Positions 1 through 64,000 of a stretch of DNA of 64,000 bases are shown here, one piece after another; within the stretch, counting starts at the first letter, position 1, and every line of letters begins with the position of its first letter. A program made the position numbers and the translations under genes. Under the pieces are notes generated by a model. It made no database searches, was not told the DNA's origin, and saw only the letters and a list, made by a program, of their open reading frames with translations. Source of the stretch: Amphiscolops sp. MND2022 (lineage: Eukaryota); assembly GCA_964187785.1 (NCBI GenBank), contig OZ076409.1, positions 40,860,001-40,924,000 of the forward strand, given 5' to 3'.

Positions 1-1149
1 ATCAGTTGAGTGATTGGTCGTTGTTGTCAGTTTGAACGATCATGACTTAAAATGTTTTGTAAAACTTTTTGTCCTTCTCTAAAGTAGATTATCATCATTT
101 AATTAAATAAACGACTAAATACACTTTTAATACTTCGTTTTCCCTTCCAAAGAACCGACCTGCAGGTATTTCCTGATCCAAAAGCGAAAGGCTAGCAGCA
201 ATGCAAGCTGCATGTCAATTTGTTTTGAACTGTTTCGTCGGGTGACCAATATTTTGGAGAATTTCTGAGCTGTTTAAACTTCGAAGCTCTGATCGGATAT
301 TTTTCTAAAACTTCAGAAAAGTTTTGATACGTTTCTTGTCGTACGTTTTTGATTTGTGTCAAAAAATTGGCTCGAAGCTTAACTTGACATGTAATCTAAA
401 AATGTTCACAACCTTGAAAGATTATCAAAATGATTTTTTGTATTATGGATTTTCCAGTATTCGAAAAACGAAGATATTCTTTTCGCATTTCATATGTGCG
501 TATTTATTGGCAAATCAGATGGCAAAGAAAGTGCGACTTATAATAAACTGTTTTGGTTATCGCAATGATGACCCGCAATGATTAATTTGTTTGTTTCAAA
601 AGCACTCTCAAAATTTTTCTATGCAAAGTTGTTTCAGACGGCGCTTTCGAAGAAAGAGCAGTTTATAGAAATTAATTGAAGGCATCACGAATTGACAAAA
701 TGTTTGCTTTGAATTTCAACTCAAAAATTGTCCAGTTGATCTGGGTTTGGCAGTTGAACTATTCTGAAAGCGTTGTCTGATGTAACGCATATAAAGTATT
801 GCAAGACGCCCGCTGAGCAGCGAAATATTTTCCGCCCCAAACTGTTCTACAACGACATAAATTTGAGGCTCAACGATAGCCAAAGCACTATCAAAATGCA
901 AAAGTTCGAAGAAAATGTTAGATACATCTCAGCCCATTTTTAGAGCAAACACCTAATTTATAAACACGCTAAGTCCCTAATTGTTTTGTTGTTAAACTAT
1001 GTGGATACCAGTACCTAACATCAAATTATCAGTCGGCTCTTTTCGTCAGGAAAGAGCACCTTTAGTCATTGATTTTCGTCAATATTTTTTTTCGATAACA
1101 CCTGATCTACCAAAAATTCTTCAACTTTTCAAGTAAAATCTTACTGCGA

Positions 1150-1222
1150 CTGGACCTAGTGGTTAACATGGATTGCCTGCAGTGTTACAAGCAAGGGTAC
1201 GTGGGTTCGAGTCTCACACTCA
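1150..1222 (+). other. tRNA-derived sequence (SINE head or tRNA pseudogene)
   Basis: A-box-like TGGACCTAGTGG and B-box GGTTCGAGTC at tRNA spacing. No clean cloverleaf. Related CAAGGTACGTGGGTTC motif on the minus strand at ~4875-4890 and ~7667-7683. Confidence 0.35.
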
Positions 1223-2130
1223 ACTATAAACTTGATGTTGGAAAAGTAGGGAAAGACCAACGCGTCCCCCAAAAACGTTTCGGGACTGTGCAACTTTTTT
1301 CAGTTTTTTATGCAAACATACACTCCCTCTCGTTCTTCAGCAGAAACCACAGCGTTTTGCAAAAGCATAGCTCGCCACTTCGTTTTTTTCTCGAACCTGT
1401 GCGACTTACAGAGTTTAGAGAACTTTTTTAAAGTTGAAACTACATATGTCTCTTCTAAAAAGCCTGATGGAAACGGAGTTTAGTTGTAAGTAACGTTTTT
1501 CGAAAGTTGTAATGATAAACTTGTCCGATATCTTTTGGAAACACTACCGGTGGCTACACGTTTCAATCCTGATCCCATGGGCTTTCTGATTGAAGTAAAG
1601 GTCCGGAAATGGTCCAATATTGGGACTGTTGTCGAAAATTGAGAAAACTCGGAAATTTTGGCACACTTGTTGATTTCGAGCAACTTCATCCCACTTTCTT
1701 CACAAATTGCGTTTTTATTACCCTGATGTTTCAACGTTAAGATCAATGGTTGTTCTATACAAACGTTTCGGTGTTTGAGCAAAAATTGGGATTAATGTGT
1801 CAAAAACGTGCTTTTTTGTCGGTTTTTTTTTGGATTTTGGGGTGTTTCTGAGGTCACTTCCAAAACAAAATTGCAGTTATACCTTCAAACCCGCCTACTG
1901 GATACAGGAATCAGTCCTTGCAGAATCGTTTGAACCATTTAATGCAAAGAAGTTGCTCGAAAATTGTACAAAAAAGTCCGTAACGTTAAAAACTTGAAAA
2001 TTCAGATTTTTTTGGGCTTTTGGTGTCATTCTGAGGAAATTTTCATCCATTCTTCCATTCCAGTTTTCTTTGCAAAACGAGCTGCGGACCTAGGTATACC
2101 ATCTGGAGCTTTTCGAAGCTTTTATCGCAC

Positions 2131-5100
2131 CAAAATTTTCTAATCACAAGAAAAAATAATTGAAAATGTAAGAAATCAACTTTTGACAGTTTCGACATTC
2201 TGCGGTCAAATTTGAGCAATTTTCGAACCGAAGTCTGCAAATATGTCCTTAAAAAGCCTGTAAAAAACCGCTTGATTTAATTTTTTTGCCTGGAAAATAA
2301 TAATAAATAGGATTGTCAGCATAAACAATTCTTGTTCTATTTTTCAGGTCTCGTTTGTTCAACGTCTTCCAGGTAGTGGTGTGGATTCGAATCTGACCAA
2401 CATCAAACATTTCATCTTTTTGGTAATTCTGCGTATTTTTTCAAACCGGGTACTTTCCACAACTTGTCCTATATTAGTATCTAGTCTTACTTATCAGCTA
2501 GGGGAGACTTTTTGACATCAAAAGAACGAGTGTTCACCAATTATTCATTCACTAAGAGTGTCGCCTGTGAAGGCAACTACTTAAAAGTAAATTTCTTTTG
2601 CTGAAGCAACAAAGCTCATAGTCCAAGATTTCGATGTCCGTCAGAATTACCAAGTTTGCACTTAAGCTAGTTTCAAAATCGAAAATGCTGTAGTGAACTC
2701 TCTTTGGAATTGGTTCACAAGTTTGCTTCGGCAAATTTTCATGAATTGATTTCATCTAGAAAACACGTGGAAACTAAGTGAAGTCCGAAATTGGTTTGCA
2801 TATTTTTTCTAGTCGCAGAAATATAGATGAACTCTTGAAAACTTTATCGAAATTATAAAAGGACCTTTCGAAAATATTTTTGAAACTTTTTGCAGTTAAG
2901 AAAAAAGTGTGATTCGAGTTTCGTGCTTCTCGTAAGTTGGAGTTTAAAACCGCATTGAGTCCCTACATTATTGCAGTATGTGCTAGTCACCTATATTGAA
3001 TTTACCCAATACTTTTCCTTCAGAAAACTATTGCTCGTCTAATGAGGTCTTCTATTTACACCCAAAAACTTGTCCCAAGAAGCGAAAAATGGCCTGTGCA
3101 ACTTCGCACCCTGTATATGGTACAGGCGGGGCGCCGTTATATACCGCCCCTTGGTTTCCATAGTGTATCGGTTTTTCCGTGAGAAGTTGAAAAACATCTA
3201 AAAGGTCCCCACTATTGCTGCTTGTTATGACTATAGTGACAATTTACAGTATCAGAAGACCAAAATTTCCAGGATAATTTTCTGAAATTTCCTAGAAAAG
3301 TGTTTCTTTTAGTTGATGTTTTGTAACCATATGGAACCGAAAATTTTTTAAAAAGTTTCCAATGAAACCGTGGCCATAGAACCACATATTTCCAGTGTCA
3401 CAATGCAACCCAGTCGACTGAATGAAAAAACTTCAGAACAGAAAAATAGCTTCCGACACAAAACACTTTTATAACTGTTTCATTGCAGCATCTATTGTCG
3501 GTTAGGGCCACTAGTTTTTTTTTCGGAACAAAGTATTAACTCAACCGGTCCATCCTCCATATTTCAATCCGTTCTTGTACCGATAGTCTAATTGGCATTT
3601 TTTGTTTCGGAAATAAGTTTCTGTCCATAACGCGATTCGATCCTGAGACCTTCTAGAATAGAATAAGCACTTGAGAACTGGACAAATGGCGCATTGAAAA
3701 CAGCTAATTACTTTCTTTATTCGAAGATGTGGAAATTTTAGATATCGAGGGGAGAGAGAATTTCCCAAGAATCTAACATTATCTCAAAAAAGGAAAGATT
3801 TTGGTGAGTAAATTCGACTCTTTTTATCGTGTACCCGCTCATGCAAAATCTCTCCAGTTGCTCAAGTTATTCGGCTCTCTTGAAATGGCTAAGAAAATTG
3901 AAGTACTATACGAGTTATTTTATAAAGAGTCAAATCTGGTTCTGTAACAAAATAATCGCTAATCAACGATTAGTCGCGATGCAGCCAGTTAAATCGAAGC
4001 ACAAAACACAGGTTCTACAGTTGTAGAAACTCAATCTCTAGCTCCCGGAGTTAGCGATAATTCAGTTCCTTCCGCTAAGCAAAGTTTCTTGTCCCGTCTT
4101 GAGGTTCAACTTGCTTGTTGCTCTCTTACTCGGTTGTGTCTATTCCAGTACATTCCAATTACGCCTCAATTATGATTGTTTGACGCACATGTTTCTAGTG
4201 ATCTCATCTTCACATTCTATCGTACGTGACATTTTTAATACTGGGCGTTGGCAACTTGAGTTCGTGTGTGGTCACTTTTATTTTTGCTTATTCCTTTTAT
4301 GGTAATGCGACGCCTCCAGGTGTACTCGACTAAATATTCTATGCGCCAACGAAAAACAGTTCAACAACTTGTCCGAAGTTCACATTCTATGATAATTTAA
4401 GTTTCCCAAGATATTTCCAATGTCGAGACAGTCGCTTAGTGTCCTTCATTTACATGGTATACATGCTCCCTATACGTGCGAGACTCTTCTCCGTCATTGT
4501 GCGAGCGGTTCATCGCGAATAGTCTCGCCTAACTGAAATGAAAAAAATTGTCAGGCAAATGACGCTGATATACATGTTCTAACGTAAGTTTTCTTATATG
4601 TTCAGGGTTCGTCCCTTGAAAAGACCTCGAAGTCGATGTGTGACCTTGAAGCTTCCCCGTGTTGTCCAATGTTGCGATATGCAGGGATATAGGGTCCTAG
4701 GGCTCATGGTCTCTGAGTTACATGATGTACATATGGTTTGTCTACTTAAAGCAATTATCCCCGAATAGGTTACAACTACAATTCAATTCACACTAGCAAT
4801 CGACTACGTTCGTATTGTGGTTCGTTCGGGATATTACAAGCCATGGTTAAATCTTTTTTTTCGCCTGCGCATCGGAACCCACGTACCTTGAACAAACAAT
4901 AGCCCTCGCGCAATGGACTTTCTAATCAAAATTTTCTAATCATAAGAAAAAAATCAATGAAAATGTAAGAAATCAACTTTTGACAGTTTCGACTTTCTGC
5001 GGTCAAATTTGAGCAATTTTCGAACCGAAGTCTTCAAATATGTCCTTAAAAAGACTGTAAAAACCGCTTCAATTTTTTTGCCTGGAAAATAATAATAAAT

Positions 5101-7714
5101 AGGATTGTCAGCGTAAACAATTCTTGTTCTATTTTTCAGGTCTCGTTTGTTCAACGTCTTCCAGGTAGTGGTGTGGATTCGAATCTGACCAACATCAAAC
5201 ATTTCATCTTTTTGGTAATTCTGCGTATTTTTTCAAACCGGGTACTTTCCACAACTTGTCCTATATTAGTATCTAGTCTTACTTATCAGCTAGGGGAGAC
5301 TTTTTGACATCAAAAGAACGAGTGTTCACCAATTATTCATTCACTAAGAGTGTCGCCTGTGAAGGCAACTACTTAAAAGTAAATTTCTTTTGCTGAAGCA
5401 ACAAAGCTCATAGTCCAAAATTTCGATGTCCGTCAGAATTACCAAGTTTGCACTTAAGCTAGTTTCAAAATGGAAAATGCTGTAGTGAACTCTCTTTGGA
5501 ATTGGTTCACAAGTTTGCTTCGGCAAATTTTCATGAATTGATTTCATCTAGAAAACACGTGGAAACTAAGTGAAGTCCGAAATTGGTTTGCATATTTTTT
5601 CTAGTCGCAGAAATATAGATGAACTCTTGAAAACTTTATCGAAATTATAAAAGGACCTTTCGAAAATATTTTTGAAACTTTTTGCAGTTAGGAAAAAAGT
5701 GTGATTCGAGTTTCGTGCTTCTCGTAAGTTGGAGTTTAAAACCGCATTGAGTCCCTACATTACTGCAGTATGTGCTAGTCACCTATATTGAATTTACCCA
5801 ATACTTTTCCTTCAGAAAACTATTGCTCGTCTAATGAGGTCTTCTATTTACACCCAAAAACTTGTCCCAAGAAGCGAAAAATGGCCTGTGCAACTTCGCA
5901 CCCTGTATATGGTACAGACGGGGCGCCGTTATATACCGCCCCTTGGTTTCCATAGTGTATCGGTTTTTCCGTGAGAAGTTGAAAAACATCTAAAAGGTCC
6001 CCACTATTGCTGCTTGTTATGACTATAGTGACAATTTACAGTATCAGAAGACCAAAATTTCCAGGATAATTTTCTGAAATTTCCTAGAAAAGTGTTTCTT
6101 TTAGTTGATGTTTTGTAACCATCTGGAACCGAAAATTTTTTAAAAAGTTTCCAATGAAACCGTGGCCATAGAACCACATATTTCCAGTGTCACAATGCAA
6201 CCCAGTCGACTGAATGAAAAAACTTCAGAACAGAAAAATAGCTTCCGACACAAAACACTTTTATAACTGTTTCATTGCAGCATCTATTGTCGGTTAGGGC
6301 CACTAGTTTTTTTTCGGATCAAAGTATTAACTCAACCGGTCCATCCTCCATATTTCAATCCGTTCTCGTTCCGATAGTCTAATTGGCATTTTTTGTTTCG
6401 GAAATAAGTTTCTGTCCATAACGCGAGTCGATCCTGAGACCTTCTAGAATAGAATAAGCACTTGAGAACTGGACAAATGGCGCATTGAAAACAGCTAATT
6501 ACTTTCTTTATTCGAAGATGTGGAAATTTTAGATATCGAGGGGAGAGAGAATTTCCCAAGAATCTAACATTATCTCAAAAAAGGAAAGATTTTGGTGAGT
6601 AAATTCGACTCTTTTTATCGTGTACCCGCTCATGCAAAATCTCTCCAGTTGCTCAAGTTATTCGGCTCTCTTGAAATGGCTAAGAAAATTGAAGTACTAT
6701 ACGAGTTATTTTATAAAGAGTCAAATCTGGTTCTGTAACAAAATAATCGCTAATCAACGATTAGTCGCGATGTAGCCAGTTAAATCGAAGCACAAAACAC
6801 AGGTTCTACAGTTGTAGAAACTCAATCTCTAGCTCCCGGAGTTAGCGATAATTCAGTTCCTTCCGCTAAGCAAAGTTTCTTGTCCCGTCTTGAGGTTCAA
6901 CTTGCTTGTTGCTCTCTTACTCGGTTGTGTCTATTCCAGTACATTCCAATTACGCCTCAATTATGATTGTTTGACGCACATGTTTCTAGTGATCTCATCT
7001 TCACATTCTATCGTACGTGACATTTTTAATACTGGGCGTTGGCAACTTGAGTTCGTGTGTGGTCACTTTTATTTTTGCTTATTCCTTTTATGGTAATGCG
7101 ACGCCTCCAGGTGTACTCGACTAAATATTCTATGCGCCAACGAAAAACAGTTCAACAACTTGTCCGAAGTTCACATTCTATGATAATTTAAGTTTCCCAA
7201 GATATTTCCAATGTCGAGACAGTCGCTTAGTGTCCTTCATTTACATGGTATACATGCTCCCTATACGTGCGAGACTCTTCTCCGTCATTGTGCGAGCGGT
7301 TCATCGCGAATAGTCTCGCCTAATCGAAATGAAAAAATTGTCAGGCAAATGACGCTGATATACATGTTCCAACGTAAGTTTTCCTATATGTTCAGGGTTC
7401 GCCCCTTGAAGTGACCTCGAAGTCGATGTGTGACCTTGAAGCTTCCCCGTGTCGTCCAATGTTGCGATATGCAGGGATATAGGGTCCTAGGGCTCATGGT
7501 CTCTGAGTTACATGATGTACATATGGTTTGTCTACTTAAAACAATTATCCCCGAATAGGTTACAACTACAATTCAATTCACACTAGCAATCGACTACGTT
7601 CGTATTGTGGTTCGTTCGGGATATTACAAGCCATGATTAAATCTGTTTTTTTTTCGCCTGCGCGTCGGAACCCACGTACCTTGAATAAACAATATCGCTC
7701 GCGCAATGGACTTT
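2131..7714. repeat. Head-to-tail tandem duplication of ~2.79 kb (copy A 2131-4921, copy B 4927-7714)
   Basis: Near-identical sequence at offset ~2791-2796. Duplicated short ORFs (2552/5344, 3541/6332, 4099/6890) differ by only a few residues. Confidence 0.97.
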
Positions 7715-10026
7715 ACTTTCATGTATTTAACTTAGGGTGGTAGGTGATTTATCGAACAAATTTCGTGACCCTTGGATTCAGTTTTGTCATTATTCATTAC
7801 ATAACATTCCAGTTCGTTTAACTAGGGTCAGTGCTTTGTGTGAATCGTAGGGTAATTCTAAAAATTACCGCAAACGCCCTATGAATTCTATGGGCTATCA
7901 TTTTAAAAATATAGTACCACCTATTCAAAGATCTGCCAACCGTAGGGGGTCGACCTACTGAACTTCCAGTTGTAACTGTCTGGAACCTAAATCGAGGTTC
8001 TCACTGGGGTTGAAACTTTCTGAACGAGTAGCATAATATCTCACGTGTACGTGCGTCTCCGAAAAATAATCTTCGAGAAAACCTTGACTGGGGGATTTGA
8101 AGATTGTCGACGCGTAATGATTCCGTGGTGAATTTTATACTATTTTCAGTCAGAAGAGAAACTTGGTAAAATTCGCGTTCAAAGACCTACTCTGAGTTAA
8201 CTGATTCGAACAAATTCATCGCTGGAGTCAATTATATGTTAGATGTAAGTGGTGAAAAGTGCCGTCTACGATTTAAACACCGATTTGCTAAATAGGTTTA
8301 ACTAAAACACGCTATGATGACCCTCTTCAGCTGTTTTTACTAAAACGACGGTCTGGAATCGTGATAAACAAAGTTCTGTCTATTAGCTGAGCTTCTTGCA
8401 AAAACAACAGGATGTTTATAGAAACGCCAAAATCTAAAGATTCCATTATTTTCCTTTAATGTTCCCTTTTGGCGGCAGTCTGCACTCAGCATTTCAGCCA
8501 CAAGGAAATTGTATGTACATTTGCTTCTGAAAGCCGAAGTACCTTCTTTCGATTGAGTTTGTTTGTATAAAAACCACTGCTTCAGAAAGCAACAGTTTGA
8601 AACAAGGCGGGAAGGGCAAAAGTCGGCACACCGCTCAAGGCTCAAAAGTGTACCCTGGGACTTGGTTTTAGTATCACTTGTTGAATAAAGGTTTTTCGAA
8701 ACTCCAAAAAAGTCATTGTACTGAAAACCTGACACTAAAGCTTCGCATTGGACGCAAATTCTGTGAATTTTTGGTGAAATATCGATAACGGTATACGATA
8801 AATTAAAACGTTATATCCGAACTTTGAAAACGTTTTATCCGAGTTTATGTACGTGTTAGATATTATGTAAGTTCTAGGAAAAATTTTCGGAAAAAGTCTC
8901 ACAGTACGGAAAAAATCCAAGTTAAAAACACCAAGGTAGCCAAAGGGGGAACCCTTAGTCTGTTTGCGAGGTTCTGGTGCGTTTTGTAGGTCCGTAGTTC
9001 ACTTCTGTACTGAGTTGAACAAAATTGATAGAAATTTATAAAATCTGTCACTTCGTCGGTCTTGATAAAAAAGAAAAGGCACTTTTATAATCTGCACTTT
9101 CTACGAAAGCGCCGACTAAAAATACTCAAATCTTTGAATTATAAACTCGTTCTCACGCTTTGATTTTTGTCGACAAACAATATCCGAAGGTTTTTGAGCA
9201 ACCTGTCGATGGATGAAGTGGAGCCGAATGTCTATATTTTGTTCATTTTTTTCTCGTTTAACTTGGAAAGTAGCAAAAAGCGGTACTTTTGAACAAGCTC
9301 CACGACACTAGTGAAAGATAATTTTTCAGTATTGAGAGATACTTTCTCGAAATCAACAAAACTAATCTGTGTTCTGATCGCTACACAAAGAGGTTTTCCT
9401 CAATAGATTTTGCCTGATTTTATGCAATGGATCCTAAGGGAATCCTCATTACGTTCCGATTGATTTAAATGGAGCCCTTTTGCTAGATTTATAAAATTTG
9501 ACATACTTTTTGGTCAAGATAATTCCCTTGTCCAACAATACATGCAGAATCATTTCCACGTGAACTTCGCTTTTTTCTCGCATGCCATGCACATTCCTAC
9601 ACCGTGTGAGCTCAAACAAGAAACAAGTCAAGAAGAGCTAACCGTCATCGCCGCTCCGAGGTTCAACCAGCCGGGAACGAAGTCGCTTGAGGCTCAAAAA
9701 GAGCAGTCTTCTATAATGCAAAGGGACAGCTAGTGTAAAATATTTCCTGAATCTTACTGTGCCAAAAATACCCGAAGCTGGCACCCTTGAGAATTGGAAA
9801 ACGTTTTTCCCTTAATTGAAAACATCAAATAGAATCAAAGAACAATTTCGGAAAAGTTGCACGGTGCCGAAGAACCCAAATAGAGATCCCTTTGTTTTTT
9901 CTAAACCGAAAACATCAGAAAAAAGAAGGGCAAACCCTTTGGTGAGCAAACGATTTTTTCAAAAGTTCCAAAGTGCCGAAGTAAAAGCTTACCTTTGCGA
10001 AACTAAAAAGGTAAATGTCCAAACTA

Positions 10027-10087
10027 AGATTCTAAACCGCGCACCTCCGCTTCTCTGTCATGCATTCTATCCACTCGGCCAAAAGGC
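10027..10087 (-). other. tRNA-derived sequence (degenerate)
   Basis: Minus strand reads TGGCCGAGTGG (A box) ... GGTTTAGAATC (B-box-like). Stems are incomplete. Confidence 0.3.
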
Positions 10088-11039
10088 GTGAGAACTAAAT
10101 GATTTTTTTCTATACGAAGCCCCGACGAAAAAACAACGCGTCTTACTAGATTGCTCTGCGTCTGAAGACATCAGCAAATTAAGTCAGCTCGTTTGGTAAG
10201 ATGAAATGTTTTCTGAGAAAAACTGCATGCTGCCGGGATACGTAACATTCATTGATGGTAACAACAGAAAATACCGTAACCCAATTCTATGCACTCGAAT
10301 AGCTGAGGCACACTATAACCGAGTACGTTTGATCCGAATCTATTCATGAACCCATGCATCGAAAATGCTTCATGTATAGTTCTATTGGAAAAGATAAATT
10401 TTCAGAGTTGGCTAGGTTGGAACATATCCCTTGACTTTGCAATTCGGATGAATGAAAAAACAACGCGCTGCAAGAGCCTCAATTTTCAAACCTGCATGCA
10501 GTCAATTGATAGTGTTGTTAGGTTTTTAAATAGTTTGCTTGAACAAAAAAATTTTCCTTCGAAAAAATTCCAGCAAAACGAATTTTTTGCCACACTGGCA
10601 CACTCTGATTGTTTGTTTACATTATATTGTAGTGTCTGTATTTACAAATATTGAGGGTTTGGCCGCAAAACTTGGAAAATTTCGCGGGGACGGGGAATTT
10701 TTGTTGAATTTCGTTGATGTGGCTTTGAAAACCAAATTGTTTAGAAATCCTAATTAATACTTGAAGAAATAGCATTGTATCAGGAAAATATTTAGCATGA
10801 AAGATTTGTCATATTCGGTTCAATCCGGTTCCCATGATCTCAACCGAGATTCGGTTTACAAACTTACAAACTGTCTAGTGTCTAGACACCAGCTAGAGTT
10901 GTGTACAAACAAACTCAAATCATGATAAATTACATTGAGTACATTTATACAAATACGTAAAGTACCATACAGTTGGGAAGTAGAGATATCTATTTTATAA
11001 TATTCTTTTCTCTTAACCTTAGATTAGCAGAATAGAACA

Positions 11040-11835
11040 TGGCGCAGTCAGCCAATTTTTAAACAATTGAAACAAACTTCTTACTACTAAACACAGAATG
11101 GCAGAGAAAAACATAGTCCCAAACCTCGAAACAAGAGCCACATGTGGAATTCCGGCATTCACATCGAGACAGTGGCTTGAGATATTCCGGCAGTTTTGTA
11201 AACGAGAACACAAGATAGATATTGCACCGTTACTGAAAGGAGAAGACGTAATAGAAACCGGGTGGACCGGAAAAGAACAAACAGTCCAAGATTTCTTGTG
11301 GGGAGTGGGACCGGAAGCACTTTACCAAATAACCAGGGCCGAATATAAAACGGAACCCAAAAGTATTAAAGTGAAAGACTTAAACCGGTTGTTCACCGAA
11401 TTCTATATGCCGAAAAGAAACACTTACCACAACCGCGAAGACTTCTTCTGGGCAAAACAGAATTCTGGAGACGGTTATTCGAAATCGAAAAAGAGTGTAA
11501 ATTCAACACTATTTCGGCTGAAGAATTGCTGATATCAAAGTATATGACCGCAATTACCCGTAAAAAATTACGGGATAAAATGATGAAAGAAAAAACACTG
11601 GAACCGAAGAAAGTAATCAAACTGAATAAACAGAATACATACGAGAAGAAAAACAAGAAGAATACAGATCCAGAAGCTTTGATATCAACAAAAGAAAAAC
11701 CATAATTAAAGGAGGAACCAATCCAAAGAATGGAACGATTGGGAACAAGACCGAAAAATAAAAATTTCGGAAACCGAGCATGCAGATTTTGCAGCGCACC
11801 CAATTGGACACCAATGCATAAATGTCCCCAGGAAC
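11040..11835 (+). mobile_element. Decayed LTR retrotransposon 5' internal region: PBS plus frameshifted gag fragment
   Basis: ...GAACA|TGGCGCAGTC (LTR end plus PBS complementary to a tRNA-Ser-type 3' end), followed by gag-like ORF 11098-11532. Its frameshifted continuation ends in a zinc-knuckle-like CRFCSAPNWTPMHKC. Confidence 0.7.
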
Positions 11836-12785
11836 TCCCCAAATCATACTAAAAGTGCTTCGCAACTCTAAGGGACAACTATCCATACAAACGCCATATC
11901 CGTATTGTCACATTCCTTTCCCTTGTTGAGCATGCTTGAGCTTCTTACATGTACATTAATGTTACCAGCAACTTTTATTATGATAATTTAAATATCTTAC
12001 GGAAACTTTAATGCGTCAATATTTCCATGTTGTCGCCAACTTTTATCAAGCTGCTTTAAAGAATCATCAAAGTTTTGGCGGCAATTTCAAGCCGAGAAGT
12101 TCTGCAAGTTTCAATATGCATCAGTTCTAATTTTAAATGCAGCTGAGACGTTAACAATTTTGCCGCCATTTTAATGCAAACTAAAATCCTTCACAATGTA
12201 AACAGCGAACTAGCGTCATCTTCAGCGTCCTCTTTGAGAAGCGGTGACTAAATCAGTTGAGTATTTGAGAAAGCAATGTGTGAATATGAAACCTTTATGG
12301 TCCAGAGTATGATCAGCCTGGAATCATACTGTGAGTGTGATGGCAGAGTAAGATTGACTTGTTTTTGTATGGGAGGGACACCCGGGTTCCGTTCAGCATT
12401 CAAAAGGATCAAGCATAACATTTGCCTCTTTTTGAGCCTTAAGTGGAGCATCGATTCGATTCATTCTCAGTTTGTTTTGGAGCAAGAAAATATTTCATGT
12501 CATTTTTTGTTCGATTTGATCATCTGTGATAGTTTGTGCGACACCCATGAGGAATCTGCATCAGAAAACGCTACATGACTCCATCAACTTTCTCATCACA
12601 AAGCCAACAAGAGGGGACCGTCTGAAGTCGTTGTGCCGCTCAGAGCCCAAAGTTTCATAGACACGTTGAATGTGGCATTCAGGAAATGCTCATAAGTTTA
12701 AAAGTGTCAAAAAAACTCAAGGAAATTCAGCGGCGCTTCTTCTATGCGAAATTTTCAAACTTATTGTAGCCGACTCATCCGACCT

Positions 12786-13270
12786 CGTCGTGAGTGCTCT
12801 CTAGGTCTCGGTTCCTGTTTGGGAACATAGGAAACTCATCTCTCGATTTGCTTCTGAATCTACGATCTAAGGCTACCTCAGATCTGCACCACTGCCCCCT
12901 AACCGGAACTTCACAACTTCTTTCTGGCATAAGTCCCTGCTGCGACCTTAATGTAGCTTGGATCTGAGGCAATATTTGATCACTTATTGCTTCATTTATG
13001 GCCCTATGGATCTGGGAACTAACGGAGCACATCAAATCACCCACCTCTTGAGTAATCCTTTGACTCAATTCTCCTAGTTTCAGCTAGTTTCAGCTTCACG
13101 CGACTTAGAGTGAGGGTTAGTATTTAGATTCACTGAAGTATCAAAACACGGACTATCACGCCTTCTGTCAAGACTACTAGATTCACTCTCCTCTCTCCCT
13201 CTCTCTAAGTTTTTCCCCTTAACATTATATCAAGGTTTTCGATATCAGATAACACATCTGCCTCTCTAGA
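12786..13270 (-). mobile_element. Degenerate LTR 3' end encoding a Gag-leader-like peptide
   Basis: Minus-strand frames read RKSREADVLSDIENLDIML... and SQRITQEVGDLMCSVSSQIHRAINEAISDQILPQIQATLRS...NRDLESTHD. The sequence ends at CACGACG, resembling a mutated LTR terminus. Organisation resembles the LTR-encoded leaders at 43776 and 55690. Confidence 0.45.
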
Positions 13271-15404
13271 TTTTCTAGCTTTCTTCTGCTGCCTTGTAGT
13301 AGGCATCAAGAAAATTCGATTGATAAACTGAAAAGGTATTTTCAAAACACGTTCCGCACAGGTTGAACCTTGATGAGTTTTGTACCAATTGTGTCAGCTT
13401 TGGGTAGTAAGAGCAGTATATACTCCCGTCAGCATGACACCCACATTTTTTACATGATTGGATAAATAAGTCAACATTCCAAGTTTTACATGTTTTGAAG
13501 ATCACACAAACTTGAAAACAAACTCTTTAGAAGCGCCTGATTAGGACATGAGTCCCATGTCATCGTGACAAAGAAATGAGAGTCTTTTCCACCATGTAAC
13601 ATTCTAAATATTTTCTTAGTCGGCAAATCAAAGCAATTTTATATGTCAACAACGCATCAAAGAATCATCTTGCACTCAGAATGATAGGAATGTAAACATC
13701 ACTTTGCAAGCACGTGCCAACGCATGCAGGCAGAATATCTGTTCGAAATGTTTCGTTCAGCACCGCAACAGGTATTTTACATGCTAGAGAACATTTATTC
13801 CATGGCGGCCAGAAAGGGCCTTCGGACTAAAATCCAGACCTGACATTTCCGTCAGAGAGTTTCCTATGATCGGTTCATTGTGTGTGTAGCATCGGTAGGC
13901 AACAGATCATTATTATTTTATATTCTTAAGCACTAATATGTAGGAAAGAAAACATCAAGCACTTTCTGATTAAAAGCACATTATTGTTGGTCAAGTAAGG
14001 CATTCCGCATGAATAAAACAAGTATTTTCCGGAATAGGCCGATTGGCTAAGATGACCAGAGTAGCAGCTTTATTTGGTCAATTGGTCGTAACTGGCATAA
14101 TGAAAGATACTGCATAGCAACAAAATTTATAATTACTGCATCCTGATTGGCTAGTTTCCGAATTGTAAGCAACGCTGCCGAGCAAGGACGTTACCGCTCC
14201 TAAACGCGTTGCCTTTCTGCTGATTAATTGCATACAATTTCTCACAGCTCTTTTCAATACAATTTACATACATTGCAACTCCAATCGAATTGACTTCTTG
14301 ATTTGAATGTTAACAGACTAATCTAAATATTTAAATGCAACAAAAATATATGGAGAGCAACTTCTATAATGGAAAATTTTCTCATTAAAGTAAAAAGTTA
14401 TAGTTTGTTTGATTGCTGGGTAAGGTTTACCTTGGTTGCAAACCAGGAAATTATGATCTGAAAGGTCCAATATCTGGATCAGGTTGTAGATGTTTTCATA
14501 GGCACTGGAACTACACTCGGTTATCAGAAGTGAACTTACGGATATTGAGGTTTGAAGCAAGGGTTGAAACAAAGGACCGTGAGATTTTATTCTCTGAATG
14601 AATATTTTGTTTCAAGATAATAACGTGATGAAAATTACAAATCATAAAGTTTGTAAGATCCTTGTCCATTTTGTTCTACTTAGGAGAGGTGAGACATTCG
14701 TTGTCAATAACACTTGCTAATTCTCACAAAATATCCAAGTCAAATTTGGTGATGTGCCTTCCAGGTTTCTGTACATACGAGATGAGGGAAGCGGCTAGAG
14801 ATGCGTATAGGAAGGTGTCTTTGTAGATTTGCCTTGGATACTTTTTGTCAGGCAGATTGTAACGTTCAAAGTGAATGCAACGCTTGAACCAGCAAGTCAA
14901 AGTCCACTAAATGTAGGTGATCAGAAATTTTTTCATTAATTTCGCTATCGAAGATCAACTAGGGGCAATTGCAATTGAAGCTAATGACTTCGTATTTCTT
15001 TTCCCAAAGGGTATCCCAGAAAATAGTGGGGTAAAGATAGCTTTGGGTGGTTCTCGATTTTGCTCTTTTGTGGAAGTCTTTTTTGAGAATGGATTGTGGG
15101 TTCATTAGAGGTGGTTATTTTCTTATCTGAACAAATCTGTAGGTACGTTTCCCCTAAATGTCATAAAGTGGAGGAAATAGTCCCGGTAGACTGATTGATT
15201 GTCGATCTACGAAAACAATGACCCTTTTTGAGGTGATGTATTGTTTTAGATAGATATAGATTCTATCTTGATTCAGCTCAGTTCTATAGATTCGATAGAA
15301 TTCGTTTTCGATTTTGATGTAAGTCAAAAGGCAAACTCAATTAGTCACAAAACATCTTTGAATAGCAGAAATTGATAATTTCAATCAGCGCTGTTATGGT
15401 ACAG

Positions 15405-15930
15405 TTATCTACCCACGGCAGAGATTGATACTAAGATCGTCTCCGTGCTCAAAAATTTTTACCCACGGCAGAGATTTATAACTAAGATCGTTACAGTGTA
15501 ACTGAAGAAAAAGTTGTTTATCCACGGCAGAGATTGTTCACTAAGGTCGTTACCGTGCGCAAAAGTTTTTTATCCACGGCAGAGAATGATAACTAAGATC
15601 AATACCGTGCAACTGAAGAAAAATTATTTTTCCACGGCAACCATTGATAACTAAGACTCTCACTGTGCGCAAAAAATTATTTATCCACGGCAGAGATTGA
15701 TAACTAAGATCGTAAACGTGCTCAAAAATTCTTTACCGACAGCAGAGGTTGAATACTAAGATCGTTACCGTGCTGAAAAGTTATTTGCCCACGGCAGAGA
15801 TTGATACTATGATCAATACCGTGCTGAAAATAATTTTAACAACCACAGAGGTTGAAACTAATATCGTTATCGAGCTGAAAAGGTACTTACTCAGGGGAGA
15901 GGGTGATAGTCAGAAGGTTACTGTGCTGAA
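15405..15930. repeat. Minisatellite, ~10 units of 50-59 bp, each with internal inverted CACGG...CCGTG
   Basis: Repeated core CCACGGCAGAGATTGATAACTAAGATCGTTACCGTG with AT-rich linkers, degenerating toward the right end. Confidence 0.9.
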
Positions 15931-17250
15931 AATGAAAAAGAATGATTATGCATGAGCTATCGGAAAAAACTGAGGTGGGACCAAGGAGGGAGGAGAACAA
16001 AAATACACAAGAAGATTCATTTATTAGGCATAATAAAATTCCTCCAATTCTTGCCAAAGCTTCAGAAATTTTAAAATTGATTTGTAATTTGAGTTTAACC
16101 AGATAGAATCCATCGAGTCTTTAATTGTTGTGAGTGCGCTGAGTTCTTCTTTGGTCAGTTGTTCATCAGGATTTGTGGTATGTTACTCTGGCCGCAGTGA
16201 AAAAGTGTATAGGGAAAATCCGGGCTTTAACCCTCTATGGTACTGTTGTTTCGATCGGTAGTTATGGAATTTGATTTCCACTTCAGCTGTCGGGTGCCAG
16301 TCTAGTTAAGTTCTTCAACTATCATAGAAATCTCTTCAACTTCTGGCAAGACGTTCCAGGTGCCGTTGAATTTGATATTATCAAGTATCACAATTGGAAT
16401 GTCGTATTGGGTTACAGGCTTCATCTTCAGCTGAAGTTTGGAGGGAATAATCAACGTTATTCGAAAATGCTACTTGACTTCTTTTGTAAGATGCAAACAA
16501 ACTATTACTATTGCAAGAGCTTGATTTTTCAAAAGGCAAGGTTTTGTACTTTTGTATTTTTCTCTTTTCACAATGGTTTTTGTTTTATCTTCTTCTATTC
16601 TCCTACTTCGGTTGTTTTTTTTGTAGCTTTTGTAAGATTTTGCGTCCTTAAATTTTCTACATGCTTTCGAATAGTGAACTCTTTTGTTTATTTTTTTTTA
16701 TTGTTGAGTTTTTTTTTTCGTTTTGTTCATCTTGCAACATTGGCTTTTATTGTTCTTTTTATTAGAAAACCCGCCTTTGTTGTTGGATAGCTTTGGATAC
16801 CTTGTGTGTGTTTGAAGTGGCGGCTTGAAGTTTGGTTTGTGTTCAATGCGCTTTTGTTATGGTTCGATTCTGTGACCGCCATGTGTTCCTCGAGTGGTTA
16901 TTGAGTTTTGTCGTGTGTTAGATCCGCTTTTGTATGTTAGTCTGATCTCTTTATAACTACAAGTACTTTTCCTTTTTTATTTTCTCGAATGTTGTTATCG
17001 TGTATATGACACGCCCAACTGCTATAGCGGATGAAAAAAAAATAGAACGCTGAAGGTGGTAGAGATTGAGAAAAAAGCGCAAAGAATTGTCAGAAGCTAA
17101 ACCGGAGGAGAGAGGGAATTTATTATGAGTGGGAGGGTTGGTGTGAAAAATAAAAGTTAGATTGTAAGTGTATTTTGGTGTTTGGCTTTGAATTTTTTTC
17201 GCAAATGCCAAATCGTTTGCCTGCTGCCGGTGCCTATCATTCGCCTGATT

Positions 17251-18523
17251 CATTAGAGTGCACAGGCAAGCCTTATTTGCTCAAAGCGCAACAAAGTGCT
17301 TTCAATATCTCGGATTCCACGACCATACCTTTAACCGTGCAAAATTGGCAAATTACGTCATTTGTCCCGGATTCCACGGATTTAGTCGTGGATTCCAGTA
17401 ACAAATGCTTAGCTGTACGAACTGTCGGCATGCAGCGGTGTCCCAGATTCCACAAAAACGTAAGTTTTGCAAAATGAACCAATCAGAATGCAGAAATCAT
17501 AACTTTCCTGGATTCCACGACTTTATGCTCGACGCGATACGCGGCATCTCTTCTTAAATTAAATTCAAGTGGAAGACTGAACAAACAAAATATTATGCAC
17601 TACTTTTCGTATATTAATTCAAAATGATTAAGACAATCACACCAATATCACACAAAATTCGGCTTTTGAAGCGACTGTGGAAAGTAAGACCATATCATTT
17701 TACATGTGTCGTGGAAACCATATACATATCCTAAACTGTAAGAAAACAACTACCAAAGGGGGTAGATAGTACGTTAATATTTAATTCTGACTGTATTATT
17801 GTACGTCAATAATGAAATTTTGATATTCCATATTAGTGTCATGGAAAAATTGCTCAAAATTCAATGACGTTTTAGAACATTCTGACATTTATTCATAGGT
17901 GGACATTCAAAGGTGGATTTAATCATGAATAATTTTGGACACAAATTGTCACAAAGTTTGATCCTGGTCTCACGAAATTATTGACTGATCTTGCATTGTT
18001 TCTGTTTTTGAATAACATGGCAGTCATACAAAATGTCACTTGAGTTCAAAATTGGGCAAATTATGCTAAACTACCATTTGTTTGAATTGTTATTTGTCAT
18101 TTCGCTCTCACTTGGTTATATTACACAAATATTCGTATTTTCAAGTTTAGTACCGTTTTGAACAAACTGCCAGATCATCACAACCTGCCATTATTTGATG
18201 ACATGCTTCATTTTTGGTACCAGTCACGAGTATCTCTATTCGTACTTCTTGGATTTTTTTTGTCAATCAAAACAATTTCCTTTGATATAAAATTGAATTA
18301 AGTTAAAATGATTACTCAAAATCAGCGGACCAATCAGAGAGCAGCGGCAAAAGTGTCATTATAGCAGCAGTATTGGCGTGGAATCCAGGACAAGCACTGT
18401 CGTGGAATCCAAGACACGCTTAACATCAAAGAGAAATTGTGTCCTGGATTCCACGACTTTTCTCAATTTTCGTGTCCCGGATTCCACGAAAAGCAGCAAA
18501 AAGCTTGCCTGTGCACTGTAATG
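17251..18523. mobile_element. Non-autonomous CACTA/CMC-like DNA transposon, copy 1
   Basis: 21-bp TIRs CATTAGAGTGCACAGGCAAGC / GCTTGCCTGTGCACTGTAATG, 2-bp TSD TT, and many subterminal GGATTCCAC/GTGGAATCC repeats at both ends. Confidence 0.8.
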
Positions 18524-19010
18524 TTTGTTTAATGATTCGCGGTCGTTAATGAACGATCTGGAGAGCCGTTGTTGGTGGGTGTTACGCCGGAGAATGAGGT
18601 GTTGCGTCGCCCAGAACTTATTAGTATTAGGAGGGCAGTTAGACTGGTTTTGGGAGAGCACGTAAAGATGTTGAGTAGAGTGATTTATTAAAACAGAACA
18701 TTTGTAGAGAAGGGATTTGTAAATGGGGACGGTGCGTTCGTTAGTTTTTCAATTTTGTGTGTAATGTGGTGATTTTGGCTTGTTTTAGTGGAAGGAGAAG
18801 CTAAAGTCCGGGGCAAAAGATGTCTGGATTTTCGAACTGAAGGCTATCGTCCAAGGGTGGGACATTACATTTCCACAGGGACGTGAAAAAATAGCTTGGC
18901 TATTTGATCAGGGCCAGTTCTTTCAGGTCCTGCAAGACCTGGCGGAATTAGGAGGATACATAGTGTGTCTCTGTTCTGGGCATCCCAGTCCGCCTTCCAA
19001 TGGGGAGACA

Positions 19011-19212
19011 ATCATCCCCACAGGGAGAGAGAGATTAATTACTTTAAATAACTGTATTTTGTAATTTTCTGTTTTGTGGTTTTTCATTTTTTTGTTATTT
19101 TTGTAATAGCTTCAAGTTATTACAAAAAATAACATTAAATTGAAAAACCACAAAACAGTTAATTACAATATACAGTTATTTACAGTAAATCCTCTCTCTC
19201 TGTGGTGATGAT
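19011..19212. repeat. ~200 bp imperfect palindrome (fold-back)
   Basis: ATCATCCCCACAGGGAGAGAGAGATT...TTGTAATA pairs with TATTACAA...AATCCTCTCTCTCTGTGGTGATGAT around a short loop at ~19109-19116. Confidence 0.9.
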
Positions 19213-20589
19213 CGTAAAGTTTGTTTTAGTTCAAGTTGTAAGTTGAGAAATACGTGAACACTTATCGATACCTATGCTTATCGAAAAGTTTAACCAGAGA
19301 CATGGTCAGCTGAAAGTTTTGAGCAGTCGTCTTGGTGAAGACTGGTTGGTTAAAACATCAACAGTCACAGTGCTATCTATTCCAGGCTGTTCGACCATTC
19401 AAAGTGAGTTGCCATATCACCAATTTTGTTTCTGGTATTTGTCTCTGGGGGAGACTTGCTGAATGAAAACCGTCAACAGTCACAGTGGCATCTATTTCCG
19501 GCAATTCAACCATTTAAGATGAACCCCCTTAACACAAAAGTTTCCTCTGATAAAGCAAGTAAAGGTCCAAGTAATGTTTTTTCGCAAAAACCCTGAAATT
19601 GATGAGTCTAGAGGTCCTAGTAGAGTGTAGGATATTGCTGGTTGTCTGGTGACAACATTGTCGCGAAAGGAGGACCTTAGTCCGTCCCCAATAGTCTGAA
19701 AAGGGTTATAGAAGTACTTACAAACATTAGAATATCTTCAAAATGCCGGGCAGTCGAACTCAATGCGGATCTTTCCATTGAATGTCTTAGAAGACAGCCA
19801 AAGTTAGAATGTGAATTTCATTATGCGTGTGTTTTCTGTAAGGTGTCGAAGAGAAATTCTGTCCATGGATTTCACGACACAGAAAATGGTGTGTAGCGTC
19901 CGAGTTGTGTAGGGTTTTTGATGTGAATTAAAAATATAGATCAAGATTTTGATGCACCTAAAGTTTTGTTGGTGTCATAATGTGATTGTTATCATTATTT
20001 CATTCTTTATTCTTCATTGCCTTTTCGTTCAATGTCCCAGAGAGAGCTACAAGGGGCGTCTTTAGGATTTTTGGGTTTTTCGGAAAACCTTGTAGTTACT
20101 TTCTTTTTGAAATTAGATAACTTTCCTATTTTCGGGGATGTTTGATTGGGGGAGACACTTTGTGGATAGGATGTACGAATGGAAGAACCGGAGATCTCTT
20201 AGGTAGGGAGTGTTAGAAGAAAAAGCGAGAGGTAAAACTGCTAGCGGGGGCCGTGTCGTTTGCATAGGGGGAGCGGATTTGTTCCACAACGTTGAGGGGT
20301 AAGTTTCCTCGAAGCGGTACTGTTAGACGTAGAGATGGAATTGGGGTGTGAAATTGTGGGATATTTGGAGAAAAGATATCCAGAATCAGTACTAGGGGAA
20401 AGTTCAGTACCTTTGGAAGTGTGGTTATTCGGTTCTAAAGTGAGGGTTATGATGAGTGTCATAAATCTATTTTGTGCTCAGGTTGTCCTGAATTGTCTGT
20501 GTCAATTGGACTTTGAACCAAATGCTTGTAATAATTATTGTCTTGCATTATGGGGGCATAATGTTTTAGCAATGGGGACAAAGTTTCCT

Positions 20590-23500
20590 CTTTAGGAAAG
20601 TATTCTAGGGAATGATTTCGGTGAGTGACGTTTTCGCAGCGTTTTCGGGGTTCTCGTCTTCTGTTGTTTCGTATGTTGTGTTATCTGCTTTGTTAAAATG
20701 AAAAGCCCCACTCGTAATTGTTTCAATTTCTGTGATTTCAGGTCAGGTTTATCATTTTCCAATAGAACTTTTTGACCGACCTCTAGCGGTCGTCCTAGGT
20801 TGAATTGGTTCCAATACTCATGAGTCTTTGACGTGTTTTCTCTGCATCTTTCATTTGAAATCATTTTCTCTTGCTAGTATTTCGGAAGATAATTGTGGTC
20901 TGAGAAGTTGATCAAAGGACTTGTTTCGAAGGTTATTCTCACTATGTGTAGATCCGCACAAAGTCCTACTTGCATTTGTTTTTGTCGCAAAATAGTCCTA
21001 GTTCTAACGTCATAGGTATCTGTGGTTTGACACCGAAGACAATCTTGTAACGGGTCAAACCCGTTGTATAGTTTACGCTTGTATTATGGGCAAAAGCGAA
21101 TTCGGATGCATTTAGTGATCAGTTGTCTAAGGCGAATATGCTGTGCGCGATGCTTGTGTTATTCCGAGTTTTTTGGTCCAAGTTGAAAAATCACGATTGA
21201 TGAATGCTGAGCCATTATCGTGGACAATTTTTTTGTAAATTTTTGTAGGGATGCCGTACCATGTAATCCATTTGTCTAGTGCATTGATTGTAGTATGGGC
21301 TCCTGTATCTCGAACAGGGTAGACTCTAATAAATCTCAAAATTGCATGTACTACAACTAAACTGTGTGTATTCAAGTTATAGCTTGGTCTGATAGGACTT
21401 TCTGGTCAATATGAATCGTTTTGAAAGGGGCTGTTCCGAGTTCGCCCCACTATTCAAGAAGTGCTTCTTGTAAGTCGTGTCGTTTAGACTTGTAAGTCAG
21501 GCATTGTAACCCATCTTCTATTAGGGATATTATCCACTAGTATCTTCCAGGTCAAAAGAATTTCTGTCTGATGTTTTCGAACGTTTTAAATATGCCTGGA
21601 TGGCCACTGTGAGTGTGAGTGTGAACTAGATTAAAAAGGGGTCAAAAAATGACAAAGGAACACATATGTTTATTTGGCATTTGTCCGTTCCATGAACAGG
21701 CTCGTTATAGCAGAGTAAGTTGCTTTCTTTGTCGAGGAATGGCCACGGTCTTTAGGCCACTGTGAGTGTGAGTGTGAGCTAGATTAAAAAGGGGTCAGAA
21801 TAGTGATAAAGGAACACAGATTTTCATTTGGCATTTGTCCGTTCCATGAACAGGCTCGTTATAGCAGAGTAAGTTGCTTTCTTTGTCGGGGAAAAGTTGT
21901 TTAAAATTGTTGAAATACGATTGTAAGGTCTTCGATTATTGTATTTCAAATGTTTCGTTGTTGGGAGTGCTCTGGTTTCTAACCCAGGTTCGTACGATTT
22001 GTAATACAGGATCTTCAATTGGTATTGCAACTAGAGTGGCGATTTCCAGATCAACGGTCTTAGAATAATAACTTAATTTTTGTAGAAGGTCTTTCGTGTC
22101 GACGTGTGGCAATTGCTCGGTGTCGAAATCTTTGTTTAATAGGGGTCTATCAGTCTTTTGCGATTTAACCTTTTTTTTGCTGTTGATTTACCACGTTACA
22201 ATTCGTTGTTACCGCTGCAAAGGTGGAGTTCGGCAATTTCCTGTTCATCGTCACTGTGATCTGAGTCAATTTCGTCTATTCTACAAAACTCGGGTTCGCA
22301 GTGTACTTCGTGTGAGGGAAGACAAAGGTTCTTGTATTGGTTGATCAACTTCCCCAATTTGAAACAGTCAGCGATATCTTGTCGTGTTGCCATTACTGTT
22401 GGTTGATTCTCGTAGTTTTCCACCTGATGTTCTTCACCGTCATTCTTGAGATGGAGTAGTCTTTGGACTTTGCCTTTTTGGCAAACGATTGGAAAAATCA
22501 TCGTTGTGCTCGATTGTATAATGTGCTTTTGCTCCCAATGCATTTAGAAAAAACCTTTATCTTGTGGCATTTCTTTATGTAGTTTTTGCAAGTTTTTGGT
22601 TTCTTCCAATGTGTCGTTCCGACTAAGTATATCATGAAAAATGCGATTTGATCCTTTAGTCCAGATGAGTTTGAGGGTTTAAAGTGTGGTAATCACTTCA
22701 TATTTGAAGAAGCTGTGTGAGAGCTGTCCTTTCTTTCCCTAAAAGTATATTATCGGTTTGTGATCGAAATGGAGTTATATTGGGAATGGAGATTCTATAA
22801 TGTAATGTTCGTATGCTTGAAGTGTTGATACTATACCTCACAACTCTTGGTGGAGGGTGGACATTTTTTGTTCGGCTTTGTCAAACATACGAGACTTGAA
22901 AGAAACAATCCTTTTCTCTTCTGGAATTGTAGCAGGATTGATGTACCAGGATTTAACCAGTATCAACATTTGAAGTACAGACGTGTATGTGGTAGGAGTA
23001 CACAGTCGATGGAACAGCAAGAATTGTGTCTTAACATATACGACTTTTTATATCGATGAAGAGGTCTTCATGTTCGTTCGTCCATTTGAAAGGCGTTGTA
23101 GCTTTGATCAAATCGTAGAAGGGCTGACGGTCTACGTGTAGGTTCTTGATAAAACAACTATAGAATCCAAGCCAAGTACTTTCATCACTTCTCTTATAGT
23201 CGCTGGTGATTTTAAGTTTTTCAAATCCAGTTCTCGTTTTGCTAATGGCTGTATTCCTTGTTCGGAAATAACATGACTAAGGAACTCTGACGCAATTCGT
23301 CTTCACGAGTGCAGGTTTGCGTCCAGCATTTCTCAGGAAATGATGGTACTCGCGAATTTTTGTGAATATCTTTTGTTTAGTCTGTGCTTGCATTAAACTA
23401 TCATCAAGATAGGTGATGGATTGCTTCCTTTTGATGACAGGCTTAAAATGTATAGCCATGAGACGACTAAAAAAAGTTTGGAAGTCCACAGAGTCCATAG

Positions 23501-26337
23501 ATACCGCCGCGTACATACGTGTACAGTATGCCGCCGACGATAAAACTGAGTATGTAAGTCGTCGCTCAAGGGTACTTGGTAGAATGCGCATGATAAGCCA
23601 CTGACTGTGAAATACGTTTCTTTAATTCGTGTCATAATCATCAGTATGTGCTCTAATGGCCACGAGTAATTAGTCAGGTCTGTTATAAAACTTAAGTAGC
23701 GGTTACTTAACATCAATTACGAACTCCTCGAAGTCGGTGGTGGGCATTAGAAAGATCGGATTGACAAAAAGGGAACCTAATTCGTCGTCATCCCACGTTT
23801 CTCTCATGAGATCGGCTTCTTGAAGTGCTCCAAGTAGATTCTCAAGCTTGTCTTTCAAGTGAAGGGGTACTTTGCTGGGTCTTTGTTTCTTGAGTTCTCA
23901 ATTTGCTTTGAGGGTCACGTGAAATTTTTGACGTACTTTCCCGACGTCCAATTTTTGTTGTAAAGGTACTTCCGCTGAGTCAGTGAGCATCTCAAATAAG
24001 ACAACTAACACTTCATTCTGTAGAACGGTATATCCGAAATCAAATTTTCAAACGTATGCCTTGATTTCTTCATGCTGATATTGGAGATAGTAATCTGTCA
24101 TTGTATCGTTTTCTCCTTTGATTTAAGTTCAACAAATTGTTCGGTACAGAGTGGCTGACAAGATTTAGCATCAGTGGCAAAATATCAACATTCGTGTTAC
24201 CATTATCAACAAGTTATGCGTGTCCAAATAAATTTTATATGCAACTACGAAATTCCTCGGTTTTGATGTTCTTAACATCTTTCCTTCACAATTAAACCAT
24301 AGATGAACCTATTGGCTTCGTTATCCCAAAAAATAAATTTGATCCGACAAAAAGTTTCGATTGGTCTACGAAATTTTGAAATTCCTTCTTCTTTTCACAC
24401 AACTTTCTCACAGAAGTCATTTTTCCATTTACCGACACATTTCCGGGTGCATAGTGTTTGTTATTCTCGCGAGAGTGTTTGTGTAGGCGGGTGGTTTTGG
24501 CATCGAAACAAATCGAGTTATCCGTTCGTTTTGTTCCAACTTTTGAAAAGTACCTTAGCAAATTGTGTTAGAAACATGTTGACGACAGAAATTTATTCCC
24601 AGCAAGTTAGTTGTCATTGCTTCTGTTATCCAAAACTTTAGTTCTACGGGATGGAGTCCATCTGAGTCAAAGCTGTAAGTAATTGTTGATCCTAGCATCA
24701 GTTTAACTTCCCCAGTATAGGTTCTAGTCAGTTGTATGCTTCTGATTACCGTGATAGGTTTTCCAAAGTATAAAAATAAAAGCTCTGTCTTCGATGCTTG
24801 AACAGGCTGCCCCTGTGTCTAGCGCGAATTCAATTTCTAACCCCCTATCTTTTTGGAGTCTCCGGTGGGCAAAAAGAAGAGATTTTAGTGAACACGTGAT
24901 TTGAGGTTACTCTCTTTGTCTTGTCGCGGAGACTTTCGCGGTTTGAATGATTGAACGAGATTGTACTAATTTTGTCCTGTCCTTCTACGTCAATGAACTG
25001 TACGGAGTTTGGGAAACTGTTTTTGTTGATTGGAAAATCCGGTTGTACTCCGAATTCGTGTTTTGCGGTCGTGCACTGAAGTTATACGGACTATTTGGCC
25101 TGATTCCAGTATGTGAGGTGTTGTTCCGTTTATTAGAATTTTTGGGAGTTGGTCTAGTACCCCAAGAGAAACTGTTGTTGTTGAAGTTGTTCAATTGCTG
25201 TGAGTTGTTTCGGTTCCAGTTATCATTCCGTTGATTTCCTTCGTTCGCTCGCTCTCTGTTAAAGTTTTGGTTCGACTTCTGATTAGTCCTCTTGTCATTA
25301 TTAAAATTCGGTTTCAGCGAAGACTGATAATTTTGTTGTCATCCAACGCTGGGTCCCTTCCGTTTGTTGTAGTCATTGGTGAAGGTGACCTTCTCTACTT
25401 CGTTAGCGCTTGATTGTGCTCTCTTTGCTTCATCATCATAGATCTTTTTGCAACAATATTGGAGTGTGTGACCATTTTGTTGGCAATATTTACAAAATCG
25501 TGTGATATTCTGGCGACACGTGATTTTTACGTCTACTGCAGAGACACTGTAGTCATGACAGTGAGAGGTTGAGCATCCGTAAGTTAAAGGTTTAGTTACA
25601 GCCAATGAACTGACTTCTTGTTCTTTGAGCACATTCGTCATTGCATTTATGTCTTCCCGTATCTCGTTTATCAACGTTTTCTGATTTTCTGAGGAGCTTG
25701 AAGCTAACTGTGAGCTGATGGTGGAAACAAGGTCTTTATTAGTTACGTGTTCCTGAAATTGTTCCCAAGTTGCGTTGTGGTATTCAATTACGTATTGGTG
25801 ACCTTGTTCTTGAGTTCGTTTGGCGTTAATCCTCTGACAGCAAATTTTATGTTTTTTTGCCTCCTTTGGGCATTCAATGCGACTATGGCTGCGTTAACAG
25901 CGTTTTCTTCATCTGGACGTCCTCTATCGACAGCTCGTTTTTTTGGTGGAAGAAATTCTTTATGTTTTCTTCATTTCCTCTGACACTGTTTTCTGCTGTT
26001 GTTGTGTATCTGTATTCATCTCTATTGTCGAAAAAGCATGGTATGAAATGCCTAATGATATGTTGCCAATCGTGTCCTTTGTTGTCTGCGTGCCATTCAG
26101 CGGCAGGCCTTTCTGAGGGAGATGAAATAGTGCTTTTTTGCAAAGTAATTATCTTCCTCGATCGTCATCATTTCCGGGTTCATGACCCACCGAAAAATTG
26201 ATTTCGATCTGAACAGTTGTGAGAAAAGATCTAACGTCTTGTTTGGGGTCTTTTCCCAAGAATTTGTCCAACGCGAGGTAGGGAAATGAAACTGCCATTC
26301 TTCTCTTTTTCTTGTATGTGCCTGACTGGTCGCACCA
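20590..26337 (-). mobile_element. Decayed Ty3/Gypsy retrotransposon internal region (gag-PR-RT-RH-IN), multiply frameshifted
   Basis: PBS TGGTGCGACC at 26337-26328 after LTR end ...CTTTACA. Gag start MAVSFPYLALDKF; knuckle CKYCQQNGHTLQYC (~25460-25500); protease FALDTGAACS (~24800-24830); RT ITYLDD (~23400); RNase H SFKSRMFDKAEQKMSTLHQEL; integrase IVHDNGSAF (~21210). Domain order is the Gypsy order. Confidence 0.9.
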
Positions 26338-26340
26338 GTT

Positions 26341-27900
26341 TGTAAAGTTTCGTTTGGGTTAAGGAAACTTAGTTTTCCTGTGATTCGTACTTAGTTGTGT
26401 TTAAGAGATAGCTTGCAACTATGCCTTCCTAAACATTTCTAAAAGTTGTCTCTAAGTAGGCTCTTCCGAGTTCGTAAGAAGGACTTTGTTTGTGAGAAGA
26501 GTTTGATTGTATTTAAAAAATTTGAATTAGTTTGAGTATTATATTCAACAATGTTTGTTTTTACACAATACGCAAGAAAATAATACAAACAGAATAATAC
26601 GATCATACAAATCAAGACAAAAATCCAATCAATAATATCAGACGTGTTTAAAATTTACTAGATACATACATCAATGGGTTAGGGTAGCGATAATCAAGTA
26701 AGTTGTTTTAATAATTTTGAAAACGCAATTTCCGTGTTCTTATATGTTCAACATTTTTTAAGACGATGAGTACTGACTTGGTCTGAATTTTGTGTCTGTT
26801 GAGATTTTGTGATTGATCCTAATTTTCTCAACAATATAGTGGGATGGGCTAAGTCTGTAGACAAAAATGTGACAGATTTGTCAGAAGTTCTAGCTTATAA
26901 GATGCTGAATAGTGTAAAGGGTAAGTTGTTTTAGGACCAGCAATATCTAAGCCGGAGACAAGATTGTCTGATGTCAAGTCAAGACCTTGAAGAAGTCTTG
27001 CAAGTGTAAGTAAAATAAAGGTCTTTTTCAACCAGCGTTTCGCTACTTATTAAGTCCTGACGCGATAGCGTACTATGAAAACAGGATGAGTCTCAATCGA
27101 GAAGCTGGTTTTTTGGAGCGTGTATCTCGAGATCGAGTTTTCTATGATTGCATAGGGGAATTTTGTTGAAAAACTTTTGTTCAGTTCTTTGGACTGCGGA
27201 TTTTTTGTCATAAACCAAAAAAAAGAAAAAGGAAGAAATTTTGGTTTGTAAGTACTTGTTGTTATTATCTCAGTTAAAGAAATTAACTTACCTGAAATTT
27301 TGCAAGGGTGGAGTTTTGGGGTTTCGTTTATTTTCAGTGAGAAATTAACCGTTTCTGGCTTGGTTGAGAGGGTGAGAGATAGGTAGCAACGAATGAATGG
27401 TTTTGTCAAAGTTGGGCCTTTATATAAATCCGAAGTTACGTGCAGCCAATAACATTGATCAGTTCATTTCTTTGGGCAAGAATATATGTCGTCATGTTTT
27501 CGGTTCATACTCGGAAATGATTTCGGGACCAGGCCCGGCCGAATTCAAATCGGCGAGGATTGCATCAGCCGACGACTAACCGAATTGGCTGACCCAACTC
27601 TTTGTTTATGATCAGGGGAAATCGTCCTCTCAAATGGGGACTTTCAGTCTCGCTTGAATAGTCTTTTGTTTTCAAGTTGAAAAACTCTGACCGCACAAGT
27701 GGTGCCTATCATTCTCTCCCGAGAGACATTTACTTGCACAAGTGGCGTCGCTTATTTTCTTTTCAAAGAGAATAAAAAAGAATTATTGGCACAAAAGGCA
27801 AGCGTTTCTTTTGTAGATGTGAATCTGTTTCTTTCAAGTGACGCGCAGTTGTGAGCTTCTCTCAAGCGTGCTCCGAAAAATGGTAGAATGTGAATAAGAA
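26341..27900 (-). mobile_element. Probable 5' LTR of the decayed Gypsy element (outer boundary uncertain)
   Basis: Ends in ...TTTACA just before the PBS on the minus strand. No matching 3' LTR was found in the window. Confidence 0.45.
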
Positions 27901-28001
27901 TTCACGAAAACTGAATAAAATTATTCAAGTTCCGATGAAATAATTTTCTAATTATGTTTTCTTATATTAGACTGAGAACAAATTGTGCTAAACACAACAC
28001 A

Positions 28002-28408
28002 TGGCGCGTTAATTAAGATGAAGTGTCAGAAAAGCTCAAGCTCTTGAAGCGGAGAAATCTCAGAATATTCAAATTTAAAAACTGAAAAAACCATTTAAAA
28101 ATACTTTAACAAATTTTTTAAAACCCGGGATACACGAGGCGAAGTTATGGTGGAGAAGATTCACACAATTCATCAAAATGACGCAGAATATCGTCCTCAA
28201 CGTAATGACGACAAACCGTGAAATATTACCAAATTACAGGGACGATCTGGAACTTCGGATCAAAGATTTGTTCATCTGGGCACTGGGCGAGTCAGTGATA
28301 ACAGAAATGACGAGATTAGTTAAAGACAACAACCCAAACAGAATGGACATAAATCAACTGTTTTCGCTATTTGGGTTACACTTCATACTGATCTTATTCC
28401 TAAAATAG
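28002..28408 (+). mobile_element. Decayed LTR-element PBS and gag fragment
   Basis: CA|TGGCGCG PBS-like site, then ORF ...IKDLFIWALGESVITEMTR..., similar to QDFLWGVGPEALYQITR in the 11098 gag fragment. Confidence 0.55.
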
Positions 28409-28691
28409 AAAAGGCGCTTACCTGAACATTTTAACTACACTGTATATTGCAGGTAGTAGTGACCTTTATCTGTTGTCTTCCATTGAAAATTGAAAAGGTT
28501 GTAATGCATAAATTACTGCAGGGTCTTTTATGTTTGCAAAGCGCTAAGTAATGAAAATTCTGATTATTAAATTTCAGACGATATATATGACTACTGAATC
28601 GTTATGAGTTGGTCTGAAATTTAGTTCTCGAATGTCCAGGGCAGAAACTCGAAAAGCTGATTTTACTCATTTACTGTCCTGCTTCAACTAT

Positions 28692-29931
28692 TGTAACGGC
28701 AAGCGCTAAGCGTTTGTGACATGACGATACAGTGGAGTAACTGGTACCATGGATATGGTCGGAGACAAACACCATGATATCAGCTCACTTTGCCGTCCTG
28801 AGGATAGCCGGTCCCGAGGAGGGGGAACCGTCACTAAGGATGCTCTCGGGCCTGATACCAGTCTGTACTTGGTAGGAATCACGGCATTGTGCTTTTTCTT
28901 CTCACAATCACCGCGTAAATAGCTTGTAAAAACAACAAGGTTGTAAATAACTGAATATTTCCAGCGGGAATCTGAGTAAATGCGACAAACTAGAAAACAG
29001 TCCTCAAGCATAATATTGTTTACACAACAAAAGTACAACAATTTTAATAACGGAGTCCACTTCGGCGAAAACTGTGAATATTCGAGCGGCATAGCACCAG
29101 CGCTCGAGATGGGCACAAAACTCGGGCACGGGTACAGTCTTTGGGCTGTCTTGCTGTTTTTCGGTTCAACTCTGCAAAACACTGAGTTCAGCAAACAAAC
29201 ACTGTGGTTTTTGTTAATTTGAGCTGTTTTTTATCTTCGTCCGCAATATTCGCGCTCTCTTCCGCGGGGCGGCTACTTTTACCGTCTTGTTACACTTTCT
29301 GCTGACAGGTACTTGGCCAAATCATGCTCAATTTGCCACGTCAGATTTGAAAAACTTTTTGATCGAATTTTTTGAAAACTCTTTGTACCACAGGGTCTGG
29401 TTAAATAACTCCCGAGTAATAGGCAAGACGTCACTGTCATGCGGAGAAGCTGAAAACAACTCCACATCATCATTGCAATTCACTGGGAGTTCAAACTGAT
29501 GTTTTTGCAAGATTCCAGTGGCACTGTCAACTTTCGCTGATTGAGCAACTTTGAGGTTTTGCTTCTTGCCATCCACAGAGCCTGCATCGTCCACAAACTG
29601 TTGAAACAGAGCGAGCAAAGTAACAAGTAACAAAAAGGCACCTTGAAGTTGAAAGAGAACCGATTTGCTAGCGGGAGTTTTCTGCACCAAAATTCCATTG
29701 AATCTTGGTAGCACTTTTTGGACGTCTAAAGCCCCTTTTACGGAGCCCGTGAGATTCAAAACGCGCGTGGTTCTCATCAAAATTTTGTGAAAATTCAATT
29801 TGCGGCAAAGTAAAAGATGTTCTCGATAAAACTTCTTTTCAGCGAAAAAACCTTTGTTTAAAAGGAAGACCAGCTGTTTCTGGATACTTTTGTATTCACA
29901 GCTCGGCTTGGTTTGGGCAACACGCACTGAT
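28692..29931. repeat. Interspersed repeat, LTR-like family, copy 1
   Basis: Starts TGTAACGGCAAGCGCTAAGCG and shares long blocks with 35122-36623, through ...CAACACGCACTGATG. Confidence 0.7.
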
Positions 29932-32900
29932 GTGCAGCTCTATACCTGAACAGAGTTCAGTAGCATCTGTTAAGGAGCGCATCAAAAGCAAACTACGAAC
30001 TGCTCTTAATTAAGTATAGGCACTGGAATGAAGTAGGCAAAGATGGACAACATCCTGCAATTCAGACATATGGAGCGCGCGAGCTCCGGAATTTTTGAGT
30101 ATCAAATAGAAAATTGGAGGAAAAACGGGAAACTTTGGGAATATTTACGCAAAAACAGAATTAGCTTCTTTCGAGCGAAGCAATACATGGGTTTTTGAGT
30201 TTCTGGGTCACTTATAAAATTAACAGAAGTTTTCTAATTCAAATATTTGGAAGGAGACTACAAACAAAATGTCGCGACGTACGTTTACATGACTACTAAA
30301 GTTTCGAGATAAGATTGCAGAAACAGCTGCTCGAAAAAGAACATCATGCTGCAAAGTGTCCATTACCAAACGTAGTGATATCCTCCGGGCGTTGTTCAGT
30401 AGAATTGTGGAGTATAGGGTTGTGGTTATACTCCACTGGGGCTCCCCGGGCCTTAGTTGTCTCCCCAGGCCTTAGTCGTTGAGCATCATCCTTGATATGA
30501 GGATAGCAGGTATTAGACAGAAAATATTGCCCAACACAAAAAATGCAGAAAGATAAATTGGGTCTTGGACACAATCTAGGACAGTTGTTCGGAGGGCGGC
30601 CACGCCTCTGGCCCTTCGGTCGGTGTGACCATGGTAGTAGAAGTGTTCCGCTGCTGAGCGTGGTCGAGGACCGCGACGACGTCCATCTTAAAAAGATAAC
30701 AGCACTTTTGCCATGAGTGTTCACCAGAAGTGCGCGGTGGTCGACGACGTCTATGTCCGTCCAGCTGGTCGAGTTTTAGCTGAACCACCAGGCAACCACT
30801 TGAAACAGATTGGTGGGTCTGTCAAAAAAATCCTGCAGACCTTGTTTAGCAGAACGTGGCTCAATGGATTCTTTCTACAAATCCGGCAGCAACTTCGAAA
30901 TTGATAATGGGAACTTTGTTCCAGGGAAGTGAGACTCGCAAACCAAATCCATTGGAGTTGTCGATAGGTGGTTTTGAAGGAGGTTTGATGTTGGTGCTGG
31001 TTCAGCTTCCAAGACGGCATTGGCAGATAAAATTCTCAGTCCGCAATTTGTCGCAGAGCAAGAATTTGGAGTTGGGTGTAATTGGATTGATCAATGATGA
31101 AGTGGAGAGTAAGGTCGTTATCAGTTCATCTTTCGTATCACTTGAACAGGGGTTGCCCTCGAGCAATCCATTGTCACCAGCGTGATAACTTGGTAACGTA
31201 TCAGCAATGCCCATGGTTGTAGTGTCCAAAAACTGTGGGTCTACCCCACCCATCCTTCTGCTGCACTATGGTCTCTAGCTTTTGGTTCTGTGCGTGAAAT
31301 TTCTGCATGATGGTTTCCCGGAGACACTACATTCTCGAAGACGATACTGAACTAGGACTGGAAGCCTTTTAATCCTCTCTGTCCCGGCAACGCGCGAGTT
31401 ACCTGGCATTGAGTCTAGAATGTCAGAGACAACATTGAAACGGTTCTCCAAAGGCCTTCTACGTTCAGATATTCTAATTTCGTAGGTCGGTCATTTTCAT
31501 CTACCATTTGGGATTAATTTTCTGCTTTCAAAACTGGTTTATTGTTTGGTTGAGCTGCACTGATACCCTCTTCCCCGTTCTCTGCAAAGCTGACGTAATA
31601 TTCGGTGCTTATACGGCTTGAGACTGCACAATACCATCAAATTGGGCACCATATTGGTCAAAAAGGTTTCACACTCGGGCAAGAATTTTGTCGCTAGAGT
31701 ATGACTCCTCTCAAAATCTCAAAATTTTGGTTGAGTTGGATCCCTCAGGGTAGTTTCTGGATATTCAAAACCCTGTTCGAGCTCTCAGCGTAACGCCTAG
31801 AGATATTCTTTTTGAAAAGTTGAGTCAGAAGTGCGTCTCAGGCACTTAAAACTTACGGTTGGGACTTGATCAGAATCAAATTTCGAATTACCAGTGTAGT
31901 CAAATTTCATGATCCTTGCCGGAAATTTTTTGAACTGTAGGATTTGCCTCTTTCACACCCAGGAAGGCATACTGTGTCCCTTCAGTTGGAAAATGAAGGC
32001 CTTTGGTCTCTGCCATCCGTATAGCGGAAGTGATATGGTTCTATGTTTTGGTTTTTCTTGCGGTTTTTCGAGATTCGGGCCAAATTGCGTGTCTGAGCAC
32101 AGTCAAATTCAATTCTATCTGTCATACATGCAGGAATCTACACCGCACGTTTTGTCGGTCATGCAGGTTTGAAAAGAGGCCTCTTGAAGCTGATAAATAC
32201 CTCCAGCTATAAGCAAGAGACTTTTTCTCCGTTTTTTTGAAATTTCAACTTTTTTTGACAAGCACTCAAGTGGCTCGTACAAAGACTGGAAACATAGGAT
32301 CGGACCCAAAAATAGTCACACGGTCCCTCGTATAGCCAGGTGCACTGCAAAAAGCACCAATTGGGTCTCTTACTATTGGATGAGTTTCAGATACGGTACA
32401 AGCGTTCCGTATCACAGTGTCTCAACTGACACGATTTTTCAATGTGCAATCAAAGACTCTGGTCCACAGTGCTGAGCTCGCAAGCTCACTTTTCCAGCAC
32501 CGGTGCACCAACTGACACTGATAACAATCCTCCAAAGCAATGTAGAGTCGACGTCCTGATAAGGTGTGACGATAATTCCAAATAATATTTAAAAATGGTC
32601 CAATCCAAGGCTATCACAACTGCAAGTAACAAAATGCTATGACCCAGCCTAACAGCACACTCGACACTGGCCACAATATTCGCACGTACAGCAATGAATT
32701 CACGAAAAGGAGTTCACACGAAGAGGTTTTGAACACGTAATGCTGGGTTTTGTCCCACTTCCCTTAAGTCAGAATCACCTTAGGTCAGTGAAACCTTGAG
32801 TCAGAATCACAATATGCACGTCTCAAATGCGTCAAAATCACATCTTCTATGGGTAGTAGCGACTTCAAATTCACCCAGGCAGTTGTTACCAACCAACAAG

Positions 32901-35121
32901 CCCAAAAATCAGCTTAGAACGGAGCTACGCTTTCGCGGAGACAAGCACAAGAAGTTTACAACAAATTTTGAGTTTTATCGGAAAGTGCAAGAAAAACACA
33001 AGTGGCTTGTATTCGTCACTGAAGAGTCGGATCTGGGTACCATGCACCCACGTAGGTACTCGGAACTGAGTACCGATTTGGGTCCAGAGGCTTGTACACT
33101 GTTTTGCCTTGGTACCTACGTGTGGTACACCTATGTGTCAGTAGGAGTTAAATTGCACTCTTATCATACAATTTCTAAGCACCGGTATGAGTTAGCGGTC
33201 TGGTTTTTTCGCAAACGATGCACCATTTGACACAAGTTACGATGGTGGATGGCAATTGGTTCACACTTTTCAGCCAAGGTGTCCGAGCACCTCCAAAAAG
33301 ACATTGTCTTTTTGCACCACTTTTTGTGCGGTACGTTTTCGTCAATTTCTCCACAAATACTGCATCGATCGGCATGCAACTTATAAGACCCTGCCAGTGG
33401 GCACCCACAATGCTGGTTCAACGATCCGATGATAGTCCGAGAGCTTTCCTGGGATGACGACTGGGTACAGATACTTAGATACAGATCTTAGCAAAACAGT
33501 CTTTTTTGAATTATTTTTCACAAATTGGCTAAAAAGGTCAACACTACAAGTGTTACGACAAGTAAAATAGGGTCAACGTGTTGCCCCACGGATCACAGCA
33601 CTGCCACAAGCCCTCAATTAGCCGTGCCTGATAGGTATAAGACAATGTTGGTCCTACAGTTTTAGCTCTTTCTGATGTCAAAACGTCAGGGAACTTTTCT
33701 CGACTTTAGTTAGCGCTAGGTTTATCAAATGTTCGGCAAAAACGTCTATTTTGGTGGTAATTATGGAAATGTTACCAAATTTTAGCTAGGGTTCGGTCAA
33801 GGACCCGATCCTGTTAGACGGTCCGATTTTGTGTAACTTTGACCAAATTTAGAGCGTTTTTCCACTTTTCTCAGCACTGAATGGAAGTTTTTACATGCGG
33901 TTTTCACCACCAAACGTTTTTTCAAAATAAAAACAGCAAAAAAGAACGCGCAGGTTCCCAGGCCACGATAACATTAAGTGCCCTAGAGTTTTTAATGATG
34001 CATTCTGACACTTCTGAAACTGGTCAAAAATCGAGGTTTTTCGATCTTTTATTACTACGAAAATGTCACAAACTCTTCTAAATCCTGTTTTTGGTACTAC
34101 GGAGTGTGCCTCAAACTAACAGCATTATAGAAGAGGCAATTCCATGACTATCTGGGATTCTCCTAATAGCATTTCATGGTGGATTTTTGCCAGTTTCGCC
34201 AAAAATCGGGATTTTTTCATACAAAATGCGTCTCAAAAAAGACTCCAACGTACTTTTTAGTAATCTTCACACTATGTATCAGAAATCTAGAGGTTTCGAG
34301 CTGCTTTAAATCTGTTTTTGCAACTTCTGTGACTGAAATATAGAACGCTCGACCTCGTACCAAGAAAAACACTCAAAAAGGCTGAAAATGACGTTTTTGC
34401 TAATTTTGCACCGCAAATCGGACTCTTCTCACTGAAAACAGGAAAAAACTAGCATGAACAAACAATTCCCTATCAAAATACGCAACTCGAAGATTTTTTC
34501 ATACCATACTCCAAAAAGCTGATTCTTCTGGAATGAGGGGTGGTACATTCGCCGTCTTTTTTCTCAACACCCAGACCAGCTAGAGAGAAACGGTTTAGTC
34601 CGTCGGCAACGTCAGTACCTTTTCTACTTTTCTACCAGATTCCATCTTTCATTGACGTCTGTAGCAGGAATGGGAAAAGAGAGTCGGGAACATTCGTTTC
34701 AGCTCATCTATCGGTCAGATGGAATACGGCGCATCCATCAACTGAATACCTCGTATATGGCCGAAAACACTGAAACAAGTTGCAAAACACCAATTACGAC
34801 ATGCGTAACGGCTTTATAGCGATTCGCTAAGCCATTACGAAGCTACCCGCTGATGGGAACGTGCATTTTCAGACCATATCTGTCAACAAATACCTTTTTC
34901 AAGAACATACCACAGGTATTCCAAAAAATCCCGTGCAAGAATGGAAAAAAACCAAAATTTACATCATATCATCTAAAAGGAAAGGCGAAACTCTGATTGA
35001 ACAACTCCTGCGAGAGCCACATCGTTCTTCGCGTCAAACACCAGAGGGCTGGAAGTTTTAAAACCATAAAGGAATGCTTCCCAAGGCGATCTCTCTGTGG
35101 TCGCCAAAAAATGTGGTTCTA

Positions 35122-36623
35122 TGTAACGGCAACCGCTAAGCGTTTGTAACGTGACGATAGAGTGGAGGAGTGGAGGAACTGGTACCATGGTTATGGTCCG
35201 GGACAAACCACCATGATATCAGCTCACATTGTCCTCCTGAGGATAGAGGATTGCCGGTCCCGAGGAGGGGGAACCGTCTCTAAGGATCCCTCAAGCTTAT
35301 TATTAATTACACAACAAAAGTAAACAAATTCTAATAACCGAGTTCATAATTCTAATAACTTTTGCTGATTGGGCAACCTTGAGGTCTTGCTTCTTGCCAT
35401 CCACAGAGCTTGCATCGTCCACAAACTGCTGAAACAGAGCTAGCCCTCAAGCTAGAAAACAAGTACTAAAAAATGCACCTTGAAACTGAGCACCTCCTTA
35501 ATTCCATCATTAGAGTGCATAGGCAAGCTTTATTTGCTCAAAGCGCAACTTTGTGCTTTCATTACCTCGGATTCCATGGCCATACCTTTGACCATCAAAA
35601 TTGGCAAATTACGTCATATGTCCCGGATTCCACGGATTTCGTCGTGGATTCCAGCAACAAATGCTTAGCTGTGCGCACTGTCGGCATGCCGCTGTGTCCC
35701 GGATTCCACAAAAACGTAGGTTTTGCAAAATGAACCAGTCACATTGCAGAAATCATAAGTTTCCTGGATTCCACGACTTTGTGCTTGACGCAATTCGCGG
35801 CATCTCTTCTTGAATTAGAATCAAATGGATGACTGAACAAACATAATTTTCGTATAATAATTCGAAATGATTCAGACAAACACACCAATACTACACAAAT
35901 ATTTGTATTTTTCACTTTAGTACCAGTTTTGAACAAATTGCCAGATCATCACAATCTGCCTTTTTTAATGACGTGCTTCAATTTTGGTACCAGTCATGAG
36001 TATCTCTGTTCGTACTTTGTGACTTTTCGTGTCAATCAAAACAAGTTCCATCGATATAAAATTGATTTAATTTAAGTTCTTCTGCCTTTCCAATAATGAT
36101 CGCTCAAAAGAAGCGGACCAATCAGAGAGCAGCAGCAAACGTGTCATTATAGCAGCAGTATTGGCGTGGAATCCAGGACAAGCACTGTCGTGGAATCCAA
36201 GACACGCTTAACATCAAAGAGAAAATTGGTCCTGGATTCACGGATTTTCTCAATTTTCGTGTCCCGGATTCCACGAAAAGCAGCAAAATAGCTTGCCTGT
36301 GCACTGTAATGATACATGAATTTTAGAGAACCGATTTGTTTGCTCGAGATTTCACCAAAACTAAATTGGATCTTGGTAGCACTTTTTGAACGTCTAAAAT
36401 CTCTTTTACGGAGCCCGTGAGCTCCAAACGCACGTGGTTCTCATCGAAACTTTTTTCCACGGCAGTAAAATTTCAATTTGCGGCAAAGTTAAAAGATGTT
36501 CTCGATGAAACTTCTTTTCAGCGGAAAAACATTTGTTTAAAAGGAAGACAAGCTGTTTTTTGATCCTTTTTTGTTCACAGTTCGGCTTGCTTTGGGCAAC
36601 ACGCACTGATGGGTCTCGTTACA
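35122..36623. repeat. Interspersed repeat, LTR-like family, copy 2 (TGTAAC...GTTACA termini), interrupted by a CACTA-like element
   Basis: Homologous to 28692-29931 with an internal deletion. Inverted TGTAAC/GTTACA ends. No clean 4-6 bp TSD. Confidence 0.65.
35508..36311. mobile_element. Non-autonomous CACTA/CMC-like DNA transposon, copy 2 (internally shorter)
   Basis: Same CATTA...TAATG TIRs and GGATTCCAC subterminal repeats as 17251-18523. 2-bp TSD AT. Lacks ~470 bp of the centre. Confidence 0.8.
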
Positions 36624-37431
36624 TATTTTAAGTTTCGTTTTGATGAGTATCATGCTGGTTAGTGTATACGTTGGAGGAAAAAGATGATTTATACCTTTCA
36701 AGACGCTTCTACGAGATAATGGTACACTTACAAACCTCAATTATTTTAAAAAGCAACGGAATGATCCAATCTAAAATGCCTCTACAGGTTTGAAAACTAC
36801 TTCATGCAAAATGGTCAGAAATTGATCAAATTTCATGTTCTCAAGGAAACGAAAAATAAACTTTTAAAGAGAAATTTATTAGATATTTCTTCATTTTTGG
36901 TGGTGATCAAAAATGTTCAATTAATTTTTCATTTCAAATTTCAATTGCCTGAAATCAGTGGATTTGAATGAAATACATTTTGAAGAATGAACTCTACAGT
37001 GATCACGCATTAACTAGGTAGAAGTCATCACTATTTTTTTATTTTTCTATTCCTTAGACAAGTAAATTTCCTTTGACCCCCTCTCTTCACCCTGGAAATT
37101 ACAGTCATCATGTTTTTCAAACTTTTATTGCGATTATTTCTGCGTGAGCTGGAATATTATCGAAAAAAGTCTGTTAATTTTTTTCAGTGACATTTTTGCT
37201 GAACATTTTCAGTTCATTCTAAATAGCTAGTTAGGTGGCTATTGTTGACAGGTTAGATAGCATAATGGGAATATTTAACAACTCAGACAAGAAGCAATGA
37301 AAGTACTACCACACTCAGGTCAAAGATCTAAAAAAACACTGTGTTGACCTTTGTTACTAAAATCATGAAAGATTCAGTAAAAAAGTAGTGTACAAATACA
37401 ATTTAAAAATATTGAGGTTGAAATTAAAAAG

Positions 37432-37907
37432 AACAAGACGGGAACGTCTCAAGTCGGCGCTATATCTAAGGCTCAAAAAGCGCAAAACATTTTTTTTTGG
37501 ATAAAAACTTGAAATTTTCGAAAAAACTTTTCTTCGTCCGGGCTCAGACAAGTGCAAAATACAATTTAAAAATATTGAGGTTGAAATTAAAAAGAACAAG
37601 ACGGGAACGTCTCAAGTCGGCGCTATATCTAAGGCTCAAAAAGCGCAAAACATTTTTTTTGGAAAAAAAAACTTGAAATTTTCGAAAAAATTTTTCTTCG
37701 TCTGGGCTTGTAGGTAACGTTTAAAAAGTATAAAACCAAAGGGGGGATCCTTTGGAATAATTTACATGCGTTTCCCTGGTATTTAGTTTCCTTTAGTTGA
37801 ACGTTAACGTTCGTCGCTTCGAGTCTGTCTTAAATTAAAAAAAAAAGAAAAAAAACGAGTGACTGTAATAGTCGGGCTCTTTTCTTAAGAAAAGCGCCGA
37901 CTAAAAA
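37432..37907. mobile_element. Helentron-associated (HINE/DINE-like) short element with ~163 bp local duplication of its left end
   Basis: Left end AACAAGACGGGAACGTCTCAAGTCGGCGC (small hairpin plus subterminal IR) occurs at 37432 and 37595. Right end is the hairpin AGTCGGGCTCTTTTC-TTAA-GAAAAGCGCCGACT followed by an A-run. The same right end occurs at ~9106-9122, ~41962-41999 and ~60718-60739; a left end on the minus strand at ~59730-59790. Confidence 0.55.
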
Positions 37908-40900
37908 CGTTCGAAACGGAGATCTTTCCATTCCGTGAACTCTGCATTCGTCATCACATGCACTCAGAAGGTCGAACAAAAAAACTTGGATCTCCTATTG
38001 GTTCAGATTTGGAAGCAAACGATCCCAAAAGATTAAAGAGTTCCATGCTTGTGAGAGTTTCGCCTTGACGTCACCTAGTCAAACGTCTCGCCCTAAAAAC
38101 AGAAGGGGAAGGCAATAACTAGAATTTACTCCGTTCTGACACTGTTTTAATGCCAAAATTCAATGCCTTTGTACCGGATAAGGATGATCAAACCTTGAAA
38201 AATCCACCAAGAAACTAAAATTTGGCTTCCAAAGAGTTTCAGTCATTATGACTACGTTTTTCCTTATCAAAAGTCAATGAAACCTGACCAAATATTAGAC
38301 ACCACATGATCATATAAACTTCATTTGTAGGCTTTTAGAAGTTATCTTAGCAGGCAATGCACATGCCTCAGAGTGAACTGCATCTCCATTTTCCATGAAC
38401 AAAATTAGATGTAAAAAATTGATGAGAGTTGTGAAATTTTGTTCACTAATATTTGTCTCACCACACGAGACTGTGCTAAGGAACTCCTTCAAAATTTCTA
38501 ATGCAATGATAATCTCCAAAGGATTACTTTGCTTTAGAGTCAGGGTTGTTTGAAATTAACTTGGACAGAGAATGCTCGAAGAAACAAAATTACGCATAAA
38601 CAAATACAAGCAAATACAATCCCACGGTCATTTGCAAGGTAAAGTTGAAATTCTTTTGATTGCTTTCCCTATTTTCTGCTTAAACAGACGAGGGCATGGT
38701 TCATTGTAGCACCGAAACGGCTCCACCCAATTCCCCGCAGCTTTCTTTTTTATTAAACAATCTGTATCACTGTTAAAATTGAGGCGCATTTGAAACATTT
38801 ATTATTCAAAACGTGGCGCTAGATTGTCTAGAGTTTGCAGAGTTGCAGAAAAATCATCGCGAAACTGAAAAAAAACGTCCCAAGATTCAATATTTCATTA
38901 TATATAAATGGGACGTAGAATAACGTTACAATTTACCATGTTACTGAGATGCAAAGAATGGTTCAATTTTCATTTCTTTGATTGGTGTGGGGGGGGGGGG
39001 GGTTACAGGGTGGTTGGTATAAGATTGTTACGAATTCGGCTGGAGGGTTGGAAAAGGGCTGGCAGGTTTCGAAAAGGAAGAAGAAAAGATTCGTTCAATG
39101 TGCCTCAGGGAAAATTTAATTGAATAAGCAACCATCCTTGAAAGTGCATGACAATACTGGACATTTAAGTATAGCCAAGGTCACTTTTTAATAAATTTGG
39201 TTGTATTTGTCCGAATGTGACCGCAAAGATTCTCATGCTAATTTTAGAAAGACTTATAGCATCCGGATGTAAGAATGATCTACGTGCATCAATGTATCAT
39301 TAAAAATGAGAATAAACTTTCCAAGGAAAATATTGACAGTTGAAAATTGCAAAATATATGAACCACTTACCAATTGTAATTTTCTGACGCATATCCCAGT
39401 CACTTCGTAGGGTGCTATTATTCGATGGCATCTTTATCATTAGATTATTCGATCTTTCTCATCTCTTACACTAATAAAAATCCCAAGAGTCCATCCAATT
39501 TCCAAGGAGCTCAATTGTTTCCTTGAATGACTTGCTATCTGAACCGTTCTTTTCCTTGGTCTTCTTTCCATATATGGTTATAAAAGCTCATTTCCACCAA
39601 TCAAAATTGAATCAGCTCGCACGGATATGTGAATAAATTATCAAGTTGTATTTTTAGTTTGTTCCTAACTCGTTATATCACAATTTTCAGCAATTACCTA
39701 GAAGTTCGTGCCTGGTTTGACTGGAATCCACTTCAGACAGCTCCTTGGTATCTGCATAAACAATCCCGCCCTTACTGTCGCCTAACCACCTTGAAAGAGA
39801 ACAATTTGTCCTGAATACAACAGTTTCTGAATACCCGAACATCTCGGGAAGAACATTTAGGAAAAACTGCATAATTGATTGAGTCGGATAACGAAAAGTG
39901 CATAAACTCTTCAACTTTGCAGATGATAAAAAGGAGGCTTCATTAGCAACTGTTCTCACCAAGTGTTCCTCAATATGTATTCTTTTGTAATCTTGAAGAA
40001 AGCTTTTTTTGATGAAAACTCGTTCATTCGATTTAGTATTCAAAATTCTCAGCCTTCAAGTTTTATCTTTCGTGCAGTTTCAAGAATAGGTTTTGTAAAG
40101 ATACAAATACGGCATTAAAACGTTCAAGATTCGAATAATCTGAATGCTGTTACAGTTTCTAGTTATGTTTACATGGAAAACATACACCCCAGTATGAAAG
40201 ATCTCAGAAATATGGTTACACCAAGACAATTCGATTTGCAATAATCATTGGTTCAGCTCTAGAGAGTTCATTTTTATACCTTACCAGCAAACTTTTATAT
40301 TCGAAAAAGTTCGAACTTTTTCCACTTTTTATGCAACAGAATCAGTTGAACCAAACTGTCAAGAAGTTTGCAGAAATTGGAGTGTTCTCATTACCAATTC
40401 ATCATATTTTATCAGCGATTCTTCTGAACTTCTGTTTTTCAAAGATTCTCCTAGCAATCACGAAAAAAAAATACAATCAAGAACGATTTGATTTGTTACT
40501 TATTTCCTGTTCACGTTGACGTTTAACCCATTACTTCAAATTGCACTTTTATCTACAGGTGTTTGTGACGCAACATAATCTTCGACACATTTTCGTTTTC
40601 TCGAGTTACTCTGCTCAATATGGACGCTCAGAGAAAACCAACGAATCAGGTAAGCTGCCATTGAAAGCGCTTTCATCGACTGATTTTTGTAAGTTTTTGT
40701 AAGACTGATTCAAAAAACATGATGCACGCAGATTCCTTTGCAATGATAGTTCATTGTGAATAAGTTTATGGCAGATTATCAAGTTGACCCTCATAAAACT
40801 GCCACAAATATTATGATAAGATTATACTGCAATCATATCAATCATGGAACTAATACAACGATTTGCATTACGAATCGTTGAAGAAAAACATGTCTTCGAA

Positions 40901-42043
40901 GAATGTTTATTCAGCAAAACATGGAAAGCGGCAATTATGTTACACAGATGTATCTTTTCACAGAATCTTTACACCCGCCTCCTGTTTTTGCAAAAACGTT
41001 TCTTTGTAACTTTTGCTATGTTGTAAATTAAAACTGGTCACTAGTTCATTTGAAGTTTCATTCGCGTTGTGGTACTTGATTGAACGGAGCTGTCATTTGC
41101 AATGTGCTAAGCTTTGTTTTTTTTTTCCAGTGTCAATGCACAGTATCTTCTTAATTCATCGTTTTTTATTGGAAAAACTATTAAAAATCTTAATTCCATT
41201 CAAAAAATTCTCAGAAATATTGAACTCAAAACATGGCACTGGTTTTGACGATGAAAGTGATGAAATGCGTAAATGTTGTTCGCCAGTTAATGAATGAATT
41301 TTATCGTTTTAAATTACCAAGTGCATCGAAGAACAACCATTTCTGGAAACAAAAAAAACTAGATTAACTCCTTTCTTCAAAAAAGTCGGCACATGCAAAC
41401 CTGAAGAAAATTTCACCTTATCAGCCAGTTGACGGCTATGAGCACATTCTTTTGAGAAGATTCTTTGGAAACGAATAAGCAACCTCGTTGCAAGTACAGA
41501 ATTTTGAACTCCCACTAATTGGGCTTCCCGAAAAAATCATTTTTTGAGCCCACATTGAATTAACTAAATATTTCAAACTTACAGCTGATAAAAATCGAGG
41601 TAACACAAGCGTTAATGATTTGAACTGGGCATTCGACACCAGAAGTCTTGATGTCTCAAACTGAAGGGGGGACTTTTTTGGGGTTTTTCAACATCCATTC
41701 TGCTGCAAAACTCCAAAAAAAATTGAATGGGGGACCCTTTGGCAAAACAAATTCCAAAAAAAGTCTCAGAGTGCCGAAAAAACTGAAAGGGGGATCTTTG
41801 GTCTCGTCCGGTATTGTATGTTACGCGGGAAACCTTTTTGGTTCAGTTCCCTGGGCTAATGGGGGCAATTTAAAATTTTGTAGAACTTTTGGTAGAACTA
41901 TTTTGGTTACTTCAGGTGTATCGAAAAAAAATTAAAAAGCTCTGACGAAAAGCCATGACTATAGTCGACTCTTTTCTCTAGAAAAGCGCCGACTAAAAAG
42001 ATCTCAGACTGAATATGGTCATACGAAAAACTTCGTCGGGTAG

Positions 42044-44118
42044 TGTCACAGCCGCCACAGGGCCGTGAAATAATAAGATCAGAGAGAACGCCAGAGGAAA
42101 GAAATGGAGAAATTAACCAAGAAGAAGCTAATAAAGCATCACAAACCTGAAAGAAAACAATCAACAAACAAACACCCATTGATATTGAACAACCCTGTAA
42201 GTGCATAATATTAATATCATCAACCCTCTGCAGTACCTAAAATACATAAATATGTAAATAATTAAATAATAATAACTTGTTGTAAATGTGATTTGTTTGC
42301 AGTAGATTGACCAATACGCTGATTGAAGTTATTCCAACCAGCGCACTGACCAGCCTACCGTCCCAATATCTGCGTAACAAAACACACTAATTCTCACTGT
42401 CCTTTTAATTAACCAATCAGCGCTAAGCGCGAATGTGCAGTATTAACTCAGTTACTCTACTCGTCAAGCCACCAGTCAACAAAGGCTGGGACGCACGCCT
42501 GGCAGCTCGATCGAATTAATCAAAGTGCTAATATATTAAGTGACGTCACGCGTGAAGTGAATACAAATCCAAAGCTAAGAAGAAGCTTAAATTGTGCAGT
42601 ATTCAATAATGAAGATAGAAAACGTAATATTTATAGTATGAGAAGGTGTGTTTGAAGATTTGTCGATCCTGATAATTGGGACGACCGCCGGGACGACCGT
42701 TTTAAATTTATAATCTGGGACGACCGCCGGGACGACCAACTTAAGTTGAATGAAGCAGTAAAGTATCGAGTACCACCAGATAGTAAATCACCGCACTAAT
42801 ATATGTAAATGTACTATCCTAATACTGTATGGAACGTCACAAATTGTCCAAATCTAGTGAAATGGTGATTAATCATAATTTGAACCGGGACGACCACCTG
42901 GGCAACCATTTAAATAATTAATGATGTACCAAGTTCGAATGAGTTATTAATAACGTTATGATGGTTATTAATTGTTTAAAATACCATGTTTGTTAATGGA
43001 ATGAAGTTTATTCCCCCGCAACCGCCTAATCAAGTGATATTAACCCCCCTTTTTTCATCTGTTAACCTATGCATTCACCCCGGTCACCCGACTTTATATA
43101 TGTGTTGTGTCTACCGGCCAGGCGCACGTGTTGTGTCTAATTTGTCAAGATGCGTCAATCCTAACCATCGATACATCAAAAGTTGTAATTATCATCTCTA
43201 ACTCTGTTGATTCATTAATTTGTGCAGTTGCCTTATACTTAATTGTCCATTTTCTCTTAAAGAAAATTTCATTTCCTTTTCCCGCTTCAGTAGCTAGGTT
43301 CATGAATTTCAGTGCCAACTTCACCTTCGGCGTCTTGAAAAGGCGGGGAATGAAGAAGAAAGGGACGCGGAATTGGAAAGCGGCAGGAAGTGAATTCCCA
43401 CTTTTCTTTAAAGTGGGTTGAAACTGAATGCCGAGTCCCGAGGAAGAGTACCTTATTTGGATTTCCCCGCTTCGGAAAGGACGCCGAGGTGAACAAGGTG
43501 TGAATTCACGCGCGGGGTTTTCTCCGCGTGTCTAGCGTAAAGTATAAATACCTGAAGCGGGATTAGGAAAAGTTAGTTGACAATTTGGTTTTTTCAAGTG
43601 CGTTTGATTAATCGTTCTCCGGGAATTTTGCTTTTGTAATAATCGTGTTAATTACTTTTGCTTAGTATAATTCCTTTGTTTCGAAAAACTTTGACAAATT
43701 ACTGAACTGAAGTCTCCATTACGTTTGTAACGACTCAAGTTTAATTGAAATATTGTCTCTCCACTATTTTGCAAGATGCCTGAGAAGTCTCAAAAACGAA
43801 AGTTGAGGAGTGACCAGTCGACTAGCCAGTTCGACATAGAGACCGCAAGCTCAATTAACGACGAAAACGTCGTACTATCGGAAAGGGATTTTGAAGACAT
43901 ATCTAATAAAATTGAGAATAAAATTTCCAAGCGTCTTAGAGACACTGAACTCAATCAACGTGAGATATTAAAACTGATCGAGAGCCTGTCGTCCAAAGTT
44001 GACAACCCATCAAGCGTCAATTCTGAACAAGGTTACTTGACGACCAGGACCGAGAATAGTGGAAACCCCACTGAAGAACTAGAAGAAGTTGGTTTATCTA
44101 GGAACGAGAGTTCCAACA
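42044..44118 (+). repeat. 5' LTR (2075 bp)
   Basis: TGTCACAGCC...TTCCAACA. About 16 substitutions versus the 3' LTR seen by eye, apart from one insertion/deletion. Confidence 0.97.
43542..43550 (+). promoter_or_regulatory. LTR TATA box
   Basis: GTATAAATA, ~30 bp upstream of an AGTTAGTT initiator-like site and ~230 bp upstream of the gag ATG. An equivalent GTATAAATA is in the related solo LTR at ~55526. Confidence 0.6.
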
Positions 44119-45194
44119 TGGTGACAGGAGTAATTAGCGAACCGACCTCCAGCAACACCACCCACCCCCGATCTTCGAGCCTGCCGCCTCCAAACCAGAG
44201 GCACTCCGACGAAATCATCGACAAGCTGTTAGAATCCCTGTACGCAACACAAAAACAGACAGCACAATTACCCCGTCTACCAAAAGCGCTTGCCACGACA
44301 ATGCCAACATTCGACGGTAAAAACGAGAAGTTTGAACTCTTCGAAGATTTGTTTCAAACAAGCTTGAAGGTCCATCCCCAAATAACGGAGCAAGAGAAAA
44401 TACATTATTTCCACTCCCTACTGCGAGGAGACGCCTTGCAAACCTTTCGGAACATGACCGAAACAACCAAAACCAACCTGAACGACATCATCGCCGGATT
44501 CAGACGACGATATGTAAACCCCCAGTCAATAGCCACTGCTAGGTGTAAGTGGGAAAACCTCACATTCGACCCGGCGAACCAAACATTCCAAGATTTCTTG
44601 GAGAACTACCAGAAACTTGCCCAAGAGGCATACGCCGACGATGCACCCCGCTTTATAGAAACCTCCTTCTACGCAAAAATGCCGATACATCTCAAAAGAG
44701 TGTTAAATCAAGCACGCCTTGAAACAGCATCATATGAAACGATGGTCCAGCACCTAGAGCGGGAGATGGAGCTCAACGGATTGGCAAATCCAGAATCCAC
44801 TACATTTACCGGCATACACAATGTCGAACCCGCCAACACATCCAACCAGGAGAGACACCCGAAAACTGCAAGCACGTGCTTTGGCTGCGGACATCAGGGC
44901 CACCTCCTCCGCAACTGCAGGAAGACAATCCGAGACAAACGGAACCAAAAACCCCCCAGCAATAACATCACCGACCCCTGCGAAACATGTGGCAAATTAA
45001 GCCACGAGACTAAAGACTGCTATTCTGGGGCGAACTGGGCAAACCGCCCTACATGGTGGAAAACGCCTAAACCAACAGGCGCCAACAGTATACCCCTACC
45101 ACAACAAACTGCACCCGAAACTATACAACAACCTCCAGCAAATCAGCAGCCACAAACCGTGGCACAACCACAATACCAGCCAAAAAACTACTAA
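43776..45194 (+). CDS. gag: Gag polyprotein (472 aa); first 114 codons lie inside the LTR
   Basis: Capsid-like region MPTFDGKNEKFELFEDLF...KIHYFHSLLRGDALQTF; two CCHC knuckles CFGCGHQGHLLRNC and CETCGKLSHETKDC. Confidence 0.95.
   Translation: MPEKSQKRKLRSDQSTSQFDIETASSINDENVVLSERDFEDISNKIENKISKRLRDTELNQREILKLIESLSSKVDNPSSVNSEQGYLTTRTENSGNPTEELEEVGLSRNESSNMVTGVISEPTSSNTTHPRSSSLPPPNQRHSDEIIDKLLESLYATQKQTAQLPRLPKALATTMPTFDGKNEKFELFEDLFQTSLKVHPQITEQEKIHYFHSLLRGDALQTFRNMTETTKTNLNDIIAGFRRRYVNPQSIATARCKWENLTFDPANQTFQDFLENYQKLAQEAYADDAPRFIETSFYAKMPIHLKRVLNQARLETASYETMVQHLEREMELNGLANPESTTFTGIHNVEPANTSNQERHPKTASTCFGCGHQGHLLRNCRKTIRDKRNQKPPSNNITDPCETCGKLSHETKDCYSGANWANRPTWWKTPKPTGANSIPLPQQTAPETIQQPPANQQPQTVAQPQYQPKNY
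44119..44131 (+). promoter_or_regulatory. Primer-binding site TGGTGACAGGAGT (tRNA-Leu-like 3' end; identity tentative)
   Basis: Directly follows the LTR terminal CA and begins with TGG, complementary to tRNA CCA. Confidence 0.85.
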
Positions 45195-45262
45195 AGCCAC
45201 GTCTTCGCTTCGGGGATTACACCGACTTCAGATACTACACCATCTCTGAACCCCCGAAGGAC
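45182..45262 (+). promoter_or_regulatory. -1 programmed ribosomal frameshift signal (A AAA AAC plus downstream stem-loop)
   Basis: XXXYYYZ heptamer at 45182-45188, in gag frame just before the gag stop. The -1 frame is open into pol. CTTCGGGG...CCCCGAAG and TTCAGA...TCTGAA stems follow. Confidence 0.85.
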
Positions 45263-47020
45263 TTCGACAAGGAATTGTTTATGGAATGCTCAGGTGAACC
45301 ATCGATCGACTGGCAGCGACGATGGCTCATAAGACGCATCATCAAGTTCAACAAAAACACCCTGGACAAACTCCCCTACCCAGACTGGTACACCCAAAAC
45401 CCCACCCAATACAACACAACACGCAGACCATTACTTCCCAGCTCCACACCGGAAACTTACATCTACGACCCCGACTTCGAATGCGACCCCTACTACAACG
45501 ACACTCTATATGACTCAACAAACCTTGTCTTCAGACAGTCAATCAACGTACCATTTCATGAATTCATAGCCAAAACCAACATGGACATCTCGACAACTCC
45601 AAAAAGGAAAGACGACCTCAGTCATACTCCCGAACCACAGGCTGAAGAAGAACACGACACAGAAATCACCGTGATCGTAACACCTCCAACGACTTCCCTC
45701 AAGTCAATCCTCAAACCCAACAATCAATCACCACTGGTTGACTTCCAGTCACCCACGAAACTCCCAGCCACCTCCAATGAAATCCGGGCAGCTATGACGT
45801 CGTCCCCCTCCAGTCCAGAGAGTCCTGAACATAAATACTCCACCCCTAAAACCCTGGTTGACGACACAAAAGCCGGGGACCAAACAACTGCAAGTCAACC
45901 CACAACAAAACCGAGAACTCGCCGCGTCAAACGAACTCTGACCTGCGAATTCAACCAGCAAACAGAAGCTAAAACAGCGACAAACAGCCCACTTATCACT
46001 ACCCAAACCTCAAGAGAAGAGCCAACCAATCTAGAACAAGATGAAGAATGGATTCAAACCAACAAACAATTGAATGAAATTGCAATTACAGACCCAGAAA
46101 CAAGCGAAAAATGCATACCAATTTTTTCGGCCATCAATCTGAAAAAGAAAAGGAAAATGCTCTTCGCCCCGATGGATTTCAACAACATTTCAGTCGATGC
46201 GCTTGTTGACTCCGGAGCACTCGTCAACTGCTTACCAGAAAGCGAATTTCAGAAAATCAAAGCAGTAAGCCCAGACAACATCCTCAAGGAAATGGATCCA
46301 CCAACATTTAAATTGCAGGTCGCAAACGGCGAGATAGAAACCCCCACGAAAACAGTTCAACTACAATTTGAACTAGGCGACTGGACGTTCAAAGAGACGT
46401 TCATCGTAGCCACAAAGATGACAGGACCCATCCTCGGACTAACGTTTCTCAAAAACAACAGCGCAATCCTCGACGTCAGTCAGGCCCTCTTACATTTCCC
46501 CCACCTGACATACGCAATTTCTGCAGACGATAACGAGACAATCTCAAGACACCATAAAGTCACTACCAAAACCCAACTCACCATCATGCCCGACCAGTGT
46601 GTAACAATCGAAGCCGGCATCAACCTACGTACCCTGACAAACACCACAGGAATCATCAACCCTACTGAACCATACTCCGGAGAACACCAACTGGTAGTAG
46701 CCAGCTCTCTATCAACGGTTACAAACTCCAAAATCGAAATCAGGGTTACCAACACATCTCCAAACCCATTCACCCTCAAAAAGAACACAAATCTCGCAGA
46801 ATTCACCATTCTATCCCCCCAGGAAGCCAAGCAACTCCACCCACTCAACTCTGCAGCCCTAAAGGTATTAGCAGAAGACGATTCCGAACAGGCGCTAGAA
46901 TATGTAAACGAACTCCTCAAATCGTCTGAAAAGCCCCAGACGGTTCAAAATTTCTGGTTCCCTACACCGGACAACCCGGGGAACGACCCCAACGGAAACC
47001 AAAGCAATCACCTTCGCTAG
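45188..47020 (+). CDS. pol: Truncated Pol: long N-terminal linker, aspartic protease, dUTPase-like segment; ends at a deletion junction (~46980) before RT
   Basis: ALVDSGALVNC (DSG at 46208-46216) and PILGLTFLK protease motifs; beta-rich segment TQLTIMPDQCVTI...IEIRVTNTSPNPFTLKKNTNLAEF; no YxDD, RNase H or integrase motifs follow. Confidence 0.9.
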   Translation, partial: LLKPRLRFGDYTDFRYYTISEPPKDFDKELFMECSGEPSIDWQRRWLIRRIIKFNKNTLDKLPYPDWYTQNPTQYNTTRRPLLPSSTPETYIYDPDFECDPYYNDTLYDSTNLVFRQSINVPFHEFIAKTNMDISTTPKRKDDLSHTPEPQAEEEHDTEITVIVTPPTTSLKSILKPNNQSPLVDFQSPTKLPATSNEIRAAMTSSPSSPESPEHKYSTPKTLVDDTKAGDQTTASQPTTKPRTRRVKRTLTCEFNQQTEAKTATNSPLITTQTSREEPTNLEQDEEWIQTNKQLNEIAITDPETSEKCIPIFSAINLKKKRKMLFAPMDFNNISVDALVDSGALVNCLPESEFQKIKAVSPDNILKEMDPPTFKLQVANGEIETPTKTVQLQFELGDWTFKETFIVATKMTGPILGLTFLKNNSAILDVSQALLHFPHLTYAISADDNETISRHHKVTTKTQLTIMPDQCVTIEAGINLRTLTNTTGIINPTEPYSGEHQLVVASSLSTVTNSKIEIRVTNTSPNPFTLKKNTNLAEFTILSPQEAKQLHPLNSAALKVLAEDDSEQALEYVNELLKSSEKPQTVQNFWFPTPDNPGNDPNGNQSNHLR

Positions 47021-50000
47021 GTGCACACGACACCCCAACAACCCACTCTCATGGAGGAAGGAAAAGCTGTTCTTAATGGTCGAAACCACTCGGCGATTCT
47101 TCCGTCGTAAATCCACCAAGAGCGATTTAAACTCGTTACTGGCACCCTCGGCTTCAACGGAGGACAGACGACCACAAGCCTGAAGGCAGGAGACCAATTC
47201 TCGGAAGAGAGACACTGTGTAAGCCTCGTCACCCTGAAGGAGCATATCAGGAGAAAGACAACTGAGACTTGAAGCCAACAAGGAAGTGGAATACGAGGAT
47301 ACGTTCAGCACTTTAAGGAACTCCATCAGGAACCCATGACATTCACGGAGGAAATTCCGCTTCACGGCATCGCTACATCCTTGCAACGCTTTGAGAACGA
47401 TTGGCTCACTCCTCAAACAGTCGACATACGCCACATTCGACCAGGTGCATAACGGACGACCAATATACAGGCTCCACTCCTCGATTCTCGGCAACTCTGA
47501 CAATTTCTTCACTTTACCCAAGAGACTCCAATAAAAAAAGCAGAACTCAGCGTAATTACGACAACTGTAATCGGTCACACTCTCGTCACCTTGTTTTTCA
47601 AAATTAGACTGGAAACAAGACACCAGCACATGCAACAAACTCAAAAGAGGCAACACGTATGAGTCCGAAACGATCAACTGACCTAAATCAACCGGGGTTT
47701 TTCCCCGAGGTGGAGCTGTAGCACCGCTTTCCTTGAGAACAAGCTTCACGTCTTCCCAATGGTCGACCAACTCTTCCAAAACGGCACCCAAGACACTGAA
47801 GGGAATCTCTCGCTTGCGAACACACTGACGCAACTCCACTAAACCCAGCATCCAGGGCTGATAAACAGCTTTGTTGAACTGTAAAACCAGGAAATCCAAG
47901 ACTGCAAAAGGATCCAAGGAATGGGCACCAACCATGCCCGCTTCACGCACATGACTCTTGAAGACACTCGGAGAATACTCTAACAAGGACAGAGGTACAG
48001 ACCGATCACGAGCACGACACCACTCACTGAACACATTGAACAAGGTGGGCGAACGTCCGAGTAATACAACTGGAGAATGAGTCTCAGGGAGGATTGCTAG
48101 AACACGCGACAAACACAGAATTTCGGCATCACAGATTCCTGACGAATAGGGTTCCCACAACAGTCACCTCACGAACGTGACTACCGACACAACACCGGAC
48201 AATGCAGCAGACTCCTTCATCCTCCTCGCGAAACAAGACGCTGAAATGTGAGTCCTTACACCAGGAGTACACTCGACGAAGCACACGAGGATACAAGGTC
48301 TGACAGACTATCACGAGCGACTCTGTTTTGCTCCATGTAGCCTGAGCATACGACGACTCGACCGGGATAGTGACCCGAAATTGATTCCACAGCCGCCTCA
48401 AAAAGCTGTGTGACCCGCCACTCCGAAGGAGCTCGAATAGACCACCCACAAGCGTCGCAGAAGGAACGTTAGAGACGACACCAACTAGAGCATCCACTTC
48501 GTCTTCCCTGAAAGGATTCTTCTTACCCAGGACAACGGGGGGCGTCTGCTCAATTTCCGCACGCAACTCACTGGAAACATCGGCGACCTTCACGGGGTCA
48601 AACTGAGAGGTGTAAATCACATCTTCATGATCTAATCTGTATCGTCGATCCTTCAGATAGTGACTCTTGCGACTGAAGTGTCGCCAGATTTCAGGCTCAC
48701 CCCGACTCAGGAAAGAAATGTCCTTTTGACAAATTGCACAATTAAACCCGTTCGGGTTCTTATCTGACCTCTGGCTGACGAATAACTGGGGAATAGCATG
48801 CCCAGCCATTTCTCTACGCAGAACATGTCGCTCAGTCTGCCTCTGCTTCCTCCGCTCATACTTCGCATAGAGTCTCCGTTTCGTCTTCTCTTCATCGTCC
48901 AACTGACTGGAATCCCGATGCATCTGTATGCCTTTTGACTTCAAGAGTCGCACGATTCGATCCAACTCTAAATAATAAAACCAAGATGAAACCCACTAAT
49001 AACGAATTACAACACGCACATACGAACCAACGATCAACAGAACACTACGACAGAACATGACTAACAAAATTGACAACAACAAAACAAGAACTTACGACGT
49101 GACAGTGACCTCTCATCACCACGAGATTGCGACCGCTCCAGACGCACAGCAGCCCGACCATATGCCAGCACCTGACTGGATGAGAGACAAATCGCCCCAG
49201 AAGGCACATCGGATAATCCAGCTAAAATACAAAGAAGCAATGAAACCCAATGCACCACGCCTTCACAAAGACAAACCTACTTGTCGACCTACGAAGATGA
49301 CAACAAAGCATAATACCTTTGCCCCATTCATTGTGCAATACAGACTGCTCCAGACCCTCGGCGGGACGACCATGTTGAGTCCGACTGTGCCTCGTCTTCG
49401 AACCACTAGCCCCATCGTCTGCGAAAACATCAGGCGTCACACCGGGCGATCCACTGGATATAAGACCCAAAAGGTCGAAGACGTTTTCTCCTTGAGGGAT
49501 GGGTGTCTGAACTGCAACAAAAATGAAACCGATAACGCGAGCTTAGATATTCACCCAAGACCAACAAAAGAATTCCTACCTTCACCCTCCGAGTCTGGGA
49601 ATCGAACCACAGCAATCCCAGGGCTGTCATCTGAGCTCGACACATTGGGACGCACCTTCTTGGAAGCACCCTCCCCAGCATTCGACATCAGCCGCTTACT
49701 GCGCCGAGACCCAACAGAGAGAGAAGTTGTCCCAGGAGCAAAATCCACGTCATTAGAATCGTCGGAGGCTCCTGAAATCAAAGAAAGGTAGATGAAATGA
49801 CGCGTCTGTGTACTAGCATTAAATTGTTAACTGGCCATTAACAAATAGCTAAGAAACCCACCGTGTTGGTCATGAAGATAATCTAAGTCATGCCGCGCAT
49901 CACTCCCAGAAGAATGGATGGAAGCATCATCATCATCACTAGCATCGACAGCACCAACTTGTGCGGCATCAGCGGCATCGTCAGAGTCGTCATCATCACT

Positions 50001-50297
50001 GTCACCAGTATCGATCTCACCGAAACCAGCAGCCCTTCGTGGAGCCGCCCCACTTACTTCACCCAACTGTCCATCGACCGGTGCCGCAGTATCCACAGAC
50101 ACACCGCCTTGACACACCCCATCTGAGCCCTCCACTATTTGTAACTGACCCTCGGACGCTTCACCTCCTTCCTCACTCTCACCGTCACTGTCCACACCAA
50201 CTCCTCTTCCACGCAAAGATTCACGCTCACTCTCAATCACTCCAATATCCCGAGACAGGGCAAAACGAGTAGCATCCTCGTCTGTCGAATCCGCCAT
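46980..50297 (-). CDS. Spliced antisense gene: acidic N-terminus + BED-like C2H2 zinc finger + degenerate hAT-transposase-like domain (~980 aa; one frameshift at ~48162; 3'-truncated)
   Basis: Exons 50297-49862, 49771-49580, 49511-49317, 49221-49096 and 48967-~46980. Introns 49861-49772, 49579-49512, 49316-49222 and 49095-48968 are all GT-AG and phase 1, joining five separate track ORFs in frame. Finger CAICQKDISFLSRGEPEIWRHFSRKSH. hAT-like blocks recognised by eye. Confidence 0.8.
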
Positions 50298-50576
50298 AAC
50301 TTGACAAAACAATCTGAAATAATACCATTCAATAGAATAACATCGAAGACGTGGCGTAAAACCAACGCTAATATTATTATTACAAACTAATAGTATGACG
50401 TAATGGAAGTCATTCAGTCTGCCAGCTGAAAACTTTCCCATTCATGCAAGCGGCGTGAACAGAAGAAAAGAACGGAATTATCATTCAATTACTCGACCAT
50501 TCCGCAGAACAGCCGCTCAGCATTACTTACAAGTATTACTATTTATTGCATACAATTTATTTACTCATCGGATCAA

Positions 50577-51227
50577 ATGAATTCATCGACACTCAATTCC
50601 TCAACCGATTATTTCATTTTGGACCGCGACCAAGACGCTGCCCCAGTAAACCCCTGCGCACATTCAACACCTAAAGCGCTTGGTGATAATTGCGAAAATA
50701 CCCAGTCACTGATCATTGAAGACATTTACGAGATTATCAATACTGGGACAGAACATATTGTCCTTTACCATGAGTCGGCGCCGATATCTATCCTAGAAAC
50801 AGCCCAATCAGACACATTACCATCCAGGAAATTTACAAACTTCAACCCAATTATCCCGGATGACGAATTCATGAGCCCCCCGCGAGACTACGAACACATG
50901 GATAATTGGCTATACAGGCCACACGATGGGTCAATCAGCCCAATATCCAGCGACTCCAGTTCCATCGGTTACATCTCAGGAAGCGACTGGACAACCGATT
51001 CGTCCTGGATGTCTTATGATTCATTGGTACAGTCTATATTTCAACCCCCCATCTCTTCCCCATTCAGGCCAATTTCACCACTTCTTCCCACAATGGACGT
51101 CTCTCATCAAAGCCGGGGACTGTCACAGCCGCCACAGGGCCGTGAAATAATAAGATCAGAGAGAACGCCAGAGGAAAGAAATGGAGAAATTAACCAAGAA
51201 GAAGCTAATAATGCATCACAAACCTGA
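50577..51227 (+). CDS. Accessory ORF (216 aa, Ser/Pro/Asp-rich, unknown function) crossing the PPT into the 3' LTR
   Basis: ATG-initiated open frame whose last ~35 codons are LTR U3 sequence. No signal peptide or transmembrane segment evident. Confidence 0.55.
   Translation: MNSSTLNSSTDYFILDRDQDAAPVNPCAHSTPKALGDNCENTQSLIIEDIYEIINTGTEHIVLYHESAPISILETAQSDTLPSRKFTNFNPIIPDDEFMSPPRDYEHMDNWLYRPHDGSISPISSDSSSIGYISGSDWTTDSSWMSYDSLVQSIFQPPISSPFRPISPLLPTMDVSHQSRGLSQPPQGREIIRSERTPEERNGEINQEEANNASQT
51109..51120 (+). promoter_or_regulatory. Polypurine tract
   Basis: AAAGCCGGGGAC immediately precedes the 3' LTR TG. Confidence 0.75.
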
Positions 51228-53338
51228 AAGAAAACAATCAACAAACAAACACCCATTGATATTGAACAACCCTGTAAGTGCATAATATTAATATCATCAA
51301 CCCTCTGCAGTACCTAAAATACATAAATATGTAAATAATTAAATAATAATAACTTGTTGTAAATGTGATTTGTTTGCAGTAGCTTGACCAATACGCTGAT
51401 TGAAGTTATTCCAACCAGCGCACTGACCAGCCTACCGTCCTAATATCTGCGTAACAAAACACACTAATTCTCACTGTCCTTTTAATTAACCAATCAGCGC
51501 TAAGCGCGAATGTGCAGTATTAACTCAGTTACTCTACTCGTCAAGCCACCAGTCAACAAAGGCTGGGACGCACGCCTGGCAGCTCGATCGAATTAATCAA
51601 AGTGCTAATATATTAAGTGACGTCACGCGTGAAGTGAATACAAATCCAAAGCTTAGAAGAAGCTTAAATTGTGCAGTATTCAATAATGAAGATAGAAAAC
51701 GTAATATTTATAGTATGAAAAGGTGTGTTTGAAGATTTGTCGATCCTGATAATTGGGACGACCGCCGGGACGACCGTTTTAAATTACCATGAGTCGGCGC
51801 CGATATCTATCCTAGAAACAGCCCAATCAGACACATTACCATCCAGGAAATTTACAAACTTCAACCCAATTATCCCGGATGACGAATTCATGAGCCCCCC
51901 GCGAGACTACGAACACATGGATAATTGGCTATACAGGCCACACGATGGGTCAATCAGCCCAATATCCAGCGACTCCAGTTCCATCGGTTACATCTCAGGA
52001 AGCGACTGGACAACCGATTCGTCCTGGATGTCTTATGATTCATTGGTACCGGAACGTCACAAATTGTCCAAATCTAGTGAAATGGTGTTTAATCATAATT
52101 TGAACCGGGACGACCACCTGGGCAACCATTTAAATAATTAATGATGTACCAAGTTCGAATGAGTTATTAATAACGTTATGATGGTTATTAATTGTTTAAA
52201 ATACCATGTTTGTTAATGGAATGAAGTTTATTCCCCCGCAACCGCCTAATCAAGTGATATTAACCCCCCTTTTTTCATCTGTTAACCTATGCATTCACCC
52301 CGGTCACCCGACTTTATATATGTGTTGTGTCTACCAGCCAGGCGCACGTTTTGTGTCTAATTTGTCAAGATGCGTCAATCCTAACCATCGATACATCAAA
52401 AGTTGTAATTATCATCTCTAACTCTGTTGATTCATTAATTTGTGCAGTTGCCTTATACTTAATTGTCCATTTTCTCTTAAAGAAAATTTCATTTCCTTTT
52501 CCCGCTTCAGTAGCTAGGTTCATGAATTTCAGTGCCAACTTCACCTTCGGCGTCTTGAAAAGGCGGGGAATGAAGAAGAAAGGGACGCGGAATTGGAAAG
52601 CGGCAGGAAGTGAATTCCCACTTTTCTTTAAAGTGGGTTGAAACCGAATGCCGAGTCCCGAGGAAGAATACCTTATTTGGATTTCCCCGCTTCGGAACGG
52701 ACGCCGAGGTGAACAAGGTGTGAATTCACGCGCGGGGTTTTCCCCGCGTGTCTAGCGTAAAGTATAAATACCTGAAGCGGGATTAGGAAAAGTTAGTTGA
52801 CAATTTGGTTTTTTCAAGTCCGTTTGATTAATCATTCTCCGGGAATTTTGCTTTTGTAATAATCGTGTTAATTACTTTTGCTTAGTATAATTCCTTTGTT
52901 TCGAAAAACTTTGACAAATTACTGAATTGAAGTCTCCATTACGTTTGTAACGACTCAAGTTTAATTGAAATATTGTCTCTCCACTATTTTGCAAGATGCC
53001 TGAGAAGTCTCAAAAACGAAAGTTGAGGAGTGACCAGTCGACTAGCCAGTTCGACATAGAGACCGCAAGCTCAATTAACGACGAAAACGTCGTACTATCG
53101 GAAAGGGATTTTGAAGACATATCTAATAAAATTGAGAATAAAATTTCCAAGCGTCTTAGAGACACTGAACTCAATCAACGTGAGATATTAAAACTGATCG
53201 AGAGCCTGTCGTCCAAAGTTGACAACCTATCAAGCGTCAATTCTGAACAAGGTTACTTGACGACCAGGACCGAGAATAGTGGAAACCCCACTGAAGAACT
53301 AGAAGAAGTTGGTTTATCTAGGAACGAGAGTTCCAACA
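51121..53338 (+). repeat. 3' LTR (2218 bp) with 265-bp templated insertion replacing 122 bp
   Basis: Colinear with the 5' LTR at offset 9077 up to 51785 and at offset 9220 from 52051. Includes the Gag-leader ORF copy 52996-53343. Confidence 0.97.
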
Positions 53339-53729
53339 GGTAGTCAGTGAACGGACGTTTCGAATACGTCAAATTCGGCAGCAAAGTTCAGAAAGAACAT
53401 TTTTTGGCCAATTCTAATTTGCACAGTATGAAAATTTTGAAATTGGGTCTTTACAAATCTACAGTAGTTGCAGTGATGATTCGTTTGAGGAGAAATCATT
53501 GGGAACCCGAGTTGAAAACATTTTTGACACTAATCGTAGTTTTAGATCAAATTATCATTATCTGAGATTGGTTGCATGAAGTCTATATGATTTACATTTT
53601 ACTGAAAGTATGGTTTCATGCATAAAAGTATACACTTATAGACGAAAAATTACATGATTCTATGTATGAAATATAAGATAGCATGTAATCCTCACAAAGT
53701 TGGAAATGGGTAAGTTTCACTTGTTCTAC

Positions 53730-56089
53730 TGTCACAGCCTGCTCACGGCCTGGCATGAGGTTGTCGACGGTGGAAAATCCGAAGGGGACATGGAGGTAAT
53801 TTGAGATTTCCGAAGTCTTACTTTAACTGGTAAATACAAAACTGACCTAAAATAAACAGTGACTTGAAATGCAAAATATACGTCTATTCAACGGAATTTT
53901 CAAGCGAAACTAGACACGAAGAACAAATGTGCTAAAATGATTTTTCACGCATTTCCGGTAAGACGTTTCAGCCACGTCAAAATAGTAACATTCGCCACCT
54001 GAAAACTAAATTAAGACACGTTTTAAAGCAAAGAGAGCATAAGCCAACCTAAATGAAAACATATCGAAAATCATCTCCTAAAGAAATATCAATCAGGTCT
54101 AAAATAGAAAATACACTGAGATTGCACGCCGAAGAAACTAAGCCTTTTCTAAGAAAGGCAGCCTAATTACTCTTTGAACAGCAATTAGTGTGGTTTAGGA
54201 CGTCAATATTGCGCTGAGCAAACAAAGCGGCGGAAGAAATAAGAATACATGTAAATTTGTCGTCAGTAGGACGCAGACAAGTTTGAAGGTATACCAATTG
54301 ACGTCACTGCCTCGCCTATACGTACCAGAAAATCATTCCAATTATCCGCCTATACTAATAGCATTACTAGAAATCATTCCAATTTACCGCCATTGTGACG
54401 TCACTACGCCGGCAGCTAGCTAGAAAATCATTCCCAAAATACTCGTCAGCATTGCGTCAAACTAGTCAAAAGCTCAGTTCTTCCAAAATAACTCGTCAAC
54501 ATGACGTTGACAAGTTTATGAAATTGGACAATTTAGATAAATTTGCTCTATCAAGCTGAGGAAAATACGCTAGTACAACGTTAAGGATCAGTTGAAATTA
54601 GCTGTTTTGGTTTTTTGCAGGATGGTAATTTGAGCACCCAACTTAATGAATTTAATATGAGGGAAATGTTTGCTCTGATCAGCTTTAATTTAAAGGAATG
54701 AAGTGTAACAGATTGCGTCCATTTTACGTTGGCCAAAATGTTGATCACCTAAAATTACAGTAAGAAACGATTTTATTCGAGATTTTTCGGTATTCCCTAG
54801 ACGTGAAAGTCACAGTTTATGTTCTTGTTGGTAGACAAGGTGCTATATTTTATTACATGAAGTATTTTTACACGCCAAGTGTTTTGAGATCAGGATTTGC
54901 TACTCATCAATCTATACCAGCCCATTTCGTATGGTATTAACCATTGTTTCACAAATATAATTATTAACACTGAAATGTATTAGTATCATGTTGCTACATT
55001 TAAAGTTTTCCTGTTGCTGTTAATGTTATGTAGTAAACTTGTCGCACTTGTTCATGATGTGTATATTCCAAATTGAGAATTTGATTTCGTTTCCAACGAA
55101 AAGAGTGAGTCCAAATCCATTAAAAATATTGAAAATTTTGTCCTAGCATCGCTCAAGCAATCGAAGTTCAGAAACTAATCATATTCCTCAAGTTAAAATT
55201 CAATATCAGGTATTAGTTGTTCACGTCAGCGTCATCTCAGCGTCAATTTCCCGCGAACCAAAACAGTAAAACAGGGAATCATTTCCGGTTTGACAGACTG
55301 AAGTAATATCTACTTCCTGTTTGGGAGGAAACAAAAGGACTCCGGGATGAAATGATATGTTCGTGAAAAGTGACTAATATCAAAAATTGTAGTCGTGTCT
55401 TAAAATTTGACGAAATGTCGACGCAAATTTGGGTTATTAATGATTTTTTCATCGACGAAACAGGAAATGACTAATTGTTCGAGGAAAATTAGGGATTTTA
55501 GTTGTGATCAAATGATGCTGGGAGGGTATAAATACGGTAGAATTTGATGATTAAGGGACTAAGTCTTTTCCAATTGCGAAAATCGGTTATCTCATAACTT
55601 ACTCAATTTTCCAATTTTCAATCTCAACTTTGTTGAAAACACTTTGAAAGTAAATTGAATTCTTCAAAATCAATTCTCTCTACATCGAAATGTCTAGCAC
55701 GAGAAGCCAGAAAAGAAGAAACACTCAGAAAGAAGCTGTTGAAAACGTAAGTGAAAATTTTGTTTCACCAGTTGTAGCGGAAAACTCTTGTCCTTCAGAC
55801 CAAGAGATAAACGTTGCAGGCCCGTCTAAGCCAAAATCTCCAAGGATCGAAAGCAGTCTTCTAGAAAGTTTAAGGGCCTCTCTGAAAGAGGAGATTACGT
55901 CCGAGATTAAGAATCTCCTTGTAGAATCTCAAAAGGAGATGTTGAAGCTACTTAAACCTGAAACAAGGGAAAACGTCAGGGAAAACGTCGAAGAAGAAAC
56001 GGAGAACGAAACTAGGAGTTTCTACACCCCTACTAAATTGGTTAGAATCAACTCCTCTCAAAACAATGATACGAACATAAGTCGTAACA
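53730..56089 (+). mobile_element. Solo LTR (2360 bp) of a related Gypsy family
   Basis: TGTCACAGCC...CGTAACA with perfect 5-bp TSD TCTAC (53725-53729 and 56090-56094). Shares its first 10 bp with the 42044 LTR. TATA at ~55526. Confidence 0.92.
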
Positions 56090-56130
56090 TCTACTGTAAG
56101 TTGTATTTGAATAACTGTACTTTTAAATGA
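55690..56130 (+). CDS. LTR-encoded Gag leader peptide of the solo LTR, reading ~13 codons into flanking DNA
   Basis: MSSTRSQKRR...LKEEITSEIKNLLVESQKEMLKLL resembles MPEKSQKRK...IENKISKRLRDTELNQREILKLI. The frame is open to the LTR end at 56089. Confidence 0.7.
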   Translation: MSSTRSQKRRNTQKEAVENVSENFVSPVVAENSCPSDQEINVAGPSKPKSPRIESSLLESLRASLKEEITSEIKNLLVESQKEMLKLLKPETRENVRENVEEETENETRSFYTPTKLVRINSSQNNDTNISRNIYCKLYLNNCTFK

Positions 56131-57337
56131 AAACTTCAATTTGAGGTGCAATATGGAGCGGAATTTTTTGGTAGCTTCTTCGAAAGCTGTGGCATGTAAA
56201 GGGGCTTAACAGTCACGTGATGTATGAATCAATGAATTTCATTTGTTGAAATTGATACTTCGCATTCAAACTTTTGCTATTAATATCAAGTTCGAAGGAA
56301 GTTTTCAAATCATTTTCATAACCATAAAGAAGGGTAGATAACTTAGCATGAGTATAGTTCTTTCAAATTCGATTGTGTCAACGAAGATGATGTCAGAATG
56401 CTCTCTTGATAGTTTTTCATTCCTCAGGCTTCAAAAAAATAATCAAGAAATCGAGTTTTATATCTGTAATTCAAATTTAGCATCATAAATGTTCATCATT
56501 CTCATAAAACGCCCCAAACAAAACGTTATAGTCAAAAAGCTAAATCAATTTCAGACATGATGTTGATCTTTATGTGTGTTTCTCAATGTATTTTTGAAAT
56601 TTTTTGGAATGAATTTAGATAAAATATCATTTTTGTTAATTCATCTTTCGTTTGTTCAAATAATTTTTCTAAAGTTCCACATATTCTCAATATTAAGTCG
56701 AATATTTTGACCCAATCTGTTCATGAAGTTCATGAAATTTCAATTTTGTCAGAAAATGAAGTGAAATTTATCTTTAAAAATTATATGTGGAAGTTTAAAC
56801 GTTAATGAATGCAAACTATCTGAAATTTTACAACTTGTTCTATTTTACTAATGGTTCTCGCACAGAAGACAGAAAACATCTCAATGCCACTGCGATTCTT
56901 ATGTCAGTTTTGCGTAATGATGCTAAATTCTCCTCTCATTTGAAATTTGTGTCTCGAAGGACTTTCGCGATAGATCTCCCGCCTTCGTTATTGCCCCCCT
57001 GATGGAGATGTAGAAATGAAAACTTTCATTTTTTCAGTGAAGTTTTCCTTGCATGGCTACATTTGCAACTAACTGTCACATGGGAATAATGGGAAGAGAG
57101 CTGAGACATTAAAAGCCTTGCTTTGTTTTTCTCTTCGTTAGACTCCACGTGACTGCTATAAATTCAATCAAAAATGTCTGAAAAGAGTTGTTAAAATTTC
57201 CCGGAAGCGATTGAAAGGATTCAGTTTAAACATTCGATTGTGCATTTTGCATTTCATTTTTCAAGTCTTGATGCGTCCTATGGGTCGATGAGTTATCAAA
57301 AAATCTTCACGTGAAAACATTATAAAAAGCATTTCTC

Positions 57338-57577
57338 AGAAATTTCATTGGTGTACGAAGTGAGTCACCACTGGTTTAGAAATTTCATTGGTGTACGAAG
57401 TGAGTCACTTATGGTCTAGAAATTTCATTGGTGTACGAAGTGAGTCACTTAGGGTCTAGAAATTTCATTGGTGTACGAAGTGAGTCACTTATGGTCTCGA
57501 AATTTAATTGGTGTACGAAGTGAGTCACGTATGGTCTAGAAATTTCATTGGTGTACGGAGTGAGTCACGTATGGTCT
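57338..57577. repeat. Minisatellite, 6 x 40 bp
   Basis: Unit AGAAATTTCATTGGTGTACGAAGTGAGTCACTTATGGTCT with exact 40-bp period. Confidence 0.97.
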
Positions 57578-60500
57578 GAACTTTCGTTTCTAATAGAACC
57601 TTAGTAGACTTTATTGCGTGCACATGAATTCATTTTTTGCGTAAAATGTTGTTTGTGAAATTTTGCGAAACAATGAAATGTAAAACAATTTTTTACTGCT
57701 TCTGCACTTTTTGTCACAATTTTAGACAGCATGTGTTTTGTCCTACATGTTTAGTTTTATTGCAACATCAGATTATTTATGCATTAGTTTACACCATATA
57801 GAACTAATCGTGCATTCTTGAACTCAATTTTTTATTTTCAGTTTCAAATAAATGTATGCACAGAGAATATCTCTGTAGTCACAGCAGCTTGTCAATTTCT
57901 CCAATTTTATTTACTGCTATGGCGCTGCTTCGCAACCGTTGTCTTTGATTTACTTCCTTCAACTTTCGTCAGTGTTTGAAGGGAATCGATCACGTGTGTC
58001 GTAAATGCTCATTAATTAACTTCAAAAGAGTGTCAAATTGGGTTCGCTGCATTAGGTAATTATGAGCAAAATTTTTCGAAATGTTATCTTGTGTTTGATG
58101 TCTGTTAGTTGTTTTCGTTTGTTCTTTCATCGGCAACTGGACTATTGGCAAGTACGTTAAAAGACATTCGAGATCAATTCAGTAGGAAGGTCGTTAGTTT
58201 TGAGGTTTTATCTAACAGTTTTGATCAAAAAATCACACTGACAAAGAAACAAAAAAGTATGCTCATTAAATTGATCTTGATGTGACCTTATCGCAAAAAA
58301 ACTCTTACCAGATACTTGAAGATGAATTACCAAATCAGATGAAAAAAGTACATTATCATTTTCCTGAGAATTCTTTGAGCCCATTCCTAGCTTGTTTTTA
58401 AACCATGCGAATGCAGAAAGAGTCCAAAATTTTTTCTTTGCGATTTTTTTCAAATTTCAAATTTAGATAAAACATCTTTTATTAGGTCATTGCAGCTCTT
58501 AGAGCTTTTGAAATCTCAAACGAGCGCCCACTTGGGCCTTCCCAGCTGGTTCTATGTAGGCAAGATGGTACATGTGAATTGATGTTTACTTCAACTCGAT
58601 GTCAAAATCCTTTTTCAAACGTGACAGGATTCTGTGATAATGCGGTCAAATGGAAATAATTGTCTCTCTTATCATTTCTTTTTCAATCATGTCACTTTTT
58701 TCATCAATTACTTTTGCTTTTGACCGATTCTTATAAATGAACGTTTTGAAGGAGCTGAAAATGAGCTTAAAAAAGAAGCCTACTTAGCAACGAAAAACTT
58801 TTCTAATCTGAAAAACTAAAAGTTTTGTTGTTCAACACTTTGGACTCTAATTCGCTTAAAACAAATAGAAAAATTGTGCTAGTAATACAAAAAACGGTCG
58901 AAATTGGAAAACTTACAGTTTTTGGTTAATTTCGTACCTATTTTCGAAATAAAACCTCCATATTTCACTATACAAGAGTAGGCAAAGCAGCTAATGTTTT
59001 GTTATTGACATCTCTGAACACAAATACTCACATTTTTATCCAAAAAATGTAGACGGGTTGCATAGGACAGTGGATTGTTAAAACGTTAAAACAAAGAAGA
59101 AATTTCCTTCAACTCAACAGAGGGTGGAGTTCAAATAAACAGTTCTACTTTGCTAAATCCCATTTCATCCTAATCATACCACTGAGCTAAGGGTAAAAAA
59201 TTGCCCGAAGACCTGCAACAGTGAGTTGATGGAGATTTCATACTTTCTTTAACGGAGACCTATTACTCTAACCACGACACCATGATCCCTGACAAAAAAC
59301 AATTTAGATATTTGTTCGATGATTTTTTATTTTCGGTAAAAAGACACAAAAACTCTTTGAAATTTGGGGGTTGAGGCGGAGGTTCGAAAAAGGCGCTCCC
59401 ATTTGTCCCAGCACGCTATATCCGGAATTTTGACGTTATATCCGAAGTAAATTGCGCTTTACAAAGGAGAATGCAGATGTTCGAAATTAATGCGATATAT
59501 TCGAACTTTTGACATATCCGAGGTAAATTGCTCTCTACTAAGAAAAAATGAAGGTTTGAAAATTTTGCGCTATATCCGAATATTGTTTTGTTTTCAAAAC
59601 CAGTGAACTGACATATGTCTGTAAGCATTTATCTAAGGTATCTTTGTGCCATCGAACTTCTACTTGTGTGGTACTTCTGTGATTGATAGATTTTACTCAA
59701 AACGGCCTGAGTATATTTTGCTCCAACTTTGTGCATTTTGAGCCCTAAAAGAGCCACCGACCTGAGACGTTTGAGACGTTCGCGTCTTGTTGTTCATATT
59801 GAGGGTTTTTCATAGAATAAACCTTGCGTTTCTGTCTCGAAAAGTGTGCAATGTGGGTGGTGTTGTTGTTTTCGTTCTGTGTCTATAGCAATATCTACAG
59901 AAATATCCTGAAAGTGAGCACAAGTTGCTGAATTTACGAGGCTTTTCACTGAAGGCTGCGTATTCACTGAAAGGCTGCGTAGTCACTGAAGACAGAGTAT
60001 AGTTTCTTAATTATGCAAGGGACAAATTCATCAAAAGTTTATCAAAAATACAGAGCCGAAAAATACAAGAAGGGATAAGCATAAGACTCGAACACCGCTT
60101 TTCCTTAACGTGAAATATCAAGAAACTATTTTTTTTGAAAAAAATGTTTCCGAAAATTTGTTTTCTTCGGGAAAAGTCTCATAGTGCCAAAAAAGAAGCT
60201 TTGCGTTCGCCAAACGTAATTTTCAGGCCAAAAACATTAATCAAATTGAAGTGAAAATTGTATTGAAAAAAAGTCGCAGAGGTATTTCATACAAACTATA
60301 GGTATTTTCCACAACCATGGAGAAAACTCATCAGTTCTACAGGTTCACAAAAATTCGGAAAAAAAGTCTCAGTGTGCCGAAAAAGGCAAAAGAGGACCTT
60401 TTGGGATTTTTTATCATCCAGTTGGGTGCAAAAAATTAAAATAACCAAAGAGGGTACGCTTTGGCGACAAAAAAATTCGGGAAAATTTTTTTTTAAAAGC

Positions 60501-63359
60501 GAAAAAAAACAGTAAAACCAAACTTTCTGGTTTGGTAACACAGAAAGCTTTAAAAACTATGGTACCCAAAGTTGGCACCCTTTGGAAGCACCCGAGTTTG
60601 TTTTCTAGAAAGATAGGAAGGCCTATGGAAATTCGGTATAAAGTGAACCTTTCAGTGTGAGGTCTGTGGTCTGCAGAAAAAAATGGTCGCTAAAAACTCG
60701 GGCATTTTTTGTTTCACAAAAAGCGCCGACTAAAAAAAATCGTTACAACAGACCGCTAAACTTTCTACAAATTTTTCCAAGCTTCGGTCGTGTTTGATGC
60801 GCGGCTTAGTTGAAAAGGACGTCGCATGAAATTGTTGTTGGAAACACTTTATCTAGCGATTGTGTTATCAGTCTTCTTCTATATCTTCCATTTTCGGAAA
60901 AAGCTATTTGGCTTTTTACAATCAAAACAGTCGGCCACTTAATTTGCTCTACCCGGTCAATGGGTTAACCTGTTAAAAGGTGTCAAAAGATATTTCCACG
61001 TAGTTGGAGTCCCCTCTGTGTCGACTTGGGGCAATATAGCAATATCCAAAGCAACGGGTAACAACAATAATTACGGTATTGAATATTCTTTTGAATATTG
61101 CTTTCAGGAGGTGAGGGATATCAAAACAGACATATGACCTGTTAGGGGGCCGAAGAAAGAATTATTTCAAATTATAGAAAGATAGGTGTTGATAGAAAGT
61201 AGATAATAACAATAAGTCTATTTTCTCCACCTGTTAATAATATCGCCAAGATAATATTGCAGGGTTCATCTATGATCGAAACTGCTGAAAACAGCTTTTC
61301 CAGCAACAAAGAGCTCAAAACTGGCAATTACTTTTAATATAGAATCTGCCAGTTTTCAATCTCATTAGGAGTAAGGGGTTTACAAAAACTGGTCGATGGA
61401 ACAAGTTTTCGGGAAGGGGAATGGTTGGTGGAGGTACGTTGTCCATTGGGTGAATACTCCAGTTGAAGACGGACATTGAAAATTGTGCTAATTATTAATT
61501 CTATCTAGTTTTGTAATTTACTGTATATGTAATTTATTAACTTATGAAACAATTGCTATTGGTTACTATAATAATAATAATTGTATATTTGTATATATTT
61601 TTATAAAATCTATATAAAATATGTATATGTAATATATTATTTAGATTTTGAATTCGGGTTTTCTTTGAAAAAGATTATCAAACGGAGCGTATAACGAAAA
61701 TTCGAAATCAATTTTTTCAGTAGTGTAAAACGGATTTTTTTCGGTTGAAAATTTTAAAAAGCAGGTATACTGAGCCATCAACTATACTTTATGACTTACT
61801 TTGAAAACGCTGAATCCGTCAACGTGAAGTTTCTCGGGTGATTTCTACAAGCATTTATGGGTGATATGCGTCTTGTGAAAGACTCTCTCCGGCTATTGCG
61901 AATTATGGTTTTTAACCTTCAAGTTTCCGTTACGAAAACGTAATCAAATAACAGGAGACTTCTCAGGAGCCCTTATAGGTCGAAACAAAACAGATATCAT
62001 TGTCAGAAACTATTTTGATACCCCGACCATTAGCACGGACTTTGTGCAAGGGCAAATCACTTCCAAGTCACTTTGCGTACTTATAGTCTTTTGAATTCGA
62101 AAACACTTTTGAAGAATATCAAAATTGTTTCCCCATTGTTGAAACCTGTCAAGGCACTTGCCAGGCGCGAGATGTAGAAATCCACTTTTTAACTTTTACC
62201 CTTCTGGTCTTGTATCAACAATGATGATTTAATTTGAGATCTAACAATTGGAAATACTTTTTCTCGATACATGGCCCAATATGTGAGAAATGGATACCCG
62301 CAAGCAATTAGACAAGTTTTTTGACACGAATTAAAAACCACCAGGAAACAGTTTCAGTCTTTTATCGAGGCTAGTGTTTTCTAAAGATCACATACCTTAT
62401 TGCATTTTGCTGGCTACCCACATTGAACGCCCAAGTTGTCATCATTTACCCGGAGGAATTCCAGATGCTATCAGTGTTAGAAACGACATAAAACTCTAGC
62501 TAGGTAGTTAATTTAATATCATGTCATTACCCGGCTTGAGTTGGTTAGCCAATTCAAAACATTCAATAGCAACGATGGTGTCGCTGAAACCTAAATTCTC
62601 TCAGCCCAATAGCAATGTATCAGTCTCGAGAAACTCAGAAACATCCTAAAACATGTTGAAGCTAGGTGTTTATTTTTTATTTCAGAGTTTCCGCTGTTCC
62701 GAAAAAAACAAGAGTTTAGGTACTCAATTCGAATCGAGTACCACTGAAACTCATGAATTTTGATATGAATCTGTACCCTTGTGTACTGACCAACACCTAA
62801 CAGTTCAATTTGTTGCAAAGTGGGATTCATGTTCCGAGGTCGTCATTGTATTACAGCACTATCTCATTTCGGAACAGTTTTGAGCCCTGAACTAGCCGGT
62901 CAATCCCCCTAGCCATGTGAAACTTCCAGCTTCTTTTTTTTGCATTCGATCTTCTTGACTCCAGCGTGCATGTTGATTTCAATCATTTTCGATAAGTGCA
63001 GGAAAACGCATTGTTGCTCAATTCGAAGTTCTGCAGAAGCGTATTTGACAGTTGAAGGGTGAAGGGTATATTTTATTAGCCCGCGCGCTTGATACCTATT
63101 TCAACAGAAATATAATTGATTCTTGTTTTTTTAATAGAGCCACTTCAAAAGCAAAGATTTGCGTCAAAAAGTCGCGTTTTGTCAATGTTATACGGTTAAT
63201 CTATAGTGACTTCTGCCGAGTTTCGGTTGTAGACAGTACCTCCTTACTGTTAATAAACAATGAACTCAGATAAAAAATTCGACATTTATCTTATGATGTT
63301 TTGTATGTATTTTGTTTTAGTCGCATCCTTGCAAGATATTATTTTATTACTTTTTTTTC

Positions 63360-63410
63360 TCAACCTGGGTTCAGAATACAACATGGCGCAGTCAGCCAAT
63401 TTTATCGAGA
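63360..63410 (+). mobile_element. LTR end plus PBS of the same type as at 11040
   Basis: ...ATACAACA|TGGCGCAGTCAGCCAATTT at 63384, identical to the PBS and downstream bases at 11040. Confidence 0.6.
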
Positions 63411-63599
63411 AACAAGTTTTTTACAGAGAAACAAAACCAGAGAAACACCCGGTGATGTATTCGAACACATCACGGTAAAAAGGAATCTATGGTTTAAGAA
63501 TCAATTTATTGAAACAATCAATCAACAATTAATTAATCAATCTTTACATAACAGTTCAATCGTAACAAATGGTATCAAATTTGATAGTATCTAATTAAC

Positions 63600-64000
63600 A
63601 TAAATTGACAGCCAATTAGAGTTTGTTGGTCAACAGGCCAATGTCTTTTTGTCGGTATCCGTATACTATTTTGTTCAGTTGAATGTCAGGTTTCCTGTGT
63701 ATGCCACATACCCCCTCCGGCAGCGTGGTCCGGGTAAAGTTTAATAAAATCTCACATAGGACCGTATTAAACGGATTTCTTTATCCTCTTGCCGTATTTT
63801 ACGGTAGTCTTCTTCTCTACTGTGCTCTGTTGTTGTTGTCGTCGTCGTATTCTTTTGGATTTTCTGACGGGTTGTAACGGTTCTAATGTTGTATTTTCTT
63901 CTGTTGTAGATACCTTGTTCGGAGGTTAGTTTGTCTTCTTTTGGGAGAGTTGCAGCTCATCGCCTAGACTGGCATACACCGCCTCGCCGTCGGATTTATT
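63600..64000 (-). mobile_element. 3' end of an LTR retrotransposon (pol tail, PPT, start of 3' LTR)
   Basis: Minus strand reads ...LEPLQPVRKSKRIRRR..., then GGAGGGGGTA followed by TGTGGCAT at 63708. Confidence 0.45.

Follow-up and report, generated by a model that had tools for sequence, protein, structure and literature searches.

A Ty3/Gypsy retrotransposon family in Amphiscolops sp. MND2022 with a five-exon antisense gene of probable hAT-like fold

A Ty3/Gypsy family in Amphiscolops sp. MND2022 most probably carries, antisense to gag and pol, a five-exon accessory gene with a hAT transposase fold, and is represented by a dead copy in the window studied here; as an explanation of the locus as a whole, we consider this likely. 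The window is a stretch of 64,000 nucleotides (contig OZ076409.1, assembly GCA_964187785.1), and its positions 42044-53338 are a single insertion of this Ty3/Gypsy-type LTR retrotransposon family. The same joint judgement covers the full-length product of the gene, which at about 1,180 residues would combine an acidic low-complexity N-terminus, a basic helix, one C2H2-type finger and a large domain of hAT (Hermes-like) fold. Extra genes of LTR retrotransposons are raw material for retroviral accessory functions, and to our knowledge few beyond env-like genes are known from animal elements.

The insertion is bounded by the 5-bp TSD GGTAG (42039-42043 and 53339-53343), and two siblings have 5-bp TSDs of their own (CTGAG and GGTGA). 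On the plus strand, the 5' LTR (42044-44122, 2,079 bp, TGT...ACA) has boundaries common to the siblings and is 99.0-99.1% identical to the 3' LTR (51121-53338), which contains a private 266-bp duplicate (51784-52049, a copy of 50765-51030) in place of 122 bp of the 5' LTR. A putative PBS, TGGTGACAGG... (44123-44140), starts with TGG directly after the LTR; here, as in two siblings, the PPT-like AAAGCCGGGGAC (51109-51120) directly precedes the 3' LTR. The gag ORF (43776-45194), which has its start codon inside the 5' LTR, matches Pfam DUF1759 (4.6e-9) and Retrotrans_gag (2.2e-5), and Cys-His knuckle motifs are visible in its translation. The pol remnant that overlaps it (45071-46977) encodes only the aspartic protease (gag-asp_proteas, 2e-7), with RT, RNase H and integrase deleted. 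In a sibling, pol is an ORF of 1,828 aa with the Pfam order gag-asp_proteas, RVT_1 (3e-22), RT_RNaseH, Integrase_H2C2, rve and Integrase_p58_C; this is the Gypsy-type order PR-RT-RNase H-IN, of which the window copy retains PR alone.

In full-length siblings, the matches to window segments 42042-46977 and 46968-51785 are separated by 4.57 kb, and the 10-bp overlap of the two segments (46968-46977) marks the junction of an internal deletion of that size; among 40 scored matches, only the window itself spans it. The copy in the window is dead. RT, RNase H and integrase were lost with this deletion, as was the C-terminus of the antisense gene, and a 2-bp indel near 48164, seen against one sibling and private to the window copy, shifts the frame of that gene. 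Exon 5 of the window consequently misses about 174 C-terminal codons, and the natural 3' end given to the gene by the earlier, sequence-only reading had to be abandoned: the gene is cut at 46968, and the remaining ORF tail (46967-46895) is antisense protease sequence. That reading also placed the gene between pol and the PPT, which is true of full-length siblings, whereas in the window copy pol is a protease-bearing stump.

The gene runs on the minus strand from the ATG at 50297-50295. Exon 1 (49862-50297) is acidic, Gly-rich and of low complexity, and is followed by exon 2 (49580-49771, 192 nt), exon 3 (49317-49511, 195 nt), exon 4 (49096-49221, 126 nt) and exon 5 (46968-48967), which is 3'-truncated and frameshifted near 48164 in the window and has an uninterrupted last-exon ORF of 862-905 aa in siblings. 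The four introns of 90, 68, 95 and 128 bp are all in phase 1 and have pyrimidine tracts, and the junctions proposed for them are present in the sequence (CACG|GTGGGT..TTTCAG|GA, GAAG|GTAGGA..TTGCAG|TT, AAAG|GTATTA..TTTTAG|CT and CGTC|GTAAGT..ATTTAG|AG). As had been proposed, the ORF pieces join into one frame, with 596 open codons before the frameshift, and a D/E/G-rich N-terminus, a basic helix and a C-x2-C-x16-H-x5-H finger are all found in it. The basic cluster RRSKRL...KKVR of exon 2 appears NLS-like from its residues, and the block is conserved in gene types A (that of the window) and B, not in type C. The zinc-finger codons (48660-48740, minus strand) are conserved in the family alignment: in 35 aligned members the two Cys and the second His never vary, the first His is kept in at least 90%, and the Cys/His and many further residues remain invariant down to 45% identity. 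Intron 1 (49772-49861, minus strand) is an unusually conserved non-coding block (85-90% identity between types) that gave no RNA-fold signal and no Rfam signal; introns 2-4 of the window are 46-57% identical to those of B-type copies.

Upstream of the ATG, a divergent intergenic region (50298-50576) with blocks conserved in all three gene types is a candidate bidirectional internal promoter, and a TTTCAG just 5' of the ATG is a possible 5'-UTR intron acceptor. On its other side lies a sense-strand ORF3 of ~216 aa (50577-51227, plus strand), which ends within the 3' LTR, is open in A- and B-type copies and has a dN/dS of ~0.17-0.21; it has no Pfam match and belongs to no known family.

A first look across the genome gave thousands of candidate fragments of the gene. 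In all three full-length, near-identical A-type siblings and all six diverged copies with flanks, gag-PR is followed after 4.6-8.5 kb by the antisense gene in constant orientation, and one type-C element has the same layout, position, orientation and intron structure. Six further type-C copies lie 3.94-3.96 kb from the match to the PR end, on the opposite strand (paired by coordinates). Types A, B and C share the exon-intron structure, and in each of them the four introns retain GT..AG. The last exon is without a stop in 30 of the 36 type-C copies scored, and uninterrupted last-exon ORFs of 862-910 aa were found in four of the 11 copies fetched with flanks. Exon 1 differs in length between types A and B by 57, 21 and 3 nt, always a multiple of three, whereas most gaps in the alignment of introns 3-4 have other lengths. 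dN/dS is 0.09-0.39 over exons 1-4 (exon 1, 0.26-0.39; exon 2, 0.32-0.39; exon 3, 0.14-0.26; exon 4, 0.09-0.16 against diverged copies), and in exon 5 pN is 0.16 (A versus B) and 0.25 (A versus C) against a pS of ~0.75. Judged by these sequence comparisons, the gene structure is more than chance, given that diverged copies keep the structure, exon lengths preserve the frame and pN lies below pS. The proposal that the retroelement maintains the gene is supported by its constant position, orientation and introns in the copies examined and by purifying selection, with pN well below pS. The trees of the gene and of RT, whose agreement the earlier reading wanted tested, are discordant because modules recombine. 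The gene types differ to the point of synonymous saturation (75% and 62% aa identity), on gag-pol backbones that are at least 98.5% identical; between types, the gene is far more diverged than gag-pol (pS ~0.75 versus 0.52-0.60). Co-evolution with RT is hence not simple, because the gene is more diverged than gag-pol and the modules recombine.

The assignment to hAT rests on structure prediction. An AlphaFold2 model of the last-exon protein, a single prediction from a shallow 23-sequence alignment without templates, has a pLDDT of ~90 over residues ~210-770 and shows the Hermes-type fold, in which a large all-alpha domain is inserted into an RNase H-like catalytic core. In a Foldseek search against PDB, the top 11 matches listed (ranks 1-12) are all Hermes hAT transposase (E 2e-5 to 5e-4; TMt 0.45-0.55, modest overall), and the match of ~400 residues covers core and insertion domain collinearly from Hermes 116 to 609. 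When 48,161 chains were scanned exhaustively, Hermes stood 6.7 Z-units over the next match, with other DDE transposases among the runners-up. In BFVD, a single match reaches E <= 1e-3, to a Pandoravirus protein whose name assigns it to the hAT family, and the nearest ESM-Atlas clusters are ZBED-type families, with scores under the tool's reliability level. A hAT (Hermes-like) fold of the antisense protein is thus supported by the predicted model, and the suggested hAT-like origin is upheld in that the predicted fold matches Hermes and nothing comparable.

None of this is visible at the sequence level. Blocks in the protein had been read as falling in hAT order, a claim that found no hAT signal in Pfam, PDB profile search or hhalign. 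In a Pfam hmmscan at E <= 10, 23 members matched only four families, all unrelated to hAT (E 0.029-2.8), 20 further representatives gave no hAT-type family, and the precomputed Pfam field is empty in 34 of 34 homologues. The PDB profile search with the antisense protein returned nothing relevant, and hhalign gave a probability of 0.2 both for A1 against one hAT and for A3 against 25 hATs. The motifs SFTSDIWT, RDNAxN and SERLFS, taken from real hATs, are unmatched in the antisense protein. The proposed Pfam search for zf-BED and Dimer_Tnp_hAT gave no match to either. The finger has a conserved spacing that we take to fit the BED pattern; its domain model (pLDDT 81) has no significant fold match, with the BED domain of ZBED1 (2ct5) at rank 48 (E 4.2). 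The C-terminal PF05699, found at 4e-17 and 5e-17 in two hATs of the same genome, has no Pfam match in the antisense protein, yet the structural alignment reaches Hermes 609, the end of the dimerisation region.

DDE positions were assigned by secondary-structure position in the model, without residue-level superposition. Among 28-34 sequences, no acidic residue is conserved in columns 243-250 (end of model strand beta1, 241-247) or 304-311 (after beta4); in real hATs of this genome and relatives, D260 is kept in at least 90% and D328 and E655 are invariant. On the model, the first two DDE positions look lost, and a conserved hAT triad was not found. Several acidic positions outside these columns are conserved, e.g. 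E272, E282, E612 and D/E at 672, the last of which may be the third catalytic residue.

That the gene is real and element-maintained but not hAT-derived, with an orphan protein whose Hermes-like model reflects convergence or an artefact of prediction, seems unlikely to us. It would agree with the silence of sequence and profile methods, the shallow alignment, the modest TMt and the low ESM-Atlas scores. It would have to explain a collinear ~400-residue match that spans both Hermes domains and stands 6.7 Z-units clear of the next, obtained from a template-free model, and a second library (BFVD) that independently gives only a hAT-named protein. An active transposase or nuclease, giving the element a second, DNA-level activity such as excision or target cleavage, seems to us very improbable: no conserved acid stands at the beta1 end or after beta4, the usual first two catalytic Asp sites, real-hAT motifs are unmatched and the cassette is without TIRs, even though the whole core fold is retained and several acidic residues are conserved elsewhere.

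Hardly credible is a simple hAT DNA transposon nested in one Gypsy copy and unrelated to retroelement biology. Nested insertions are common, and the genome is rich in genuine hATs (150 PF05699 matches listed of 2,215 candidates), but none of these 150 listed places coincides with a listed gene copy when compared by eye. The sequence-only reading had itself raised this alternative, as a cassette with its own TIRs and 8-bp TSD that is absent from siblings, and none of these holds. The window has no inverted repeat of at least 40 nt within 38000-58000, and in a full-length sibling the only inverted pair near the boundaries is 14 nt long at 86%, with non-matching 8-bp flanks. The gene occupies a constant place and orientation in every full-length or diverged copy examined and is under purifying selection across types, and each copy examined for TSDs has its own; sibling presence, selection and the lack of TIRs and an 8-bp TSD contradict a nested insertion. 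We likewise give next to no credence to an antisense unit that acts only as RNA, a dsRNA or siRNA source regulating the element with an incidental reading frame. Regulatory antisense transcripts are discussed for retrotransposons in passages of PMC7264820, but the long last-exon frames, the 30 of 36 type-C copies without a stop, a pN far under pS, coding length differences in multiples of three and Cys/His invariance to 45% identity contradict it on the coding question; an additional RNA-level role is possible.

With the antisense hAT-fold gene as the preferred explanation, comparison with known systems corrects one part of the earlier reading, which knew of no described Gypsy with such an architecture. 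Plant Ty3/Gypsy elements of the Tat lineage (Retand, Grande and RIRE2) have antisense ORFs between pol and the 3' LTR, according to sections of PMC7264820 and PMC11963269; the hAT fold nevertheless sets the present gene apart. Position and orientation of the extra gene (aORF-3R) are as here, and both genes occur in most family copies. Grande gene23 is transcribed from its own promoter, and parts of PMC7264820, PMC11963269 and PMC4408406 propose a nuclear or DNA-binding regulatory role for plant antisense ORFs; the word 'intron' is absent from the main text of the first two (text search). In place of a hAT fold, the plant proteins have a TRP28 (PF04195), PMD or SMC-like domain, none of which has a Pfam match in 23 members of our family at E <= 10, and the host here has an animal-type genome. 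Retroviral antisense genes such as that of HTLV share the accessory position opposite gag-pol near the 3' end and are expressed from an antisense promoter, as would be the case here; PMC7264820 mentions the one of HTLV. The HTLV antisense product is spliced, and its protein is a bZIP factor. Protein and origin are unrelated to ours, and the retroviral promoter lies in the 3' LTR, whereas the candidate promoter of our gene is intergenic and internal. Compared with Hermes and other hATs, the present protein is without detectable sequence or profile similarity and without a zf-BED or Dimer_Tnp_hAT match, appears non-acidic at the first two catalytic Asp positions and adds ~316 low-complexity N-terminal residues; its gene has four introns, lacks TIRs and an 8-bp TSD and sits inside an LTR retrotransposon. 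Host proteins domesticated from hATs, the ZBED family among them, retain DNA-binding and core domains and probably function without transposition. Such proteins come from single-copy host genes and can be identified with Pfam (PF02892, PF27041 and PF05699), whereas ours is multicopy, element-borne and unrecognisable by sequence.

The antisense orientation would leave the introns unspliced in genomic RNA, and because the gene is antisense to that RNA, its introns would be copied through each retrotransposition cycle, as orientation and intron retention in all copies examined suggest. Transcription probably starts from an internal promoter shared divergently with the small sense ORF3. The protein would most likely be a non-catalytic nuclear DNA-binding accessory factor of the element, not a transposase, with possible roles in regulation, tethering or counter-silencing. 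More tentatively, and with the odds somewhat against it, this abundant animal Ty3/Gypsy lineage may have recruited the hAT-derived multi-exon antisense gene as an exchangeable accessory module with at least three alleles, swapped recurrently under conflict, e.g. over counter-silencing or integration-site choice.

Ginger-type elements represent domain flow in the reverse direction; here, a class II transposase fold has apparently been taken over by a class I element and kept under selection with its introns intact, an example of flow from DNA transposons to retroelements. The family offers a natural test of the survival of antisense spliced genes through reverse transcription, and its diverged alleles on near-identical backbones are suited to asking what the accessory protein does. 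Searches at the level of folds can uncover ancestry to which Pfam and profile-profile comparison are blind. If module swapping is true, a class I element would have put the fold of a class II protein to regulatory or targeting use, and the introns, lying on the non-transcribed sense, would for that reason be passed on through reverse transcription.

The host of the antisense gene is an LTR retrotransposon delimited by direct repeats (42037-44122 and 51114-53341, 99% identity), which resolve at base level into LTRs at 42044-44122 and 51121-53338 that start with TGT and end with ACA. The target-site duplication GGTAG is present on both flanks, and two siblings have 5-bp duplications of their own, CTGAG and GGTGA. 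A PBS-like site starting with TGG lies directly 3' of the 5' LTR, and AAAGCCGGGGAC lies immediately before the 3' LTR. The gag ATG, at 43776, is inside the 5' LTR; gag matches DUF1759 and Retrotrans_gag in Pfam, and the following ORF encodes an aspartic protease. In full-length siblings pol is one 1828-aa ORF with protease, RVT_1, RT_RNaseH, Integrase_H2C2, rve, Integrase_p58_C in that order, which is a Ty3/Gypsy organization. BEL/Pao, considered for the gag DUF1759 match, was ruled out by the pol RVT_1, RT_RNaseH and Integrase_H2C2 matches, which come with no Pao-type families. Rfam gave 0 matches at E ≤ 1 over 42000-53400. The window also holds a 2.8-kb tandem duplication (2131-4921 and 4927-7714, 98.4% identity), a 40-bp tandem repeat array of about 8 units (57298-57617, 72–95% identity) and dispersed segments of one interspersed element (17250-18523, 28688-29932 and 35119-36611, 84–92% identity).

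The antisense gene starts at an ATG at 50297-50295 on the minus strand and runs through coding pieces at 50297-49862, 49771-49580, 49511-49317, 49221-49096 and 48967 onward. All four GT..AG junctions quoted in the sequence-only reading are found exactly in the sequence; the introns (90, 68, 95 and 128 bp) have pyrimidine-rich 3' ends and are all in phase 1, and each of the three internal exons is divisible by three. In the window copy the spliced frame reads through 596 codons before a frameshift near 48164 interrupts it. The predicted product has the three features claimed for it: an acidic, Gly/Ser-rich N-terminus of about 316 residues, then a basic helix, then a C-x2-C-x16-H-x5-H finger, a candidate BED finger, with codons at 48740-48660 (minus strand). 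Down to about 30% identity both Cys and the second His of this finger are invariant, and at least 90% of the sequences keep the first His. The gene observation is confirmed; the ORF tail at 46967-46895, which the proposed gene model would have taken in, is antisense protease sequence. Between the antisense-gene start and the 3' LTR is a sense-strand ORF of about 216 aa (ORF3, 50577-51227, plus strand), Ser/Pro-rich, terminating within the LTR and oriented divergently from the antisense gene. Its protein has no Pfam family, and it is open in copies with the window's gene type (type A) and with the diverged type B, at a dN/dS of about 0.17–0.21.

Coding and splicing were judged by comparative sequence tests between gene types. 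All three types (A, B and C), and also two decayed intermediate copies, have the four GT..AG pairs at homologous positions. Exon 1 differs between A and B by 57, 21 and 3 nt, and the gaps aligned over introns 3–4 are mostly not multiples of three. For exon 5, pN is 0.16 (A vs B) and 0.25 (A vs C) at a pS of about 0.75, which is saturation (Nei-Gojobori), and exons 1–4 have dN/dS of 0.09–0.39. For comparison, A-type and B-type elements differ in gag by pN 0.08 and pS 0.60 and in pol by pN 0.05–0.06 and pS 0.51–0.52. Given pN far under pS, frame-preserving exon lengths and conserved splice sites, the antisense frame is a protein-coding gene under purifying selection. The introns, with 46–57% identity in introns 2–4 between the window and B-type copies, behave as non-coding sequence, intron 1 excepted. 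The block at 49772-49918 (intron 1 and the end of exon 1) is 84–90% identical between gene types, in contrast to the saturated exon synonymous sites and the roughly 50% identical introns 2–4 (window vs B-type), and includes a GACGCGTC palindrome. Intron 1 gives no RNA fold signal (z +0.78 and +0.42) and no Rfam match; the block may be a DNA-level regulatory element.

The window copy itself is a dead deletion derivative. Near-identical copies elsewhere in the 1.07-Gb genome show that the window match ends at 46968 on the gene side, and the window blocks 42042-46977 and 46968-51785, which overlap by 10 bp at the deletion junction, lie a further 4.57 kb apart in three A-type loci (20–30 kb context). 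What this copy lacks is RT, RNase H and integrase, together with some 400 bp of spacer and the final ~174 codons of the antisense gene. As a 201-bp probe across the junction is contiguous in only 1 of 40 scored matches, the window itself, the deletion is, among the matches scored, confined to this insertion. Compared with an intact sibling, the window gene region has, in addition to the truncation, 22 substitutions and two 2-bp indels, one in intron 3 and one at ~48164 that shifts the frame. A 266-bp insert in the 3' LTR (51784-52049), 100% identical to 50765-51030 in ORF3, stands where the 5' LTR (42709-42830) and siblings' LTRs have 122 bp, and is a second private rearrangement.

A captured gene that the element maintains has to be weighed against a simple nested DNA-transposon insertion, which would be bounded by its own terminal inverted repeats and 8-bp duplication. 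From 11 copies with flanks and coordinate tables, the layout of gag-PR homology, 4.6–8.5 kb, opposite-strand gene and LTR is shared by 3/3 full-length A-type siblings and 6/6 diverged copies (78–81% and ~74% nucleotide identity in the gene). Searched with the protein, the genome gave 11,336 first-look candidates, and the 53 scored fall into type A (97–100% identity), type B (74–77%), one copy at 66% and type C (62–63%). The last exon is without a stop in 30 of the 36 type-C rows scored; six type-C copies lie 3.94–3.96 kb from protease-end probe matches on the opposite strand, and one type-C element fetched in full has the same layout as the A and B copies. No inverted repeats of at least 40 nt surround the cassette, and in a full-length sibling a single inverted pair lies near the boundaries, 14 nt long at 86%, and its 8-bp flanks do not match each other. 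The shared layout and the lack of bounding repeats or an 8-bp duplication exclude a simple nested insertion for the family, in which the gene is conserved as had been proposed, although the gene may have been captured in the distant past through such an insertion.

The gene does not simply track RT: near-identical gag-pol carries deeply diverged gene types. One locus (L021/L020, G000:C3:52193514-52213513) has gag-pol 99.4% identical to type A yet a type-B gene, with 75% aa identity to the window's type. In a type-C element (L034, G000:C11:19384000-19393999) pol matches type A at 98.5% identity along a 3.8-kb stretch that ends just past the pol stop, whereas the gene protein is only 62% identical. 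Both are mosaic elements, with breakpoints close to the gene's ATG and shortly after the pol stop, and three saturation-diverged alleles on one backbone indicate recombination of the 3' module. Two family members also lie in tandem at G000:C13:6690428-6720427, sharing sequence at the junction. A partial LTR is followed at once by the second unit, which begins within pol, an arrangement that suggests a recombinant or tandem array more than two separate insertions.

The hAT relationship proposed from sequence blocks was not borne out by those blocks but was recovered at the level of fold. Pfam gave no credible family for the window ORF pieces (only zf-H3C2 at E 0.078), no family for full sibling ORFs, no hAT-type family at E ≤ 10 in any of the 23 members of the family protein alignment and none for 20 more distant representatives; the precomputed Pfam field is empty in 34/34 word-index homologues (44–98% identity). 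Among 1.84 billion representatives, 858 relatives, mostly fragments, reached E ≤ 1e-3 in a profile search, and the family is widespread in public assemblies and unnamed; the JGI metagenomes scanned with the family alignment gave no relative by tblastn. Against PDB sequences the profile produced two chance-level rows only (E 0.078 and 2.2). As a positive control, two bona fide hAT transposase ORFs taken from this genome match Dimer_Tnp_hAT at 4e-17 and 5e-17, and 25 aligned hAT proteins show the SFTSDIWT, RDNAxN, CxxH, TRWNS, LDPRFK and SERLFS motifs. An hhalign comparison of the antisense family against one hAT and against the 25 gave a probability of 0.2 in both cases.

An AlphaFold2 model built on the 23-sequence alignment without templates (mean pLDDT 74; ~90 over residues 210–770 of the last-exon protein) places a large helical region after a beta1-beta2-beta3-alpha-beta4-alpha unit. 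In Foldseek against the PDB, Hermes transposase chains are the top 11 of the matches listed (ranks 1–12; 12 matches at E ≤ 1e-3), with E 2e-5 to 5e-4, probability 1.0 and ~600–660 columns, and the next match is at E 7.5e-3 and probability 0.16. The sole match at E ≤ 1e-3 in a viral model library is a Pandoravirus protein named hAT-family, and an ESM-Atlas feature search returned hAT-type clusters only, at weak scores of 0.77–0.82. The fold evidence thus bears out the hAT proposal. In the 25 genuine hATs the second Asp and the Glu are invariant, and at least 90% keep the first Asp. Among 28–34 family sequences, model strand beta1 ends in columns (243–250) that hold S/A/T/hydrophobic or variable residues, and the stretch after beta4 reads G-C-S-P-T-L-F-N; neither contains a conserved acidic residue. 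A D/E is conserved at 672, within a V-[DE]-x-S-x-S-G motif, and could, by motif order and secondary structure, be the counterpart of the SER.FS glutamate. On the same mapping, the protein is likely a catalytically inactive hAT derivative.

Plant Gypsy elements of the Tat lineage (Grande, RIRE2, Retand) are established carriers of antisense additional ORFs in the interval from pol to the 3' LTR; these ORFs have TRP28, PMD or SMC-like domains and a promoter of their own, and a nuclear and regulatory role is proposed for them (PMC7264820, PMC11963269, PMC4408406). The word 'intron' is absent from the main text of PMC7264820 and PMC11963269. In full-text literature, whose coverage leaves out most subscription journals and Repbase reports, no such gene turned up in an animal element and none of hAT type. 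The interpretation as a hAT-derived, element-maintained gene is supported by the modeled fold and by family-wide conservation.

Beyond the anatomy, conservation, selection and fold demonstrated for the element's gene, a working mode can be proposed. The splice signals of the gene, lying antisense in the genomic RNA, would go unread there, so the introns would survive reverse transcription, which would account for their presence in every copy. The promoter of the gene probably lies in the ~280 bp that separate its ATG from the divergent ORF3, where all three types share conserved blocks. Equipped with a zinc finger, a likely inactive hAT core and, in types A and B, a basic NLS-like cluster, the protein would most plausibly bind nuclear DNA for the benefit of the element, and there is about an even chance that it does so in transcriptional control, tethering or target choice, or counter-silencing, taken together.
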